A stretch of DNA of 64,000 nucleotides, from NCBI GenBank assembly GCA_964648665.1, contig CAZYOA010000009.1, positions 83 through 64,082 of the forward strand. The letters run 5' to 3'. Shown piece by piece: positions 1 through 64,000 of the stretch (positions are counted from its first letter, which is position 1; each line of letters begins with the position of its first letter). Both the position numbers and the translations under genes were made by a program. This DNA is from an uncultured Planctomycetales bacterium. GTDB lineage: Bacteria; Omnitrophota; Gorgyraeia; Zapsychrales; Aceulaceae. Below the pieces are notes generated by a model, which made no database searches, had not been told where the DNA came from, and worked only from the letters and a program-made list of their open reading frames with translations.

Positions 1-315
1 TCGCTCTGATCACTTTAAACAAACAAACATTATCAAAGCTAGCCTCTTAAATCTTACTTTATCAATAAAGGCGATCGATAAAGCCAGCCCACTGAATGTC
101 CTTTTAAAAAGCCCGTAGGCAAAACTCTTTAAAAGGGCCTGTTTGATTTAAACAGAAACTGTTTCGCTAGCGAAAATTGGGTTAACAATTTCGTTAGCTT
201 GCGCAATTAGGTTATCTGCGTTTATTATGTGCCTAGATATTTAACGAGGCCAACTAGACATCCTCGGCATGCCACTAATATCGGGTGAAGCTCAAGTCGA
301 AGCCGTGTCACCCCC
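1..315 (-). ncRNA. ssrA: tmRNA (SsrA), 5' portion; 3' tRNA-like end lies beyond the window start
   Basis: The minus strand from 315 downward reads GGGGGTGACACGGCTTCGACTTGAGC..., the canonical tmRNA 5' acceptor (GGGG.TGA...GG.TTCGAC). It lies 62 nt downstream of smpB on the same strand. An internal tag-like frame runs 219->148 (GCA GAT AAC ... GTT TAA). No T-arm or CCA is seen before position 1, so the gene is truncated. Confidence 0.85.
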
Positions 316-342
316 ATGTAAAAGAACGTAAACAATATTTTA

Positions 343-370
343 ATTATAGCTGATTTTATATGTTTTTCAA
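343..370 (-). promoter_or_regulatory. Putative sigma70-type promoter upstream of ssrA (TTGAAA-16 nt-TATAAT)
   Basis: The minus strand reads TTGAAA (370..365), a 16-nt spacer, then TATAAT (348..343), about 27 nt before the GGGGG start. A precursor trimmed by RNase P is plausible. AT-rich background makes chance matches possible. Confidence 0.4.
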
Positions 371-377
371 GGAATGG

Positions 378-842
378 TTAACTACGGGTTTTAAATGTGC
401 GAACAGCACGATCAAGCTGCTTATCAATATCACGCTTCTTAATTGTTTCACGCTTATCAAAAAATTTCTTACCCTTCACAAGTCCAATCTCAACTTTAAC
501 AAAATTACGTGCATTAAAATAAATCTTTGTTGGCACAAGCGTAAGACCTTTTTGCGTCATGCGTCCTAAAATCCTCTTAATTTCACTCTTATTTAAAAGA
601 AGCTTACGTTTTCGATCAGAATCCTCATTAAGATAACTAGCCTGTAAATACGGATTAATATGCAAATTATAAAGAAAAATTTCGTCTTTTTCAACGCGCG
701 CAAAACTATCTTTAAAATTCAACCCCCCATCTCGAATTGATTTTACTTCACTACCAGACAAAGCAATTCCACATTCCCACCGATCAACGATGAAATAATC
801 ACGAAATGCTTTTTTATTAGTTGATACATTTTTTGATTTCAA
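378..842 (-). CDS. smpB: SsrA-binding protein SmpB
   Basis: 154-aa ORF with NKKAFRDYFI...CGIALSGSEVKSIR and a basic C-terminal tail typical of SmpB. The only in-frame start is TTG at 842. The tmRNA gene is immediately downstream. Confidence 0.92.
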   Translation of the reverse strand: MKSKNVSTNKKAFRDYFIVDRWECGIALSGSEVKSIRDGGLNFKDSFARVEKDEIFLYNLHINPYLQASYLNEDSDRKRKLLLNKSEIKRILGRMTQKGLTLVPTKIYFNARNFVKVEIGLVKGKKFFDKRETIKKRDIDKQLDRAVRTFKTRS

Positions 843-844
843 AT

Positions 845-1804
845 TTAAAATCCCTTGCTTAACTGAATGTATATTGTTAAAAAAAGCGGCACAGTTATAA
901 GACCCAACAGATGCCCATACAAAATAGATTTACTTATAATTTTATCTTCAATATGGCAATATTTTGAAATAACAACCAAAGTTGTCGCACTCGGCACAAC
1001 AGATTCTAAGACAATTAAGAATCCTACCAATCCTTTTATCTTAAAAATAAAAACAACAGCCAATGCAACAAGCGGCAATACTATGATTTTAGTTAAGACC
1101 GAAGCTGCGATTTCTTTTCTATATTCATTAACCTTGAGACTCATTGAAGCCAAATTGCCTCCAACAACTAAAATCGCAATCGGCAATGCACACGCACCGA
1201 ACATTTCAACCGAAGACATCATGACCCCGGGAACAAAATCTTGAACATTAAAGAAAATCGCTGCTAAAGAAAAAAGTGTTGCAAGCATAGGTGGATTAAA
1301 AATATCCTTTGCCTTAACATCAGAAATCTCTTTTCCAGCCACAAGGCAAACACCAATAGACCAAATTGCAACATTAAATCCAATTAAGAAAAGAAAAATA
1401 TAAACATACATCTGTACTGCATCAATAGGATTAAACGTTTGAGCAACAATAACTAAAGGAATATATCCTGAGTTTTGAAAACTCATTAATGCTAAAATTT
1501 CTCTTTTGATTCTTTTGCTTTTAGTTAACCTGCATAATATTAGGCCTAATAAAAATCCGACAATAGCAATCGCAAAACTTAAAAGCGGAAATATCCACCA
1601 ATTTTCATATTCTGAAAAAGAAAAACTATCTAAGAACTCTGAGAAAATTAAACATGGTAAAAATACATACACCAAAAGCTTACTTAATGTTTTTAAATTC
1701 TCGTCTTTTAGGATGCCTTTTTTTCCCAAAGCATAGCCAACAGCGCCAATCATGAAAATTTGCAAAGTTGCAAGACCGATATTTTGAAATGATATATTTA
1801 ACAT
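845..1804 (-). CDS. AEC (auxin efflux carrier) family permease
   Basis: Polytopic membrane protein of about 10 hydrophobic segments with a layout like the Mem_trans/AEC family. The track start at 1822 is TTG. ATG at 1804 is preceded by AAGGA 6 nt upstream, so I prefer 1804. Confidence 0.7.
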   Translation of the reverse strand: MLNISFQNIGLATLQIFMIGAVGYALGKKGILKDENLKTLSKLLVYVFLPCLIFSEFLDSFSFSEYENWWIFPLLSFAIAIVGFLLGLILCRLTKSKRIKREILALMSFQNSGYIPLVIVAQTFNPIDAVQMYVYIFLFLIGFNVAIWSIGVCLVAGKEISDVKAKDIFNPPMLATLFSLAAIFFNVQDFVPGVMMSSVEMFGACALPIAILVVGGNLASMSLKVNEYRKEIAASVLTKIIVLPLVALAVVFIFKIKGLVGFLIVLESVVPSATTLVVISKYCHIEDKIISKSILYGHLLGLITVPLFLTIYIQLSKGF

Positions 1805-1905
1805 ATATTCCTTCTTAATCAAAATTTCATCAAAATATACTAATTTAATAAAATTTCTTTATTTTATAATTTGAAGATTTTATTAAGAACCAGTATAATA
1901 GCGAT

Positions 1906-1914
1906 ATTATACCA
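1906..1914 (-). promoter_or_regulatory. Putative extended -10 promoter element (TGG-TATAAT) for the AEC permease gene
   Basis: The minus strand reads TGTGGTATAAT. The TATAAT at 1911..1906 is one arm of the palindrome GTATAATA-GCGA-TATTATAC (1893..1912). Confidence 0.35.
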
Positions 1915-1966
1915 CAATGATCACTTGGCGCAATTTCTTCACTTTAAATATTAGAAAGCGAAATAA

Positions 1967-1995
1967 TTGACATAACAAAATTTTATCGATATACT
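1967..1995 (+). promoter_or_regulatory. Putative sigma70-type promoter for lpdA (TTGACA-17 nt-TATACT)
   Basis: TTGACA at 1967..1972, a 17-nt spacer, then TATACT at 1990..1995, about 87 nt before the ATG at 2082. A second candidate is TTGAAG(1871)-17-TATAAT(1894..1899). Confidence 0.45.
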
Positions 1996-2081
1996 TCTTT
2001 TTATAAAGCTAAAATGATCTAAAGAGCAAATTAAGCGACCTTAACTATTCAATAGCTTAATCAATTATTATTAAATAAACA

Positions 2082-3485
2082 ATGAATCAAAAAACACAAC
2101 TCGTTATTATTGGAGCAGGTCCTGCTGGATATCCGGCTGCTTTTTTAGCTGCTGATAAAGGCATAGACGTTACCCTTATTGACTCTACAGGAAAATTAGG
2201 CGGAACATGCCTTTATCATGGATGTATTCCCTCTAAGGCGCTTTTACACGTTGCTAAAATTATTTCTACCGCCAAGGATGCCTCTAAAATCGGAGTTGAT
2301 TTTGGTGAGCCTTCACTAGATCTTGATAAAATCTTATCTTTTAAAAATAAAGTCATCGCACGCCTTTCTTCTGGCCTTGATCTTCTAGCTAAAAAACGAA
2401 AAATTAATTTTATTCAAGGCTCTGCATCGTTCTTAAATGAAACATCTCTTAAAATAAAAACACAGAATGAAACCATCACTCTTGATTTTGAAAAATGTAT
2501 TGTCGCAACAGGTTCAATGCCAGCCAATCTATTTCCCAATACAGAAAAACACGATCGCATTATTTTTTCCGAGCAAGCGCTTCAGCTTAAAACAATTCCT
2601 AAAAAACTTTTAATTGTTGGCGGTGGCTATGTAGGCCTTGAGATGGCAACAATTTACTCCAGGCTTGGGTCTCAGGTTACAATTTGCGAACTTCAAGAAA
2701 ACATTCTTCCTGGAGTCGACAAAGATATTATTCCTATTATCTCTAAAAAGATTTCAAAAGCAGTTTCCAAAATTCTAACTTCTACAACAATAAAAAGTTA
2801 TGAAGCAAACGATCAAGGCGTTACTGCTATTTTTAATGGACCCGATGAAGAAATTTTTAAAGATACCTTTGATCAAATACTTATTTCTACAGGACGTATC
2901 CCTAATAATGAAAATCTTAATCTATCAAAAGCGAACATCACCATCGATCAAAAAGGCTTTATTGTCGTGGATAAGAACAACCAGACATCCACAAGCGATA
3001 TTTATGCCATTGGAGATATTGCCGGTGGATTACTTTTAGCTCATAAAGCCTCAGACGAAGCCCATCGCATCATTAAATTTATTACAAACTCAACAGATAA
3101 CCAATCTAAAGGAATTATTCCTTGTGTCATTTTTACAGATCCTGAAATTGCTTGGTGTGGCTTAACAGAGGCTGAAGCTGAAGAAAAGAATATTGAGATT
3201 AAAATATCAAAAACTTCGATGATGACCAACGGACGTGCCCTTGGCATCAATCAACCTGAAGGATTTACAAAAATACTCTTTGATCCAAAATCAGGAAACA
3301 TGCTTGGCGCTGTTGTCGTTGGCTCAGAAGCCGGAGAATTAATTGCACCAATCAGTCTTGCTCTACAAAATCAATTATCTGCAAAACAATTTGCAGGCTC
3401 TATTTTTGCTCACCCTACCCTATCTGAAACACTTAAAGAATGCGCTCAAAGCTTTCTGGGCACAAACCCGCACTCCATTAACTAA
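2082..3485 (+). CDS. lpdA: Dihydrolipoyl dehydrogenase (E3, pyridine nucleotide-disulfide oxidoreductase)
   Basis: FAD motif VIIGAGPAGY, redox-active disulfide GGTCLYHGCIPSKALL, NAD motif VGGGYVGLE and C-terminal HAHPTLSE dimerisation motif. Confidence 0.88.
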   Translation: MNQKTQLVIIGAGPAGYPAAFLAADKGIDVTLIDSTGKLGGTCLYHGCIPSKALLHVAKIISTAKDASKIGVDFGEPSLDLDKILSFKNKVIARLSSGLDLLAKKRKINFIQGSASFLNETSLKIKTQNETITLDFEKCIVATGSMPANLFPNTEKHDRIIFSEQALQLKTIPKKLLIVGGGYVGLEMATIYSRLGSQVTICELQENILPGVDKDIIPIISKKISKAVSKILTSTTIKSYEANDQGVTAIFNGPDEEIFKDTFDQILISTGRIPNNENLNLSKANITIDQKGFIVVDKNNQTSTSDIYAIGDIAGGLLLAHKASDEAHRIIKFITNSTDNQSKGIIPCVIFTDPEIAWCGLTEAEAEEKNIEIKISKTSMMTNGRALGINQPEGFTKILFDPKSGNMLGAVVVGSEAGELIAPISLALQNQLSAKQFAGSIFAHPTLSETLKECAQSFLGTNPHSIN

Positions 3486-3538
3486 AAGCCTTCCTAGCGT
3501 TTTAAATTAATTTATTTTAAAAGAATTCTATCTTGAAA

Positions 3539-5080
3539 TTAGTGAAGAGAGGAATTAGAGATTGGAAACTTCAGACAAAATCGTACACCTTTTTGATGGT
3601 CATCTTTTTCATTCATATTTTCAACATTAATAACACCACCATGATCTGCAATCAAATCTCGACATAAAGCAAGGCCAATACCTGTGCCTTTTACGCTGCT
3701 TGAGACAAAAGGTTCAAACATGTTGCTCATCTGCTCTTCTGTTAACATTGGTCCTGTATTCTCAAAAACAACAAAAACTTCATTAGCCGAAGAATCTAAA
3801 CCTGAAATTATTTTTATATATCGTTTTTCACCTCTTGGAAGTTGGTTCATGGCTTCTAGAGCATTAACAACAATATTCATAAATGTTTCCTGAAGATGAA
3901 CCGCATCAGCATAAACTTTCGGCAAATTTCCTTCTCTATCAAAATCCCAATTTACACGCTTTATGCGAAGTTCGTCTTTAAGAAGACGAATTGCTCTTTC
4001 CATACAATTATTAACACAAACATTCTCTTTCTTAACTTCTCTATGACGCATCAAATCCATCAAATCATTAAGCATTTCTTTAATATATGTAGATTGCTCA
4101 AGAATTAAATCAACAGTTTTATAATACCGATCTTCTTCACCCATTTCCTTCTTCATGAATTTTACAAGTCCATGCATAGCTGTAATTGGCTGACAAATTT
4201 GATGTAAAATGCCAGCTGACAATGAAGAAAATATCGAAGCTTTCCCGAGATCAACAAGCTTAAGCTTCATGTTTTCTGCTTGTTGCTTAGCGGTGTTAGT
4301 CTCTTCATCTTTAAGACGAACTTTGGTTGTAACTTTTCTAATCTCAAGCAAGAATGCAACGTTGTGAAATTTTACAAGTGCATACGACATGATAATAACC
4401 GCAAGAAAAAGACATGTCGGTCCTAAAGGATAAATGCTAAATCCATAATTATTTAAAATTGTAATATTGCTAACGGCTGCTAAGCAAAACGCAACCATTA
4501 CAAGCTGAAGTTTTCGTCGATAAGCGAGATCGGACTCTCTTCGCTGTGGAGCCTTAGAAAAATTTAAATAATGCTTTAAAATATTTAAAACTGCATAGAT
4601 AGAACAGAAAAGGCTAAATCCAAGAAAAGCCCATTGAACATTCTTCGCCCCTGGAGAAAATCCCCATGGATACTCAACAATACCAGTGAAGAATGGATCT
4701 ATCCAAGATTTAATTAAAAGCAGAATAACGCCAAAATAAACAATCCAAAGAAAAAATCTTTTTTGCTTATAATGATTCGTAACGATGATGGAAAGGTGCA
4801 GCAACGTTGCAGGCACTAAGACCATGCTCAAAAAAACGATTTTTCCCCAAAAAAATGTTACAGGGTCAACCCAAGCATTTAATCCTAAAGCAAAGCTTAG
4901 AAACCAAAGCGCAGAACTCATATAAAAATAACAAATGGAACGATGAAAACTTAAACGCGTTCCAAGACCAATAACAAAAAGGGCAAAAAAGAAAGAAATA
5001 CTAAAAAAAACAAACGGAATCAATGAGGAAATATTAAAGTAATAGTATGGAGATTGAATAACGTGTATAAGATCTATCAT
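3539..5080 (-). CDS. Sensor histidine kinase with polytopic N-terminal membrane domain
   Basis: About 235 aa with multiple TM helices, a coiled-coil linker, an H-box-like LSAGILHQICQPITAM and an HATPase_c G-box GTGIGLALCRDLIADHGG. Confidence 0.8.
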   Translation of the reverse strand: MIDLIHVIQSPYYYFNISSLIPFVFFSISFFFALFVIGLGTRLSFHRSICYFYMSSALWFLSFALGLNAWVDPVTFFWGKIVFLSMVLVPATLLHLSIIVTNHYKQKRFFLWIVYFGVILLLIKSWIDPFFTGIVEYPWGFSPGAKNVQWAFLGFSLFCSIYAVLNILKHYLNFSKAPQRRESDLAYRRKLQLVMVAFCLAAVSNITILNNYGFSIYPLGPTCLFLAVIIMSYALVKFHNVAFLLEIRKVTTKVRLKDEETNTAKQQAENMKLKLVDLGKASIFSSLSAGILHQICQPITAMHGLVKFMKKEMGEEDRYYKTVDLILEQSTYIKEMLNDLMDLMRHREVKKENVCVNNCMERAIRLLKDELRIKRVNWDFDREGNLPKVYADAVHLQETFMNIVVNALEAMNQLPRGEKRYIKIISGLDSSANEVFVVFENTGPMLTEEQMSNMFEPFVSSSVKGTGIGLALCRDLIADHGGVINVENMNEKDDHQKGVRFCLKFPISNSSLH

Positions 5081-5130
5081 TTAGAACGATTATAACATAA
5101 AAGAAATTAAATAAGATTGTTTATCTGCAA

Positions 5131-5571
5131 TTATTTTGGCTGAATTAATATTTGTGCGCCATCACCCACATTGATATCGTAAACATCCGCAAATCCTGCA
5201 TTCACCTCTAAAACATATCGAGCAGGTTGACTGCTACCATATGTCGGACAAGATTCCGAAAGGCATGGCGGTGCACTTTTTTCAATATAAATAACTTCTC
5301 CAGCGTTATTAAGCCAAATAATGTCTAGCGGAATAAGCGTATTTTTCATCCAAAATTTTGCTTCGGCCGGTTGATCAAATATGAAAAGCATGCCAACATC
5401 TTTATCTAAACTTTTTCGATATTGAAGGCCTTGAGACAACTCTTCGGACGTTTGAGCAAGCTCAATTGAAACGCATTTAGAATCAAAACAAGCCTGCGAT
5501 TGCTTCTGTTGGCACCCAACAAAAGTAAAACAAATTAAAAATAGTCCAAAAATAATAGAGCGCTTCATCAT
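5131..5571 (-). CDS. DUF192-family lipoprotein
   Basis: Lipoprotein signal MMKRSIIFGLFLICFTFVGC, plus DUF192-like MLFIF...FWMKNTLIPLDIIW...YVLEV. Confidence 0.7.
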   Translation of the reverse strand: MMKRSIIFGLFLICFTFVGCQQKQSQACFDSKCVSIELAQTSEELSQGLQYRKSLDKDVGMLFIFDQPAEAKFWMKNTLIPLDIIWLNNAGEVIYIEKSAPPCLSESCPTYGSSQPARYVLEVNAGFADVYDINVGDGAQILIQPK

Positions 5572-6911
5572 AAAGCTCCTTCCTCCTCAGTTAAACGAAT
5601 GTAATCTCTAAATGTTGTTTCTCCGTTGATTTCTTGATTAACCGTTGAAATACGTTGAGTTGTATACGGATGTGTCCGCCAATAGCTAAAACGATGTATC
5701 GGTTTTTCTGAATTAATTTGATGTAATTTTTCTAAGAACCTTTTCATCTCGCTTGGATCATATCCTGCTTTTTTCATATACTTTACTGCTAATCGATCAG
5801 CCATAAATTCATTGTCTTTTGAATATCCAGTTATAATTGATCCAAACGCTAAATTAATTCCTGGACTCAAGTTAGAATTTCCACTCGTTATCGCTAAAAC
5901 TTGAAGTAAATTATACCCATATTGAGCTTGTAATTGTTTCATTGCGTGCTTAGACGTAATATGACCAAATTCATGAGCAATAACCCCTGCAAGCTGATCA
6001 TCGTTTTCAACCGCATCAATAAGACCCTGATAAAGATAAACAGATCCACCAGGAAGTGCAAAAGCATTAACCTCATCTTTGTTGATAACCTGAACTGTAT
6101 AAAAAATTTCTGTCCGATCACAAACATTTTCAATTCTTTTCGCAATCCTTGAAACACGCTGATTAACATCTACATCTGTATTAATTTCATACTCTGCATT
6201 GATATAACGCGCAATCGACTCTCCAATGGCAACTTCCTTCTTCGTGTTAAACAAAAGCGTTTCTTGTTGTTGTGTCGCTAAATTATATTCGCTCGTAACG
6301 CATCCAGAGAAATAAAAACACATCAAAACCAATAAAATGTTTATTCCAAACTTCTTAAGCATTTCTCGTAATCGTGCCATAGGAAGACCGACGACATTAA
6401 AATAACATCCTTCAATGCGTTTAATAAAAAAAGCGCCTCTTCCCTCAATGTCAAATCCTCCAGCCTTATCTTTAGCCGAGGTTGTTTTATAATAACGATC
6501 AATTTCTTGATCACTCAAGCTAGACATATAAACTTTTGTTTTTTCAAAACCAACAAGTTGTTTTTTTGTTTGAGCATCAACAACGGCAAGACCCGAATAC
6601 ACCCACTGCGGATTCTGACTAAGCATTTTTAAATTCTTCTTAGCTTCTTTTAAACTTTTTGGCTTACCGATAATTTTCTGACCATTAGCGTACACAAGTG
6701 TATCGCAACCGATAACGATGCCGCTTTTTATACGAGACGCAACATCTCTTGCCTTTAAAAGTGCATTTTTTTGAACTAGATCTGCGCACCCTCTTGTAGA
6801 GCTTGCGAGCTCTTCAGCTTTGCTAGGAATAACGCAAAACGGAACGCCAAGCTGTTTTAAAAGACGCTTACGGTGAACAGATTGCGAAGCTAAAATAAGT
6901 TTAGAATTCAT
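5568..6911 (-). CDS. maf: Maf-like nucleotide pyrophosphatase (aa 1-~190) read through in frame into an M48 zinc metalloprotease lipoprotein (aa ~184-447)
   Basis: The N-terminus LILASQSVHRKRLL...GCDT...GAFFIKRIEGCYFNVVGLP is Maf/YhdE-like. An internal MLKKFGINILLVLMCFYFSGC is a complete lipoprotein signal (ATG at 6362). The C-terminal part has the HEFGH zinc motif of M48 peptidases. No stop codon lies between the two parts. Confidence 0.75.
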   Translation of the reverse strand: MNSKLILASQSVHRKRLLKQLGVPFCVIPSKAEELASSTRGCADLVQKNALLKARDVASRIKSGIVIGCDTLVYANGQKIIGKPKSLKEAKKNLKMLSQNPQWVYSGLAVVDAQTKKQLVGFEKTKVYMSSLSDQEIDRYYKTTSAKDKAGGFDIEGRGAFFIKRIEGCYFNVVGLPMARLREMLKKFGINILLVLMCFYFSGCVTSEYNLATQQQETLLFNTKKEVAIGESIARYINAEYEINTDVDVNQRVSRIAKRIENVCDRTEIFYTVQVINKDEVNAFALPGGSVYLYQGLIDAVENDDQLAGVIAHEFGHITSKHAMKQLQAQYGYNLLQVLAITSGNSNLSPGINLAFGSIITGYSKDNEFMADRLAVKYMKKAGYDPSEMKRFLEKLHQINSEKPIHRFSYWRTHPYTTQRISTVNQEINGETTFRDYIRLTEEEGAL

Positions 6912-7459
6912 TAGTTTAAGAATTCAGTTATTTGAAATATTGATTCTAAAGGACAGCCATACGCTTTTACAGCTTCTTCAGCGCCTTCTTGGCGATCAAC
7001 AATGCAAATAGCTTTGGCAACATCAATCTCTGCTTTTTTCATTACTTCTAAAGATTGAACAAAAGCCTTTCCTGTTGTTGCCACATCATCAATCAAAATA
7101 ACTTTAGAACCCTTGGCAATATCTGGTCCCTCAATTTGCTGTTGCTTGCCATGAGCCTTTGGTGCTTTTCGAATAATAAAAGTGTTTATCGGGTTGCCAT
7201 TCTGGAAACTTTGAGATGCAATAGCTCCAACAAAAGGATCCGCTCCTAAAGTTGGACCTCCGACAAAAATAACATGATCATCTTTAATCATATCTAAAAT
7301 AATTTTTGCACAAAGATATGCTCCTTCAGCTGCCAAAGTTACTCGACGAGCATCAATATAATAATCACTTTCTTTACCAGAAGAGAGAATAATTTTTTCT
7401 TTAAAGAATGCGTCTTTCTTTAGAATTTCTAAAAGACGTATTTTATCTTGATCCACCAT
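6911..7459 (-). CDS. pyrE: Orotate phosphoribosyltransferase
   Basis: 182 aa with the PRPP-binding motif VILIDDVATTGKA. AGGAG SD upstream of ATG 7459. Confidence 0.88.
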   Translation of the reverse strand: MVDQDKIRLLEILKKDAFFKEKIILSSGKESDYYIDARRVTLAAEGAYLCAKIILDMIKDDHVIFVGGPTLGADPFVGAIASQSFQNGNPINTFIIRKAPKAHGKQQQIEGPDIAKGSKVILIDDVATTGKAFVQSLEVMKKAEIDVAKAICIVDRQEGAEEAVKAYGCPLESIFQITEFLN

Positions 7460-7593
7460 AGAGATAAATCTCCTTTCTTTTTTCTTAAATTTAAAATCTT
7501 GAAGTTATTATACGATGTTTTACTTTCTCTTACAAGAACTGTCAAAAAGAAATAACTTTCAAGATTAAGAAGTCTTTGACCTTAAAATAAGAC

Positions 7594-8364
7594 ATGCTAA
7601 AATATAGTTGCTGTCGTAATAGAAATATTTTTACGATGAATACTTTTTTAAAACAGTTAAATTGCGGACTTTCTTCTTTAGTCTATCCAGACAACTGCAT
7701 TTTATGCAAAACACCAAACACAAAGAATTCTTCTTTTGTTTGTTGCCGATGCCAAAATACTATCATTTTAAACATTCCTCCTTTTTGTGCAAAATGCTCT
7801 CGACACCTTAAAGATCCTAGCGAAAGCTCTCTTTGTCTTCAATGTCAAAAAACTCTACCCAATTTTGATTTCGCATGGGCACCTACAAGATATACAGATA
7901 ACATGCGACACCTAATTCATTTATTTAAATATAAAAACAAAACTGCTCTTCGTCACCTTTTTTTCAATCTTTTAGTTTCTTTTATAAAAGATTACAATAT
8001 TAATATAAATCAATTTGATTTTATTATGCCTGTACCCTTACATCCAACAAGGCTACGTGAACGACAATACAATCAAACCCAATTATTAGCTAAAATGCTA
8101 TCAAAGAAATTTCATATTCCAATGCTGGAAAACACTCTCTTTCGCCATAAACACACCAAAGCACAAGCCTTGCTTAATGAAAAAGAGCGCTGGACAAATG
8201 TAAAAGACGCCTTTAGAATAAGACATTCATCAAATCTTTTTAATAAATCTATTCTTATCGTAGACGATCTTATTACAACCAGTGCAACAGCTTGTGAAAT
8301 TGCACAAACGATAAAAAAAGCACAAGTAAAACAAATAGGAATTTTAGCTCTCTCGATAACCTAA
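7594..8364 (+). CDS. comF: ComF-family phosphoribosyltransferase-like protein
   Basis: N-terminal Cys-rich zinc-finger pairs (CILC...CCRC...CAKC...CLQC) and C-terminal PRTase motif ILIVDDLITTSAT. The start is uncertain (ATG 7594 or 7636). A TTGACC-16-TAAAAT promoter-like match at 7576..7603 overlaps the first ATG. Confidence 0.78.
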   Translation: MLKYSCCRNRNIFTMNTFLKQLNCGLSSLVYPDNCILCKTPNTKNSSFVCCRCQNTIILNIPPFCAKCSRHLKDPSESSLCLQCQKTLPNFDFAWAPTRYTDNMRHLIHLFKYKNKTALRHLFFNLLVSFIKDYNININQFDFIMPVPLHPTRLRERQYNQTQLLAKMLSKKFHIPMLENTLFRHKHTKAQALLNEKERWTNVKDAFRIRHSSNLFNKSILIVDDLITTSATACEIAQTIKKAQVKQIGILALSIT

Positions 8365-8370
8365 AAATAT

Positions 8371-9468
8371 ATGAAAATTTTACGAAAATATATCTTATTA
8401 GAATGCATCTTACCGTTTTTTTTGTCCCTTTCTGTCCTAACTAGCGTTTTCTTGCTAGGTTATCTCATTAAGCTTGCCAATATGGTTATTAATAAAGGTG
8501 TCAGCCTTGCCTTGGTTGGACAAGTTTTCTTGTATTACATTCCATACGTTTTAACATACACACTTCCTATCGCATGCTTAATGGCCATTATTCTAGCCTT
8601 CAGTCGCTTTTCAACGGACAATGAGATTCTAGCTATGCGTGCCAATGGTATTCGCCTTAAAAACCTTTTATGGCCTATTTTTATGATGGGTCTGATTTTA
8701 AGCCTTTTTTCTATTATTCTTAATATTAAAATCATTCCACACGCTTATCATCAACAACGAAAACTTTTAAAGGAAGTTGGCACCAAAAACCCAACCGCTC
8801 TTCTCGAAGCCGGAACATTTATCAAAGACTTTAAAGATCAAATTCTTTTTATTTACCGCATTGATGGAAACAAGATGTACAACATTCGAATTTATCAGCC
8901 TCAGCCAGATGGGAAAATGACACGTACGATTACAGCTAAAGAAGGCGAATTTACACAAGTTCCAGGGGAAGATAAAATTAAATTAAAACTTATCAGCGGA
9001 ACAAGCGACGAACCAGATTTAGAGAATCCGAATAATTTCTATAAATTAAAATTTAATACATTTTTTCGTACACTCGACCTATCTAAGGCAAACAATAAAA
9101 AAATTGAAAAGAAGCCTCAGGGCATGACGCTTAAAGAAGTACAAGAAAAAATTAAAGAATTAGACGCTCTAGGAATTGACGATGTTATTCCATTAAGGAT
9201 CGAATTTCATCGAAAACTTGTTTGGGCTTTTGCGGTTTTAATCTTTATGATGCTCGGTCTTCCTCTTGCCGTTGTTACGCATAGAAGAGAAAAAACAGCA
9301 AACGTCGCACTTGCTGTATTGTGTGCTGTAAGCTATTATCTACTAACCCTTGGATGCCAAGCGTTATGCGTCCAAAATAACACTCCAATTGCAATTACTA
9401 TGTGGGCTCCAAATATTATCGGAGCTGTAATTGCTTTTGTTTTAAATTATCGATTATGCGCATCATAG
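8371..9468 (+). CDS. lptF: LPS export ABC permease, LptF/LptG (YjgP/YjgQ) family
   Basis: 365 aa with six-TM topology and a large periplasmic loop. N-terminus ILRKYILLECILPFF is typical of the family. A paralogue lies immediately downstream. Confidence 0.85.
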   Translation: MKILRKYILLECILPFFLSLSVLTSVFLLGYLIKLANMVINKGVSLALVGQVFLYYIPYVLTYTLPIACLMAIILAFSRFSTDNEILAMRANGIRLKNLLWPIFMMGLILSLFSIILNIKIIPHAYHQQRKLLKEVGTKNPTALLEAGTFIKDFKDQILFIYRIDGNKMYNIRIYQPQPDGKMTRTITAKEGEFTQVPGEDKIKLKLISGTSDEPDLENPNNFYKLKFNTFFRTLDLSKANNKKIEKKPQGMTLKEVQEKIKELDALGIDDVIPLRIEFHRKLVWAFAVLIFMMLGLPLAVVTHRREKTANVALAVLCAVSYYLLTLGCQALCVQNNTPIAITMWAPNIIGAVIAFVLNYRLCAS

Positions 9469-10559
9469 AACGCTATCTTTTAAAAAATATTGCAACCATA
9501 TTCATATCAGCATTAATTATTTTTTGCTTTTTATATGTATTGATTGATCTTGCCAGCAATCTTGATGAGTTCATAAGACAAAAAGTTTCTTTTGAGGTCT
9601 TAATACGATACTATCTTTCCTTCTTGCCGATCATTATTTCTCAAACGTCTCCTCTCGCCTGCTTAATCGCATGCCTTCTTACGTTTAGTCATGCCAATAG
9701 TAATAATGAAATTATTGTTTTGCGCTCAGGAGGATTAAGCTTCTGGCGAATTACAAAACCAGCTATCTTTTTTGCGATTTTAGTCTGCGCTCTTATGTTT
9801 TGGGTTAACGAGCGATTTGTTCCACAAGCAACATCTATGTCCCAATCCATTGAAGATGAATATCTAATTCTAAAAGTTGACGCCGCCAAGAAAAAACAAG
9901 CAATTCGCGACCTAACATTCTATGGACTTAAAAACCGATTGTTTTATATTGATAGGTTTGACCCTACAGATTTTTCTCTACATGGAATTACAATTATTGG
10001 TCATGACGAACAACAGCAAATCTCAGAAAAGACTGTCGCCTGGGAGGGAAAATGGACTGGAATTGCTTGGAAATTTTATCGTTTACAAATTGCAAGCTTT
10101 AGCATTCCCGGGGATGAAACAACTGAAACGGTACGATATTATAACGAGAAATTAATGGACATTAAAGAAACACCTGAAGACTTTTTGAGACAACGCCTAG
10201 ATGTTAACTCTATGAATACCAAACAGCTATATCACTACATCAAGCGATTTGATAGCAGTGGAGCCGAAAAAGCACTAAACAATTTACGCGTTGATCTTTA
10301 TCAGAAAATAGCTTTTCCTTTTACAGGACTAGTTGTTTTGCTAGTCGGGTTGCCATTAGCTCTTATGACAAATAGGCGAAAGGCTCTAACCTTTACATCT
10401 TTAGGAATTGCTATTGGGATTGGTTTTGCTTTCTATGTCTTAAATGCCGTAGGCTTGGCCTTTGGAAAAGGAGGACTTTTACCACCTGCCCTATCTGCTG
10501 GACTAGCACCAGGAGTTTGCTTCTTTACAGCTATCTACTTCATTCGAACAAAATTCTGA
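9456..10559 (+). CDS. lptG: LPS export ABC permease, LptF/LptG (YjgP/YjgQ) family
   Basis: MRIIERYLLKNIATIF... is the family N-terminus. The ATG at 9456 overlaps the lptF stop; the track start at 9402 is an upstream extension. Confidence 0.85.
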   Translation: MRIIERYLLKNIATIFISALIIFCFLYVLIDLASNLDEFIRQKVSFEVLIRYYLSFLPIIISQTSPLACLIACLLTFSHANSNNEIIVLRSGGLSFWRITKPAIFFAILVCALMFWVNERFVPQATSMSQSIEDEYLILKVDAAKKKQAIRDLTFYGLKNRLFYIDRFDPTDFSLHGITIIGHDEQQQISEKTVAWEGKWTGIAWKFYRLQIASFSIPGDETTETVRYYNEKLMDIKETPEDFLRQRLDVNSMNTKQLYHYIKRFDSSGAEKALNNLRVDLYQKIAFPFTGLVVLLVGLPLALMTNRRKALTFTSLGIAIGIGFAFYVLNAVGLAFGKGGLLPPALSAGLAPGVCFFTAIYFIRTKF

Positions 10560-10562
10560 ATT

Positions 10563-11315
10563 TTATCCTTTTAAAATCCATTCTTTTAAAGTTTTTGTAA
10601 AATCTTCATCTGCAAGTCTTCCGTCAAAGAACTTATCAACCTTATTCTTTGCCCAAAAACTTTTAATTTCTTCAATCGCCAAAGTTGATCCATCTTCTGT
10701 CCCTTGAACACTCGCATCACTATAAATAACAATCAAAGGATTTTCGAACATTAAACTTTTAGCTCTATTTAAAAAAGTTTCTGGTTCAGACTTCAGGAAT
10801 TGAGGATGAACAATAATAATTTCAAACTCTGCTGATTTTCCCTTTATCAACAGTTCATCTTCTCCAGCCATGGCATAGCCTTTATATCCAATAGCCTCAA
10901 TAGCTTTTAAGATCTTTTCACTAGCATCAGAATCATTACACAAAACAAGTGCTTTCTTAGCAAGAACCATATCAAGCTTTTCTTTAAGTTCTTCTGCCTC
11001 CATCGGTTTGGATAAGAAATCATTTACACCTAAAGCCTGAAATGTTTCTTTCATCAATCGTCTTGCTGTTAAAACAACCACTGGAATATTTGCAAGGCTA
11101 GCATTTCGTTTTAGATTCTTATAAAACTCAAAACCATCCATAACTGGCATCATAACATCAAGAAGAATTACATCTGGCTTATTTTCCTTTAAAACATCCA
11201 AACCCTCCTGCCCATTTTCGGCAATCAAAACATTCCACTCAAGAGACTTTAGCCGCTTAGCCAAAACTTCTCTAATATCTGGCTCATCATCAATAACTAA
11301 TATTGTTTTATTCAT
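10563..11315 (-). CDS. Response regulator: receiver domain plus C-terminal receiver-like domain of unknown function
   Basis: ILVIDDEPDIREVL...DVILLDVMMPVMDGFE...LTA...K are the CheY-like motifs. Residues ~125-250 look like a second flavodoxin-like fold without the acidic pocket. No DNA-binding motif was recognised. Confidence 0.8.
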   Translation of the reverse strand: MNKTILVIDDEPDIREVLAKRLKSLEWNVLIAENGQEGLDVLKENKPDVILLDVMMPVMDGFEFYKNLKRNASLANIPVVVLTARRLMKETFQALGVNDFLSKPMEAEELKEKLDMVLAKKALVLCNDSDASEKILKAIEAIGYKGYAMAGEDELLIKGKSAEFEIIIVHPQFLKSEPETFLNRAKSLMFENPLIVIYSDASVQGTEDGSTLAIEEIKSFWAKNKVDKFFDGRLADEDFTKTLKEWILKG

Positions 11316-11348
11316 TTCTATTTTCCTTATTTAAATTATTAATTTTAA

Positions 11349-11819
11349 TTATTCTTGCCCAGAAGCACTTTTAGCAGCATTATAAAAATTCTTAAAAACA
11401 TCACGCCTTCCAACAACGCCAATCATCTTTCCATCTTCACAAACTGGAATAGTATGAATATTTTTACGTTTCATAATATTAATAATTTCAGCTAAAGATG
11501 TTGTTTTTTCGATACTAACAAGACTTGTCGACATGGCAAAAGAAACTTTTGGATTAAGGGCATCTCCCTGAATTGTACCTGAACGGATAATATCGATTAA
11601 AGTAAACAAGTCCGTCGCTGTAATAATTCCTTCAAGTTGACCATCTGGTCCACCAACAGGTAAACCACTGATACGCTTTTTAATCATAAAATCTGCAACA
11701 TCCGCCAAGCTCGACTCTTGTTTTGCCAAAACAACATCTTTTGTCATAAAGTCTTCAGCCTTAATTGAATTTAACTTCTCCTCTAATTGATGAACTTGCT
11801 CTTCAATGCTCTTTGTCAT
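11349..11819 (-). CDS. CBS-domain pair protein
   Basis: 156 aa with two CBS-like repeats (MTKDVV...ISGLPV; ...IHTIPVCEDGKMIGVVGRRDV). Confidence 0.8.
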   Translation of the reverse strand: MTKSIEEQVHQLEEKLNSIKAEDFMTKDVVLAKQESSLADVADFMIKKRISGLPVGGPDGQLEGIITATDLFTLIDIIRSGTIQGDALNPKVSFAMSTSLVSIEKTTSLAEIINIMKRKNIHTIPVCEDGKMIGVVGRRDVFKNFYNAAKSASGQE

Positions 11820-11856
11820 AATTTCCCCTTTTTTTTAAGGTTTAATAATACAAAAT

Positions 11857-12969
11857 TTACAATTTATTTCCTAAAACGCACACAATTTCATAATTAATTG
11901 TGCTCGCAATCTTTGCCAAATCTTCTGCAGAAATTTTGCTCTTTCCTTCTGTGCCCATAATACAAACTTTATCTCCAACAGAAATATTCTTAACAGCACT
12001 GACATCAACCATAATCTGATCCATCGTAACATTGCCAACAACAGGACAAAGTTTCCCGCGCACAATAACCTTTGCGCGATTTGAAAAAGCTCGAAAATAA
12101 CCATCATGATAACCAATTGAAATTGTAGCGATACGCATTTTCTTTTTTGCTATAAACGTGTGCCCATAACTAACCCCTCGCCCCTTAGGAATGCTTTTAA
12201 TAAAACATATTCTTGATTTAACACTCATGACAGGTGTTAATTTAATTTTATTCTTAATCTTTGTCGATGGATAAAGACCGTAAAGCATCAATCCTGTTCT
12301 AACAAGATTAAATCCTTTATTAGAAAATGCAACAAAACCCATGCTGTTAGCAGCATGCACATATTTTATTGTCGATATTTCTTTCTTAATTTGCTCTGTT
12401 ACCTGAAGAATAGATTTAATTTGTTTCTCCGTAAAAAATCTATTTGTATCAGCTAAAGGAAAATGTGTGCAAATCCCTTCAACTTTAATTCCAGAAAAAG
12501 TTTGAATTTGAGCAACAAAATCAAACGCATTAGCCTGATAAACGCCAAGACGGCTCATTCCTGTATCAATCTTGATATGAACAGGAAACTTTATTTTTCT
12601 TTGAATCAATAACTGATTTAAAGCTTTAGCAAGATCAACGCTACAAACAACTGGTGTAATATTATATTTAATTAAATACTTTGCCTGCTCAGGCAAAGCG
12701 TGTTCTAAAAGCATAATACGCTTTTTAATTCCAATTTCTCGAAGAGTAATAGCTTCGTTAATATCTGACACACCAAAAAATTTTATATTTCCTCGATTTA
12801 AAACTTTAGCTACTTTTTCTAATCCATGTCCGTACGCATCAGCCTTAACAACTGCTAAAATATCAATATTCTTTCCAGCTAACTTCTTAATAGATTGTAC
12901 ATTAGATAAAAGAGCTTTTGTGTTGATTTCTCTAGAAATCATTGGCGGGCATGATGATTTCTTGCTCAT
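11857..12969 (-). CDS. alr: Alanine racemase
   Basis: PLP-lysine motif AVVKADAYGHG. The ATG at 12969 forms an ATGA overlap with the tsaB stop; the track start at 12984 is TTG. Confidence 0.9.
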   Translation of the reverse strand: MSKKSSCPPMISREINTKALLSNVQSIKKLAGKNIDILAVVKADAYGHGLEKVAKVLNRGNIKFFGVSDINEAITLREIGIKKRIMLLEHALPEQAKYLIKYNITPVVCSVDLAKALNQLLIQRKIKFPVHIKIDTGMSRLGVYQANAFDFVAQIQTFSGIKVEGICTHFPLADTNRFFTEKQIKSILQVTEQIKKEISTIKYVHAANSMGFVAFSNKGFNLVRTGLMLYGLYPSTKIKNKIKLTPVMSVKSRICFIKSIPKGRGVSYGHTFIAKKKMRIATISIGYHDGYFRAFSNRAKVIVRGKLCPVVGNVTMDQIMVDVSAVKNISVGDKVCIMGTEGKSKISAEDLAKIASTINYEIVCVLGNKL

Positions 12970-13655
12970 TTTCTCACCTGACAATCTTTAGAATATAAAT
13001 ACATTGGAGCTAACGTAATTGAATTATCTATTTTTCGTTTTTTAAATCGCCTTACAGATAATTCAGTTAAATTAACTGCCTGTGCATAATTATATTCTTC
13101 ATCTGCAAATAAAATCTTATTCTTTTTATCTTTGAAACAAGATTTAATTTCATTCTCGAAAATTTTCACTCCATCACCAACAAATACACATTCGCCTTTA
13201 ATTCTTTTCAAGATATTTTTAACGTCACATAAAAAATATGAGCTCACTCTTTCTATACAATTATTCTTCACTTTATAGATACTTGAAAAAACCATATTGC
13301 GCTTAGCGTCTGATAAAACACAAATCTTATCTAAAGCTAAATCTTTGACACCTTGTGCGATTACGTCTAAACTTGATATGCCAACAACAGGCTTTTTAAG
13401 AGCTAAACAAAATGCCTTAATCGTAGCCAAGCCAACGCGCAAACTCGTAAAAGATCCTGGCCCAAGACCAATAGAAAATCCATCAACATCGCACAATGAA
13501 ACTTTTCCATTTTTTAAAACGCTATCAATCGCAGGAATAATTGATTCTGCAAGTGCTTTTTCTATCTTTAGATTCTTTGAGAACAAGACCTTTTCATCGT
13601 CACAAATAGCAATGCTAAAATTTTTGCTCGAACTATCAAGACTTAAAATGTTCAT
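12966..13655 (-). CDS. tsaB: tRNA t6A37 biosynthesis protein TsaB
   Basis: N-terminus MNILSLDSSS... and GPGSFTSLRVG, typical of the TsaB/YeaZ family. Adjacent to tsaE. Confidence 0.85.
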   Translation of the reverse strand: MNILSLDSSSKNFSIAICDDEKVLFSKNLKIEKALAESIIPAIDSVLKNGKVSLCDVDGFSIGLGPGSFTSLRVGLATIKAFCLALKKPVVGISSLDVIAQGVKDLALDKICVLSDAKRNMVFSSIYKVKNNCIERVSSYFLCDVKNILKRIKGECVFVGDGVKIFENEIKSCFKDKKNKILFADEEYNYAQAVNLTELSVRRFKKRKIDNSITLAPMYLYSKDCQVRK

Positions 13656-14116
13656 ACTTTTATTTTTTCAATCACCTCTTTAAAATGTTTTGTTTTTCCT
13701 GTAACCGTAAACAATCTTTCATCCTCACCTTTGTGTTGAATCTTGACCGAAAGACAAGCTTTAGGCAAAAGACGTCCCAATCGATCTGCCCACTCAACAA
13801 CACAAATACCTCCACCATAAAAGAAATCTTCATATCCGATAGCTTCAATTTCTTTAGGATTCTCAATACGGTATAAGTCAAAATGATAAACCGGTACCTT
13901 CGGTGCAGGATAAATATTCATTAGCGTAAATGTAGGACTATGTACCTCTGTTTTCTTAATTTTTAGTCCTTGCGCTATCCCCCTAGTCAAAACTGTTTTG
14001 CCAGAACCTAGCTCACCGAAAAGACAAACAATGTCTCCAGGTTTCAATCCTTTAGCCAAAGCTTTGCCAAACTGTTCAGTCTTTTTTGCAGATTGTGATA
14101 AGTATTTTAAATTCAT
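13652..14116 (-). CDS. tsaE: tRNA t6A37 biosynthesis ATPase TsaE
   Basis: 154 aa with Walker A GELGSGKT and SPTFTL...HFDLYR motifs. Confidence 0.88.
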   Translation of the reverse strand: MNLKYLSQSAKKTEQFGKALAKGLKPGDIVCLFGELGSGKTVLTRGIAQGLKIKKTEVHSPTFTLMNIYPAPKVPVYHFDLYRIENPKEIEAIGYEDFFYGGGICVVEWADRLGRLLPKACLSVKIQHKGEDERLFTVTGKTKHFKEVIEKIKV

Positions 14117-14117
14117 A

Positions 14118-15017
14118 TTAGAAATGTGTGTACGCTTTCTGTTTTATTGCTTTCAAGGTCCCATTTACCCTCTTAAGCATCAAACCGTTTTTCTTTTTTG
14201 TTATCAATCCGATTTCGTAAAATTTAAACTTTCTTTGCTGCCTTAAGGTAACCACTTTTTTCTTCGGCAAAGTAAAAATGAGTTCGAAATCTTCACCGTC
14301 AAATAAAGCCTGAGAAATCTTCGCTCCTTTAGTGAGCGGAATTCTCTCTTCATCAACAATAGCCCCACACTGACTTTCATTTAAAATGTGAGATAAATCT
14401 GATGCAAGTCCATCAGAAATATCAATCATGGCATTAGGCTTAATTTTCTTAACTAAATACTGAGCCTCAGCCAGACGCGGCTTAAATGTTAAATGTTTTT
14501 TCGTTTTTAAAGATCGACCAAGAAATCCTGTACAAAAAATAATATCTCCGGATTTCGCTCCTGAACGAAAAACAATATCTTTTCGTTCTGCTTCTCCTGT
14601 TAAAGAAACATTAATAATCAGCTCTTTCGACCTAACAGTATCGCCTCCTACAATACTAATGCCGAATTCTTTAGCAATATCAAAGAGACCTTGATATATA
14701 CTTTCAATTTCTTTTAATGAGTTGCTTTTACTCACACCCAAAGAAACAACTCCGTATTTAGGCCTTCCTCCCATGGCCACAATATCGCTTATGCTAACCG
14801 CTAATGCTTTTCGCCCAACAAGCCTTGCATTATCTTTTTTTGAAAAATGCACATTTTCGATCAACATATCTGTTGTCAAAATAAGATTTTGATTGCGATT
14901 AAAAGGCAAGACAGCAGCATCATCTCCAATACCCTTGATCACATCTTTCTTGATTGGTGCATTCTTTTTGATAATATCAATGAGCCCAAACTCACCTATT
15001 TTTCTTAATGATCTCAT
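14118..15017 (-). CDS. thiL: Thiamine-monophosphate kinase
   Basis: IGDDAAV and the GGD...G motifs of the AIR-synthase-like ThiL. The ATG at 15017 avoids overlap with mtnA (track start 15083). Confidence 0.85.
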   Translation of the reverse strand: MRSLRKIGEFGLIDIIKKNAPIKKDVIKGIGDDAAVLPFNRNQNLILTTDMLIENVHFSKKDNARLVGRKALAVSISDIVAMGGRPKYGVVSLGVSKSNSLKEIESIYQGLFDIAKEFGISIVGGDTVRSKELIINVSLTGEAERKDIVFRSGAKSGDIIFCTGFLGRSLKTKKHLTFKPRLAEAQYLVKKIKPNAMIDISDGLASDLSHILNESQCGAIVDEERIPLTKGAKISQALFDGEDFELIFTLPKKKVVTLRQQRKFKFYEIGLITKKKNGLMLKRVNGTLKAIKQKAYTHF

Positions 15018-15021
15018 CTCT

Positions 15022-16056
15022 TTAAAACAACTTTGCAATACTCTTTTTAAATGGAGAACGAATAATCCCTTTTTCAGTAACAATAGCTGTAATCAGTCGA
15101 TGAGGAGTAACATCAAATGCAGGATTATAAGTCTTAATACACTTTGGTGCAATTTGCCTTTTTGCAATATGTGTAATTTCTTCTGAATCTCTTTGCTCAA
15201 TAGGAATTTCTTTGCCAGTCTTAATATTTATATCAAAGGTTGATTTTGGCGCAACAATATAAAATGGAATCTTATGATAATTTGCTAAAACAGCTAAACC
15301 ATATGTTCCAATCTTGTTTGCTGTGTCTCCATTCAAAGCAATGCGATCAGCTCCAACAAAGATCATGTCTACGTGACCCTGCACCATTAAAGTTGCAGCC
15401 ATGTTGTCACAAATAAGTGTTGTATCGATTCTTTCTCGAGACAGTTCCCAAGCTGTTAGGCGAGCTCCCTGTAGCAATGGACGAGTTTCACAAACATAAA
15501 CTTTAAATTTCTTTTTCTTCTTTTTTGCTGAATACATAACACCTAAAGCTGTTCCATAATCAACCGTAGCTAGTGCTCCTGCATTACAAATTGTTAAAAC
15601 ATTGCTTTTATTCTTAATTAATTTTTCTCCATGATTTCCCATGACTCGACAAACACGTCGATCTCGATCAAAGATTTCAAATGCTTGTTTCTTTAACTTC
15701 TTGCGCAAAAACAAAACGCTATCATCTATATTATCAGAAACAACTTTCTTCATGCGCTCAAGCTCATTAAATAAATTAACAGCTGTTGGCCGCGAAGTTG
15801 CTATATAATCACAAAGTTTAAGAAACTTTTTCTCAAAAATTTCTCGATTATTTGTTTTTATTTCTTGAATGCCAAGTAAAACACCAAACCCTGCTGCAGC
15901 TCCAAGAGCAGGAGCACCGCGAACACTTAAAACCTTAATCGCCTTCCAAAGAGTTTTAACATCTCTACAGTCAATAAAAGTTAATTTTAAAGGAAGCTTA
16001 GTTTGATCAATAATGCGAACATGATCATCAATCCATTTGATTGTTGGAATTGGCAT
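15022..16056 (-). CDS. mtnA: S-methyl-5-thioribose-1-phosphate isomerase (eIF-2B alpha/beta/delta family)
   Basis: 344 aa: IDQTKLP...RGAPALG...RPTAVNL...GADRIALNGDTANKIGTY. Confidence 0.85.
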   Translation of the reverse strand: MPIPTIKWIDDHVRIIDQTKLPLKLTFIDCRDVKTLWKAIKVLSVRGAPALGAAAGFGVLLGIQEIKTNNREIFEKKFLKLCDYIATSRPTAVNLFNELERMKKVVSDNIDDSVLFLRKKLKKQAFEIFDRDRRVCRVMGNHGEKLIKNKSNVLTICNAGALATVDYGTALGVMYSAKKKKKKFKVYVCETRPLLQGARLTAWELSRERIDTTLICDNMAATLMVQGHVDMIFVGADRIALNGDTANKIGTYGLAVLANYHKIPFYIVAPKSTFDINIKTGKEIPIEQRDSEEITHIAKRQIAPKCIKTYNPAFDVTPHRLITAIVTEKGIIRSPFKKSIAKLF

Positions 16057-16058
16057 AT

Positions 16059-17567
16059 TTATTTTTTATCAATCTCGATGCGCGGAAACAATGCATCGTG
16101 TGTCTTAAGAACTTTCCCGCTAACAAGTTCTCCCCAAAATGAATTTGTACCATTAGCGCCAAGAATATCTAACACCTGATCTGCTTTTGTCGGAATAACA
16201 GGTAAAAGCTCTACAGCTGCAACTCTTAAAGCTTCTGTTGCAACATAAAGAATAGTTCCTGCTCTTTCTAGATTTTCCTTAGCAACCTTCCACGGAGCTT
16301 GCTTCTCAAGATAACCATTAACGCTTCGAATTAAAATAAGAACGTCTTCAATAGCTTCATGAATTTTCATATCATCAACATGAGTCTTTACTTTCTTATT
16401 TAAGCCATCAATAATTTCTTTAACCTGTTGATCTTCAATACTTAAATCTTTAAGCTCTGGAATATGACCATCAAAATATTTTCCAATTAAACCAGAAACA
16501 CGGTTTAAAAGATTTCCAAAATCATTCGCTAAATCACTGTTATATCTTTTAATAAAAGATTCTACAGTAAATTTTGCATCTTGCCCCAAAACCATCTCTC
16601 GCATCAGATAATAGCGAACAGCATCAACACCATATTGATCAACTAAGTCCAAAGGATCAACAATATTGCCAAGAGATTTACTCATTTTTGTTTCTCCAAT
16701 AAGCCACCATCCATGAGCAAAAATCCTTTTTGGCAAATCTATTCCTAAAGAGAAAAGCATTGTTGGCCAATAAACGCAATGTGTTGTTAAAATATCTTTA
16801 GCCATCAAATGTGTCGCATTCGGCCACCAATCATTAAACTTTTCATCGTCCACGCCATAACCAATCGCCGTCACATAATTTAAAAGCGCATCAAACCAAA
16901 CATATGTTACATAATCTTTATCGAAAGGAATTTCAATGCCCCAGCTCATACGCTCCTTTGGCCTAGAAATACATAGATCTCCCAACGGTTTTCGCAAAAA
17001 TCCTAAAACTTCATTTTTACGATGAGCAGGTTGAATAAAATCAGGATGACTCTCGATATGATCAATAAGTTTTTGCTGATATTTACTCATCTTAAAAAAC
17101 CAATTGCGCTCTTTTAACTTCTTGATATCCCGAAATTCACCAGATTCTTTCTCAGTTTCTGTAATGAATCTCTCCTCGGCAACCGAATACCATCCTTCGT
17201 ATTCATCAACGTAAATATCCCCGGACTCATAAACCTTGCTAAGAGCATCTTGAACAACCTTAATATGACGAGCTTGTGTTGTGCGAATAAAATCATTATT
17301 TTGAATCTTAAGCTTTTCCCAAAGATTAATAAATCGGGGTGCTAAGTCATCGCAATGCGCTTGCTCCGTTAAATTTCTTTTTTGTGCAGCCTGTTGAACC
17401 TTTTGCCCGTGCTCATCAAGCCCAGTTAAGAAAAAAACCTCATCATTTTGCGCTTTATGATAACGTGCCATCACATCCGCTAAGATTGTTGTATACGCAT
17501 GTCCAATATGCGGCTTATCATTAACGTAATAAATAGGCGTTGTAATATAAATTTTATTCTTCTTCAT
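16059..17567 (-). CDS. metG: Methionine--tRNA ligase (short form)
   Basis: TTPIYYVNDKPHIGHAYT (HIGH) and KMSKSLGN motifs. M16 (ATG 17567) gives the typical N-terminus. Confidence 0.93.
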   Translation of the reverse strand: MKKNKIYITTPIYYVNDKPHIGHAYTTILADVMARYHKAQNDEVFFLTGLDEHGQKVQQAAQKRNLTEQAHCDDLAPRFINLWEKLKIQNNDFIRTTQARHIKVVQDALSKVYESGDIYVDEYEGWYSVAEERFITETEKESGEFRDIKKLKERNWFFKMSKYQQKLIDHIESHPDFIQPAHRKNEVLGFLRKPLGDLCISRPKERMSWGIEIPFDKDYVTYVWFDALLNYVTAIGYGVDDEKFNDWWPNATHLMAKDILTTHCVYWPTMLFSLGIDLPKRIFAHGWWLIGETKMSKSLGNIVDPLDLVDQYGVDAVRYYLMREMVLGQDAKFTVESFIKRYNSDLANDFGNLLNRVSGLIGKYFDGHIPELKDLSIEDQQVKEIIDGLNKKVKTHVDDMKIHEAIEDVLILIRSVNGYLEKQAPWKVAKENLERAGTILYVATEALRVAAVELLPVIPTKADQVLDILGANGTNSFWGELVSGKVLKTHDALFPRIEIDKK

Positions 17568-18351
17568 TTTTTTTAAAAGATACTTTCGCAGTTTTCCCAT
17601 CTCCAAGATCAATTTTTACAGATCGCTGCAATATGTTAACATCAAAAACTTTTCCTTTTCCTTGAGCAGTGCTAATCTTTGCACCTCTCTTAGGAAGCCC
17701 TTTTGCATACTGCTTATAAACCTGAAACTCGTACGCCATGCAGCATTTAATACGCCCACAAACACCAGAAATTCTTGATGGATTAATCGGTAAATCTTGC
17801 TCTTTTGCCATTTTGATTGTAAGAGGATGAAAATCTCGCATATAAGATGAACAACAAAGTTCTCTCCCACAACATCCCATTCCACCAACAGTTTTAGCCT
17901 GATCTCTCACGCCAATTTGCTTAAGCTCAATACGCGCTCTAAAAATACCCGCAAGCTCTTTAACAAGATTTCTAAAATCAACTCGCTCATCAGCAATGAA
18001 AAAGAAGACAATTTTACTATTATCAAAACTAAATTCACAATGAACTATTTTCATATTAAGTTTTTGTTCACTGATTTTTTTCTCACATGTACTAATCGTT
18101 TCCTTAGCTTTTTCTTTATTTCTCTCAATTCGTTTTAAATCTTCTTCGTTGGCAATACGCAATACTTTTCCTGGAAGATTTTCAACACGTCCCTCAGGTG
18201 AAGCTTCTGTATCTGAAATAATTTTCCCATATTCTGTAGCTCGATCCATGCTTAAAACAACAAAATCTCCTCGGCTACAATCAATATCCTTAATGTTGTA
18301 CAGGCTAATTCCGCGAAACTCGCCTAATCCAACCTGGATTACTTTTTCCAT
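17554..18351 (-). CDS. ricT: PSP1-domain protein (YaaT/RicT-like)
   Basis: PSP1 C-terminal domain pattern with the Cys cluster GGMGCCGRELCC...GVCGRIKCC. Sits after holB as in Bacillus. Confidence 0.82.
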   Translation of the reverse strand: MEKVIQVGLGEFRGISLYNIKDIDCSRGDFVVLSMDRATEYGKIISDTEASPEGRVENLPGKVLRIANEEDLKRIERNKEKAKETISTCEKKISEQKLNMKIVHCEFSFDNSKIVFFFIADERVDFRNLVKELAGIFRARIELKQIGVRDQAKTVGGMGCCGRELCCSSYMRDFHPLTIKMAKEQDLPINPSRISGVCGRIKCCMAYEFQVYKQYAKGLPKRGAKISTAQGKGKVFDVNILQRSVKIDLGDGKTAKVSFKKNEEE

Positions 18352-19301
18352 ATTTTCTCCTTCATGATAACTAAAGGCACTTTGATATTGAAATTTTCAT
18401 CAATCGCCCTTCGGGTTGCAACAATATCATTTAAAATTTCAACAATTTCTTTAAATTCATATTTCTTTTCAAAATACTTTAAATCGCTTAATCGATCAAT
18501 ATTTGCCAAATGCTGATCAGATGATTGGTTTTTAAGCATCATTAAATCCTTAAACCATAAAAACAAGAAATAAACAACTTCACGAACCACTAATTTATCA
18601 GATAAGATTTTCTTAAAATATATTTCGCTATCTTGCTCAAAAACAAACTGATCGATAGCTTCATTCTTGCGATCAAAAATCCCTTTGTAATCCCCATTTA
18701 ATCGTCCTAAAGATCCATCTGAAAAATGTGCCAAAAAATGTGCCATCAATTGATCACAGCCATAGTTTTCAGTCAATTGTTTCTGTATTAATTTGTTATC
18801 AAGAGAAAAGAAATGAACACTCTGACAACGAGATCGAATAGTACCAAGCAGCCTTTCTGGCGCCGATGTCGTTAAAATAATCAAACTCCCCTTGCTTGGT
18901 TCCTCCAAAGTTTTTAAAAGAGCGTTGCTGGCTTCAATTGTCAATCGTTCAGCATTGTGAATCAAAAAGATTTTTGTTTTCGCCTCATAAGCTCGAAACT
19001 GCATTTCGTTAATTAACAATCGAATATCTTCAATCTTAATAGCCTGAGAAGAATCTTCAAGAATATGAATATCAGGATGATTTCCACTATTAATTTTTAT
19101 ACACGTCGCACATTGATCACAAAATGTGCCATCTCTTAAATTCTCACAATTTACTAATTTTGAGACAACAATTGCTGTCGATAGCTTTCCTGTTTTCTTA
19201 GGCCCTAAAAATAAGTACGCATGAGCTAAGCGACCTGAACGAACGAATAAGGAGAATTTATCAACAACTGAATTATTTATTAAATCTACTGCTGTGCTCA
19301 T
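18339..19301 (-). CDS. holB: DNA polymerase III subunit delta'
   Basis: LAHAYLFLGPKKTGK, a C..C..C zinc module and an SRC motif (TIRSRCQ). The ATG at 19301 forms an ATGA overlap with the tmk stop. Confidence 0.85.
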   Translation of the reverse strand: MSTAVDLINNSVVDKFSLFVRSGRLAHAYLFLGPKKTGKLSTAIVVSKLVNCENLRDGTFCDQCATCIKINSGNHPDIHILEDSSQAIKIEDIRLLINEMQFRAYEAKTKIFLIHNAERLTIEASNALLKTLEEPSKGSLIILTTSAPERLLGTIRSRCQSVHFFSLDNKLIQKQLTENYGCDQLMAHFLAHFSDGSLGRLNGDYKGIFDRKNEAIDQFVFEQDSEIYFKKILSDKLVVREVVYFLFLWFKDLMMLKNQSSDQHLANIDRLSDLKYFEKKYEFKEIVEILNDIVATRRAIDENFNIKVPLVIMKEKIWKK

Positions 19302-19927
19302 ATTTTTAACTTTTCGCAAACAAGCTTTTCAATCGTTTGCTTAATGCTATTAACATCATCATTAGCCTGAATAATTGTAATCCTCTTAGAATCCTTTTTT
19401 GCCAAAGCCAAATAACCTAATCGTACTTGATTGTGATATTTTACCGATCTTTGTTCAATGCGATCCTTAGCCTGACGAATACGAGAAAAACTTTTTGAGA
19501 TCTGCATATCAAGAAGAAATGTAATATCTGGAGCAATACCTTTTGTTGCAAAATATCCAACCTGCTCAATAAGGCTAACATCAATACCGCATCCATATCC
19601 TTGATAAGCTAACGTCGAATCTAAAAATCGATCACAAACAACAATCGTCCCTTTTTTAAGTGCTGGAAGAATGATTTCATCAACTAATTGTGCCCGAGCA
19701 GCCATATACAAAAGAACTTCGCATTCTTTAGTCATTTCTTTGTTTTTAACATCCAGCAAAACTTTTCGAATCTTTTCGCTAATTTTAATGCCACCCGGCT
19801 CTCGAATATGCAAAACCTTCTTTTTCTTATTTTTTAAATACGAACATAAAAGCTTTGCCTGCGTACTTTTTCCGCAACCCTCTGAACCCTCAAACGTAAT
19901 AAACGTTCCTTTTAAGCTCTTCGCCAT
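19298..19927 (-). CDS. tmk: Thymidylate kinase
   Basis: P-loop FITFEGSEGCGKST and DRF...S..AYQG motifs. Confidence 0.92.
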   Translation of the reverse strand: MAKSLKGTFITFEGSEGCGKSTQAKLLCSYLKNKKKKVLHIREPGGIKISEKIRKVLLDVKNKEMTKECEVLLYMAARAQLVDEIILPALKKGTIVVCDRFLDSTLAYQGYGCGIDVSLIEQVGYFATKGIAPDITFLLDMQISKSFSRIRQAKDRIEQRSVKYHNQVRLGYLALAKKDSKRITIIQANDDVNSIKQTIEKLVCEKLKI

Positions 19928-21285
19928 GCCTGCCCATCCTTACCATCCTGCACAATAATTCCTTTTTCTTTTAAGAAATCACGAAGTTCATCAGACTTCT
20001 GGAAATCTTTATTTTGCCGCACTTGCGCTCTCTCATCTAAGAGTGCTTTTTCTTCATCTGACAAATCAGTATCATTAAAATCTAGCGATAATCCAAGAAT
20101 ATCTCTCGCTAGCTGTTGAACGCTTTGATTAGCAATACAAAGAATACTTTTATCCTCAAGCCTATACGCACTCGTAACCATTTCAAATAATGCAGCCAAC
20201 GCTCTTGGAGTATTAAAATCATCTTCCATGGCTAATATAAATTCATCATAATGTTTTTTAATCTCCCCCGGAAGAAGCTTAACTTCAGACTGTTTTTGCG
20301 CATTAGCTTCAGCATTAAAGATTTTAAAACGTTCAATATTCTTTCGCACATCAATCATCTTTTCTTCATTAAAATCAATTGCGCTTGCATAGTGAGACGT
20401 CAAAAAGAATAGTTTCAATTCATCAGAACTATATTTTTTAAGCGCATCTTCAATTGTAATAAAATTTCCTAAAGACTTGCTCATTTTTTGACCACTAATC
20501 GTCAATAGTCCATGATGAATCCAATAATTCGCAAACGGCTTTGATGTTAATGCTTCGCTCTGCGCGACTTCGTTTTCATGATGAGGAAAAATAAGATCAC
20601 GTCCACCAGCATGGATATCAAGTGTTTCACAATTTAAATACTTCATGCTCATGACAGAACACTCAATATGCCATCCAGGCCTACCTTGACCCCAAGGACT
20701 ATCCCAAAATGGTTCACCCTCCTTAGATTTCTTCCAAAGAGCAAAATCCAAAGGATCCTTTTTTTCTACTCCTCTTTCAATGCGAACAGCTTCTTTCATT
20801 TTATCAACGCTCTGCCCAGAAAGCTTTCCATAATCTTTAAACTTGCGCACATTAAAATAAACATCGCCTTCAGACTCATAAGCAAAATCTTTTTCAATAA
20901 GCTCTTTAACATGACTGATCATCTCTGGAATATTTTCTGTTGCACGAGGCTCAATATCTGCTACAGAAACATTTAAATCTTTAAGATCTTTATAATATCC
21001 ATCAATATTCTCCTTGACGACATCAGACCAATCTTTCTTTACATCAATAGCCTTTTGAATAATTTTATCATCAATATCTGTAATATTGCGCACAAAATTA
21101 ACAACATAACCTCGAAACTTTAGGTACCGCTTAATAACATCGAAAATGTACAAACTTCGCGCATGTCCGATATGACATTTATCGTAAACGGTCACTCCGC
21201 AAGAATACATGTTAATCACATTTTCATGAATCGGCTTAAGTTCTTGCTTTGTTTTTGTTAAAGAATTATAAATTTGAATAGCCAT
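19912..21285 (-). CDS. cysS: Cysteine--tRNA ligase
   Basis: CGVTVYDKCHIGHARS (HIGH) and KMSKSLGN motifs; 457 aa. Confidence 0.94.
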   Translation of the reverse strand: MAIQIYNSLTKTKQELKPIHENVINMYSCGVTVYDKCHIGHARSLYIFDVIKRYLKFRGYVVNFVRNITDIDDKIIQKAIDVKKDWSDVVKENIDGYYKDLKDLNVSVADIEPRATENIPEMISHVKELIEKDFAYESEGDVYFNVRKFKDYGKLSGQSVDKMKEAVRIERGVEKKDPLDFALWKKSKEGEPFWDSPWGQGRPGWHIECSVMSMKYLNCETLDIHAGGRDLIFPHHENEVAQSEALTSKPFANYWIHHGLLTISGQKMSKSLGNFITIEDALKKYSSDELKLFFLTSHYASAIDFNEEKMIDVRKNIERFKIFNAEANAQKQSEVKLLPGEIKKHYDEFILAMEDDFNTPRALAALFEMVTSAYRLEDKSILCIANQSVQQLARDILGLSLDFNDTDLSDEEKALLDERAQVRQNKDFQKSDELRDFLKEKGIIVQDGKDGQAWRRA

Positions 21286-21293
21286 AGAATAAA

Positions 21294-21971
21294 TTATTTA
21301 AGTTTTTTCTCAAGTTCTAAAATTTTCTTTTTAAGCTCTTCCATCTGCTCCATAACAGGGTCAAGAACATGAACATGATCCATAAGTCGATCAATCTTTT
21401 TTCCGTCTTGCTTAGTTACGCGTCCAGGAACACCAACAACAGTTGTGTTTGCAGGCACTTCTTTAAGAACAACAGCGTTCGCACCAATATAAGAATTGTT
21501 TCCAATTTTTATATTTCCAAGTATTTTTGCACCAGCCCCAACGACAATGCTGTCGCCTAGAGTTGGATGACGCTTTCCTGTTTCTTTTCCTGTTCCTCCC
21601 AAAGTTACACCCTGAAACAACGTTACATTCTTGCCAATAATTGTTGTTTCTCCAATAACAACTCCTGTGCCATGATCAATAAAAAGACCTTTATCTATTT
21701 TAGCACCAGGATGAATCTCAATACCAGTCAAAAACCTTGAAAATTGAGATATCAATCGAGGAGCAAACGGAATACCTTGTTTTAGAAAAATGCGAGCAAC
21801 ACGATAAAAAACAATTGCATGCAACCCTGAATATAAAAATACAATCTGCAAGCTTCCCGCAGCAGCAGGATCTCTATCCTTAGCAGATTTAATTTCATCA
21901 CTAAATTTAATAGTAACAAAGAAATACCAAAGCAATAAAATAATGCCTAAATTAACTAAGAAAGATATCAT
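21294..21971 (-). CDS. cysE: Serine O-acetyltransferase with N-terminal hydrophobic segment
   Basis: DRDPAA...[13 protein letters not shown]...[11 protein letters not shown] followed by hexapeptide repeats. There are extra N-terminal hydrophobic residues (about 20 aa) and a C-terminal coiled-coil. Confidence 0.88.
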
Positions 21972-21974
21972 AAA

Positions 21975-22466
21975 TCACATCTCCTGTTTTTTGATTAGCA
22001 ACACCACCGCATGAGCAGCAATCGCCTCTTGCTCACCAGAACCAAAACCTAAACCTTCAGTTGTTTTTGCTTTAATATTTACTTTCGCTTCACCAACACT
22101 TAAAGCTTGAGCTAAAATTAATCTCATCTTCCCTTTAAACGGCTTAAGGTTTGGCTCATCAGCCACAACAATAGTATCAAGATTTGAAATCTCAAGATTT
22201 TCTTGATCAACGAAACTCTTAACCTGTTCCAATAGCGTCATACTTGAAACTCCCTTATATTTCTCGTCAGTATCAGGAAAAAGTTCTCCAATGTCTCCTT
22301 TGCCGATTGCACCTAAAAGTGCATCACAAATTGCATGAATCAAAACATCTGCATCAGAATGGCCTAAAAGTCCCTTCTTAAAAGGAATCTCAAGTCCTCC
22401 TAAAACTAATTTTCTTCCCTCAACTAATCGATGAAGATCGTATCCAATTCCAATTCTCTCTATCAT
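21975..22466 (-). CDS. ispF: 2-C-methyl-D-erythritol 2,4-cyclodiphosphate synthase
   Basis: IGIGYDLHRL...GHSDADVLIHA motifs; ATGA overlap with ispD. Confidence 0.93.
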   Translation of the reverse strand: MIERIGIGYDLHRLVEGRKLVLGGLEIPFKKGLLGHSDADVLIHAICDALLGAIGKGDIGELFPDTDEKYKGVSSMTLLEQVKSFVDQENLEISNLDTIVVADEPNLKPFKGKMRLILAQALSVGEAKVNIKAKTTEGLGFGSGEQEAIAAHAVVLLIKKQEM

Positions 22467-23152
22467 GCTTTTCCTTTTTCTCTTACTAAGAACTCAGCTA
22501 ATTTAAAATCCTCAGGAGTCGTAATCTTAATATTTTGATAATCCCCCTGAACAACTTTTACTTTAATACCCATTTGCTCAACAAGGCTAGAATCATCAGT
22601 TGGCTTCTTTTGATCAATATTTTCATATGCTTTCAAAAGAACATCTTTTTTAAAAACTTGTGGCGTTTGAACATTCCAAAGCTTTGCTCGATCTAACGTT
22701 TCAGCAACTGTCATGCTTTCAAGATCTACTATTTTTATTGTTGGCTTAACAGGAACAGCTGCAATCGCGGCTAAATTTTCTTCAGCTTCTTTTATGCACC
22801 TTTCTATTAAATCAATCGAAACAAAAGGACGCGCCCCATCATGAACAACAACAATATCTGTATCTTCATCTAATTTCTGCAAACCCTTCTTAACAGAATC
22901 ACATCTTTCTTTTCCGCCAGGAATAACGCATTTTATTTTCTTAAATCCATGATCACTAATCATTACCTTAAAACTTTCGACTTTATCAGGATGTCCAACA
23001 ATAATGACGCTATCAATCAAAGAACATTTTTCAAATACTTCAAGCGAATATGCAAGAATCGATTTTCCCTCTAACAAAACTAACGGCTTTAATAACGCAT
23101 TCTTTAACCTAAGTCCAGATCCAGCTGATGGAATAATCGCTTGTATTTTCAT
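22463..23152 (-). CDS. ispD: 2-C-methyl-D-erythritol 4-phosphate cytidylyltransferase
   Basis: AIIPSAGSGLRL and VHDGARP motifs. The ATG at 23152 gives the canonical N-terminus; the track start at 23176 is TTG. Confidence 0.9.
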   Translation of the reverse strand: MKIQAIIPSAGSGLRLKNALLKPLVLLEGKSILAYSLEVFEKCSLIDSVIIVGHPDKVESFKVMISDHGFKKIKCVIPGGKERCDSVKKGLQKLDEDTDIVVVHDGARPFVSIDLIERCIKEAEENLAAIAAVPVKPTIKIVDLESMTVAETLDRAKLWNVQTPQVFKKDVLLKAYENIDQKKPTDDSSLVEQMGIKVKVVQGDYQNIKITTPEDFKLAEFLVREKGKA

Positions 23153-23159
23153 AGTTTTA

Positions 23160-24137
23160 CTAAATAAGCTTGGCAAAGATCATGCGTCCAGCTTGTGTTT
23201 GAAGAGCAGAAGTAACTTCTACCTTTATTTCTTTACCAACTTTGTCTCGTGCATCTGCTACAACAATCATGGTTCCGTCATCCATATACCCAACAGCTTG
23301 ATTAGATTCCGTTCCTTCTTTTACCAGTTTTACCAATAGCTGATCAGAAGGAAAAACAATAGGTTTAACAGCATTAACAAGCTCGTTAACATTTAGAATT
23401 CGAATTCCTTGAATTCCGGCATTACGATTTAAATTAAAATCTGTAGTACAAATTTTTGCTTCAATGCGTTTTGCTAAATGCAAAAGCTTGTCATCGACCT
23501 CTGCAACATCAGGAATGTCATCCTCGTGCACTTTAATATCAATATCCGGATCTTTCTGCATAAGACTCAGGATTTCCATGCCACGTCTTCCTCGCTCTCG
23601 CTTTAATCCATCTTTTAAATCTGCAAGATTCTGAAGTTCTTTTAAAACAAAACGCGGAACAACTAAACGTGCTTGAAAAAAGTCTGTCTTAGAAATATCA
23701 ACAATACGTCCATCTATGATGGCGCTCGTATCTAAAATAACAACATTCTCATAAAAGGTTTCTTTTCGAAATCGCACATAAGGAATGATGAGATTAAATT
23801 CATCTTTACCTCGAAGAGCCATAGAAACTCCAAGATAAGAAAAAACAATTGTCAAAACAACACGAAAAATTGAAATCGAATAAATGCTCAAAGGAAGTAA
23901 CGCTAAAATATCTGTAATCAACTTTGCAATGATCATACCTAAAACAAGGCCAAAGACCATACTCGACAATCCTCGAAGAGAAACTCGATACATCTTACTT
24001 TCGAGAATAATCAAAACAAGTCCAAAACCAATACCTCCAAATAAACCAATTAAAACATTTCCGTTAATTTCCCCAATCTGGTAACCAACAACTGCACTCA
24101 AAAGAACAAAGAATATTCGTATAATAAGCAATGTCAT
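23160..24137 (-). CDS. PIN/TRAM-domain membrane protein (YacL-like)
   Basis: Four N-terminal TM helices, a PIN-like core (ILDTSAIIDGR...) and a C-terminal TRAM-like beta region. It holds the same position as yacL in the radA-ispD block. Confidence 0.8.
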   Translation of the reverse strand: MTLLIIRIFFVLLSAVVGYQIGEINGNVLIGLFGGIGFGLVLIILESKMYRVSLRGLSSMVFGLVLGMIIAKLITDILALLPLSIYSISIFRVVLTIVFSYLGVSMALRGKDEFNLIIPYVRFRKETFYENVVILDTSAIIDGRIVDISKTDFFQARLVVPRFVLKELQNLADLKDGLKRERGRRGMEILSLMQKDPDIDIKVHEDDIPDVAEVDDKLLHLAKRIEAKICTTDFNLNRNAGIQGIRILNVNELVNAVKPIVFPSDQLLVKLVKEGTESNQAVGYMDDGTMIVVADARDKVGKEIKVEVTSALQTQAGRMIFAKLI

Positions 24138-24173
24138 GTCAACTCCTTTTACATAATAGATAATAACTAATGT

Positions 24174-25532
24174 TTATAAATAACTCAAAGCCTCTTTTGC
24201 CGTTTCAACCCCAATTAAATCAAGACCATAAGATTTAAGCTGTTTTTGATTCTTTAAATTATTTTTTGGTAAAATACATCTTTTAAATCCAAGCTTATGA
24301 GCTTCGTTAACTCGCAAAGCAACCTGGCTAACACTTCGGACTTCAGAAGAAAGACCGACTTCACCAATCACAACGAGATCAGATGAAATTTTCTTATCTA
24401 AAAGCGCTGAAGCAACAGCTAAACAAACACCTAAATCTGCGGCTGGATCCATTACCCGAACACCTCCAACAACATTTAAAAATATATCCTTATCTTGTAG
24501 AGACAATCCATTCTTTTTTTCTAAAACAGCTGCAAGTAACGCTAATCGATTTGAATCAAAGCCCTGTGTTTTTTGTCGAGAAATTCCAAAATTAGCTCGA
24601 CAAACCAACCCTTGAATTTCAACTAAAAAAGGTCTTGTGCCCTCTAAAATCGGAACAACAACTGACCCCGACGAACCTAAAGCGCGTTCAGATAAAAATA
24701 TTTCTGATGGATTTCTAACTTCTTGCAACCCTTCAGCCGTCATTTCAAAAACACCCAATTCATTCGTTGAGCCAAATCGATTCTTTGTTGTACGCAAAAC
24801 ACGATAGCTTGAATAACGTTCACCTTCAAAATATAAAACCGTATCTACTAAATGTTCTAAGACTCTCGGACCCGCCAAAGCTCCATCTTTTGTTACATGC
24901 CCAATCAAAATAACTGCAATCGATTTTGTTTTCGCAAGCTGAGTTAAAAGTGACGCACATTCGCGAACTTGGCTAACGCTTCCTGGACTTGAAGAAAAAT
25001 CTTTTTTATAAACCACTTGAATTGAATCCACAACAACAACATCTGGCTTTAGTTCATTAATCTGATCTAGAATCAAATCAAGATCAATTTGATTTACCAT
25101 GTAAAGTTTTGCTTTTTCTTGCTCAACCAGCCGATCTGCCCTCATTTTTGTTTGCTTAACAGATTCTTCTCCACTAACATAAAAAACTTTTTGACCTTTT
25201 GTGCTCAAAAGACACGCAACCTGAAGCGCAAGCGTAGATTTTCCAATTCCAGGATCTCCTCCAAGAAGAACAACAGAGCCCGGAACAACTCCGCCACCTA
25301 AGACACGATCAAATTCCTGATTCGTAGTTTTAAAACGATTTTCACTTTTCGCAATTACATCGCTAAGCAAAACTGGACTTTGCTTTGAAAACATTTCATC
25401 CCTTGGTGTTTCAACAGGATTAACACGTTCTTCGACAAATGAATTCCAGCTATGACAACTTGGACACTTTCCAAGCCACCCAGATGATTGAGCGCCACAT
25501 TCTTGGCAAACATATAGTGTTTTTGTTTTCAT
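24174..25532 (-). CDS. radA: DNA repair protein RadA/Sms
   Basis: N-terminal zinc finger CQECG...CPSC, Walker A GDPGIGKST, a KNRFG motif and a Lon-like C-terminus. Confidence 0.94.
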   Translation of the reverse strand: MKTKTLYVCQECGAQSSGWLGKCPSCHSWNSFVEERVNPVETPRDEMFSKQSPVLLSDVIAKSENRFKTTNQEFDRVLGGGVVPGSVVLLGGDPGIGKSTLALQVACLLSTKGQKVFYVSGEESVKQTKMRADRLVEQEKAKLYMVNQIDLDLILDQINELKPDVVVVDSIQVVYKKDFSSSPGSVSQVRECASLLTQLAKTKSIAVILIGHVTKDGALAGPRVLEHLVDTVLYFEGERYSSYRVLRTTKNRFGSTNELGVFEMTAEGLQEVRNPSEIFLSERALGSSGSVVVPILEGTRPFLVEIQGLVCRANFGISRQKTQGFDSNRLALLAAVLEKKNGLSLQDKDIFLNVVGGVRVMDPAADLGVCLAVASALLDKKISSDLVVIGEVGLSSEVRSVSQVALRVNEAHKLGFKRCILPKNNLKNQKQLKSYGLDLIGVETAKEALSYL

Positions 25533-25536
25533 AATA

Positions 25537-26502
25537 TTAAAATTTAATATTTTTCTGTATTGTTAACATATCCGATTCTTTATCTCCAAGAGATCCGGGG
25601 TCAGTACGCATTAAATATTTAAACTGAGTCTCACTTTCCCCTTTTTCTCCTTTTTCTTTCCGAATAGTCCATTCTCTCTGAACATCTGTTTCCCGAATTA
25701 AAGGAGCAACTTTAAGTCTTGCAATTTGCTGTTCAAAACCATCAAATCCTTTTGAAAGATCAACAACTCCTTCGACATTAGCGCTTACACCACCTTCTTC
25801 AGTGATGCTCGTTTGCGTTAAATTAAAAGTCGGATACATTCCCTGAAAATTTAAGACAATATTATCATATTCAAAATCTTCAATTTGTCCCCCATAAGAA
25901 TTTAAACTTCCTTTAATCTCCGGATCTCTTGAAAGCCCCTCAACTTGAATTTTTCCTGAAACCCCACCCTTCAAGAATAAATTATGTTCTGGATTAACCC
26001 AAGACAAAAAGTCAACTAACGAAACATCCAAAAAAATAAGCGAGAAATTAATTGCATATGGCTTAAGCAAAGATAAATATCCTCGAGCAGTCAATCCTTT
26101 TAAAAATATTGGATCAAGAAAGAATTTATCATCTCTAAACTCAAATGTTCCTAAAGATGCGTATTCCTTATTGCCCGTGTTTGGATCTTGCATATCCATG
26201 CCAATTGCACCACGAATAAAAGAATCTTTATTTTTACGCTTAACAACTTTTGCTGTTCCACTTAAAGATGTAGATATATCAAAAACAAGCGTTTTTAAAT
26301 CATAAGCTGCAATATCAAAATCAATTGCATCATCGCTGACACCAATGCTTTTAAAGAAAATAAGGCCGTTATCAGGAATGTTAACCTCTAAATTTAATTC
26401 CTTACTTAACAAATCTACATTTCCTCGAAAAGTAAAATCTGCACAAGCAGTTTTTGCCAATAAAAGCAAACTTACAATAACAAAAATAAAAGTTCTTAAC
26501 AT
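25537..26502 (-). CDS. Hypothetical secreted protein
   Basis: 321-aa ORF with signal peptide MLRTFIFVIVSLLLLAKTACA. A beta-rich body carries G-x-V/I-x-G spaced motifs faintly reminiscent of AsmA/TamB repeats. No family was recognised. Confidence 0.6.
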   Translation of the reverse strand: MLRTFIFVIVSLLLLAKTACADFTFRGNVDLLSKELNLEVNIPDNGLIFFKSIGVSDDAIDFDIAAYDLKTLVFDISTSLSGTAKVVKRKNKDSFIRGAIGMDMQDPNTGNKEYASLGTFEFRDDKFFLDPIFLKGLTARGYLSLLKPYAINFSLIFLDVSLVDFLSWVNPEHNLFLKGGVSGKIQVEGLSRDPEIKGSLNSYGGQIEDFEYDNIVLNFQGMYPTFNLTQTSITEEGGVSANVEGVVDLSKGFDGFEQQIARLKVAPLIRETDVQREWTIRKEKGEKGESETQFKYLMRTDPGSLGDKESDMLTIQKNIKF

Positions 26503-28929
26503 TTATTCAAAAGTCAATTCTTGATTTTTACGCTTAGCTTTAATAACGCTTCCTTCTTTAAAACGACCAGAAATAATGTGCTCCGCTAAAGGATCTTCTA
26601 AAAATCGCTGAATTGTCCTCTTAAGCGGTCGCGCACCAAAAGCTGGATCAAATCCTTTTTCAATCAGAAACTCAACAGCATCTTTTGAAAGTTCAATATG
26701 AATATCTTTTTCTTTAAGCCTTTTCACAACTTCATCAACTTCTAAGTTAACAATATGAACAAGATCTTCTCTTGTTAAAGATTGAAAAACAATAATATCA
26801 TCAAGTCGATTTAAAAACTCTGGCTTAAATGTTTTCTTAATTTCATCTAAAAGACGTGTCTTCATATCTTGATACGTTACTTCTGTATCTTGAGAAGCAA
26901 ATCCTAGAGAACCTTTTTGGCGCAAGATTTCAGCACCAACATTTGATGTCATAATAATAATAGTATTTCGAAAATCAATACGCCTTCCTAAGCTATCCGT
27001 TAGACGTCCGTCTTCTAAAACCTGAAGAAGAAGATTAAAAACATCTTGATGTGCTTTTTCGATCTCATCTAAGAGCACAACAGCATAAGGTCTACGTCTT
27101 ACCTTTTCTGTAAGCTGTCCACCTTCTTCATACCCAACATATCCTGGAGGGGCGCCAATTAAACGAGAAACATTAAACTTATCCATATACTCCGACATAT
27201 CAATTTGAATAATTGAATTTTCATCTCCAAACATAGACTCAGAAAGCACTTGTGCAAGCAATGTCTTTCCAACACCCGTTGGACCTAAAAACATGAACGA
27301 TCCAATTGGACGTGCAGGATCTTTAATTCCTGCACGAGAACGACGTACGGCACGAGCAATCGCACTAATAGCTTCTTTTTGGCCAATAACTGTCCCCGAC
27401 AAGCTTTCCTCAAGCTTAAGAAGTTTTTCAGTTTCTTTTTGTTCCAATCGAATCAAAGGAATCTTTGTCCACTGTGCAATAACTTTAGCAATGTCTTCTT
27501 CAGTAATCGTTGGCGTTACACTGTCTCGATGCTGCATCCATTCCTTACGCATAACATCAAGTTTTTCTCTTGCTTCACGCTCCTGATCGCGCATCTGAGC
27601 TGCTTTCTCAAAGTCTTGACTTTTAATAAATGCTTCTTTTTCTTGCTTTAGATGTTCAATTTGTTCTTCAGACTTTTTAATATCTTTAGGAACAATCATC
27701 ATGTCTAAACTTGCACGAGCACCCGTTTCATCTAAAAGATCAACAGCCTTATCTGGTAAAAAACGTCCAGATACATATCGATCAGAAAGCTTAGCTGCTG
27801 CCTCAATAGCTTCGGGTGAATATTTAACTCTGTGATGAGCTTCATACCTATCTTGAAGCCCTCGTAGGATCTGAATTGTTTCATCCACAGATGGCGGCTC
27901 AACCATAATCGTCTGAAATCGTCTTTCTAAAGCCGCATCTTTCTCAATATTCTTTCGATATTCATCAATCGTTGTTGCCCCGACACACTGAATCTCTCCT
28001 CGAGCCAATGCAGGCTTTAGAATATTTGCTGCATCAATTGCGCCTTCCGCAGCTCCAGCACCTACAAGAGTATGAATTTCATCAATAAATAAAATAATTT
28101 TCTTAGATCTCTTGATTTCATCCATAATCGCTTTGATGCGCTCTTCGAATTGTCCGCGATACTTTGTACCCGCAATCATCATCGCAAGATCAAGAACAAT
28201 GATGTTTTTATCTCTTAAATTCTCTGGAATATCTCCTTCAACAATTAGCTGAGCAAGACCTTCAACAATAGCTGTTTTTCCAACCCCAGCTTCACCTATC
28301 AAAACAGGATTATTTTTATTTCTACGTGTTAAAATTTGAATAATACGCTCAATCTCCATTTCTCGACCAATCACAGGATCAAGCTTGCCTTCCTTGGCAA
28401 GTTTATTCAAATTTCTTCCATAAGCATCAATCGCTGGCGTCTTTCCTTTTTTTGTTTTCTCTTCTTCTGCGTTATAGCCTGGAATGCCAGAACCGAGAAG
28501 TTCCATAATTTCATTTCTCACTTTTTCCAAATCTACACCCATATTTAAAAACACACGATACGCAACGCCTTCCCCTTCTCGAATAAGACCAAGAAGAAGA
28601 TGTTCTGTTCCAATATAATTATGTCCTAACGCCCTAGCTTCTTCAGCTGAAAGCTCCAAAGCTTTCTTAGATCGCGGTGTAAACGGAATATCACCCATGA
28701 CTTGAGTTTGAGGACCAGGCTGAACAACTTTTTCAACTTCAATTCGGATTGACTCCAAATCAAGACCTAACTTTTGTAAAACAGCAGCAGCAACACCTTC
28801 TCCTTCTCGAACAAGACCAAGAAGCAAATGTTCTGTGCCAATATAATCATGATTAAATCGTTTAGCTTCTTCTTTAGCTAAAACAATAACTTTTCGTGCA
28901 CGTTCTGTAAATCTATTAAACATATACAT
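26503..28929 (-). CDS. clpC: ATP-dependent Clp protease ATP-binding subunit ClpC
   Basis: Duplicated Clp_N repeats ([10 protein letters not shown] x2), two AAA+ modules ([16 protein letters not shown]) and a UVR-like linker. Confidence 0.95.
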
Positions 28930-28968
28930 CCTCCTCGATAATAAAAAAATAATGTTAAATCAATTTTC

Positions 28969-30021
28969 CTATAATTTCTCTAATTTTTGCCGGATAAGCT
29001 CGGCTCGCTTTGTATCACGCTCGGAAGCACCTAATTTCTTCCCTTCGATCTTTTGAAGATGAGCAGGCTGAATCATAATAAATAATTCATTAATCGATTG
29101 CGTGCTAACATCTTTAACAATTCCTAAATCAATACCAAGACGAACCATCGATAAAAGATCAACAGTTTCTTGACTAGAAATAATATGCGCATTCTTTAAA
29201 ATTCCTAAAGAACGACAAATCTTGTCTTCCAAGATTGCTTTATTTTGAACCAGCAGCGCCTGACGAGCCTGCTCTTCCTGCTCAACGATCTGCTTTACAA
29301 GACCATTAATATTTTGCAAAATATCTTCTTCACTGTGACCTAAAGAAACTTGGTTAGAAATCTGAAAAAAGTTTCCAATCGCCTGTGTTCCTTCTCCATA
29401 GAATCCACGCGATGCAAAGCTTAATTTTGCAATCGCTTCCAAAACTTTATTGATTTGCTTTGTCATAACAAGCGCTGGCAAATGCAACATCACAGATCCA
29501 CGAATTCCTGTACCAGTATTCGTAGGACAAGCTGTAAGATATCCCCAATCTTTTCGAAAAGCATAACAAATCTTTTCAGATAGAAAATCATCAATCATAC
29601 TAATAATTTTCCAAGTCTCAAATAAATTAAATCCAGACTGCATAACCTGAATACGTAAATGATCTTCCTCGTTAATCATAATCGATAGAATTTCTTCTTC
29701 AGAAACAACAATCGCTTTTCCTTCTCCCGATGCAGCATGATCATGACTCATCAAATGTCTTTCAATAAGAAACTGACGATCTAAATTATCCATTTCATTA
29801 ATTTTAAGTAAAACAGTATTCTTAAAATATTCATTAGAATGAATCGCCTGTTCAATAACACTAAAAACTTCAGCCAAATCTTTGCGATTCGCCCGTGCAG
29901 GAAATGGAATTTTATCCAAATTACGTGCTAAACGAACCCTAGAAGACATAACAATGTGCGATTGTGGACCAGTTCCTTTAAGCCATTCACCAGTTTGATG
30001 GATAAGATCTTCTAAATTCAT
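28969..30021 (-). CDS. mcsB: Protein arginine kinase McsB
   Basis: Guanidino-kinase catalytic domain (SSRVRLARN...EEDHLRIQ...CPTNTGTGIR); ATGA overlap with mcsA. Confidence 0.9.
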   Translation of the reverse strand: MNLEDLIHQTGEWLKGTGPQSHIVMSSRVRLARNLDKIPFPARANRKDLAEVFSVIEQAIHSNEYFKNTVLLKINEMDNLDRQFLIERHLMSHDHAASGEGKAIVVSEEEILSIMINEEDHLRIQVMQSGFNLFETWKIISMIDDFLSEKICYAFRKDWGYLTACPTNTGTGIRGSVMLHLPALVMTKQINKVLEAIAKLSFASRGFYGEGTQAIGNFFQISNQVSLGHSEEDILQNINGLVKQIVEQEEQARQALLVQNKAILEDKICRSLGILKNAHIISSQETVDLLSMVRLGIDLGIVKDVSTQSINELFIMIQPAHLQKIEGKKLGASERDTKRAELIRQKLEKL

Positions 30022-30548
30022 GCATCCTCCTGCGTATTTTCAGAAGATCGTATTTGATCACGCAATATAGCTGCTTGCTCAAAATCTTCTGCTAAAATAG
30101 ATTGCTGCAATTTATTTTTTAAAATCTGAAGAGAATTTTCTTCAGGCAAAGAATCCTGATCTTGAACTTCAGCCTCAGTCTTTTCTCTAAGCTGAATCGG
30201 CGTTTTTCCTAAATGATGATTTGATCCATGAATCTTCTTTAAAAGCGTAGACAAATGTTTACGAAAAGAAGAATAGCATTCACTGCATCCAAGACGTCCA
30301 AACTTTCTAAAATCATCATAGCTTAATGAACAATTCGGACATTGAAGTTTTACTTTTTCTTCAGCTTTAATCTGCTTACCAAAATCAGATAATCCAGCCA
30401 AAAGATCAGCAAGACCAAACTGCTGCTCCATCTGAACACTGCGCTCTTTAGCGCAATCTTCACAAATATGCATCTCCGTCATCTGACCATCAATAATCTC
30501 TGTCAAATGAACTGTCGCTTTTTTCTTTCCGCAAGAATCGCACTGCAT
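30018..30548 (-). CDS. mcsA: McsA (UvrB/UvrC-motif, zinc-finger activator of McsB)
   Basis: Two CxxC...CxxC zinc-finger pairs (CDSCGKK...CEDC; CPNC...CSEC) and the C-terminal UVR motif EDFEQAAILRDQI. Confidence 0.85.
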   Translation of the reverse strand: MQCDSCGKKKATVHLTEIIDGQMTEMHICEDCAKERSVQMEQQFGLADLLAGLSDFGKQIKAEEKVKLQCPNCSLSYDDFRKFGRLGCSECYSSFRKHLSTLLKKIHGSNHHLGKTPIQLREKTEAEVQDQDSLPEENSLQILKNKLQQSILAEDFEQAAILRDQIRSSENTQEDA

Positions 30549-30569
30549 AAATCCTCCTCAAAATAAATT

Positions 30570-31433
30570 TTAATATTTCGCGCCATCTTTAGTTGTAATC
30601 AATCTAAAAAGCTTAATGAGTTTTAGTGTTGTCTTTCCTGGTTTTCCAGATCCAATAACACGTCCATCAACTTTAACAACTGGAATAATTTCAGCAGCTG
30701 TTCCAGTTAAAAAACATTCATCAGATATATATACTTCATGACGCGTCATGAGTCGCTCATACGTCTTTATTTTACTTTTCTTTGCAAGAGCAATAACAGC
30801 ATCACGCGTAATACCGCAAAGCCGTGCATTTGGTGGAGTTAAAAGCTCACCATTTTTTAAGATAAAAATATTATCTCCTGTGCACTCTGCCACATACCCT
30901 TGAGAATCAAGCATTAAAGCTTCCATATATCCAGAATTTGTTGCCTCAATCTTTGCAAAAATATTATTTAAATAATTTAAAGATTTCAGCTGTGGATTCA
31001 ACGCTTCATTCAAATTTCTTACCGTCGGAACAGTAATGATATCTAATCCGTTTTGATAAAGCTCTTTTGGGTAAAGAGTAATTTTATCTGTAATAATAAC
31101 AACCGTCGTATTACCTCTGCACTTTCTAGGATCTAATCCTAAATCTCCTTCACCCCGGCTAACAATAAGACGGATATAGGCATCAGAAAGCTTGTTAGCT
31201 TTCAGCGTCTTAACAATGGCATCAATCATCTGCTTTTGAGTCAGAGGAATCTTAAGCATCATGCTATGCGCTGTTTCATAAAGTCTTTCAACATGCTCTT
31301 TAAGTTTAAACACATTTCGTTTATACGAGCGGATCCCTTCAAATGCGCCATCTCCATAAAGATATCCGTGATCAAAAACAGATATTTTTGCATCTTTTTT
31401 TTCTACAAATTTTCCGTTTAAATAAATTTTCAT
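30570..31433 (-). CDS. ilvE: Branched-chain-amino-acid aminotransferase (class IV PLP enzyme)
   Basis: VFDHGYLYGDGAFEGIR...YIRLIVSRG...EALMLD are class IV aminotransferase motifs; 287 aa. Confidence 0.85.
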   Translation of the reverse strand: MKIYLNGKFVEKKDAKISVFDHGYLYGDGAFEGIRSYKRNVFKLKEHVERLYETAHSMMLKIPLTQKQMIDAIVKTLKANKLSDAYIRLIVSRGEGDLGLDPRKCRGNTTVVIITDKITLYPKELYQNGLDIITVPTVRNLNEALNPQLKSLNYLNNIFAKIEATNSGYMEALMLDSQGYVAECTGDNIFILKNGELLTPPNARLCGITRDAVIALAKKSKIKTYERLMTRHEVYISDECFLTGTAAEIIPVVKVDGRVIGSGKPGKTTLKLIKLFRLITTKDGAKY

Positions 31434-31461
31434 ATACTCCCCTTTTTTAAAAAAATACTAT

Positions 31462-32133
31462 TTAAGTCCCTATCTTTCCATCTTGAATATAAACAATTCT
31501 CTTTGCTTGTTTGGCAATTTCCTTGTCATGCGTAACCATAACGATTGTTTGATTAGAATCTTTATTCAACTTTGATAAAAGCTCTATAATTTTTTCTCCA
31601 GACTTTGAATCTAAATTTCCTGTTGGTTCATCACACAAGACAATCTTTGGACTATTCATCAAACAACGCGCAACAGCAACTCTCTGCTGTTCGCCTCCAG
31701 AAAGCTGAGAAGGCTTATGTTTTTCGCGATGCGCAAGCCCAACTTTTTCTAAAAGCTCTCGCCCTCTTTGCTCTGTATTGTTTTTATTAACAAACTCATC
31801 GCTAATGAATCCTGGCAAAATAACATTTTCAAGTGCTGTAAATTCAGGCAAAAGATGATAAAACTGAAAAACAAATCCTATATCCGCATTACGCAATGAC
31901 GAAAGCTTAACGTCATTAAGCTTATAAATATTTTCTTCGAGAAATAAAATGTCGCCTTTATCTGGCTTATCCAATCCACCAAGAATATGCAGCAGTGTTG
32001 ATTTTCCAGCACCAGAAGGCCCAACAAGAGCAACAAACTCATTTTCCTCAATCGTCAAATTGATATCTTGCAAAACTTCAACAGGATGACCAACATCATA
32101 ATAAGTTTTATAAATATTATTGGCTTTAATCAT
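31462..32133 (-). CDS. lolD: Lipoprotein-releasing ABC transporter ATP-binding protein (LolD-like)
   Basis: Walker A GPSGAGKST, signature LSGGEQQR and Walker B VLCDEPTGNLD. ATG 32133 lies 2 nt after the permease stop; the track start at 32205 is an extension. Confidence 0.88.
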   Translation of the reverse strand: MIKANNIYKTYYDVGHPVEVLQDINLTIEENEFVALVGPSGAGKSTLLHILGGLDKPDKGDILFLEENIYKLNDVKLSSLRNADIGFVFQFYHLLPEFTALENVILPGFISDEFVNKNNTEQRGRELLEKVGLAHREKHKPSQLSGGEQQRVAVARCLMNSPKIVLCDEPTGNLDSKSGEKIIELLSKLNKDSNQTIVMVTHDKEIAKQAKRIVYIQDGKIGT

Positions 32134-32135
32134 TT

Positions 32136-33335
32136 TTATTCGTAACGTAACGCCTCCACAGGCTCTAAAGCGCCTGCTTTCTTTGCTGGATAAATTGTTG
32201 CACAATAGCTAATCAAGAGTGCCGCGCCAATAATTGTCAAAAGATCTCCAAGTTTTAATAAAACTGGCAATCGATCAATGTAATAAATATCTTGTGGTAA
32301 CTTAATAAACTGATATTTTTTTAAAAGCAAACTTAAGGATATTCCACCAAAAAGTCCACACGCTGTTCCAATGATGCCGATCGCCATACCCTTCATAACA
32401 AAAATACGTTCAATCGATTTTCTTGGCACGCCAATCGCACGTAAAATACCAATATCTTTAATTTTGCTTGTCACCGTTACAATCAAAGTGCTAACAATGT
32501 TAAAAGAAGCCACCAAAACAATTAATGCCAAAATAATAAACATCGCAAACTTCTCAAGCTTTAAAGCTGCAAAAAAGTTTCGATTTGAATCAATCCACGT
32601 TTTAACCAAGAAACTATAACCAATTGTTTTATAAATTTTTAACTTTATTTCTGGAGCTTGATAAATATCATCAAGCTTTAAAGCAATTCCACTTACCATA
32701 TTATCTGCAAATCCAAAGATTTTCTGTGCTTGATTAAGGCTCATTAAGACCAAGCTCATATCATAATCATACATCCCTGAACTAAAAATACCCTTAATTA
32801 CAAGTTCATGCCGCCAACCTTTTCCTGCTCGCCCAGCAACTGGAGCAATCACTACAATTGGATCATCAACCTTTTTACCAAGATAAGCCGCTAGCTCGCT
32901 TCCAATAATAATTGAATTCCCAGCTAGATCTTTAATGTCACCTTCAACAAGATATTCTTTAATTTTTGTAACATCGCCAGCTGTATTAGGATCCGTGCCA
33001 CGTGCCATAACGCTCATAACCTGATTATCATACTCTAAAAAAAGAGGTCCCTGAACATACGAGGTTACAGCAGAAACACCTTCTATCGCCTTAACTTCTT
33101 TCTCAACTTTTTGTGGATTCGTAATGCCTATCTCTTTTTCAATAACAATATGAGCATTCGTTCCAACAATTTTTTCTCTCAAATCATTATCAAAACCTGT
33201 CATAACAGCAATAACAATGATTAAAGCTGTAACACCAATCGCAACACCAGCAATAGCAACAAAATTAATTAGTGATAAAAACGGCTCTTTTTTAGCAGAT
33301 AGATAACGTGATGTTATCCAACTCTCATAATTCAT
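32136..33335 (-). CDS. lolC: Lipoprotein-releasing system permease (LolC/LolE, FtsX/MacB-type)
   Basis: A TM helix, a large periplasmic domain and the C-terminal FtsX-like 3-TM bundle ending ...EALRYE. Start is ATG 33335 (or GTG 33338). Confidence 0.88.
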   Translation of the reverse strand: MNYESWITSRYLSAKKEPFLSLINFVAIAGVAIGVTALIIVIAVMTGFDNDLREKIVGTNAHIVIEKEIGITNPQKVEKEVKAIEGVSAVTSYVQGPLFLEYDNQVMSVMARGTDPNTAGDVTKIKEYLVEGDIKDLAGNSIIIGSELAAYLGKKVDDPIVVIAPVAGRAGKGWRHELVIKGIFSSGMYDYDMSLVLMSLNQAQKIFGFADNMVSGIALKLDDIYQAPEIKLKIYKTIGYSFLVKTWIDSNRNFFAALKLEKFAMFIILALIVLVASFNIVSTLIVTVTSKIKDIGILRAIGVPRKSIERIFVMKGMAIGIIGTACGLFGGISLSLLLKKYQFIKLPQDIYYIDRLPVLLKLGDLLTIIGAALLISYCATIYPAKKAGALEPVEALRYE

Positions 33336-34794
33336 CACTATCCTTGTCTTTTTTAGCCTGCGGCTTTAAAAGCGGAAATAAAATAACATCTCGAATCGAT
33401 GGTGCATCTGTTAAAAGCATCACAAGTCGATCAATTCCAATACCTAAACCTCCTGCCGGTGGCATACCATATTCTAATGCAGTTAAGAAATCTTCATCAA
33501 CATTACGAAGACCCGTTTCCGTATCATCTTTCAAGTCTTCAATTAAGCGTTGACGCTGTTCTGTCGGATCATTAAGCTCTGAATAAGCATTACCTATCTC
33601 CATGCCAGCAACAAAACATTCAAAACGCTGTGCTACTGTTGGATCATCATCCTTTGCTTTTGCTAAAGGAGATAAAAATGTAAAATAATCTACTAAAAAT
33701 ATTGGATTCATCGTCGATTCTTCGTCTAAAAGATCTTCAACAATTTTCATAACAGCTGAACGCGTCAACGTATCAACAGCAGCTACTTTTCTTTTCACCT
33801 TAACTTTTTCAAGCATAGCTTTTGCATCATCTGTTGAATTAATATCAAACATATCTTTTACAATCTTTGTGAAAGAACGTCTTTCCCACGGTGGTGTAAA
33901 ATCAATTTCTTTTCCTTGATACATAACCTTATAACTTCCATGCAATTCCTTAGCCAATGAACTTACCAAATCTTCTGTAAGCTTCATCATGTCATTATAA
34001 TCAGCATATGCTTCATAGACTTCCATCATTGTAAATTCTGGGTTATGTCGCGTCGATATACCTTCATTTCTGAAATTACGATTCATTTCATAAACTTTTT
34101 CAAGTCCACCAACCAAAAGTCTTTTAAGATAAAGCTCTGGCGCGATACGCAAGAAAACATCCATATTGTATGTATTGTGCAAGCTTTTAAAAGGTCGTCC
34201 ACGTGCACCGCCAGCCATTGGCTGCAGCATCGGGGTTTCTACTTCTAAAAATTCTTTTTTGTCTAAAAATGTTCTAATCATTGAAATTATTTTACTTCTC
34301 TTAACAAATAAATCCTTAACTTCACCATTTGCAATTAAGTCCACATAGCGTTGGCGATATCGAGTTTCAACATCCTTTAAGCCATGCCATTTCTCAGGAA
34401 GACACATTAAAGATTTTGATAAAATCGTAATCTCAAAAACACGAATACTTTCTTGTTCCGTTTTTGTCTTAAATAGCTGACCCTTAACACCAATAATATC
34501 GCCAATATCCAAATGATGCGCAATATCAAAAAGCTCTTCACCAACATTATTTAATTTTATAAAAAGCTGTATCTTACCGCTTACGTCAATAAGGTCCATA
34601 AAAATAACTTTACCGTGTGTTCGACTTGCCATGATTCGCCCTGCAACAATAACTTCTTTTTCTTCTTCGAAATTACCTAGAATATCTAAAACGCTTGCTG
34701 TGCGAATAAATTTTCCACCATAAGGCTTTAAACCTTTTGATTTAAGATTCAATAACTTTTCAACACGAATTCGTTTAATTTCTTCAATTTCCAC
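33325..34794 (-). CDS. lysS: Lysine--tRNA ligase (class II)
   Basis: OB-fold N-domain and class II motifs (FRNEG, GLGIGIDRL). GTG start at 34794 with AGGAG 7 nt upstream. Confidence 0.93.
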   Translation of the reverse strand: MEIEEIKRIRVEKLLNLKSKGLKPYGGKFIRTASVLDILGNFEEEKEVIVAGRIMASRTHGKVIFMDLIDVSGKIQLFIKLNNVGEELFDIAHHLDIGDIIGVKGQLFKTKTEQESIRVFEITILSKSLMCLPEKWHGLKDVETRYRQRYVDLIANGEVKDLFVKRSKIISMIRTFLDKKEFLEVETPMLQPMAGGARGRPFKSLHNTYNMDVFLRIAPELYLKRLLVGGLEKVYEMNRNFRNEGISTRHNPEFTMMEVYEAYADYNDMMKLTEDLVSSLAKELHGSYKVMYQGKEIDFTPPWERRSFTKIVKDMFDINSTDDAKAMLEKVKVKRKVAAVDTLTRSAVMKIVEDLLDEESTMNPIFLVDYFTFLSPLAKAKDDDPTVAQRFECFVAGMEIGNAYSELNDPTEQRQRLIEDLKDDTETGLRNVDEDFLTALEYGMPPAGGLGIGIDRLVMLLTDAPSIRDVILFPLLKPQAKKDKDSDEL

Positions 34795-34839
34795 AAGATT
34801 CTCCTACTATAAGTATTAATATTAAATATTTAGATATTT

Positions 34840-34868
34840 ATTATATAGAAAAGCATAAAGACTGTCAA
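34840..34868 (-). promoter_or_regulatory. Consensus sigma70-type promoter for lysS (TTGACA-17 nt-TATAAT)
   Basis: The minus strand reads TTGACA (34868..34863), GTCTTTATGCTTTTCTA (17 nt), then TATAAT (34845..34840). It lies about 45 nt upstream of the lysS GTG. Confidence 0.6.
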
Positions 34869-34870
34869 CG

Positions 34871-34896
34871 AAAAGCGCCTGGCTTAAGCCAGGCGC
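34871..34896 (-). terminator. Rho-independent terminator after lexA
   Basis: Perfect 9-bp GC-rich stem GCGCCTGGC-TTAA-GCCAGGCGC (34875..34896), followed on the minus strand by TTTTCGTT. Confidence 0.75.
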
Positions 34897-34975
34897 AAAT
34901 ATTCCTAATTACTACAAAATAAAAAGGTTACAGGGTTCCCAAACAATCATATTTTCTGTAAAAACTAAATTCTCA

Positions 34976-35569
34976 CTAAAAATATCTACGGATGCTAGTC
35001 ATTACTTTTCCAGCGATCGTAGTTTCTGCTGTAAAAGGAATTGGTTGATATTTTGGGTTAGCTGGAACAAGAAAATAATGCACTCCGATCTTGCTTAAAC
35101 GCTTAACCGTAGCCTCTTCGCCTATTAAGGCGACCACAATTTCACCAACTTGAGCAACTGTTTGTCGTCGAACCATCACAAGATCGTTCGGCATGATACC
35201 AGCCTCAACCATACTATCCCCTTTAACGCGCAAAGCAAAGATATCAGAATCTGAGAAATAAATATCATCCAAGTCCACATATCCTTCGATATCTTCAACA
35301 GCCAAAGATGGAATGCCTGCGGCAACAGCCCCTAAAATAGGAACACGGAAAGCATCCTTAACCAATTCGATAGCTCGTGCTTTTCCCTCATTAACCCGAA
35401 TATAACCTTTTTCAACAAGAGCTTTAAGATAATCTCTCACAGTTCCTGTAGAAGAAAATCCAAATTCTTTAGCAATCTCTCGAATTGTTGGTGGAATTTG
35501 TTCATTTTTAATTTGATTAAAAATGAACCGCAAAACATTTTTTTGTTTACCTGTTAAGTTTTTAACCAT
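34976..35569 (-). CDS. lexA: LexA repressor
   Basis: N-terminal winged-HTH (PTIREIAKEFGFSSTGTVRDYL), Ala-Gly cleavage site (VAAGIP), and S24 peptidase Ser (VKGDSM) and Lys (VKRL). Confidence 0.92.
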   Translation of the reverse strand: MVKNLTGKQKNVLRFIFNQIKNEQIPPTIREIAKEFGFSSTGTVRDYLKALVEKGYIRVNEGKARAIELVKDAFRVPILGAVAAGIPSLAVEDIEGYVDLDDIYFSDSDIFALRVKGDSMVEAGIMPNDLVMVRRQTVAQVGEIVVALIGEEATVKRLSKIGVHYFLVPANPKYQPIPFTAETTIAGKVMTSIRRYF

Positions 35570-35575
35570 GGACTG

Positions 35576-35604
35576 ATATTACCACACACTTGTGTGGTTG
35601 TCAA
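35576..35604 (-). promoter_or_regulatory. lexA promoter (TTGACA-17-TAATAT) with a palindromic operator candidate ACCACACA-AG-TGTGTGGT in the spacer
   Basis: The minus strand reads TTGACA ACCACACAAGTGTGTGG TAATAT CAGTCC ATG. The inverted repeat is at 35581..35598. The -35 box overlaps the thiF stop codon. Confidence 0.6.
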
Positions 35605-36206
35605 GAAGTGAGGATACGGCTTAAAATAGCATCAGCCTGCTTGGCTGCAGCAACATTAACTCTTGGAGATAATGGCGAGGCGTCTTGACTGTCGGTTTTA
35701 AGGTCGCCCACAAGAACAAAATTATCTTTAATATATTTCGTTTTAATTTCATCAGCTTGACCAATACCAGATATTCCAGATGCGCAAACAACAAATTTAT
35801 TTGTTTTTAAGAAATGTTCAACAAAAATACTTTTATATTCAGCCTTATCAAGGGCCTCAACAACAATATCACAATCAACAAATAAATTCTCAATACTATT
35901 CTTATCAATTTTCTTAGAAGAAATTTCTAAGTCAATATCTGGGTTAATACGTTTTAAATTTTCTTCTAAAACTTCTACCTTCTTTTTTCCTACCTGATCA
36001 TAAAAATAAAATTGTCGATTTAAATTCGACCATTCAATATTGTCAAAATCAATAATTGAAAAATGCTTAAATCCAACACGAACTAAATTAAAAGCACAAT
36101 TTGATCCAAGTCCACCTGCACCTGCAACACCAATCCTTACCGATTGAATTTTCTTAAATTTCTGCTCTCCAAAAACTTTTAAAAGAGATTGCTCAAAATC
36201 ATTCAC
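35601..36206 (-). CDS. thiF: ThiF-family adenylyltransferase (ThiS adenylyltransferase, short form)
   Basis: Rossmann motif GVAGAGGLGSN...DFD of E1-like ThiF/MoeB. Last gene of the thi operon; GTG start. Confidence 0.82.
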   Translation of the reverse strand: MNDFEQSLLKVFGEQKFKKIQSVRIGVAGAGGLGSNCAFNLVRVGFKHFSIIDFDNIEWSNLNRQFYFYDQVGKKKVEVLEENLKRINPDIDLEISSKKIDKNSIENLFVDCDIVVEALDKAEYKSIFVEHFLKTNKFVVCASGISGIGQADEIKTKYIKDNFVLVGDLKTDSQDASPLSPRVNVAAAKQADAILSRILTS

Positions 36207-36207
36207 T

Positions 36208-37320
36208 CTAAATCGCCATCCAATCTTTTAAAACTGGTTGATACCCCTTTTTTTCTAAAAACTCAATCATCTCGCCAACATCGCGTTTATCTGATATTTC
36301 AAATTGAGCTGTTATGTTATTTTCATCCTCAATAGCTGTATGTCCACCCACTTGCGTTGTTGATCCTGCTGACATGCGCGTAATTCCAAGAGGTAGCATA
36401 TTCTCTCGAAATTCTGAAGATTCTCTCGTCGACAATGTAACGCCAAGTCTTGGTAAGAAAATACGAAATGCTAAAATCATTTGAACAATTTCTTTATCTT
36501 GCACAATGCATTTTGGCTTAAAATCCCCTTGTGCTGGACGAAGTCGTGGAAGAGAAATGCTTATTTCTGCATCAAAGAATTTATTTTGCAAATACTGGGC
36601 ATGAAGTCCAAGCAAAAAACTTTCTTTTTGCCAATTGCTAAGGCCTAATAAAACGCCAATATTAACTGTTCGCATTTTTTCAGCCAATGCTCTCTCTGGT
36701 GCATCTAAACGAAATAAATAATCAGCCTTAGGACCTGCAAGATGAACAGAACCATAAACATCTTTGTCATAAACTTCCTGATAAATCGTTAAGCCATCGA
36801 CACCACAAGCAACAAACTCTCGATACTCATCTTGTGTTAGTGTATAAATTTCCAATGAAATAGAAGAAAAATATTTTTTTAAAATCTCAACACACTGCTT
36901 AATATATTTTACAGGGCTTTTCGTTCGCGAGCTTCCTGTCAAAAGAAGAATATGCTTTAATCCTGTTTTTGAAATAAATTTCGCTTCTCTATCCACCTCA
37001 TCAAAACTTAATTTTTTTCTTTGAATCTTATTCGTTCGATTAAATCCACAATACACACATTCATTTTCACAAAAATTTGAAACATACATTGGCGTATACA
37101 ACTGTATTATTTTTCCAAAATATTGACAGGTAAGACCGTGAGCGCGTCTTGCCATCTGCTCTAAAAAAGGTTCTGCACTCGATGACAAAAGAGACAAAAA
37201 TTGATCTGAAGATACGTTGTTTGAATCAATTGCTTTTTGAATCATTGAAGGACGAACAGAAGCAAAAAACTTTTGAATATCAAAATTCTCATAATTCTTT
37301 AAGATATCATTAAAACTCAT
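36208..37320 (-). CDS. thiH: 2-iminoacetate synthase (tyrosine lyase) ThiH, radical SAM
   Basis: Radical-SAM cluster motif CENECVYCGF; 370 aa; sits between thiG and thiF. Confidence 0.9.
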   Translation of the reverse strand: MSFNDILKNYENFDIQKFFASVRPSMIQKAIDSNNVSSDQFLSLLSSSAEPFLEQMARRAHGLTCQYFGKIIQLYTPMYVSNFCENECVYCGFNRTNKIQRKKLSFDEVDREAKFISKTGLKHILLLTGSSRTKSPVKYIKQCVEILKKYFSSISLEIYTLTQDEYREFVACGVDGLTIYQEVYDKDVYGSVHLAGPKADYLFRLDAPERALAEKMRTVNIGVLLGLSNWQKESFLLGLHAQYLQNKFFDAEISISLPRLRPAQGDFKPKCIVQDKEIVQMILAFRIFLPRLGVTLSTRESSEFRENMLPLGITRMSAGSTTQVGGHTAIEDENNITAQFEISDKRDVGEMIEFLEKKGYQPVLKDWMAI

Positions 37321-37322
37321 AT

Positions 37323-38105
37323 TTATGCTTTCTGAGCCTCTCGCAAGAAACCTGTCAAAGGCGACGACGCATCTGCCTTTTTTATTACTGGACCCAATCC
37401 TGAAAGATATGCAAGACGTCCAGCTTCAACGGCCAGCTTAAATGCTCTTGCCATTGAAACCGGATCTTTAGCAACAGCAACCGCTGTATTAACCAAAACA
37501 GCGTCGCACCCAAGCTCCATGCATTCCGCAGCCTGCGCAGGACTTCCAATTCCGGCATCAACAATAACAGGAACTTCTATTTCATTAATCAAAATACGCA
37601 CAAGCTCTTTTGTCTTTAGCCCTCGATTGCTTCCGATCGGAGCTCCTAAAGGCATTATAGCTTTAGCCCCTGAATCAACTAAACGTTTTGCCGCCATTAA
37701 ATCTGGACTCATGTACGGTAAGACGACAAAACCTTCTTTTGTTAGGATTTCTGTAGCCTTGATTGTTTCCATGTTATCAGGCAATAAATATTTATTATCT
37801 GAGATCACTTCGATCTTTATCCAGCTTCCGCACCCAGAAGATTTTGCAAGACGAGCAATACGCACCGCCTCTTCAGCATTGCGTGCACCAGAAGTGTTTG
37901 GCATCAATAAACAACTTTTTGGAATATAATCTAAAATATTTTCATCATCTGAATCCTGATCAACACGACGAAGAGCAACAGTAACAACATGTGCGTCACA
38001 AGAAATCAAAACGTCTTTGACTATTCTTTTGCTTGGAAATTTTCCCGTTCCAATAAACAAACGGCTTTTAAGATTCTGATCGTCAATTCTTAAAATATCA
38101 CTCAT
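37323..38105 (-). CDS. thiG: Thiazole synthase
   Basis: TGKF...VTVALRR...LLPNTSGA...[10 protein letters not shown] pattern of ThiG. Start is ATG 38105 (or GTG 38108). Confidence 0.92.
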
Positions 38106-38107
38106 CA

Positions 38108-38308
38108 CTATCCTCCTCCAACAAAACTTATAATTTCAATAATATCTTCTTGTTTCACACTAAAAGAAGAAAGTTTTTCTCTGTCAACAATCACTGCATT
38201 ATGCTCCACAACAACTTTATTTTTATTTAACCCTTTTCTCTCCAAAAGCTCTAATAGTGTTGAATCAGAATCAACATCTTCCTCTTTTCCGTTAATACGA
38301 ATTTTCAT
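38108..38308 (-). CDS. thiS: Sulfur-carrier protein ThiS
   Basis: 66-67 aa with a ubiquitin-like fold pattern, ending in ...FVGGG. ATGA overlap with thiE. Confidence 0.88.
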
Positions 38309-38946
38309 CACAATCCTCTTTTAATAATTCTTTCCTTAAATGCTTTTGTGCTTTGCACAACATCATCCGCCGCTGCAATCGCACGAATAACAGCAATGTT
38401 GCTCGCTCCTTTTTCTAGAAGAACATCAACATTTTCTAAATTAATTCCGCCGATAAAGATTACAGGTTTTTGAGCAATATCTAAAATATTTTCAACATCA
38501 TCAAACCCGATACAATAATCTTTTGTTTTTGTATGAAAAATTGGACCAAAAGCTACATAATCACAATCTATTTCTTGCGCATCTTGAAATTGCTCAATGC
38601 AATGCGTTGAAACACCAATTATTTTCTCTCTCCCAAGAATAGCTCGCACATTATCAATTGGATATTTTTTTAAATCTTCTTGCCCCAAATGAACTCCATC
38701 AGCGTTAATCTCTTTTGCTAAAAAAGGATCATCATTGACAATAAAAACAATATTATTTTCTCGACAAAGAATCAACAATTCTTTTCCAATTACAACAAGA
38801 TCATCTTTACTCTTATCTTTTTCTCGCAATTGCACAATGTCAACACCACCTAAAATTGCATCTCTAGCAACATCTAGCGTCTTCTTAGGGCTACTATATT
38901 CTTCGCCAGTAACAAAATATAAACTGTAATCTTTAATTTTTTTCAT
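38308..38946 (-). CDS. thiE: Thiamine-phosphate synthase
   Basis: LYFVTGEE...VQLREK...VHLGQEDL...IGVSTH...YVAFGPIF motifs. ATG 38946 follows the riboswitch terminator; the track start at 39051 runs through the riboswitch. Confidence 0.9.
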   Translation of the reverse strand: MKKIKDYSLYFVTGEEYSSPKKTLDVARDAILGGVDIVQLREKDKSKDDLVVIGKELLILCRENNIVFIVNDDPFLAKEINADGVHLGQEDLKKYPIDNVRAILGREKIIGVSTHCIEQFQDAQEIDCDYVAFGPIFHTKTKDYCIGFDDVENILDIAQKPVIFIGGINLENVDVLLEKGASNIAVIRAIAAADDVVQSTKAFKERIIKRGL

Positions 38947-38967
38947 AATAAAATTTATAAGGTTGAT

Positions 38968-39000
38968 AAAAAGAAAAATCCACCTCTGATCTGAAGTGGA
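38968..39000 (-). terminator. Riboswitch expression-platform terminator hairpin plus U-tract
   Basis: The minus strand reads TCCACTTC-AGATCA-GAGGTGGA (8-bp stem including one G-U), followed by TTTTTCTTTTT. Its CAGATCAG segment is complementary to CTGATCTG of the aptamer, giving an alternative pairing. Confidence 0.7.
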
Positions 39001-39009
39001 AAATAAAAT

Positions 39010-39130
39010 TCTTTTTCTCCCTACGCTGGCATTATCCAGATCAGGTAACACTTACTTTCTAAGAAGTAAGATAACGGGTCTTCTGCCTACATCGCAGCGT
39101 TCTCAGAGCGTTACGCGCACTCCCCGGATT
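39010..39130 (-). promoter_or_regulatory. TPP (THI-box) riboswitch
   Basis: The minus strand reads GGGGAGTGCGCG...CTGAGA...ACCTGATCTGGATAATGCCAGCGTAGGGA, the conserved THI-element core. It lies directly upstream of thiE. Confidence 0.9.
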
Positions 39131-39140
39131 TGTATTCTTG

Positions 39141-39169
39141 ATTAGACCACGCAAGGTCTTTTTTGTCAA
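39141..39169 (-). promoter_or_regulatory. Putative promoter of the thi operon (TTGACA-17 nt-TCTAAT)
   Basis: The minus strand reads TTGACA (39169..39164), a 17-nt spacer, then TCTAAT (39146..39141), just upstream of the riboswitch 5' end. Confidence 0.5.
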
Positions 39170-39186
39170 TAAAATTTACATAATCT

Positions 39187-39215
39187 GAGACACTCTTTGC
39201 TTTAAAGAGCGTCTC
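39187..39215 (-). terminator. Stem-loop downstream of the K/Q-rich repeat protein gene (possible terminator)
   Basis: GAGACACTCTTT-GCTTT-AAAGAGCGTCTC forms 11 of 12 pairs. The downstream U-tract on the minus strand is weak (AGATTATGTAAATTTTATT). Confidence 0.35.
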
Positions 39216-39301
39216 AAGAAATAATTTCTAATATTTATCTACTCTTGGATATTTTTTTGAATTCTATCTTGTTTTCGTTGTTCCCGAGAATCCAATTGCT
39301 T

Positions 39302-40012
39302 TTATTTTTTGTCTGTCGAAGCATCTAATTTTCTTTGCTTTTTCTTCTGAGTCGCACTAACTTTATTCTGCTTCTTTTGACGAACAGTGTCTAACTTTTC
39401 TTGTTTCCTGTCTTGAGAAGTCTGAAGCTTTTCTTGACGCCCCTGTCTTACTTCTGCCTTTTTATGATCTTTAGCCTCATCGTTATCAAGTTTCTTTTGC
39501 GTCATCATATCTTTATTTTCTTGTCGCTTTCTTTGGCGAGCTTCTTTTTTACTTTGCTTTTTTTCACGACGCATTTCTTTTTTAGATTGCTTTTTCTCTG
39601 TTACAGCACCTAGCTTATCTTGATTTTTCTTCTGAGTTGCGCTAACCTTATTCTGCTTTTTTTGACGAACAATGTCTAGATTTTCTTGTTTCCTGTCTTG
39701 AATAACCTGAAGATTTTCTTGATGCCCCTGCCTTACTTCTGCCCTTTTATGATCTATAGCCTCATCTTTATCAAGTTTCTTTTGCGTCATCATATCTTTA
39801 TTTTCTTGTCGCTTTTTTTGACGAACTTCTTTTTTACTTTGCTTTTTTTCCTGACGAACTTCCTTTTTATTTTGCTTCTCTTGTCCCCTCGCATCTAATC
39901 TTTGAAAATCATTTCCTTTTTGCCCTTGAACACTTCTTTGCGCAAAGACAGACGTTGATGTCAACGCACAAAATAGAATAACAACTAACCCAAGCAACAT
40001 TTTTCTTTTCAT
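39302..40012 (-). CDS. Secreted K/Q/R/E-rich protein with two 95-aa tandem repeats
   Basis: Signal peptide MKRKMLLGLVVILFCALTSTSVFA. The mature part is almost entirely charged or polar residues, with two long near-identical repeats. Start is ATG 40012 (TTG at 40015 in the track). Confidence 0.75.
   Translation of the reverse strand: MKRKMLLGLVVILFCALTSTSVFAQRSVQGQKGNDFQRLDARGQEKQNKKEVRQEKKQSKKEVRQKKRQENKDMMTQKKLDKDEAIDHKRAEVRQGHQENLQVIQDRKQENLDIVRQKKQNKVSATQKKNQDKLGAVTEKKQSKKEMRREKKQSKKEARQRKRQENKDMMTQKKLDNDEAKDHKKAEVRQGRQEKLQTSQDRKQEKLDTVRQKKQNKVSATQKKKQRKLDASTDKK
39311..39880 (-). repeat. Tandem direct repeat, 2 x 285 nt (in-frame coding repeat)
   Basis: Copies at 39311..39595 and 39596..39880. 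The antisense ORFs in the track at 39401 and 39686 are offset by exactly 285 nt and near-identical. Confidence 0.85.
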
Positions 40013-40039
40013 CAAGATTTCCTTTCTTTAAAAAATAAT

Positions 40040-40858
40040 TTATATTCCTACTATACAAATATTATTTTTATCAGCCAATCTTAAACAATGTTTCTCGTCG
40101 ATAATAATCGTTTTATTCGCTTCAATGGCAAGACACGAAACTTTAACTTTAGCCATATTTTTAATCGTTCTTGGTCCAATCACAGGAACATCAAATCGTA
40201 AATCTTGCTTAGGCTTTCCCGTCTTGACAACAACAGCATTCTTTTGTGCAATCTTTCCTCCGCGCAAAATTGCTTTGTCTGTTCCTTCCATAGCTTCAAT
40301 GGCCACAATTGCCTTATCCTTAACAACAACCGTTTGGCCAACATCTAATCCACCCATTTGCTTAGCAATACCTTTACCGAATTCAATATCTTCAAGCTCA
40401 CCTCGAGAAGGACCTCTTTTTGTCAAGGTTCCCTTAGGAGCAATATAGTCCTTAAGAAGCGCTGTTGAATCTAAAAGCGTCATATCTCTTTTTTCAAGAG
40501 CATCAGCCACTGCAGAAAAAATTGTATCTGCCCTGTGATCTTTTAACGCTTCAAAGAGTTTTTGAAATTCTTCATCAACAGGAAGATTCTCATCAAAAAG
40601 ATTCTTTTGGCTAACCTGTCCTGCCATTACAACTTCACCAACATTCTTAAGCTTAAAGAATTCAAAAAGTTTTTTAAGTTCTCCAGCACCAACCCAAGAA
40701 ATCTCACTAACCAAAGGTATTAAGAAAAACGATGCGTCTCCTTTAATAGCAACACAAACAACACGACGTCCTTTTCGCTTCGCTTCCATGGCAAAAAGAA
40801 AAGGAAACTTTCCATTTCCTGCAATTAGCCCAATATCTTTTTGGCAATCATCACTCAT
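40040..40858 (-). CDS. lpxI: UDP-2,3-diacylglucosamine pyrophosphatase LpxI (DUF1009 family)
   Basis: IGLIAGNGKFPF... N-terminus and GxD...IE...GTD pattern of LpxI. Located directly after lpxA. ATG 40858 overlaps the lpxA stop. Confidence 0.75.
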   Translation of the reverse strand: MSDDCQKDIGLIAGNGKFPFLFAMEAKRKGRRVVCVAIKGDASFFLIPLVSEISWVGAGELKKLFEFFKLKNVGEVVMAGQVSQKNLFDENLPVDEEFQKLFEALKDHRADTIFSAVADALEKRDMTLLDSTALLKDYIAPKGTLTKRGPSRGELEDIEFGKGIAKQMGGLDVGQTVVVKDKAIVAIEAMEGTDKAILRGGKIAQKNAVVVKTGKPKQDLRFDVPVIGPRTIKNMAKVKVSCLAIEANKTIIIDEKHCLRLADKNNICIVGI

Positions 40859-41631
40859 CAGCCACAAAGTCCTCGCTTTGAATTCTCAACAAAGCTAATC
40901 AAATGCTGTATTTCCTCTCTTAGAGAAACTTGCTTCTTAATTTCTTCAATAGCGTGACCCTTTGTTAGATCAGAAAAGAACAACAATTTAAATGCATGTT
41001 TTAAAGCCCGCACGGTATCTAAAGAAAACTTGGCGCGTTTTAATCCAACAGAATTAAGTCCATAAACACGTGCAGGATGCCCATCGCATGTTGAAAATGG
41101 CGGAATATCCTGAACAACTTTTGAACATCCACCAATAATCGAAAGTTTTCCAAGTCGAACAAACTGATGAATCGCGGTTAGACCTCCAACAACTGCACCA
41201 TCCTCGAGAGTAACATGACCAGCCAACGTGCCAACATTCGCAAGAGTACAATTGTCTCCTAAAATGCAATCATGAGCAACGTGAGAATAAGCCATCAAAA
41301 GATTATTATTACCAATCACCGTTTTCCCGCCTTCTCCTGTTCCGGGATTAACCGTAACATACTCACGAAAAATATTGTCTTCTCCAATTTCAAGATAAGT
41401 TTTTTCTTCTTTTTTATATTTTCTATCTTGAGGAATGCTTCCGATAACTACTCCTGAAAAAAGCTCACAATTTTTCCCGATAGTTGTATTGCCCTCAATA
41501 ACGCAGCTCTGCCCAACCTTAACACCATCAGATAGACAAACACTTTGTCCAATAGATGCATACGGACCAACAATAACCGTATCAGCAATCTTTGCTTGAG
41601 GGTGAATAATAGCTGTTTTGTGTATTTCCAT
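40858..41631 (-). CDS. lpxA: Acyl-ACP--UDP-N-acetylglucosamine O-acyltransferase
   Basis: IHKTAIIHPQAKI, left-handed beta-helix hexapeptide repeats and a helical C-terminal domain. Confidence 0.92.
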   Translation of the reverse strand: MEIHKTAIIHPQAKIADTVIVGPYASIGQSVCLSDGVKVGQSCVIEGNTTIGKNCELFSGVVIGSIPQDRKYKKEEKTYLEIGEDNIFREYVTVNPGTGEGGKTVIGNNNLLMAYSHVAHDCILGDNCTLANVGTLAGHVTLEDGAVVGGLTAIHQFVRLGKLSIIGGCSKVVQDIPPFSTCDGHPARVYGLNSVGLKRAKFSLDTVRALKHAFKLLFFSDLTKGHAIEEIKKQVSLREEIQHLISFVENSKRGLCG

Positions 41632-41634
41632 TAT

Positions 41635-42969
41635 TTAATTATCCAAATAAGAAACATTCATAAAAGAAAAAGCAAGCTCTGCCTCAACGACAACCTTGCC
41701 GTTAACCTTGGCAACGCCCTTAACCTGAGCAATGCGAGATTTACATCGAATCACATCAACTTCAAATACAATCTGATCTCCAGGCTCAACAACTCTTCGA
41801 AATTTAACTTTATCAATAGCCATGAAAAGAGCTAGCTTATTTTTATTTTGAGGATCAGTCAAAACAGCAATCCCCCCAACCTGAGCCATAGCCTCAACCA
41901 TTAAAACACCTGGCATAACAGGCTTCTCAGGAAAGTGACCCTGAAAAAATTCTTCATTCGCTGTAACATTCTTAATTGCAACTGCTCTTTTTCCAGGCTC
42001 AAGCTCACAAACGCGATCCACAAACAAAAATGGATAACGATGTGGCAAGATCTTTCTAATTTCACTGTTATCAAGAGCTTTTTTATTAGAAAAATCATAA
42101 CCCGAAGGAACAAATCGCTCTTCATATTTCTTTTTCTGTTCAACAATCCGCTGTAAAAGCTGTCTATTTAGATTATGACCACTCTTAATTGCAACCACAT
42201 GACCACAAATCGGCATTCCAAAAAGATATAAATCTCCAATAAAATCTAAAACTTTATGTCGAGCAAACTCTTGATCTGAACGAAGAACATTATCCTTAAC
42301 TCCATCATCTCCAACAACAAGCGTATTCGTGTAATTTGCACCTTTTCCCAAACCTTTTTCTTGAAGAGCTTTTGCTTCACTTTCAAGACAAAAAGTTCTT
42401 GAAGATGCAACTTGTTGCTCAAAAGTTTCGCTATCAATCTTTTCATTAAAGAATTGAGAAGAAAGAGCTGGATGATCATAATCAAGAGTATAAGAAATTC
42501 TAAAATTTTCTGATGGCACAACAACAATAGACGCACCATTATCTCTAACCCAAACAGGTTCTTTAATTTCAAATATTTCTTTTATCGCATCCTGTTCAAC
42601 AATGCCCGCAGTTTTCAATACTTTTAAAAACTCGATACAACTTCCATCTAAGCCCGGAAGCTCATCTCCATCAATCTCAATAATAATATTATCAATTTGC
42701 ATGCCATAAAGCGCTGCCATCACATGTTCAACAGTATGAATAATAACATCACCTTTTCCAATAGACGTGCAACGCGGCATAGCCTTATCGTCAACGATTG
42801 AATTAAAGTTAGCTTCGATAACAGGTTTTTCTTTAAGATCAATTCGAACAAACTGAATACCCGTCTCTTCACCTGCCGGTTTAAACGTAAGATTTATCTT
42901 GTTACCGGTATGAAGACCAACACCTTCAATAGAAACTTCTTTTTTAATTGTTTTTTGTTTTAAACTCAT
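41635..42969 (-). CDS. lpxC: Bifunctional UDP-3-O-acyl-GlcNAc deacetylase / 3-hydroxyacyl-ACP dehydratase (LpxC-FabZ fusion)
   Basis: The N-terminal ~280 aa are LpxC-like ([18 protein letters not shown]...[10 protein letters not shown]...GH). The C-terminal ~150 aa are FabZ hot-dog ([14 protein letters not shown]...[16 protein letters not shown]). Confidence 0.92.
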
Positions 42970-44000
42970 GATTTGATATTTTTCTCTAAAATTATAATTC
43001 GTTTTTTAAGTTCATTAATAGTTTTGACATATCCAGGCAAACGCTGCAAAGCAGCATTTACTCTTTTAGCTTTATCGTGTGGCTTTGCAGGATAACCAGA
43101 AACAATAGTTTTTGGTGCAACAGATTTTGTAACACCTGCTTTTGCCGCAACAATGGCTCCCTCTCCAATTGTTAAATGCCCTGCAATGCCTGACTGACCA
43201 GCCAAAATAACTCTATCATTAATTATAGTGCTTCCTGAAATACCTGTCTGCGCAACAATAATACAATTTTGTCCAATTCTAACATTATGTGCAATCTGAA
43301 CAAGATTATCAATTTTTGTTCCCTTGCCAATAAATGTTTTATCGAATCGCGCTCGATCAATCGTAACGTTAGATCCAATTTCAACATCATCCTCAATAAC
43401 AACAGTTCCGACTTGAGGAATCTTTTCATGTGCTCCATCAACATCTGTAAATCCAAAACCATCAGATCCAACAACAGATCCAGAATGAACAATAACATTA
43501 TTTCCAATAAATACTCGTTCGCGAATTGTTGCGTTAGGATAAACCAAGCATGCTTTTCCTATTTTAGTATCATAGCCAACAAAACATCCGCTATAAATAA
43601 TGGTATCATCGCCAATTTCTACTTTACTCTGGATGACAGCATGCGGACCAATGCAAACATTTTTTCCCACAATAGCATCTTCAGCAATAACTGCAGTCGA
43701 ATCAATACCTTTAACATGATGCGACAAATCACCAACAGCTAGAGCTGCAACTTTTGAAAAAGCAAGTGATGGATTCTTTGTTGAAATAAGATTCTTTGCA
43801 GAACAGCAAACACCCTCAGGCACGATCACTGCCGATGCTTCTGTTTTCTCAATTAAAGGAAAGTACTTTGGGTTAATAACAAAAGTGATTTGTCCAAATT
43901 GAGCTTCTTTGATGCCAGAAATTCCCGTAATGATTGTCGTTTCATCACCGTAAACTTTACCACCAATTAATTGTGCGATTTCTAAAAGAGTCGTTTGCAT
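42966..44000 (-). CDS. lpxD: UDP-3-O-acylglucosamine N-acyltransferase
   Basis: LpxD N-domain followed by long hexapeptide repeats and a C-terminal helix; 344 aa. Confidence 0.92.
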
Positions 44001-44014
44001 TAAAAAATCTTAAA

Positions 44015-44518
44015 TTATTTCTTTTGATTAAGAATCTCTAGAACTTGATCAGTTAAATCAAATGATTTACCACCATAAATCAAAACACGATCATTTAAGA
44101 TAATATCGTATTTTTCTTTTTCAGCATGACTTCGAACAACTTCTTCGATTTCAAGCAAAATTTCTCGAATCTTTTCATCTCGCTCTTTTCGTAAATCTGT
44201 CTGTTGTTCACGATCAAATTCGATAAGCTTATTTTTATTCTTAGAAATCTCTGTCTTTAACTTTTCTTTTTCGTCTTCTTTTAACAAAACAAGTTTACGT
44301 TCTGCTTCTTGAACTTTTTCAAGCTTCTTATTTCTTTCTTTCTGATAATCAACGCTCTTTTTTTCCAAATCTGAATCATACGAATTAGTCTTGTAGTATT
44401 GATCAAAAACTCGACTCAAATCAACATACCCAATCTTAAGTGCAGATTGTGCATAGCTTGCCGTTGTCAATAAAAGACCCAAAATAATTGCTAAAAATAA
44501 ACTGATTCCTCTTTTCAT
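44015..44518 (-). CDS. skp: Periplasmic chaperone Skp/OmpH
   Basis: Signal peptide, IGYVDLSRVF start of the OmpH domain and a long K/E-rich coiled-coil. Sits between bamA and lpxD. Confidence 0.88.
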   Translation of the reverse strand: MKRGISLFLAIILGLLLTTASYAQSALKIGYVDLSRVFDQYYKTNSYDSDLEKKSVDYQKERNKKLEKVQEAERKLVLLKEDEKEKLKTEISKNKNKLIEFDREQQTDLRKERDEKIREILLEIEEVVRSHAEKEKYDIILNDRVLIYGGKSFDLTDQVLEILNQKK

Positions 44519-44542
44519 AAAACCCTCCTTGTTCCTTAGATG

Positions 44543-46900
44543 TTAAAATGTTCGACTAATGCTAAAATAAAATTTACCTTCTCGATCCTCTTCGCCTTCT
44601 TCATCATTAAGAGGATATCCATAATCCAAATTAATCGGTCCTATTGGAGTTTTGATACGAAGACCTAAACCTGTGCCAGCTTTAAAATCTCCTGTTCCAA
44701 AATCTTCCATTTTCTTCCAAACATTACCAACATCAAAGAAAGTGGCCAACTTAATAAACTCAACAATCGGAATCGTATACTCAATGTTTCCAACTAAAAG
44801 AGCCTCGCCACCAATAGGATCACTTGTCGCTGAATCTAATGGGCCAACCTTGCGTTCATTATATCCACGAATTGTTCTTGATCCACCAGCAAAAAATCGT
44901 TCATAAATAGGAACTTCTTCTGAGTCATCATAAGCATCAGCAATTCCTGTGCGTAAACGAAATTCTAAAACATTTTCCCGGAAAAAAGGCATCAGATAGC
45001 TTGTCTTAGTTCTAAAACGATAAAAATCCTTATCTCCTCCTAAAACCCCACCTGCAAAATCAAGCGTTCCACCTAAGATTAAACCTTTTGTAGGAGCAAA
45101 AATATTATCGCGAGAATCATGTGTTAAGCTCACACTTAAAAGACTAACTGTATTTTCTCCTTTTTCTTTAGCTAGCTCGCTACTAACACCAGTGGCTAAA
45201 TTATCAATCGTGATGTCTTCTAAGCGATACATTGTTCCTGCAGATAAATATTCCGTTATTTGTTTTCCAAAACGAATATCTCCACCAACACGTTTTTCAT
45301 CATATGCATATCCTGTATCTGATTCTCGATCTGTTGATGTGCGATACAAATCAAACCCTCCAGATATTGGATAATCAAAAATCCAAGGCTCAGTAAAACT
45401 TAACCGAGCATTGTTACGAACTGATCCAGCCTCTGCTCGAATTAAAATATCTTGTCCACCACCAGTAAATGCTGGCCAATTTGTAAAATCAAAATTCTTC
45501 TGCTCTACTTCAACAAAACCAACAAGTTTATCAACGGTGCTATATCCACCACCAAAACTAAGACTTCCTGTTTTTGCTTCTTTAACCTGAACAATCAGAT
45601 CTTTTTTATCTACATAAGACGTATCTTGAATGTCATAATCAATTTCTTCAAAATAACCTAAATTCTTCAATCGCTCTTTACTGCGTCTTAGCTTTGCTCC
45701 ATCAAATGCATCGCCAGGCTTTAATCTTAGCTCTCTTCGAACAACAATATCTCGAGTTCGAGTGTTGCCCTGAATATTGATTTTATTAACATAAGCAATA
45801 TCGCCCTCTTGAATATCAAGCTGAATATCGACGTTTCCCGTTTCAGGATCTGTTGAAATAGAATCTTGAATTTGCACAAAAATATATCCTTTATCAAAAT
45901 ATCCTGAATTTATGCTTGCAAGAGCTTGACTCATCTTTGTAGGCGTAAACGTTTCTCCTGGCTTTAAATCACCAATAGATTTAAAGATTTCCTTATCTGT
46001 CAAAACTTTATCATTACCCTCAACAGCAACCATTCCAACGAAATATTGCTTACCTTCATGAATCGCAATATTAATATTTAACTTTTCCTTTAAGGTTTCT
46101 TCGATTTCGTAGCTTACTTTAGTATCAAGAAATCCATGATCCGTATAATAAGCAACAATTCTCTCCATGTCCTCTTCTAAAACATCCTGCTTTAAATATC
46201 CAGAAGTAAACAAAGAATCTGCCCGTGTTTTTATGATACGAATAATATCTTTATATCGAAAAGCTTCATTTCCAGAAATATTAATCTTTTTAATCTTAAC
46301 GCGCTTTCCTTCTTCAACAATATAATGAATCGAAACTTTGCTACTAGCATCATCAATGTCAACATCCACATCAACAACAACGTCAGTTAATCCCTTTTTC
46401 GCATACAACTCTTTAATAATTTCTTGATCTCTTTTAAAATTTTGACGATCAAAAAAACGCCCCTTCTTACTTTTAATTTTCAGTATCAAAGAGCGTGTAC
46501 TATAATATTTCGTTTTTGAAAATGTAATTTTATCAATAATCGGCTTTTCATCCAAAACAACAAGAACCTTAACGCCCCCTTGATAATCTTCTTTTTCAAT
46601 AACAACATCTGAGAAATATCCCGTATTGTATAAACGTTTAATATCATCCCCAATAATATTTGAAGAATACTGATCTCCAACACGAGTTTTAATTTTTGCT
46701 AAAATGCTTGTTGTACCAATCGTTTTATTTCCAGCAATCTCAATAGCTTTGATTATTGCTAATCCTTTTGAGACACTTTTATTCTTTTCTGCACTTAATT
46801 CAACAGATGGTGCTTCAGCCATATCGTATTGCGCAAAACAAGTCTGAATTGATGCTAGACTCACAAAACATACAACAAGCAAACAAAATATTTTTCTCAT
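44543..46900 (-). CDS. bamA: Outer membrane protein assembly factor BamA
   Basis: 785 aa with a signal peptide, repeated POTRA modules and a C-terminal beta-barrel ending in the aromatic residue (...FYFSISRTF). Confidence 0.93.
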   Translation of the reverse strand: MRKIFCLLVVCFVSLASIQTCFAQYDMAEAPSVELSAEKNKSVSKGLAIIKAIEIAGNKTIGTTSILAKIKTRVGDQYSSNIIGDDIKRLYNTGYFSDVVIEKEDYQGGVKVLVVLDEKPIIDKITFSKTKYYSTRSLILKIKSKKGRFFDRQNFKRDQEIIKELYAKKGLTDVVVDVDVDIDDASSKVSIHYIVEEGKRVKIKKINISGNEAFRYKDIIRIIKTRADSLFTSGYLKQDVLEEDMERIVAYYTDHGFLDTKVSYEIEETLKEKLNINIAIHEGKQYFVGMVAVEGNDKVLTDKEIFKSIGDLKPGETFTPTKMSQALASINSGYFDKGYIFVQIQDSISTDPETGNVDIQLDIQEGDIAYVNKINIQGNTRTRDIVVRRELRLKPGDAFDGAKLRRSKERLKNLGYFEEIDYDIQDTSYVDKKDLIVQVKEAKTGSLSFGGGYSTVDKLVGFVEVEQKNFDFTNWPAFTGGGQDILIRAEAGSVRNNARLSFTEPWIFDYPISGGFDLYRTSTDRESDTGYAYDEKRVGGDIRFGKQITEYLSAGTMYRLEDITIDNLATGVSSELAKEKGENTVSLLSVSLTHDSRDNIFAPTKGLILGGTLDFAGGVLGGDKDFYRFRTKTSYLMPFFRENVLEFRLRTGIADAYDDSEEVPIYERFFAGGSRTIRGYNERKVGPLDSATSDPIGGEALLVGNIEYTIPIVEFIKLATFFDVGNVWKKMEDFGTGDFKAGTGLGLRIKTPIGPINLDYGYPLNDEEGEEDREGKFYFSISRTF

Positions 46901-46915
46901 AAGTATCCTCTCCGT

Positions 46916-48298
46916 CTATTCGGTGCGGGTTGCTAAATTTTCAAATTTCATATACTCTTTAATAAACGTTGTCTTAACGGTTCCAACAGGTCCATTTCTT
47001 TGCTTTGCAATAATAACCTCAGCAATGCCTCTATTTTCTTCAGTCGGATTATAATATTCTTCTCGCATTAGCAAGATAACAAGGTCAGCATCCTGCTCAA
47101 TAGCGCCAGACTCTCTAAGATCCGAAAGTTGTGGCCTATGATCTTGTCGACTTTCAACAGCTCTTGAAAGCTGACTAACACCAATAACAGGAACACCAAT
47201 TTCACGTGCAAGAGCCTTAAGAGAACGAGAAATATCAGAAATCTCCTGCTGACGACTATCAGAACGAGAACTTCCTCTCATCAGCTGCAAATAATCAACA
47301 ATAATAAGCTTAATATCGTGACCCGCTTTTAAACGTCTTGCTTTTGTACGTAATTCTAAAACAGAAATAGCAGGCGTATCATCAATAAAAATAGGAGATG
47401 CGGATAGTTTTCCTGCAGCGGCTGTCAATTTAGGCCAATCAGATGGCAACAAAAAACCACTACGAACTTTATGCGCATCAACGCGCCCATGAGAACATAA
47501 CATGCGCTGAACAAGCTGTTCTTTTGACATCTCTAAACTAAAAACAGCAACTCCAAGACCATTGTCAACAGCGGCATGCTCTGCAACATTCATCGCCCAA
47601 GAGCTTTTTCCCATCGATGGACGTCCAGCAACAATAACTAAATCTGATTTCTGAAGCCCAGATGTCATTTTGTCAAAATCATCAAATCCCGTTGAAATTC
47701 CTGTGATATGTTCTTTTCTTTTATAAAGATTGTCAATCGTTTCAATTGTCTCTTTGACCAAATCTTTAATATGAACAGCATCTTGCTTTAAACGTGCTGT
47801 AGCAATTTGAAAAATAAGCTTTTCAGCGCCATCAACAAGTTCATCAATATCAACTCCAGGCTTATAGCTTTCAGTAATAATCTGCGTTGCATTTTTAATC
47901 AATTGACGCTGAATATTCTTTTCTTTAACAATACGTGCATAATATTCAACATTAGCTGCAGATGGAACCAAATCGATGAGAACTGTTAAATAGCTAACAC
48001 CTCCAATCTCCTCTAAAATCCCTTGAGATTTTAGATCATCAGAAAGTGTAATCAAATCAACATTTTTTCGATCATTATAAAGTCTTAAAATCGCATCAAA
48101 GATTTTTCGATGAGAAGATTCATAAAATGAATCCGCATTAAGATTCTCTGCGGCAAGACCAATGGCCTCCTGATCAATCATCATTGAACCAAGAACAGAT
48201 TTCTCGGCCTCAATGTTCTGAGGAGTCACCTTTGCTCCCGAAAATGAATTACTTGTAAATTGCGAACTGCGTGCAGTTTTTATTTCTTGGTTACCCAT
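46916..48298 (-). CDS. dnaB: Replicative DNA helicase DnaB
   Basis: PQNIEAEKSVLGSMM N-domain, Walker A GRPSMGKS and RecA-like C-domain motifs (SLEMS, IVDYLQLM). Confidence 0.94.
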   Translation of the reverse strand: MGNQEIKTARSSQFTSNSFSGAKVTPQNIEAEKSVLGSMMIDQEAIGLAAENLNADSFYESSHRKIFDAILRLYNDRKNVDLITLSDDLKSQGILEEIGGVSYLTVLIDLVPSAANVEYYARIVKEKNIQRQLIKNATQIITESYKPGVDIDELVDGAEKLIFQIATARLKQDAVHIKDLVKETIETIDNLYKRKEHITGISTGFDDFDKMTSGLQKSDLVIVAGRPSMGKSSWAMNVAEHAAVDNGLGVAVFSLEMSKEQLVQRMLCSHGRVDAHKVRSGFLLPSDWPKLTAAAGKLSASPIFIDDTPAISVLELRTKARRLKAGHDIKLIIVDYLQLMRGSSRSDSRQQEISDISRSLKALAREIGVPVIGVSQLSRAVESRQDHRPQLSDLRESGAIEQDADLVILLMREEYYNPTEENRGIAEVIIAKQRNGPVGTVKTTFIKEYMKFENLATRTE

Positions 48299-48723
48299 AC
48301 TCGTATTTTTGCTATGACTTCTGGATGAACAGAAATGCCAACTTCAAAGATACCTAGCTCTTCAATTGGTTTTTCAATAACAATGTCCTTTTTGTCAATC
48401 TCAAATCCTTCGTCCTTAATCGCTTTAACGATATCAGATTCAGAAACAGCTCCATAAAGCTTTTCAAGATCATTAACTTCAACGTTGATTGTACAAGAAA
48501 CAGCAGATAACTTCTTTGCAAATTCTTCAGCTATTGCTTTTTGACCTACTAGCTCAGCCTCATGTTTTACTTTCTGCTTTTCAATTCTCCTTAGGTTTCC
48601 AGCAGTTGCCAAGCATGCCTTCTCCTGAGGAATCAGAAAATTACGTGCAAACCCATCTTTAACATCAGCAACATCGCCAATTTTTCCTAATTTTTCTATG
48701 TTTTCTAATAAAATAACTTTCAT
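48280..48723 (-). CDS. rplI: 50S ribosomal protein L9
   Basis: MKVILLENIEKLGKIGDVADVKDGFARNFLIP is the canonical L9 N-terminus. ATG 48723; the track start at 48747 is an extension. Confidence 0.93.
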   Translation of the reverse strand: MKVILLENIEKLGKIGDVADVKDGFARNFLIPQEKACLATAGNLRRIEKQKVKHEAELVGQKAIAEEFAKKLSAVSCTINVEVNDLEKLYGAVSESDIVKAIKDEGFEIDKKDIVIEKPIEELGIFEVGISVHPEVIAKIRVWVTKK

Positions 48724-48724
48724 T

Positions 48725-48988
48725 TTAAAACCTCTTCGATGATCCAACCGGAAGGAGGGCCAAGAATTTGGCTCGCTTTACCGCCCTTGTTAAATCTCTT
48801 TGTTGTTTTGTATTAGCATTTGTAAAGCGTCGAGATAAAATCTTTCCTTTTGGAGTAGTAACCTTTTGCAACAGTTCAAGATTTTTATAATCAATCACAG
48901 TATCTTTAGCAAGTCCAACGCGTATTCGCGGCTTACGATCTGTTTTTCGCTTTGTTCTTTTTGTTTTATCATCTCTTTTTCTTAACAT
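48725..48988 (-). CDS. rpsR: 30S ribosomal protein S18
   Basis: [26 protein letters not shown]...[20 protein letters not shown]. Confidence 0.93.
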
Positions 48989-49003
48989 TATTTTTTTCCT
49001 TTT

Positions 49004-49465
49004 TTAAACAGCATTCTCTTCTTCGTCCCAAGAAATATTCTCAGACGAAATATTTTCAGACTTTGAAGGCTCTGGGGCTGGAGCACTAGATTCTGCCTCA
49101 AGATTTCCCTCAGATTTTCCTCCAGAATCCCGTGTGGAACCTAAAAACTGAACACGCTCTGCTCTAACTTCAATTGTGTTTCTTTTTTGTCCATCAGTTG
49201 TTTCCCAAGAACGTGACTGCAAAGTTCCTTCAACAAAGATAGGACTCCCCTTTGACAAATATTGATTACACGCTTCAGCTTGCTTATCCCATGCCGTTAC
49301 AGTTATAAAACATGTCTCTTCTTTAAGATCTCCTGATGTTCGATCGCGATACTTTCGATTTACAGCAACGCGTAAATTAACAACTCCAACTCCATTAGGC
49401 GTATAACGCAACTCAGGATCTTTTGTCAAATTTCCAATTAAAAATATTTTATTAAGACTCGCCAT
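49004..49465 (-). CDS. ssb: Single-stranded DNA-binding protein
   Basis: LNKIFLIGNLTKDPELRYTPNG OB-fold. Sits between rpsF and rpsR. The acidic tail ends WDEEENAV. Confidence 0.9.
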   Translation of the reverse strand: MASLNKIFLIGNLTKDPELRYTPNGVGVVNLRVAVNRKYRDRTSGDLKEETCFITVTAWDKQAEACNQYLSKGSPIFVEGTLQSRSWETTDGQKRNTIEVRAERVQFLGSTRDSGGKSEGNLEAESSAPAPEPSKSENISSENISWDEEENAV

Positions 49466-49471
49466 GCTTTC

Positions 49472-49780
49472 CTACCTCTCTTTCCCTTTTTCTTGTTCTA
49501 CACCTGTAATTGCGAAGCGAAGAATATCTTCATTCATTTTTAAGATTTGTCGAATCTTAGCAACCGAAGTCGCTTCGCTTTCAAAATTAATCAAATAATA
49601 TGTTCCTTCTGTTCGTCGTCTAACCTTAAAAGCCAGTTTATGTTTTTCAATCCAAACCTGACTATTGATAACTTTGCCTTCGCCTTTAACAATACCATCA
49701 GCTGCAGTTTTAATTATCTTATCCTTTTCATCCTGACTCAAATGTGCATCGAGGATGGCTACTATTTCATACTTCTTCAT
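49472..49780 (-). CDS. rpsF: 30S ribosomal protein S6
   Basis: MKKYEIVAILDAHLSQDE... S6 pattern; upstream of ssb-rpsR. Confidence 0.92.
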   Translation of the reverse strand: MKKYEIVAILDAHLSQDEKDKIIKTAADGIVKGEGKVINSQVWIEKHKLAFKVRRRTEGTYYLINFESEATSVAKIRQILKMNEDILRFAITGVEQEKGKER

Positions 49781-50360
49781 TTTTATTCCTTTTGTTAAAT
49801 ATGGCCATTGCTTGATCTATTCCTTTTTCTAAAAAAACCACACAACAATCTACGGCTTTTTGTATATGCTCGTTTAATTGTTTTTGTTCATACGTACTAA
49901 ATTTTGAAAGAACAAAATCCGTTGTTGTTTTCTTATTTTTTGATGATCCAATTCCTAAGCGCAAACGCGCAAACTCTTGTGTCATCAACTTTTCAATAAT
50001 AGATATCAGTCCGTTGTGCCCACCAGCGCTACCGTGTTTTCTTATCCGCATTGAACCAAAATCAATATGAAAATCATCATAAACAACCAAAATATTTAAA
50101 TGAGCAATTTCTTTATCTTTAAGAACGCTTCGTATTGATACGCCTGAACAATTCATATATGTTTGAGGCAACAACAAAAATACATCTTTATCTGCAATCT
50201 TTCCGTGCCCCAAAAAACCCTGATATTTTGCACTCCGGATAAGTTTTATACTATGCTCTTCAGCCAATTTTGAAACAACCAAAAATCCAAAATTATGCCG
50301 AGTTAGCTGATATTCTTTTCCAGGATTTCCTAATCCAACAATAAGATATTTTTCAGCCAA
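49767..50360 (-). CDS. pth: Peptidyl-tRNA hydrolase
   Basis: YLIVGLGNPGKEY...RHNFGF...GHNG motifs. The longest ORF starts at ATG 50414 (50-nt overlap with L25). TTG 50360 with GAAGG 7 nt upstream gives the canonical N-terminus, but the start is uncertain. Confidence 0.88.
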   Translation of the reverse strand: MAEKYLIVGLGNPGKEYQLTRHNFGFLVVSKLAEEHSIKLIRSAKYQGFLGHGKIADKDVFLLLPQTYMNCSGVSIRSVLKDKEIAHLNILVVYDDFHIDFGSMRIRKHGSAGGHNGLISIIEKLMTQEFARLRLGIGSSKNKKTTTDFVLSKFSTYEQKQLNEHIQKAVDCCVVFLEKGIDQAMAIFNKRNKNEEV

Positions 50361-50364
50361 AAGA

Positions 50365-51063
50365 CTAACCTTCAGTTTTTTCCTCTTTAGCAGAATCTGC
50401 TTTATCAGTAGCATCTTCTTTTTTCTTTTCGCTTATAACTTCCGGCTCTGCCATTGCCTCTTCTCCTTCAGCTGGTTCTTCTCCTTCTTCTTTCATCGGA
50501 GGAACAATTGAAACAACAACAGCATCTGGATCATGCTCCGTTACAAGACCTTCTGGCAAAGCAAGATCCTTAACATGAATAGCATCATGAATATCTAAGT
50601 TTGAAATATCAACATTAATATGCGATGGAATACTCATTGGCAAACAAACAACATCCAACTCCCAAAGATGATGATCGACAGATCCACCCTTGTTTTTTAC
50701 ACCAATAGCATCACCTTGAACACGTACAGGAACTTTAACCTCGATTTTTTCTGTTAAAGAAATACGAATAAAATCAATATGTAAAATTCGATCAGTAACG
50801 GGATCAAGCTGAATCTCTTTAATCAACGAAGAGTAATCTCTAAGTTTCTTTTCGTCTTCAAAAACACTAAGATGCAAAACAAAACTTTCTCCTCGATGAG
50901 TTCTTTCAATGCGCTCAAAAGCTCTTCGATCAATTTTAATCGCCGTTGGTGTTTTCCCTCCACCATAAACAATTGCAGGAATGCAATCCTCTCTTCGAAC
51001 TTGCTTTGAACCTTCTTTTCCTATTTTCTTTCTAATTTGTACATCTAATCTTATTTCTTCCAT
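50365..51063 (-). CDS. ctc: 50S ribosomal protein L25 / general stress protein Ctc
   Basis: Two-domain Ctc-form L25 (IPAIVYGGGK...) with an acidic C-terminal tail. Confidence 0.9.
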   Translation of the reverse strand: MEEIRLDVQIRKKIGKEGSKQVRREDCIPAIVYGGGKTPTAIKIDRRAFERIERTHRGESFVLHLSVFEDEKKLRDYSSLIKEIQLDPVTDRILHIDFIRISLTEKIEVKVPVRVQGDAIGVKNKGGSVDHHLWELDVVCLPMSIPSHINVDISNLDIHDAIHVKDLALPEGLVTEHDPDAVVVSIVPPMKEEGEEPAEGEEAMAEPEVISEKKKEDATDKADSAKEEKTEG

Positions 51064-51092
51064 TTTACTTTCCTACCCGTCTTTTCTTTTAA

Positions 51093-52031
51093 TTAATCGA
51101 ATAAGCAACTAATTGATTCTTCATTATGAGTTCTTTTAATTGCTTCTGCTAATAAAGGCGCAACACTTAATGTCTTCACTTTTGGATTCTCTTCAGGATT
51201 CTCCAAAGGAATACTATTAGTAATAACAACCTCTTTTAAAATATGACAATCTTTAATTCTTTGTAGAGCATCGCCAGATAAAACACCATGGCTAACAGCG
51301 GCATACGCTTCAACAACGCCCCTTCTTCCAAGCTCTTCAATAGCTTCGATTATTGAACCTGCCGTTGCAATAATATCGTCGACCAAAACAGCTCTTTTAC
51401 CTTCGATATCTCCTAAAATATGCATAACCTCTGTTTTTTCTGGACTATCCCGTCTTTTATCCACAATGGCTAAACCAGCCGATAGCTTTTTCGCATAAGC
51501 TCGAGCCATCTTGATACCCCCAACGTCAGGAGAAACAACAACTAAATCTTTTAATTTCTTATTAACAAAATAATCACAAATTGTATTAATAGCATAAAGA
51601 TGATCCACCGGAATATCGTAAAATCCTTGAATCTGACTTGCATGCAAATCCATTGTCAGTACTCGATTAGCACCTGCGCCAACGATTAAATTAGCAACAA
51701 GCTTAGCTGTAATCGGAACGCGAGGTTGATCTTTTCGGTCTTGTCTTGCGTATCCATAATATGGAAGCACTGCCGTAATTCGTCTTGGCGATGCACGACG
51801 AACAGCATCAATCAATATCAAAAGCTCCATAAAATTATCATTTGTTGGTCGACAAGTTGGCTGAACAATAAAAACATCCTTACCTCGAACATTTTCTTCA
51901 ATATGCACACGAATTTCGCCTTCACTAAATCGTCCTACAAATGCTTTTGTCAAAAATGTTCCCAAGCTCTGACAAATTTCTTTTGCTAATTTAGGATTAG
52001 CATTTCCTGTAATAATCGCTAATTTATTCAT
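51093..52031 (-). CDS. prs: Ribose-phosphate pyrophosphokinase
   Basis: GYARQDRK and the PRPP-binding DDIIATAGS motif; 312 aa. Confidence 0.93.
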   Translation of the reverse strand: MNKLAIITGNANPKLAKEICQSLGTFLTKAFVGRFSEGEIRVHIEENVRGKDVFIVQPTCRPTNDNFMELLILIDAVRRASPRRITAVLPYYGYARQDRKDQPRVPITAKLVANLIVGAGANRVLTMDLHASQIQGFYDIPVDHLYAINTICDYFVNKKLKDLVVVSPDVGGIKMARAYAKKLSAGLAIVDKRRDSPEKTEVMHILGDIEGKRAVLVDDIIATAGSIIEAIEELGRRGVVEAYAAVSHGVLSGDALQRIKDCHILKEVVITNSIPLENPEENPKVKTLSVAPLLAEAIKRTHNEESISCLFD

Positions 52032-53286
52032 TTGACTTTCCTTTCGGCTTTATTCGTCCAGGAACTCCAACCATTGTTTTTCCGTTAGGAATATTTCTTT
52101 GTCTAGGAACAACACATCCTGCACCCGTCATAGATTTTTTCCCAACCTTAACAGGAGCAACTAAAATCGAATCAGATCCAATAAATGCTTCATCACCTAT
52201 AATCGTTTTATTTTTATTCTTTCCATCATAATTTGCAGTTACGACACCAGCGCCAATATTTGCTTTCCTGCCAACACTTGCATCTCCTAAGAATCCGAAA
52301 TGCTTCATTAAACTTTTTTCGCCAATCGTTGAGCGAGACACTTCCGTGAAATTCCCAACCTGAGCCTCATCTTTAATTCGCGTCTTAGGACGAATATGGC
52401 AAAATGGTCCCAGCTTGCATCGCTTGCCGATCATGACATCATTTTCAATAAACGTAAATGGAAAAATAATTGTATCCTGGCCAACTTTAACATTTGTCCC
52501 AATATAAGTTGTACCCGGATCAATAATTGCAACACCCTGATCCATTAATCTATCTAGCGTTCTTTTATTCAAAATACGATTTGCTTCTGCAAGATCTTTA
52601 CGCGTATTAATGCCTAATCCCTCGATAGGATTATCCAACTTAACGACGCAAACGCTCTTTTTCTCTTCAACAAAAATAGAAATAATATCTGTTAAATAAT
52701 ATTCATTCTTCTTTTTATTTAACTTAATTTTATCTAATCCATCAAACAAATCTTGCGCCCTAAAACAATACAAACCTGTATTAATTTCACAAATGGCTTT
52801 TTCTTTTAACGTCGCATCTTTCTCTTCACGAATAGCAATAACATTGTTGCCATCTTTACGAATAACTCGTCCATATCCGCAAGGATTTTCAAGCTCTGCA
52901 CTTAGAAATGTACACGAAGATTTAGATCGCCTGTGTACGGTCAAGAGTTTTCGAATACTTGTCGCCTTTAGAAGCGGAACATCACCACATAAAACTAAAA
53001 TATTTCCTTTAAAACCTTTAAAACAACTGCGTGCAGATTTAATAGCATCTGCCGTACCTAAAAGTTTCGTTTGAATCGCTATATCAATATCAGATTCAAA
53101 GTTCTGCTCAACAAGCCTATGACCATGACCCAAAACAATGCAGACCTTAGAGCTAACCGCTTTCGCTGAATCAACAACATAATTAATCATCGCTTGCCCG
53201 CAAACATGATGCAAAACCTTTGGCATCTCGGATTTCATCCGAGTCCCTTTGCCTGCAGCCAGAATAATTGAACCAGTTTGAATCAT
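52024..53286 (-). CDS. glmU: Bifunctional GlcNAc-1-P uridyltransferase / GlcN-1-P acetyltransferase GlmU (short)
   Basis: ILAAGKGTRMKS nucleotidyltransferase motif and a C-terminal hexapeptide-repeat acetyltransferase; 420 aa. Confidence 0.88.
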   Translation of the reverse strand: MIQTGSIILAAGKGTRMKSEMPKVLHHVCGQAMINYVVDSAKAVSSKVCIVLGHGHRLVEQNFESDIDIAIQTKLLGTADAIKSARSCFKGFKGNILVLCGDVPLLKATSIRKLLTVHRRSKSSCTFLSAELENPCGYGRVIRKDGNNVIAIREEKDATLKEKAICEINTGLYCFRAQDLFDGLDKIKLNKKKNEYYLTDIISIFVEEKKSVCVVKLDNPIEGLGINTRKDLAEANRILNKRTLDRLMDQGVAIIDPGTTYIGTNVKVGQDTIIFPFTFIENDVMIGKRCKLGPFCHIRPKTRIKDEAQVGNFTEVSRSTIGEKSLMKHFGFLGDASVGRKANIGAGVVTANYDGKNKNKTIIGDEAFIGSDSILVAPVKVGKKSMTGAGCVVPRQRNIPNGKTMVGVPGRIKPKGKSNE

Positions 53287-53306
53287 CTTTATATTTTTTA
53301 AGAAAG

Positions 53307-53377
53307 CTGCCCAGCCAGGGCTCGAACCTGAAATACGAGATCCAAATTCTCGGGTGTTACCATTACACTACCGGGCA
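53307..53377 (-). tRNA. tRNA-Gln (anticodon UUG)
   Basis: The minus strand reads TGCCCGG-TAGTGTAATGGTAACAC-CCGAGAATTTGGATCTCG-TATT-TCAGGTTCGAGCCCTGG-CTGGGCA-G. It has a 7-bp acceptor (one G-U), the GTTCGAG T-loop and anticodon loop ATTTGGA. CCA is not encoded. Confidence 0.88.
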
Positions 53378-53395
53378 ATAATCTTAAAATCTTTT

Positions 53396-53836
53396 CTATA
53401 TGTCGTCGGACTCGGTTATGATATTTGCTATATCACCATCAGCAACTTTAGCTTCTTCGCTTCCTGACTTTGAGACTTCTTTTTCATAAGCCTCTAAAAC
53501 CTTCTTTTGAAGATACTCACGAAAATCTTTTGTCACAGGATGTGCGATATCTCGATGCTCTGATTTTGAATCTTCTAATTTTGTTGAAGATTCTTGAACG
53601 TTAATAGAAGCACCACAATGATTACAAAACTTACTACCAACTTCATTTCTAAAATGACATTTTGAACACGATAGCTTTACCTTTCGTGAAGGCATAGCTA
53701 TAAAAAGTCCATTTGTCGAGTGAATCACCTTAATATTTCGAACAACAAAACAATCATCAAATGTAACTGTCGTATACGCTTTTAATTTCTTGTCTTGCCC
53801 ATCTCTTAAGAATACTCGAATTTCTGTTATTTCCAT
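53396..53836 (-). CDS. spoVG: SpoVG-family protein with an inserted CxxC-N10-CxxC zinc ribbon and an acidic tail
   Basis: MEITEIRVFL...LKAYTTVTFDDCFVVRNIKVI...NGLFIAMPSRK and HRDIAHPV are the SpoVG core. About 40 aa containing CSKC...CNHC are inserted between them. Confidence 0.85.
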   Translation of the reverse strand: MEITEIRVFLRDGQDKKLKAYTTVTFDDCFVVRNIKVIHSTNGLFIAMPSRKVKLSCSKCHFRNEVGSKFCNHCGASINVQESSTKLEDSKSEHRDIAHPVTKDFREYLQKKVLEAYEKEVSKSGSEEAKVADGDIANIITESDDI

Positions 53837-53863
53837 TGTGTTCCTCCTGTCTAAGGACTGAAT

Positions 53864-54721
53864 TTACAATGTTCGAACAACAAACACGCGTTTATAGCGA
53901 ACTTTTAATATAGATTGCATTCTTTTTGCTTCTTTTTCTGATTTAACAACACCAAAAATCGAAGGTCCACTACCGGAAAAACAAGTCTTAACGCCGGTTA
54001 TATCTTCTATATTATCTTTTATTCTTAATAATTGCGGATGGGCATGCACAATAGCTGCCTCTAAATCATTCAAAAGAAGTCGACTAATTTTCTCACAGCG
54101 TCCTTCTCTTAAAGCGCGAGTTAGAATATTAGCATTATCTTTAGGCTTTGTCAACTTCATTTTAAATGCCCTAAATACCTCACGCGAATACACTTTTATG
54201 CCTGGAATAATCACAAAATGCCATAGTTTTTTGCGTATTTCTATCCTTTTAATGCGATCTCCGCGCTCTGTGCCTAATGTCCATATATATTTATATATAA
54301 ATAAAGGTACATCGCTTCCAATTTCCTTAGCATGAGAAACAAGTTGCGACTCTTTTAAAGATAATCCCCAAAATTGATTTAAACCTAAGAGAACTGTTCC
54401 TGCATTGCTTGACCCTCCAGCCAATCCTGCAGCAACAGGGATACGTTTTTCAATATGAATATCAACGCCTTTTTCAACTTTGCAAGTCTCTTTAAGAATT
54501 TTCGCAGCTTTATATACTAAATTCTTAGGTCCTCTTGGAACACCTGACTGATTACAAAAAATACGAATTCTTTTATCTTTGCGTTCAGTTAATCGAATGT
54601 CATCCCAAAGATTAATTTTTTCAAAAATAGTTGAAAGGTTGTGATATCCATCTACTCTTTTGCCAACAACGTGCAATGAAAGATTTAATTTGGCGGGAGA
54701 TCGAAGGCAAATGCTTTTCAT
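53864..54721 (-). CDS. ispE: 4-diphosphocytidyl-2-C-methyl-D-erythritol kinase
   Basis: PAKLNLSLHV and the GHMP-kinase motif PVAAGLAGGSSNA. Confidence 0.92.
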   Translation of the reverse strand: MKSICLRSPAKLNLSLHVVGKRVDGYHNLSTIFEKINLWDDIRLTERKDKRIRIFCNQSGVPRGPKNLVYKAAKILKETCKVEKGVDIHIEKRIPVAAGLAGGSSNAGTVLLGLNQFWGLSLKESQLVSHAKEIGSDVPLFIYKYIWTLGTERGDRIKRIEIRKKLWHFVIIPGIKVYSREVFRAFKMKLTKPKDNANILTRALREGRCEKISRLLLNDLEAAIVHAHPQLLRIKDNIEDITGVKTCFSGSGPSIFGVVKSEKEAKRMQSILKVRYKRVFVVRTL

Positions 54722-54739
54722 AAATTTATCTACAAATAG

Positions 54740-55714
54740 TTACGGAGTTTGTACTGATCGTATTTTTTCTAAAATCTCACCCTGGCCTGGAAGCATATCA
54801 AGAGATTTCTGCCAAAAGCGCACAGCACTTTCTGGTTTTTTCAACTTAGAATAAACATCTCCAATGTGATCATACACAACAGGGTCTTCAATAAATTTAG
54901 ATGCTCTTTCTAAGAATAAAAGCGACTTTTCATAATCGCCTTTTTTATAATATGCCCATCCTAAACTATCTAGGTAAGCACCATTTTCAGGATCAAGGTC
55001 TAGCGCACGCTGAATAAGAGCAACAGCATCATCTAAATAAATTCCTTCCTCGGCATATAAATATCCTAACGAATTTAAGCTTCCGTCATGAATCGGATCA
55101 GAATCGATCGAACGCTTAAAAAAATCAATAGCTTTTTCTTTTTGTAAAGTTTCCAAATACAAAGATCCTAGAATAGAAAGAATTTCGGCATTTTCAGGTT
55201 GGATTAAAATGACCTTTTCAAATTCTTGAATGGCCAGGTCGATTTTCCCTTCAGAATAATATAATTGACCTAAAAAAGCAACCGCCTCAACGCTCTCTGG
55301 ATTTTGTTCAGCAACACGTTTTAAAATAATTTCATATTCATCGCTAGCTTGATCTTCTTTTGATTGGGAGGAATAAATAAGGACCAAAAGATAGTGAGCC
55401 TGAATATCTTTTGGGTTTAGCTCAGCAGCAACTTCGAGCTCTTTAACAGCTTCTTCAAAATTTCCTTGCCGACTATAGCTTGATCCAAGTCTTAAATGCG
55501 TCGCATAATTATCTTTTTTAATTTTAATCGACTTCTCATACTCATCAATAGCTGAATCCACCGAACCATTTAAATCATGGATCAGACCCATTGTATAATG
55601 AGCAAGAGCTTCGGCATCTCGAGACTCAACAGCAATGGCAGGGCTTAAAAACCCTGCCATGCAAAGTCCCAAAATATTTACACAAATAAAAAATCGGACA
55701 ATAAAAAATCGCAT
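54740..55714 (-). CDS. Tetratricopeptide-repeat protein with N-terminal signal/anchor
   Basis: Hydrophobic N-terminus, then about 7-8 TPR units (A..Y..G......A...Y..AL..P pattern throughout). Confidence 0.8.
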   Translation of the reverse strand: MRFFIVRFFICVNILGLCMAGFLSPAIAVESRDAEALAHYTMGLIHDLNGSVDSAIDEYEKSIKIKKDNYATHLRLGSSYSRQGNFEEAVKELEVAAELNPKDIQAHYLLVLIYSSQSKEDQASDEYEIILKRVAEQNPESVEAVAFLGQLYYSEGKIDLAIQEFEKVILIQPENAEILSILGSLYLETLQKEKAIDFFKRSIDSDPIHDGSLNSLGYLYAEEGIYLDDAVALIQRALDLDPENGAYLDSLGWAYYKKGDYEKSLLFLERASKFIEDPVVYDHIGDVYSKLKKPESAVRFWQKSLDMLPGQGEILEKIRSVQTP

Positions 55715-55723
55715 TTAAAATTA

Positions 55724-55825
55724 TTATTTAGTAGCGCGTTTTTTCAAATGACGCATAGATTTTTTTAGTTTCTTTCTCTTGTGCGTTGTAATCTTTTTTC
55801 TTTTTTTCTTTTTTCCGCAAGGCAT
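55724..55825 (-). CDS. 33-aa highly basic microprotein resembling ribosomal protein bS22 (AURKAIP1/COX24-like)
   Basis: Not in the ORF track (below its length cutoff). The minus strand ATG 55825 to TAA 55724 translates to MPCGKKKKRKKITTHKRKKLKKSMRHLKKRATK. AAGGA lies about 12 nt upstream. It fills the hisG-TPR gap exactly. Confidence 0.65.
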   Translation of the reverse strand: MPCGKKKKRKKITTHKRKKLKKSMRHLKKRATK

Positions 55826-55843
55826 AAAACAGATTTTCCTTTT

Positions 55844-56719
55844 TTAATTAATTAACTTATTTAACGGATACTCAATGATTCCACAAGCACCAGCCGCTTT
55901 TAATTCAGGGATCAAAATACGAACAACATTTTCCCGAATCACCGTCTCAATAGCAACCCATCCCTCTTTCGCTAATGGAGCAACCGTTGGATTTTGAAGC
56001 GCTGGAAGCACTTTCAAAATTTTCTTAAGATCTTTTTCTTTAGAATTCATTTTTAGGCCAACCATGCTCTCGGCATCCAAAGCACCTTTTAGAAGCATCG
56101 CAATTTGTTCCATTTTCTTACGCTTCCATGAATCTTTATAAGCTTTCTTGTTAGCAATAAACTGAGTTGTTGATTCGCAAACTGTTGAAACAATGCGAAG
56201 TTTATTTGCCTTTAAACTACTTCCTGTTTCGGTAAGCTCAACAATAGCATCCACAAGACCTGATGCTACTTTTGCTTCTGTTGCACCCCAGCTAAATTCA
56301 ACTTCAGCTTTAACTTTATTCTTTTTCAGATATCTTTTTGTTGCATTCGCAAGCTCTGTAGCAATGCGCTTTCCGTTTAAACCTTTGACAGTTTTAATCT
56401 TTGATGTCTCAGGAACAGCGACGACCCATCTTACTTTTGATGCGCTCTGCTTAGCATACAAAAGATCCGCAAGACTAACAACATCAGACCCATTTTCTTC
56501 AATCCAATCAGCTCCAGTGATTCCGCAATCAAGCGCTAAATCTTCAACATAGCGAGACATTTCTTGCGCACGTAAAAGTACAATTTCAATCTCATTATCA
56601 TCAATCACAGGAAAATATGAACGGCTTGACATGCGTATTTTAAACCCTGCGCGCTGAAATACATTAATTGTTGATTCCTGAAGACTTCCTTTTGGCAATC
56701 CAAGCTTTAACTTTTTCAT
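55844..56719 (-). CDS. hisG: ATP phosphoribosyltransferase (long form)
   Basis: [10 protein letters not shown]...[13 protein letters not shown]...core and a C-terminal regulatory domain; 291 aa. Confidence 0.9.
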
Positions 56720-56785
56720 AACGATTATAATCCTTTAAATATTTAATATAACTGTATTTATTGTATCAGAAATAAATGAGGTTGC

Positions 56786-56814
56786 ATTATACATTTGAGA
56801 TAATGAGTTGTAAA
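56786..56814 (-). promoter_or_regulatory. Putative promoter for hisG (TTTACA-17 nt-TATAAT)
   Basis: The minus strand reads TTTACA (56814..56809), ACTCATTATCTCAAATG (17 nt), then TATAAT (56791..56786). It lies about 65 nt upstream of the hisG ATG, which has an AAAGGA SD. Confidence 0.5.
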
Positions 56815-56826
56815 GAGGAAAGATTA

Positions 56827-59800
56827 TCAGTCTTTAAGCAAGCTTAATTCTCTAGGCCTATCGGCCTTCTGAAGATCTTGAGCCCATTTTAAATTCTTGG
56901 TGTCTTTTTCACTTAAACCTAAAACCAGCAAGACATTTACAATCGGAACAATATTAATGATAACAGGAATAAATCCTTGAATCGTATCAAAATCAATACC
57001 TTGAAGTTCTACTGGCATTTCAAATTCAATCGAATCGCCTTCAGTCTCCAAATCCCAATTATTTCGATCAAAATCAATACCACCGGTAGCCCTTGCAGAG
57101 ACAGTATCTTCGAAAACAAGAACTTCTCCCTTTTTATAATTCGAAACAATCTTAAATCCTGCCTGCGTGAAACTCTCAATAATGTAATCAGGCATACGAT
57201 TATCATAGACTCTCATATCCATTTCTTCTCGGTTAGAAAACGCAAAACATAAAATCCCGCCAGGAGCAAGAACACTCTTTAGGCTCTCAATTACCTGACC
57301 TACCTTTTGTTTAGATTCCCCTGACGCATCATTTTTTAAAATATAATTTAAAACAGAAGCAGCAAAAATAACATCAAATTTCTTATCCTTTAGTACTGAG
57401 AGATCAAGGAGATCTGCCCTTTTAGCCTTAACATTATGCTTTTGGCGCGCAAAGCGCGTTCCACGAAAACTCCTGTCAGCTGCCATAACATGAGCACCTT
57501 GCTTTTTAACCCACCTAAGAAATTCCCCATCTTGCCCAGGTGCAATTTCTAAAACTTCCTTTTCCTCCCAAGAATATTCAATCTTTTCAAGCTGATTAAT
57601 AGCTTCGTGAGTTGATCTGCTAAACCAAATATACAAATCATCATTTTTATCCTCACCATAATACTTAGGCCCATAACACTCTTGCTCGTGAGAAGAATCA
57701 GGAGTTCGGTCCAAAATAGACTTCATCAAACTTTGAACTTCTTCTTTAGAAGCATTTCTTAAATTACTTTTCTCCTCAAATAATTCATAAATCAACCAAT
57801 CAAACTTATAAAAATTCTTTTGCGCAAGTTCGGTTAATCTTTTCTCAATAGCCACAAGAATACGTTTTGACGAAGAATCCCCGGAGAAAATATCTCTTAA
57901 CTCAGGCAAAATTCTTTCTTCAAAATATCTCATTCTTCCATAACGGCCATACGGTTCTTTTTGCAAGATTTTTCTAAACGCATCAATCTTTTTTTCTGTT
58001 AAAAATACCGACGATCCTGCCCTTTGACTAATCGTAGAATTATTTTCATCCTGCGCGGGGTTGACGGCAGAAAGGAAAGAATCTCTCACTTGGCTATCAT
58101 CCAACAAATCACTAACAGAATCTACAGAAAAGTGCACACATCCATTAACAAAAGACCTCCAAGTCTCTGTTGTTTTTAATTCTTCAGGAATCCACTTCAA
58201 AGGTCTCACATAATACTCCTTGAGTGATTTGGAATCCAAAGCCCAAGGACCCACAAGAAAAAAAGAATTTTCTTTAGCTTGACTAGGGCTCTTAAAATAT
58301 ATGTCCTTAATTCCAAGATCTTTCGCCACTTTGACAACTTGCTTAACCGCTTCTTGCGACCAAGCGCGAAAAGGAGATTTTATTTTTGTTTCTTTTAAAA
58401 CTTTTGCCCCAATCTGCAAAACTCCAGCAGAAGCCTGAACTTCGTTAATATATATGCACGGCTTATCATCAACATGCTCAATCATAACGCCAATCTGCCC
58501 TAGGGAGCCAACGGCAGGATAATATTTATCCTCTGGCTTAAGATTAAGCTCTTCTTTCTGATTTTCAGTCAAAATCTCTGAAGGATTATCGAGCATAACA
58601 CTAAAACTGTTCCCTTGTCCGTAAAAACTTACCTGAACAATACCCTTTTCCTTGTCTCCTGCGTCTACAGGCCAAGAGAAGCTTCTTTTATTTAAAGCTT
58701 TCTTTAATTGCTCTGCTAATTGTTTTTTTAACTCATCAGAATTCTTCTGCGCCTTATCAGCAACCTCATTCCTCACCACACTCGATGCACTCTTAACCGG
58801 CAACATCTTGCACACATGTTCTTCTGTTAACTCTGCCAACCCATCTCTAATTAAGCTTTCCCATAATTTTTCTGCCGGATACACCCTTTTTTTAGGATTT
58901 TTTTTGTCAATCTGCCGAAGAAAGTTACCGTAAGAAACAACAACACCTTGATCGTTCACACTTAGAGCATCATTAATCGCAATATAAATATTTCTCCCAA
59001 TTTTCTTACGTTCAGGACTCACACTCATATAATCAATTGATAGATCAAAAAAGCTCTCATAAAAAAGAGAAAAACTTCCGATCTCATGATTATTCTTATT
59101 TTTAATAATGATTTTCGCATTATTGCCTTTTATAATTTCAGGCTCTACGACCTCTAATTTAAGACCATCAAGCGATAGAACTGATCGCCCAATCTCTTGA
59201 AGTTTTTTATTAGCATCAAAAGTGATCTTATTAAAATACACTTTAGGATCCTCGAACCGCTTTGAATCCATGTTAATCTTTCCATCACCCAACTCGCTCG
59301 ATGCGCCAGTTACATCCTGCGCGAAATTAACGGCAACAGAATTTACCGTCTGTACGCGATCGACATCACCCTCCGCTGCTGCAACTTGAGAATTTTTGTT
59401 TTCTAGTATAGCTGGAAGCATTCGATAAGCTAATTGTTCATTTTCATCTATAAACGATTCTGCCAATCCTCGGATGACAAGCTTGTTCATCATCTCTTCG
59501 GATTTATAAATAGGTGCACCTTTATATCCCGGCTCATGAATTGCGTCGGAAACGCCTGAAATTTTTTCTACAACTTTGCCGTTATGCGCTCCAAGCGCTT
59601 CGTTGAGGGCAATAAAAATTGCCGGCCCTATTCCTTGCCTTTGGATAGAAAGAAAAATACTGAACACCTTTAAATTGCCGGAATTTTCAGGAAGAACCTC
59701 CAGCGCCCCAATACACTTACTATCTTTGTAAACATCAGCAAAAAGCCACGGACTTATTTGCGTTTCGCTCCACTTAAGCTGAATACCTCTTTCGTAAAGC

Positions 59801-62800
59801 TTCTTGCTTGCATTCGCCGCAGCCATAATATTAAGGAAATCATCTTGGCTAACCGCCCACATGGCGGGATCAAGAACGGAAGAAGAAGTGTTCTTGCCGC
59901 GCTGGGGGGTGGGAATTTTCTTTCTGAAAGACAAAGAAATACTTTTATCCTGATCACTGGCGCTCACTACCGCAAAGTCATTCTCTTTCTGCGCAACAAT
60001 CGTTAACACAGTTGATTCATGATTGTCTTGATATAGCTTCTCTTTGCCTTCCGTTATATCTCTAAGAATCTTAAATCCATTTTTCTGAATTAATTTTATT
60101 AATTTACCCCCAGAAGAATGATTGCGACTGTATCCTTTATTTTTAAAAAAATACATTCCATCTATTCCTAAATACGTATCCCCTTCAACAAAAAAAACGT
60201 CATTCACAGACTTTGTTTGAATAATAACTTTTCCGCCTTTTTTCAAAATCCTGTTGATTTCTAATAACAATCGCCCTTGAATCGAATCCCCTAAGTAATG
60301 AAGACCTAATCTAAAATAAACCGCATCAAATGAATTATTTAAATATGGCAAATATTTCTCAAAATCAACTACTTCTACTTTTATATTCGACACACCCTTA
60401 CTGGATCGCCTAAGACTCTTAATTATTTCTGAATTCTTATCCGTTGCAACAACTTCCATCTCATTCTCTGCAAAATAAATCTCATCTGCACCACTCCCGC
60501 TTCCTAAAGAAAGGATTTTCTGCCCTTTTGTGAGGATTCCTTTTTGAATCATTTCAGCAGCTAAAAGACTTGGGTTAAGGGCTCGATCTAGAATGTCTTT
60601 TACGATAGGTTTCGCCGAAAATTGAAAGTCCTCAAAAAACTCTTGATGATCAACATATTTAACAGTATATCCATGATCAGCAGAAACTTTAAATCGAGAA
60701 TCTTTCTTAAGACTTAGAAAAATATCATTCGCCCCATCATGCTGCAATCCACCAACACTGTCCGATCGGTATTCTTTAATATCGCCTTTAGATAAGAGCA
60801 GAACAACTGATCGCAAATTAAATCCTTGTCGCGAAATCTTATAAGATGCGGTTCTCTCTCTCCACTTACATTCATAAAAACGATTCTCAACATCAAAATC
60901 CATGCTTGAATAAGCTAACATCGGCGCATCTTTATCGGAAGCATCTAAAACAAAAACATTACATAGAGGATGCTCATTCTCTTGATCATCAACAGATCTC
61001 ACAACAAAAATTCTAAGAGAAATCGGATTTTTTATTTCCTTAGGAGAAAGTGACAAAGTCTGAAGATCCTCTTCTTTGTCAAATATATTTTCCATAACCA
61101 AAACTTTACGTTTTCCTAAGAAATCTCTCACAGCTTTTGGAAACACCTCATCATCTCCCATGTAAACAAATCCTTTTTGAGGTTTTTCCATATCAAGATC
61201 CAAAGAATCATAAAAACGCCCTTGCCCACCATTACCTGCAAGTAAATCAGACGACGCACTCTTTCTTTCTTTATTATCATCAATAGAGGCCTCTTGCTTT
61301 TTTCCAAAAATACTTTTCTCTGGATCAAGCTTTGTTGAAACAACTATATCCGGTGAGCCAGGAAGAAAGAAGATATCACCTGATCCATCACCCTCATCAT
61401 CTCTTGATTCTGAAACCTTTTCCTTTTTCACTCTTTTCTTTTTAACATGAACAAAATCCGGCGAAACACTATTTGCACCTATCCAACTACTTGCTTTTTT
61501 CTCTTTCTTATCAGAAGTTTTCTTCAAATCCTTAATCTCTTTCTCGAGATTCTTCCATGCTTTTGCTATTCCTGGAACTTCTTTATCAGCTAATCGTCGT
61601 ATTCGCCTATCGTTCATCAACAAAGAAACAACCGAATACATCAGCTGAACACCTGTAATATAAAACGTTCTCGCCCGAGGCTCTTGATCATTATTCTTTA
61701 AATGAAATGGAGGCAGTCCCACCATCATAGCCCCAACGGTAAATATTAATCTTAATTTCCATTTGCCGCCCTGCTCAAGACCAAACAAATCATCTGTTTG
61801 CTCCATCCACCTATAAAACTCTTGAACCATTCGATCATATGTTATAAATGGCACAGGATTGGCATATTCATCATCAAGGTATTCGTAAAAATGCGGAACT
61901 TCTGAATCCTGTCTTGCAAGAGGATAAAATCCATATACAGGTTCAAGCCTTGCAACATCATATTTTCCTAAGAAATTATGAACCAGCTTAGCTAAATCAT
62001 ACAAATAATCATTTCCACCAGGAGAATCCTTTGGATCAATTAATCGATAATCTCGAAATTCACCATAATAAGGAATATCCAGCATTTTTACGAGGATGTT
62101 TCCATAGTTAAGATCTCCGTGATCCTTAGATAGATACGGAGGAACAAAAAATCCTACTTTAGCTAAGGCAGAAACAAATGGCTTTAATGTTTCAAATCCC
62201 GGCAAATAAGTTACGCTAGAAGTTTCTCCAGAAACGCCGATGATAGGTGCATCAATCATCTCCACAAGACAAGGAGCTTGATCTTTTGTATCTTCAAGTC
62301 GAGTTGAAAGTTTCTTCTCTAAGATATTTTCAATAACAAAGTCAACAGAACCCTCTGATACTTTTTGCTGATATAAATCCAACTGATCTTGATAAACCCT
62401 AAGACCAAGTTTCCAAATATCTTCTGCACTTACCCCCTCTAAAGTGTTCTCTAATAAATTTATTGAATTCCAATGAGATATGCTCGTAACAGGAAAGTAT
62501 CCTTGATATTCAAGATCCTCCATAACAACAACAATTCTTTTGTCATCTTCTTCATAGCTATAGATTTCAGGATAAGGTTTTCCACGCGCCTTTTCTTCTT
62601 TTATAACCTTAACCTCACCTCTTAATTTGCCGCCATCAACCTCAGAATTCTTATACGCAGTCTTTCGAATTGCAAATTTTCCATTTGGCAAAACAATTCT
62701 CTCAATCGCATTTCCAGATCCTCCAATATAGCCTCCTAAATTTTCAACAACATCACTTGGCTGATCTTCTTCTTGCTTTCCACGAATATCTTCATACAAG

Positions 62801-64000
62801 GGAATCAATGACGACAAGCCTCTCATCGGTGGAACAAATCCAGATCCGCCTGAAAGTAAAAATGAAAAGAAAAATTGTCTTTCTTTAAGTCCAATACCAT
62901 TTATCCTTAAAGCTTTTCCTCCTCTTATTTTGCAAACTGTAATCACACTAACAACATTATCGCGAACATAACCAGAAGAAACCTGTAAAGCTATAAGCAT
63001 TTTCTTTGTTAAAAATCGATTATAAGGAACAGTTTTGGGGAAAACATCTAAAATCTCTTCAATGCGTTTTTCAAGATCATCCCTAGAAATAACATCAACA
63101 TTTTTAAATTGCGCCTCTGCACTATTTGAAAAGACAATAACCTCACCTCCTGAAACTTCTTCAAATTCTTCCTTTGCAGCATAAAATGCTTCTTGATCAT
63201 TATTTTCTAAAGATTCTTCAAGAGACCTTTCAATATCCCAAATCTTATCTTCTTGTTTCGCAAAATCAGAAGTCATCCAACTGCTAGCTTTTTTCTCTTT
63301 TATTACAATATCGTTTCTACTTTCACGATTCTCAAACAAAGCTTTTGGGCTAATTCGAATAGGGTCCCTCTCTCGAGCTAAAACTTTTTCTTTTGCTTTA
63401 AACAATATTTTCTTTGGAGACTTATAAGTTTTCTGAATTTCCCCCATAATTCTTTCTTGATCTTTTTCAAATTGAAAACTTTCTTCGTCAGATTTTAATT
63501 GCCACTTACCGCTTATCTTTACAATCGATCGTTTCCCCGCCATGACACCCTGAATTCTTCCTAACCGATTCTTTTTCTGTTTAAATCCCATAAATTCATA
63601 CTTTTCGGGCTCTCCCGTTTCTCTATTTTTCGTAACGCGATAAATAAGCTTTGAAAGCCTTCCCCCCACATGTAAAGATAACATTTTTCTAGGTTTGAAT
63701 TCTGGCATATCTTTTATTTTCTGACCATCAGAAAGAATAAATCCTGATGGCAAAGCTCCCTCCCAAAGGCCTGTAGGACCAACATAATCGCTAATATCAA
63801 TATGAACAATCTCTTTTTTATTGCTTAAACTATACGCTGCTTTAATTTCATTCTCTATCTCCTGTTTTCTTAATTCTTTTTCTGTTTTTTCTCTATCCCA
63901 AGACCCATCTTCTTGCTCAATAAACTTCCTATAAGCAATGCAAGAAAGGGCATCGCCATTCTCTGAATGTTGATACCCAAAGAAATGCAAAGCATTTACT
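56827..64000 (-). CDS. Giant multidomain protein (>=2387 aa, 5' end unresolved): APH-like kinase, 2 class I SAM methyltransferases, tandem GNAT-like modules, large unknown regions, C-terminal GIDFD repeats plus hydrophobic anchor
   Basis: A single uninterrupted frame. The track 'M' at 63990 is a TTG codon and the frame stays open to position 64000, so the gene may continue upstream. Motifs: DHGDLNYGNILV; KILSLGSGSGADEIYF; IQRQGIGPAIFIAL; SPERKKIGRNIYIAIN; VLEIAPGQDGEF; GGIDFD...GIDFD...GFIPVIINIVPIVNVLLVLGL. Confidence 0.85.
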   Translation of the reverse strand, partial: VNALHFFGYQHSENGDALSCIAYRKFIEQEDGSWDREKTEKELRKQEIENEIKAAYSLSNKKEIVHIDISDYVGPTGLWEGALPSGFILSDGQKIKDMPEFKPRKMLSLHVGGRLSKLIYRVTKNRETGEPEKYEFMGFKQKKNRLGRIQGVMAGKRSIVKISGKWQLKSDEESFQFEKDQERIMGEIQKTYKSPKKILFKAKEKVLARERDPIRISPKALFENRESRNDIVIKEKKASSWMTSDFAKQEDKIWDIERSLEESLENNDQEAFYAAKEEFEEVSGGEVIVFSNSAEAQFKNVDVISRDDLEKRIEEILDVFPKTVPYNRFLTKKMLIALQVSSGYVRDNVVSVITVCKIRGGKALRINGIGLKERQFFFSFLLSGGSGFVPPMRGLSSLIPLYEDIRGKQEEDQPSDVVENLGGYIGGSGNAIERIVLPNGKFAIRKTAYKNSEVDGGKLRGEVKVIKEEKARGKPYPEIYSYEEDDKRIVVVMEDLEYQGYFPVTSISHWNSINLLENTLEGVSAEDIWKLGLRVYQDQLDLYQQKVSEGSVDFVIENILEKKLSTRLEDTKDQAPCLVEMIDAPIIGVSGETSSVTYLPGFETLKPFVSALAKVGFFVPPYLSKDHGDLNYGNILVKMLDIPYYGEFRDYRLIDPKDSPGGNDYLYDLAKLVHNFLGKYDVARLEPVYGFYPLARQDSEVPHFYEYLDDEYANPVPFITYDRMVQEFYRWMEQTDDLFGLEQGGKWKLRLIFTVGAMMVGLPPFHLKNNDQEPRARTFYITGVQLMYSVVSLLMNDRRIRRLADKEVPGIAKAWKNLEKEIKDLKKTSDKKEKKASSWIGANSVSPDFVHVKKKRVKKEKVSESRDDEGDGSGDIFFLPGSPDIVVSTKLDPEKSIFGKKQEASIDDNKERKSASSDLLAGNGGQGRFYDSLDLDMEKPQKGFVYMGDDEVFPKAVRDFLGKRKVLVMENIFDKEEDLQTLSLSPKEIKNPISLRIFVVRSVDDQENEHPLCNVFVLDASDKDAPMLAYSSMDFDVENRFYECKWRERTASYKISRQGFNLRSVVLLLSKGDIKEYRSDSVGGLQHDGANDIFLSLKKDSRFKVSADHGYTVKYVDHQEFFEDFQFSAKPIVKDILDRALNPSLLAAEMIQKGILTKGQKILSLGSGSGADEIYFAENEMEVVATDKNSEIIKSLRRSSKGVSNIKVEVVDFEKYLPYLNNSFDAVYFRLGLHYLGDSIQGRLLLEINRILKKGGKVIIQTKSVNDVFFVEGDTYLGIDGMYFFKNKGYSRNHSSGGKLIKLIQKNGFKILRDITEGKEKLYQDNHESTVLTIVAQKENDFAVVSASDQDKSISLSFRKKIPTPQRGKNTSSSVLDPAMWAVSQDDFLNIMAAANASKKLYERGIQLKWSETQISPWLFADVYKDSKCIGALEVLPENSGNLKVFSIFLSIQRQGIGPAIFIALNEALGAHNGKVVEKISGVSDAIHEPGYKGAPIYKSEEMMNKLVIRGLAESFIDENEQLAYRMLPAILENKNSQVAAAEGDVDRVQTVNSVAVNFAQDVTGASSELGDGKINMDSKRFEDPKVYFNKITFDANKKLQEIGRSVLSLDGLKLEVVEPEIIKGNNAKIIIKNKNNHEIGSFSLFYESFFDLSIDYMSVSPERKKIGRNIYIAINDALSVNDQGVVVSYGNFLRQIDKKNPKKRVYPAEKLWESLIRDGLAELTEEHVCKMLPVKSASSVVRNEVADKAQKNSDELKKQLAEQLKKALNKRSFSWPVDAGDKEKGIVQVSFYGQGNSFSVMLDNPSEILTENQKEELNLKPEDKYYPAVGSLGQIGVMIEHVDDKPCIYINEVQASAGVLQIGAKVLKETKIKSPFRAWSQEAVKQVVKVAKDLGIKDIYFKSPSQAKENSFFLVGPWALDSKSLKEYYVRPLKWIPEELKTTETWRSFVNGCVHFSVDSVSDLLDDSQVRDSFLSAVNPAQDENNSTISQRAGSSVFLTEKKIDAFRKILQKEPYGRYGRMRYFEERILPELRDIFSGDSSSKRILVAIEKRLTELAQKNFYKFDWLIYELFEEKSNLRNASKEEVQSLMKSILDRTPDSSHEQECYGPKYYGEDKNDDLYIWFSRSTHEAINQLEKIEYSWEEKEVLEIAPGQDGEFLRWVKKQGAHVMAADRSFRGTRFARQKHNVKAKRADLLDLSVLKDKKFDVIFAASVLNYILKNDASGESKQKVGQVIESLKSVLAPGGILCFAFSNREEMDMRVYDNRMPDYIIESFTQAGFKIVSNYKKGEVLVFEDTVSARATGGIDFDRNNWDLETEGDSIEFEMPVELQGIDFDTIQGFIPVIINIVPIVNVLLVLGLSEKDTKNLKWAQDLQKADRPRELSLLKD

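Follow-up and report, generated by a model that had tools for sequence, protein, structure and literature searches.

How is lexA controlled in bacteria of the Omnitrophota, and is the palindrome that fills the spacer of its promoter the site at which LexA would bind? The question arises from a 64-kb stretch of DNA (64,000 nucleotides, hereafter the window) of a 'Ca. Aceula'-like Omnitrophota genome, in which the minus strand before lexA reads TTGACA-ACCACACAAGTGTGTGG-TAATAT-CAGTCC-ATG (35604..35567; Table 1). The original prediction, which had read this string as a promoter with an inverted repeat between its hexamers, proved correct letter by letter. The palindrome lies in the -35/-10 spacer and lends its last T to the -10, and the -35 overlaps the thiF stop codon as claimed. 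A consensus scan gives the promoter 10/12 consensus matches, a 17-nt spacer and a TG before the -10; this TGn extended -10, just upstream of TAATAT, is supplied by the right arm of the putative operator.

Table 1. Features of the lexA region and its neighbors, in window coordinates.
Feature	Position	Strand	Basis or remark
Terminator-like hairpin after lexA, GCGCCTGGC-TTAA-GCCAGGCGC then TTTTCG	34875..34896	-	
lysS promoter, perfect consensus, after the lexA hairpin	34868..34840		
lexA CDS, 197 aa	34976..35569	-	Pfam LexA_DNA_bind and Peptidase_S24
lexA ATG, predicted transcription start	35567..35569	-	-10 ends 6 nt before it; N-terminus agrees with E. coli LexA
CAGTCC, between -10 and ATG	35575..35570	-	Read from sequence
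-10 hexamer TAATAT	35576..35581	-	Consensus promoter scan
Predicted LexA operator core, CCACAC-AAGT-GTGTGG	35582..35597	-	Weight matrix and conservation
Perfect palindrome, 18 nt	35581..35598	-	Final T is base 1 of the -10 hexamer
Spacer ACCACACAAGTGTGTGG	35598..35582	-	Read from sequence
-35 hexamer TTGACA	35599..35604	-	thiF stop TGA (35601..35603) inside
thiF, last gene of the thi cluster	35601..36206	-	Pfam ThiF; gene table of identical contig L170
thiE-thiS-thiG-thiH, tightly packed upstream of thiF	36208..38946	-	TMP-TENI, ThiS, ThiG, Radical_SAM/BATS (L170 gene table)
Terminator-like hairpin after the TPP aptamer	39000..38979	-	
Probable TPP riboswitch aptamer, sub-threshold	39001..39136	-	RF00059

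The protein encoded behind this promoter is apparently a complete, cleavable LexA. It matches PF01726 (LexA-type winged helix-turn-helix; 74.5 bits, residues 3-66) and PF00717 (S24 peptidase; 107.6 bits, residues 77-190) and can be aligned over its whole length with structures of E. coli LexA, its residue 3 corresponding to E. coli residue 2. The same alignment places the Ala-Gly cleavage site (VAAG), the serine (GDSM) and the lysine (TVKRL), all of which are kept.

We compared 14 Omnitrophota lexA loci picked by protein similarity and, together with three umuD loci, also protein-selected, these gave a set of 17 sites. A TTGACA-like -35, a spacer of 17-18 nt and a -10 are found at 14/14 lexA loci, which bears out the reading of the two hexamers as a real promoter. 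In every one of the 14, the spacer contains CCACAC-N4-GTGTGG, with site scores of 22-27 bits except for one degenerate site of 14.5 bits (L008). Scored with a weight matrix built from the 14 lexA sites, the window operator reaches 28.6 bits and is the sole match above background in 64 kb; when up to three mismatches are allowed, the window has a single occurrence of the palindrome pattern, compared with 0.06 expected. Counts per position across the 17 sites show that the arms CCACAC and GTGTGG are kept, and that the N4 center and the left flank vary. The motif as first proposed, ACCACACA-N2-TGTGTGGT, must therefore be shortened to CCACAC-N4-GTGTGG, since its outer A·T pair is complementary in only 7/17 sites and its inner pair in 9/17. 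A TA follows GTGTGG in 16-17 of the 17 sites and is assigned to the -10 rather than to the dyad because it has no symmetric partner.

The arrangement downstream of the -10 is also regular. The claimed gap of 6 nt between the -10 and the ATG was confirmed in the window. The 20 nt that precede the lexA ATG contain no SD-like (Shine-Dalgarno-like) 4-mer, and an in-frame TAA 12 nt upstream of that codon leaves no alternative lexA start. The lack of an SD is by itself weak evidence, because 21/43 tested ATG-start ORFs of the window, about half, also lack such a 4-mer. Among the Omnitrophota compared, 14/14 lexA and 3/3 umuD promoters have 5-8 nt (mode 6) between the -10 and the start codon, and no SD; SD leaders (20-30 nt, GGGAGG) are found in 3/4 outgroups (L014-L016). 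We predict from this spacing that the lexA mRNA is leaderless, as had been proposed: the geometry is kept in 17/17 Omnitrophota promoters, and the transcription start itself is what we infer from it. Leaderless mRNAs of Actinobacteria and Deinococcus have a -10 about 6-7 nt before the AUG or GUG, no SD, and a transcription start that coincides with the start codon. The Omnitrophota geometry resembles that of the actinobacterial and Deinococcus mRNAs, the argument here being one of conserved geometry, and differs from their description in its association with the SOS promoters of an uncultured phylum. It is unlike that of E. coli lexA, whose leader is of ordinary type and includes an SD. We found no report of leaderless mRNAs in Omnitrophota in the literature searched.

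The position of lexA suggests another account, in which the gene has no functional promoter of its own and is translated as the last cistron of a polycistronic thi transcript, and thus not from a leaderless mRNA. The genes thiE-S-G-H-F and lexA lie on one strand, 31 nt separate the end of thiF from the lexA ATG, the first hairpin comes after lexA, and a probable TPP aptamer precedes thiE. No TPP riboswitch was detected at the Rfam gathering score: the RF00059 match reaches 41.3 bits, below the gathering score of 54.3, and its E-value was 1.1e-6 when 601 nt were searched locally with permissive settings. The CUGAGA and ACCUGAUCUGGAUAAUGCCAGCGUAGGGA cores are intact, and the P3 region holds an insertion of 43 nt. 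Given these cores and the E-value, the match probably works like a TPP riboswitch, even though it falls below the Rfam membership score. Of the claim that lexA lies behind a TPP-riboswitch-controlled thi operon, the gene order thus stands, with lexA directly behind thiF on the same strand, whereas the riboswitch is only a sub-threshold match. Because no terminator separates thiF and lexA, read-through from the thi operon is possible and may be an additional route to lexA expression. However, it leaves unexplained why the -35/spacer/-10/6-nt geometry recurs at 14/14 lexA loci whose upstream genes are mostly unrelated (mostly there is no thiF), and why L001 has the same promoter within an intergenic gap of ~75 nt; nor is there an SD for internal initiation at lexA. 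We consider it improbable that the thi transcript is the only source of lexA expression.

If lexA has its own promoter, which protein recognizes the dyad? The genes associated with it point to LexA. lexA, recA, dinB and umuDC form the core LexA regulon across phyla (PMC8565304). When umuD loci were fetched by protein identity, blind to the motif, the site was present directly upstream in 3/6 named Omnitrophota loci (L295, L296, and L297; 18.7-24.0 bits, with the architecture of the lexA promoter); it was absent at the other three and at two umuD relatives of unknown taxon (L301 and L302). A metagenome pattern scan with CCACACNNNNGTGTGGTA yielded 80 loci, in 16 of which the motif lies at, or a short way upstream of, an SOS-type gene. 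This gene is lexA at 13 of the 16, in three cases followed by a Y-family polymerase gene (L176, L202, and L210). At L220 the motif precedes umuD-umuC, and the closest named relatives of this UmuD are Omnitrophota MAG proteins; at L211 and L244 the dyad is abutted by the ATG of a Y-family polymerase. The only recA instance is L226, from a high-GC lineage, in which the motif is followed by a zinc-ribbon ORF, lexA, and recA. In addition, a Bro-N/anti-repressor-like gene lies behind the motif at L221. Many matches to the bare pattern in high-GC contigs are false positives, namely coding repeats with a periodicity of ~147-150 nt (L182, L225, and L250).

The original prediction had named other damage-inducible promoters as the place to look for the motif, and there it was found, at umuDC, Y-family polymerase genes and a lexA-recA operon elsewhere; within the window and ~10 kb beyond its left end, the weight-matrix scan recovered the lexA site and no second one. 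umuDC and dinB were not found in the window or its reachable flanks, and tblastn with E. coli RecA as query detected recA in neither the window nor the Omnitrophota loci, only in L226. The proposal that the palindrome defines the LexA motif of this lineage is upheld by the 14/14 lexA loci and by the SOS operons, but has to be widened, because a Verrucomicrobiota clade and several phage promoters share the motif.

A second line of evidence comes from the LexA proteins: across phyla, the recognition helix changes together with the type of operator. CCACAC operators pair with the helix STG(T/S)(V/A)RD(Y/H)(L/I), the sole exception being L008 (STATVRDHL), which carries the degenerate 14.5-bit site. 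CTGCAC operators (Zixibacteria, Ignavibacteria) pair with STNGVRAIL, TAGCAC operators with STWTVR, and CGAAC operators (Firmicutes) with S(T/S)STVHGHL. These observations are not independent of one another, because the covariation tracks phylogeny.

A regulator other than LexA, such as a phage-type repressor, could nevertheless own the dyad, or the dyad could be a generic spacer element, located at lexA by coincidence. The architecture TTGAC-(N)-CCACAC-N4-GTGTGG-TATAAT was present in 21/96 viral matches, which fall into ~10 distinct phage groups and lack a LexA gene in the vicinity, and one phage family carries the dyad on a human-gut contig, where Omnitrophota are unexpected. Since the dyad occurs in such promoters, another protein could recognize it in phages. 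Further, the right arm makes the TGn extended -10, so that selection for promoter strength alone is conceivable. On the other hand, the left arm plays no part in the promoter and is as well conserved as the right, the dyad is associated specifically with lexA, umuDC, Y-family polymerase genes and lexA-recA operons, and the LexA recognition helix covaries with it. The phage sites would also fit control by host LexA, because LexA-controlled phage promoters are well known (e.g., GIL01; PMC4551915). We regard a non-LexA owner as distinctly unlikely.

It is very unlikely that the palindrome acts as an RNA hairpin, for instance one that terminates or attenuates transcription where thiF ends, and we rejected this reading. 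An RNA stem of 7 bp with a 4-nt loop can be drawn, but its fold is unexceptional (z = -1.5; 16/200 shuffles fold equally well), no U-tract follows the palindrome, and the terminator scan does not list it. Moreover, the arms are kept as sequence and not through compensatory changes, and the dyad is also found where no gene ends upstream. A chance palindrome is the least credible explanation. This AT-rich window contains as many as 18 perfect 8+8 palindromes with a loop of 0-4 nt (Markov-1 simulations: mean 11.6, maximum 17), so that the palindrome alone is statistically unremarkable and draws its significance from cross-genome conservation. Dozens of independent genomes, however, have these arms at this position of the promoter, which refutes an origin by chance.

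Taken together, the anatomy, conservation, SOS-gene association and helix/operator covariation that we observed make the palindrome very likely the LexA binding site of this uncultured bacterium. They also suggest how LexA binding, repression, RecA-dependent induction and the start of transcription could be connected. A LexA dimer on the dyad would fill the 17-nt spacer and cover the TGn extended -10; with both occupied, RNA polymerase would be excluded and lexA would repress itself. Upon DNA damage, RecA would stimulate self-cleavage of LexA (at Ala-Gly, by the Ser/Lys dyad), which would release the promoter. With only 6 nt between the -10 and the ATG, transcripts would begin at or beside the A of that codon, and the resulting leaderless mRNA would be translated without an SD. 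The same combination of promoter, operator, and leaderless arrangement would drive umuDC in other Omnitrophota, and this is why we read the dyad as the SOS box of the lineage. We consider it probable that this account as a whole, in which the dyad is the operator of the organism's own LexA, with autorepression, SOS derepression, and a leaderless start, is correct.

CCACAC-N4-GTGTGG is predicted to be a new sequence variant of the LexA operator, and all of the dyads that we compared have an AC-N4-GT core and its spacing, as would be expected from the divergence of one operator family. In E. coli, a LexA dimer binds a promoter-overlapping dyad, the SOS box CTGT-N8-ACAG, in autoregulation and in control of umuDC and recA (PMC8565304). 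The predicted Omnitrophota operator would follow the same logic, with a different half-site and spacing. The Gram-positive (Cheo/DinR) box CGAAC-N4-GTTCG, which we recovered upstream of lexA in Alkaliphilus and Desulfosporosinus loci, is closer: it is a palindrome of similar length with the AC-N4-GT core and identical half-site spacing, and its binder is a canonical winged helix-turn-helix and S24 LexA that autoregulates lexA, as predicted for the Omnitrophota dyad. The two differ outside the core (AC-AC in Omnitrophota, GA-AC in Gram-positives), in an extra conserved outer C/G pair in Omnitrophota, and in the helix (STGTVRDYL versus S(T/S)STVHGHL). The claim that the box differs from known ones consequently holds for half-site and spacing relative to E. 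coli, but not for the geometry xxxxAC-N4-GTxxxx, which is common to the Gram-positive box.

Mazon et al. are said to have described in 2004 a Fibrobacter-type LexA box, TGCNC-N4-GTGCA, whose geometry is identical to that of the Omnitrophota dyad. We recovered the related dyad CTGCAC-N4-GTGCAG before lexA of Ignavibacteria and Zixibacteria; Fibrobacter loci gave weaker versions of it. This half-site is one base away from that of Omnitrophota (GCAC versus ACAC, at the position 5' of CAC), its helix is STNGVRAIL rather than STGTVRDYL, and lexA of the CTGCAC type has an SD leader in the loci examined (L016). For Verrucomicrobia, a neighboring phylum of the PVC group, Erill et al. reportedly found in 2016 the motif TGTTC-N4-GAACA, an N4-centered palindrome like that of Omnitrophota with a different half-site. 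A MAG clade named Verrucomicrobia/Verrucomicrobiia carries CCACAC-N4-GTGTGG together with the helix RSTGTARDH, which resembles that of Omnitrophota; if the reported TGTTC motif is right, the CCACAC dyad would be a second motif class in Verrucomicrobiota. Two other box types were considered and rejected. NrdR boxes have ACAC-N8-GTGT spacing, against N4 in the Omnitrophota dyad, and DnaA boxes (TTATCCACA) require a T before CCACA, where the base varies among our sites.

In the literature searched, we found no description of CCACAC-N4-GTGTGG as a LexA operator, and nothing relevant on LexA in Omnitrophica/Omnitrophota or on LexA motifs surveyed across candidate phyla. A wider proposal is possible but rather doubtful: CCACAC-N4-GTGTGG and the helix STG(T/S)(V/A)RD(Y/H)(L/I) might together mark an unrecognized LexA specificity class of Omnitrophota, the Verrucomicrobiota clade, and further uncultured lineages (contig GC 0.37-0.67). 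The -35, operator-filled spacer, -10, and leaderless start might then be a portable SOS promoter unit, used at lexA, umuDC, and Y-family polymerase genes of Omnitrophota and the Verrucomicrobiota clade, with phage copies sensing the SOS state of the host. If this is true, the gut phage family would imply that an unrecognized host with LexA of this type lives in the gut.

Few global regulators resemble LexA in that the binding motif has changed repeatedly, and each new motif helps to reconstruct that history (PMC8565304). The half-sites GAAC, GTAC, GCAC, and ACAC, each with its own recognition helix, would offer a system for studying specificity change at constant geometry. For the Omnitrophota, a phylum that is widespread and nearly all uncultured, we found no regulatory motif in the literature searched; with the predicted operator CCACAC-N4-GTGTGG, their SOS regulon would be predictable straight from MAGs. 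Its occurrence in phage promoters may also help to connect phages with their hosts in metagenomes. Finally, the uniform leaderless lexA and umuDC promoters suggest that Omnitrophota may induce the SOS response without SD-dependent initiation.

The lexA promoter was read exactly in the original prediction: the minus strand from 35604 to 35567 is TTGACA-ACCACACAAGTGTGTGG-TAATAT-CAGTCC-ATG, and its -35 hexamer holds the TGA stop codon of thiF (Pfam ThiF). In an end-to-end alignment with solved E. coli LexA structures, the encoded protein keeps the Ala-Gly site of self-cleavage and both the nucleophilic Ser and the Lys; its residue 3 is aligned with residue 2 of the E. coli protein, which makes the ATG at 35569 the true N-terminus. 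No other start is possible, since an in-frame TAA lies 12 nt 5' of this ATG and the next Met comes only far into the protein. A protein similarity search traced the exact LexA sequence and its closest relatives to Candidatus Omnitrophota MAGs, with 'Ca. Aceula lacicola' as the nearest named species (89% identity). The genes thiH, thiG, thiS and thiE lie 5' of thiF on the same strand, and downstream of lexA come lysS, lolCE/lolD and an mcsA-mcsB-clpC-radA cluster of a type familiar mainly from Firmicutes.

Features of the window and of comparison contigs for which coordinates were recorded
Feature	Contig	Position	Strand	Remarks
lexA	window	34976..35569	minus	197 aa; LexA wHTH and S24 peptidase domains
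Predicted operator core	window	35582..35597	minus	CCACAC-N4-GTGTGG
-10 hexamer of lexA	window	35581..35576	minus
Terminator-like hairpin	window	34896..34875	minus	downstream of lexA
Perfect consensus promoter	window	34840-34868	minus	TTGACA-17 nt-TATAAT, between lexA terminator and lysS; canonical sigma-70 hexamers in use in this genome
mcsA(UVR)-mcsB-clpC-(321-aa unknown)-radA	window	24174-30548	minus
RF00059 match	window	39001..39136	minus
237-aa protein	window	39302-40015	minus	signal-peptide-like N-terminus
Histidine-kinase-like gene	window	3539-5080	minus	TTATGTTATAATCGTTCTAA-ATG
Gene with TATAAT near ATG	window	55844-56719	minus	GGATTATAATCGTT-ATG
2387-aa ORF	window	56827-63990	minus	fills right end of window
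tmRNA (Rfam)	window	1-315		cut by window edge; adjoins smpB
smpB	window	378-842
Possible island beyond left edge of window	L173 (sister contig)	278-7616		phage-type integrase, ORF6N-domain gene, about nine unannotated small ORFs
lexA, Verrucomicrobia(ia)-named clade	L235	5076-5699	minus
Operator site before NYN-domain gene	L189	about 1140	minus	low-GC contig
Operator sites, DUF6625 gene and lexA	L208	151-170, 1252-1271		low-GC contig
Phage promoter site	L213 (human gut)	4021-4040
Tandem repeat, about 280 nt	L203	870-2290		CGCCACACTTTCGTGCGGTC in every unit

The window contains 18 perfect 8+8 palindromes (loop of 0-4 nt) against a mean of 11.6 in Markov-1 simulations; the palindrome alone is no more than chance, and its weight comes from comparison with other genomes. 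We picked lexA loci by protein similarity only and then read the upstream DNA. All 14 Omnitrophota loci have a TTGACA-like -35 and a 17-18 nt spacer holding CCACAC-N4-GTGTGG, with a -10 that starts with TA immediately 3' of GTGTGG. Scored with a symmetrised weight matrix built on them, the sites reach 22-29 bits, apart from the degenerate site of locus L008 at 14.5 bits. The lexA site is the only match in the 64-kb window (the runner-up, at 10.5 bits, is within the range of shuffled sequence), and in lexA loci of many phyla, some 490 kb in total, nearly all matrix sites fall at lexA promoters, either of Omnitrophota or of a few outgroups. When 17 protein-selected sites (14 lexA and 3 umuD) are counted by position, CCACAC and GTGTGG are kept and the four central bases and left flank vary. 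The outer and inner A·T pairs that had been taken as part of the motif drop out, being complementary in only 7 and in 9 of the 17 sites, respectively; the near-invariant right-hand TA has no symmetric partner and thus belongs to the -10 hexamer.

Metagenome contigs were scanned once for the pattern CCACACNNNNGTGTGGTA, which gave 80 loci, 16 with an SOS-type gene at or just 3' of the site, where we estimate well under one by chance. Thirteen have lexA behind the site, among them three with a Y-family polymerase following (L176, L202, L210), one with a small zinc-ribbon ORF, lexA and then recA (L226), and one with a second operator 5' of a DUF6625 gene that itself precedes lexA (L208). In L220, umuD-umuC follows TTTACA-tCCACACGTTTGTGTGG-TATTTA-gtaggt-ATG, and the nearest named relatives of its UmuD are Omnitrophota MAG proteins; in L211 and L244 the ATG of a Y-family polymerase is directly 3' of the dyad. 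These genes match the core LexA regulon across phyla (lexA, recA, dinB, umuDC; PMC8565304), which we take as a line of evidence for a LexA site. The motif is present at promoters of other SOS genes, namely those of umuDC, Y-family polymerase and lexA-recA operons in related or metagenome loci. In a motif-blind test, three of six Omnitrophota umuD loci chosen by protein identity (L295, L296, L297) have a site of 18.7-24.0 bits immediately 5' of the gene in the same promoter architecture; the other three, and two further unnamed umuD relatives, have no site upstream. Use of the box at umuDC thus extends to only some members of the phylum.

Several of these neighborhoods hold further genes. The operator-bearing promoters of L189, which drives an NYN-domain gene preceding lexA, and of L208, whose second operator is directly 5' of lexA, are partly leaderless, and the NYN-domain and DUF6625 genes are possible new regulon members. 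In most Omnitrophota loci umuD-umuC has a SRAP (YedK-type) gene beside it (on the downstream side in L296, L297 and L299, on the upstream side in L300), consistent with the known link of this family to the SOS response. A Bro-N protein resembling a phage anti-repressor stands behind the motif in L221. The repeats of L203, and the GTCCACAC-N4-GTGTG recurring each 147-150 nt in apparently coding repeats of high-GC contigs (L182, L225, L250), are false positives of the bare DNA pattern.

Across many lineages, the aligned LexA recognition helix varies with the best dyad upstream of lexA. STG(T/S)(V/A)RD(Y/H)(L/I) goes with CCACAC-N4-GTGTGG in Omnitrophota and relatives, the one exception (STATVRDHL, L008) having the degenerate site; STNGVRAIL goes with CTGCAC-N4-GTGCAG (Zixibacteria, Ignavibacteria), STWTVR with TAGCAC-N4-GTGCTA (FCPU426, ELA348) and S(T/S)STVHGHL with CGAAC-N4-GTTYG (Firmicutes). 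All compared dyads have an AC-N4-GT core and identical spacing. Such a pattern would be expected if a single repressor-operator pair had diverged, although the lineages are related and the observations not independent. The lexA genes of L235 and L018 combine the helix RSTGTARDH with CCAC(A/T)C-N4-GTGTGG and a predicted leaderless GTG start, and their proteins cluster at no less than 73% identity with proteins named Verrucomicrobia or Verrucomicrobiia in several assemblies. Judged from this clade (L235, L018, L175; NCBI), the motif class is wider than Omnitrophota, and the uniqueness originally claimed is lost. The clade's operator differs from the Verrucomicrobia LexA motif, reportedly TGTTC-N4-GAACA.

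The only serious rival to binding by the organism's own LexA is that another protein binds the dyad, which rests on its occurrence in phage promoters. In viral contigs the pattern matched 89 stretches; among the 80 loci and 96 matches listed, the dyad lies inside a sigma-70-type spacer in 21 matches from about 10 distinct phage groups, and a fully symmetric TACCACAC-N4-GTGTGGTA is found at 17 loci (about 6% expected by chance). TTGACG-TACCACACGAATGTGTGG-TATAAT, a near-consensus promoter with a fully symmetric dyad in its spacer, defines a family of 50-120 kb contigs with GC of 0.36-0.39 (L090, L099, L114, L138, L116, L120, L141, L151 and L153 from IMG/VR, and L213), most with a 67-aa ORF without PHROG match 3' of the promoter. 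Other groups have the same design (L084/L133, L106, L135, L111, L157, L130/L148, L100). The phage promoters have normal SD leaders, and their neighborhoods in the viral contigs contain no LexA gene. A phage-encoded protein is a candidate binder there; phage promoters controlled by the host's LexA are well established, however, so the phage dyads also fit repression by LexA.

Read-through from the thi operon is a plausible additional source of lexA mRNA, as no terminator separates thiF from lexA, but it leaves unexplained a promoter conserved at loci with unrelated upstream genes. The TPP riboswitch ascribed to this operon is probable but falls short of the curated threshold: the Rfam gathering search finds none in the window, and a permissive local search finds RF00059 at 41.3 bits (gathering score 54.3; E = 1.1e-6) with the conserved aptamer cores intact, a 43-nt insertion, and a terminator-like hairpin following just 5' of thiE. 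Just upstream is a Lys/Glu/Gln-rich protein with no Pfam match on record and two nearly identical internal repeats of ~90-100 aa (…KKEVRQ(E/K)KKQSKKE(V/A)RQ(K/R)KRQENKDMMTQKKLD…). The L173 segment, which corresponds to DNA past the window's left end, resembles an island inserted at ssrA and has no weight-matrix match. That the dyad acts as an RNA hairpin or terminator is unlikely, given a fold z of -1.5, no U-tract after the palindrome, and arms kept as sequence rather than via compensatory changes.

Returning to LexA as the repressor, the right arm and the following TA form TGG-TAnnnT, an extended -10, so a repressor on the dyad would cover both the TGn contact and the part of the spacer next to the -35. 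Counted from the end of the -10, the ATG begins at base seven, where transcription usually starts. The -10 to start codon distance is 5-8 nt (mode 6) in 14/14 lexA and 3/3 umuD Omnitrophota promoters, leaving no room for a Shine-Dalgarno (SD); L018, from a Verrucomicrobiota-labelled MAG, has a 6-nt spacing without SD, and in outgroup lexA genes (L014, L015, L016) an SD of the GGGAGG type stands in a leader of 20-30 nt. An SD-like 4-mer is present in 22 of 43 ATG-start ORFs tested in the window and absent in 21, so SDs are in use in this genome and their absence is common. The real argument for the predicted leaderless lexA is the conserved spacing rather than SD absence. Two other window genes have TATAAT a few bases 5' of the ATG and no SD (see table), and translation in this genome may often start on leaderless mRNAs or independently of an SD.

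Like every LexA operator, the predicted one is a dyad that overlaps the promoter and would let lexA regulate itself. It had been described as unlike both E. coli and Gram-positive boxes; it does depart from the CTGT-N8-ACAG geometry of E. coli, but shares xxAC-N4-GTxx with Gram-positive, cyanobacterial and Fibrobacter boxes. What is new is the ACAC half-site together with its outer C. Our literature search found no report tying LexA to Omnitrophota or giving CCACAC-N4-GTGTGG, and the LexA motif lists in PMC8565304, PMC7739468 and PMC3789691 lack it. The observation is confirmed and its interpretation as a LexA operator supported, with motif definition and uniqueness corrected. The outcome is a well-supported computational prediction that this uncultured phylum has a new LexA-box variant and that the promoters holding it there share a conserved leaderless design.
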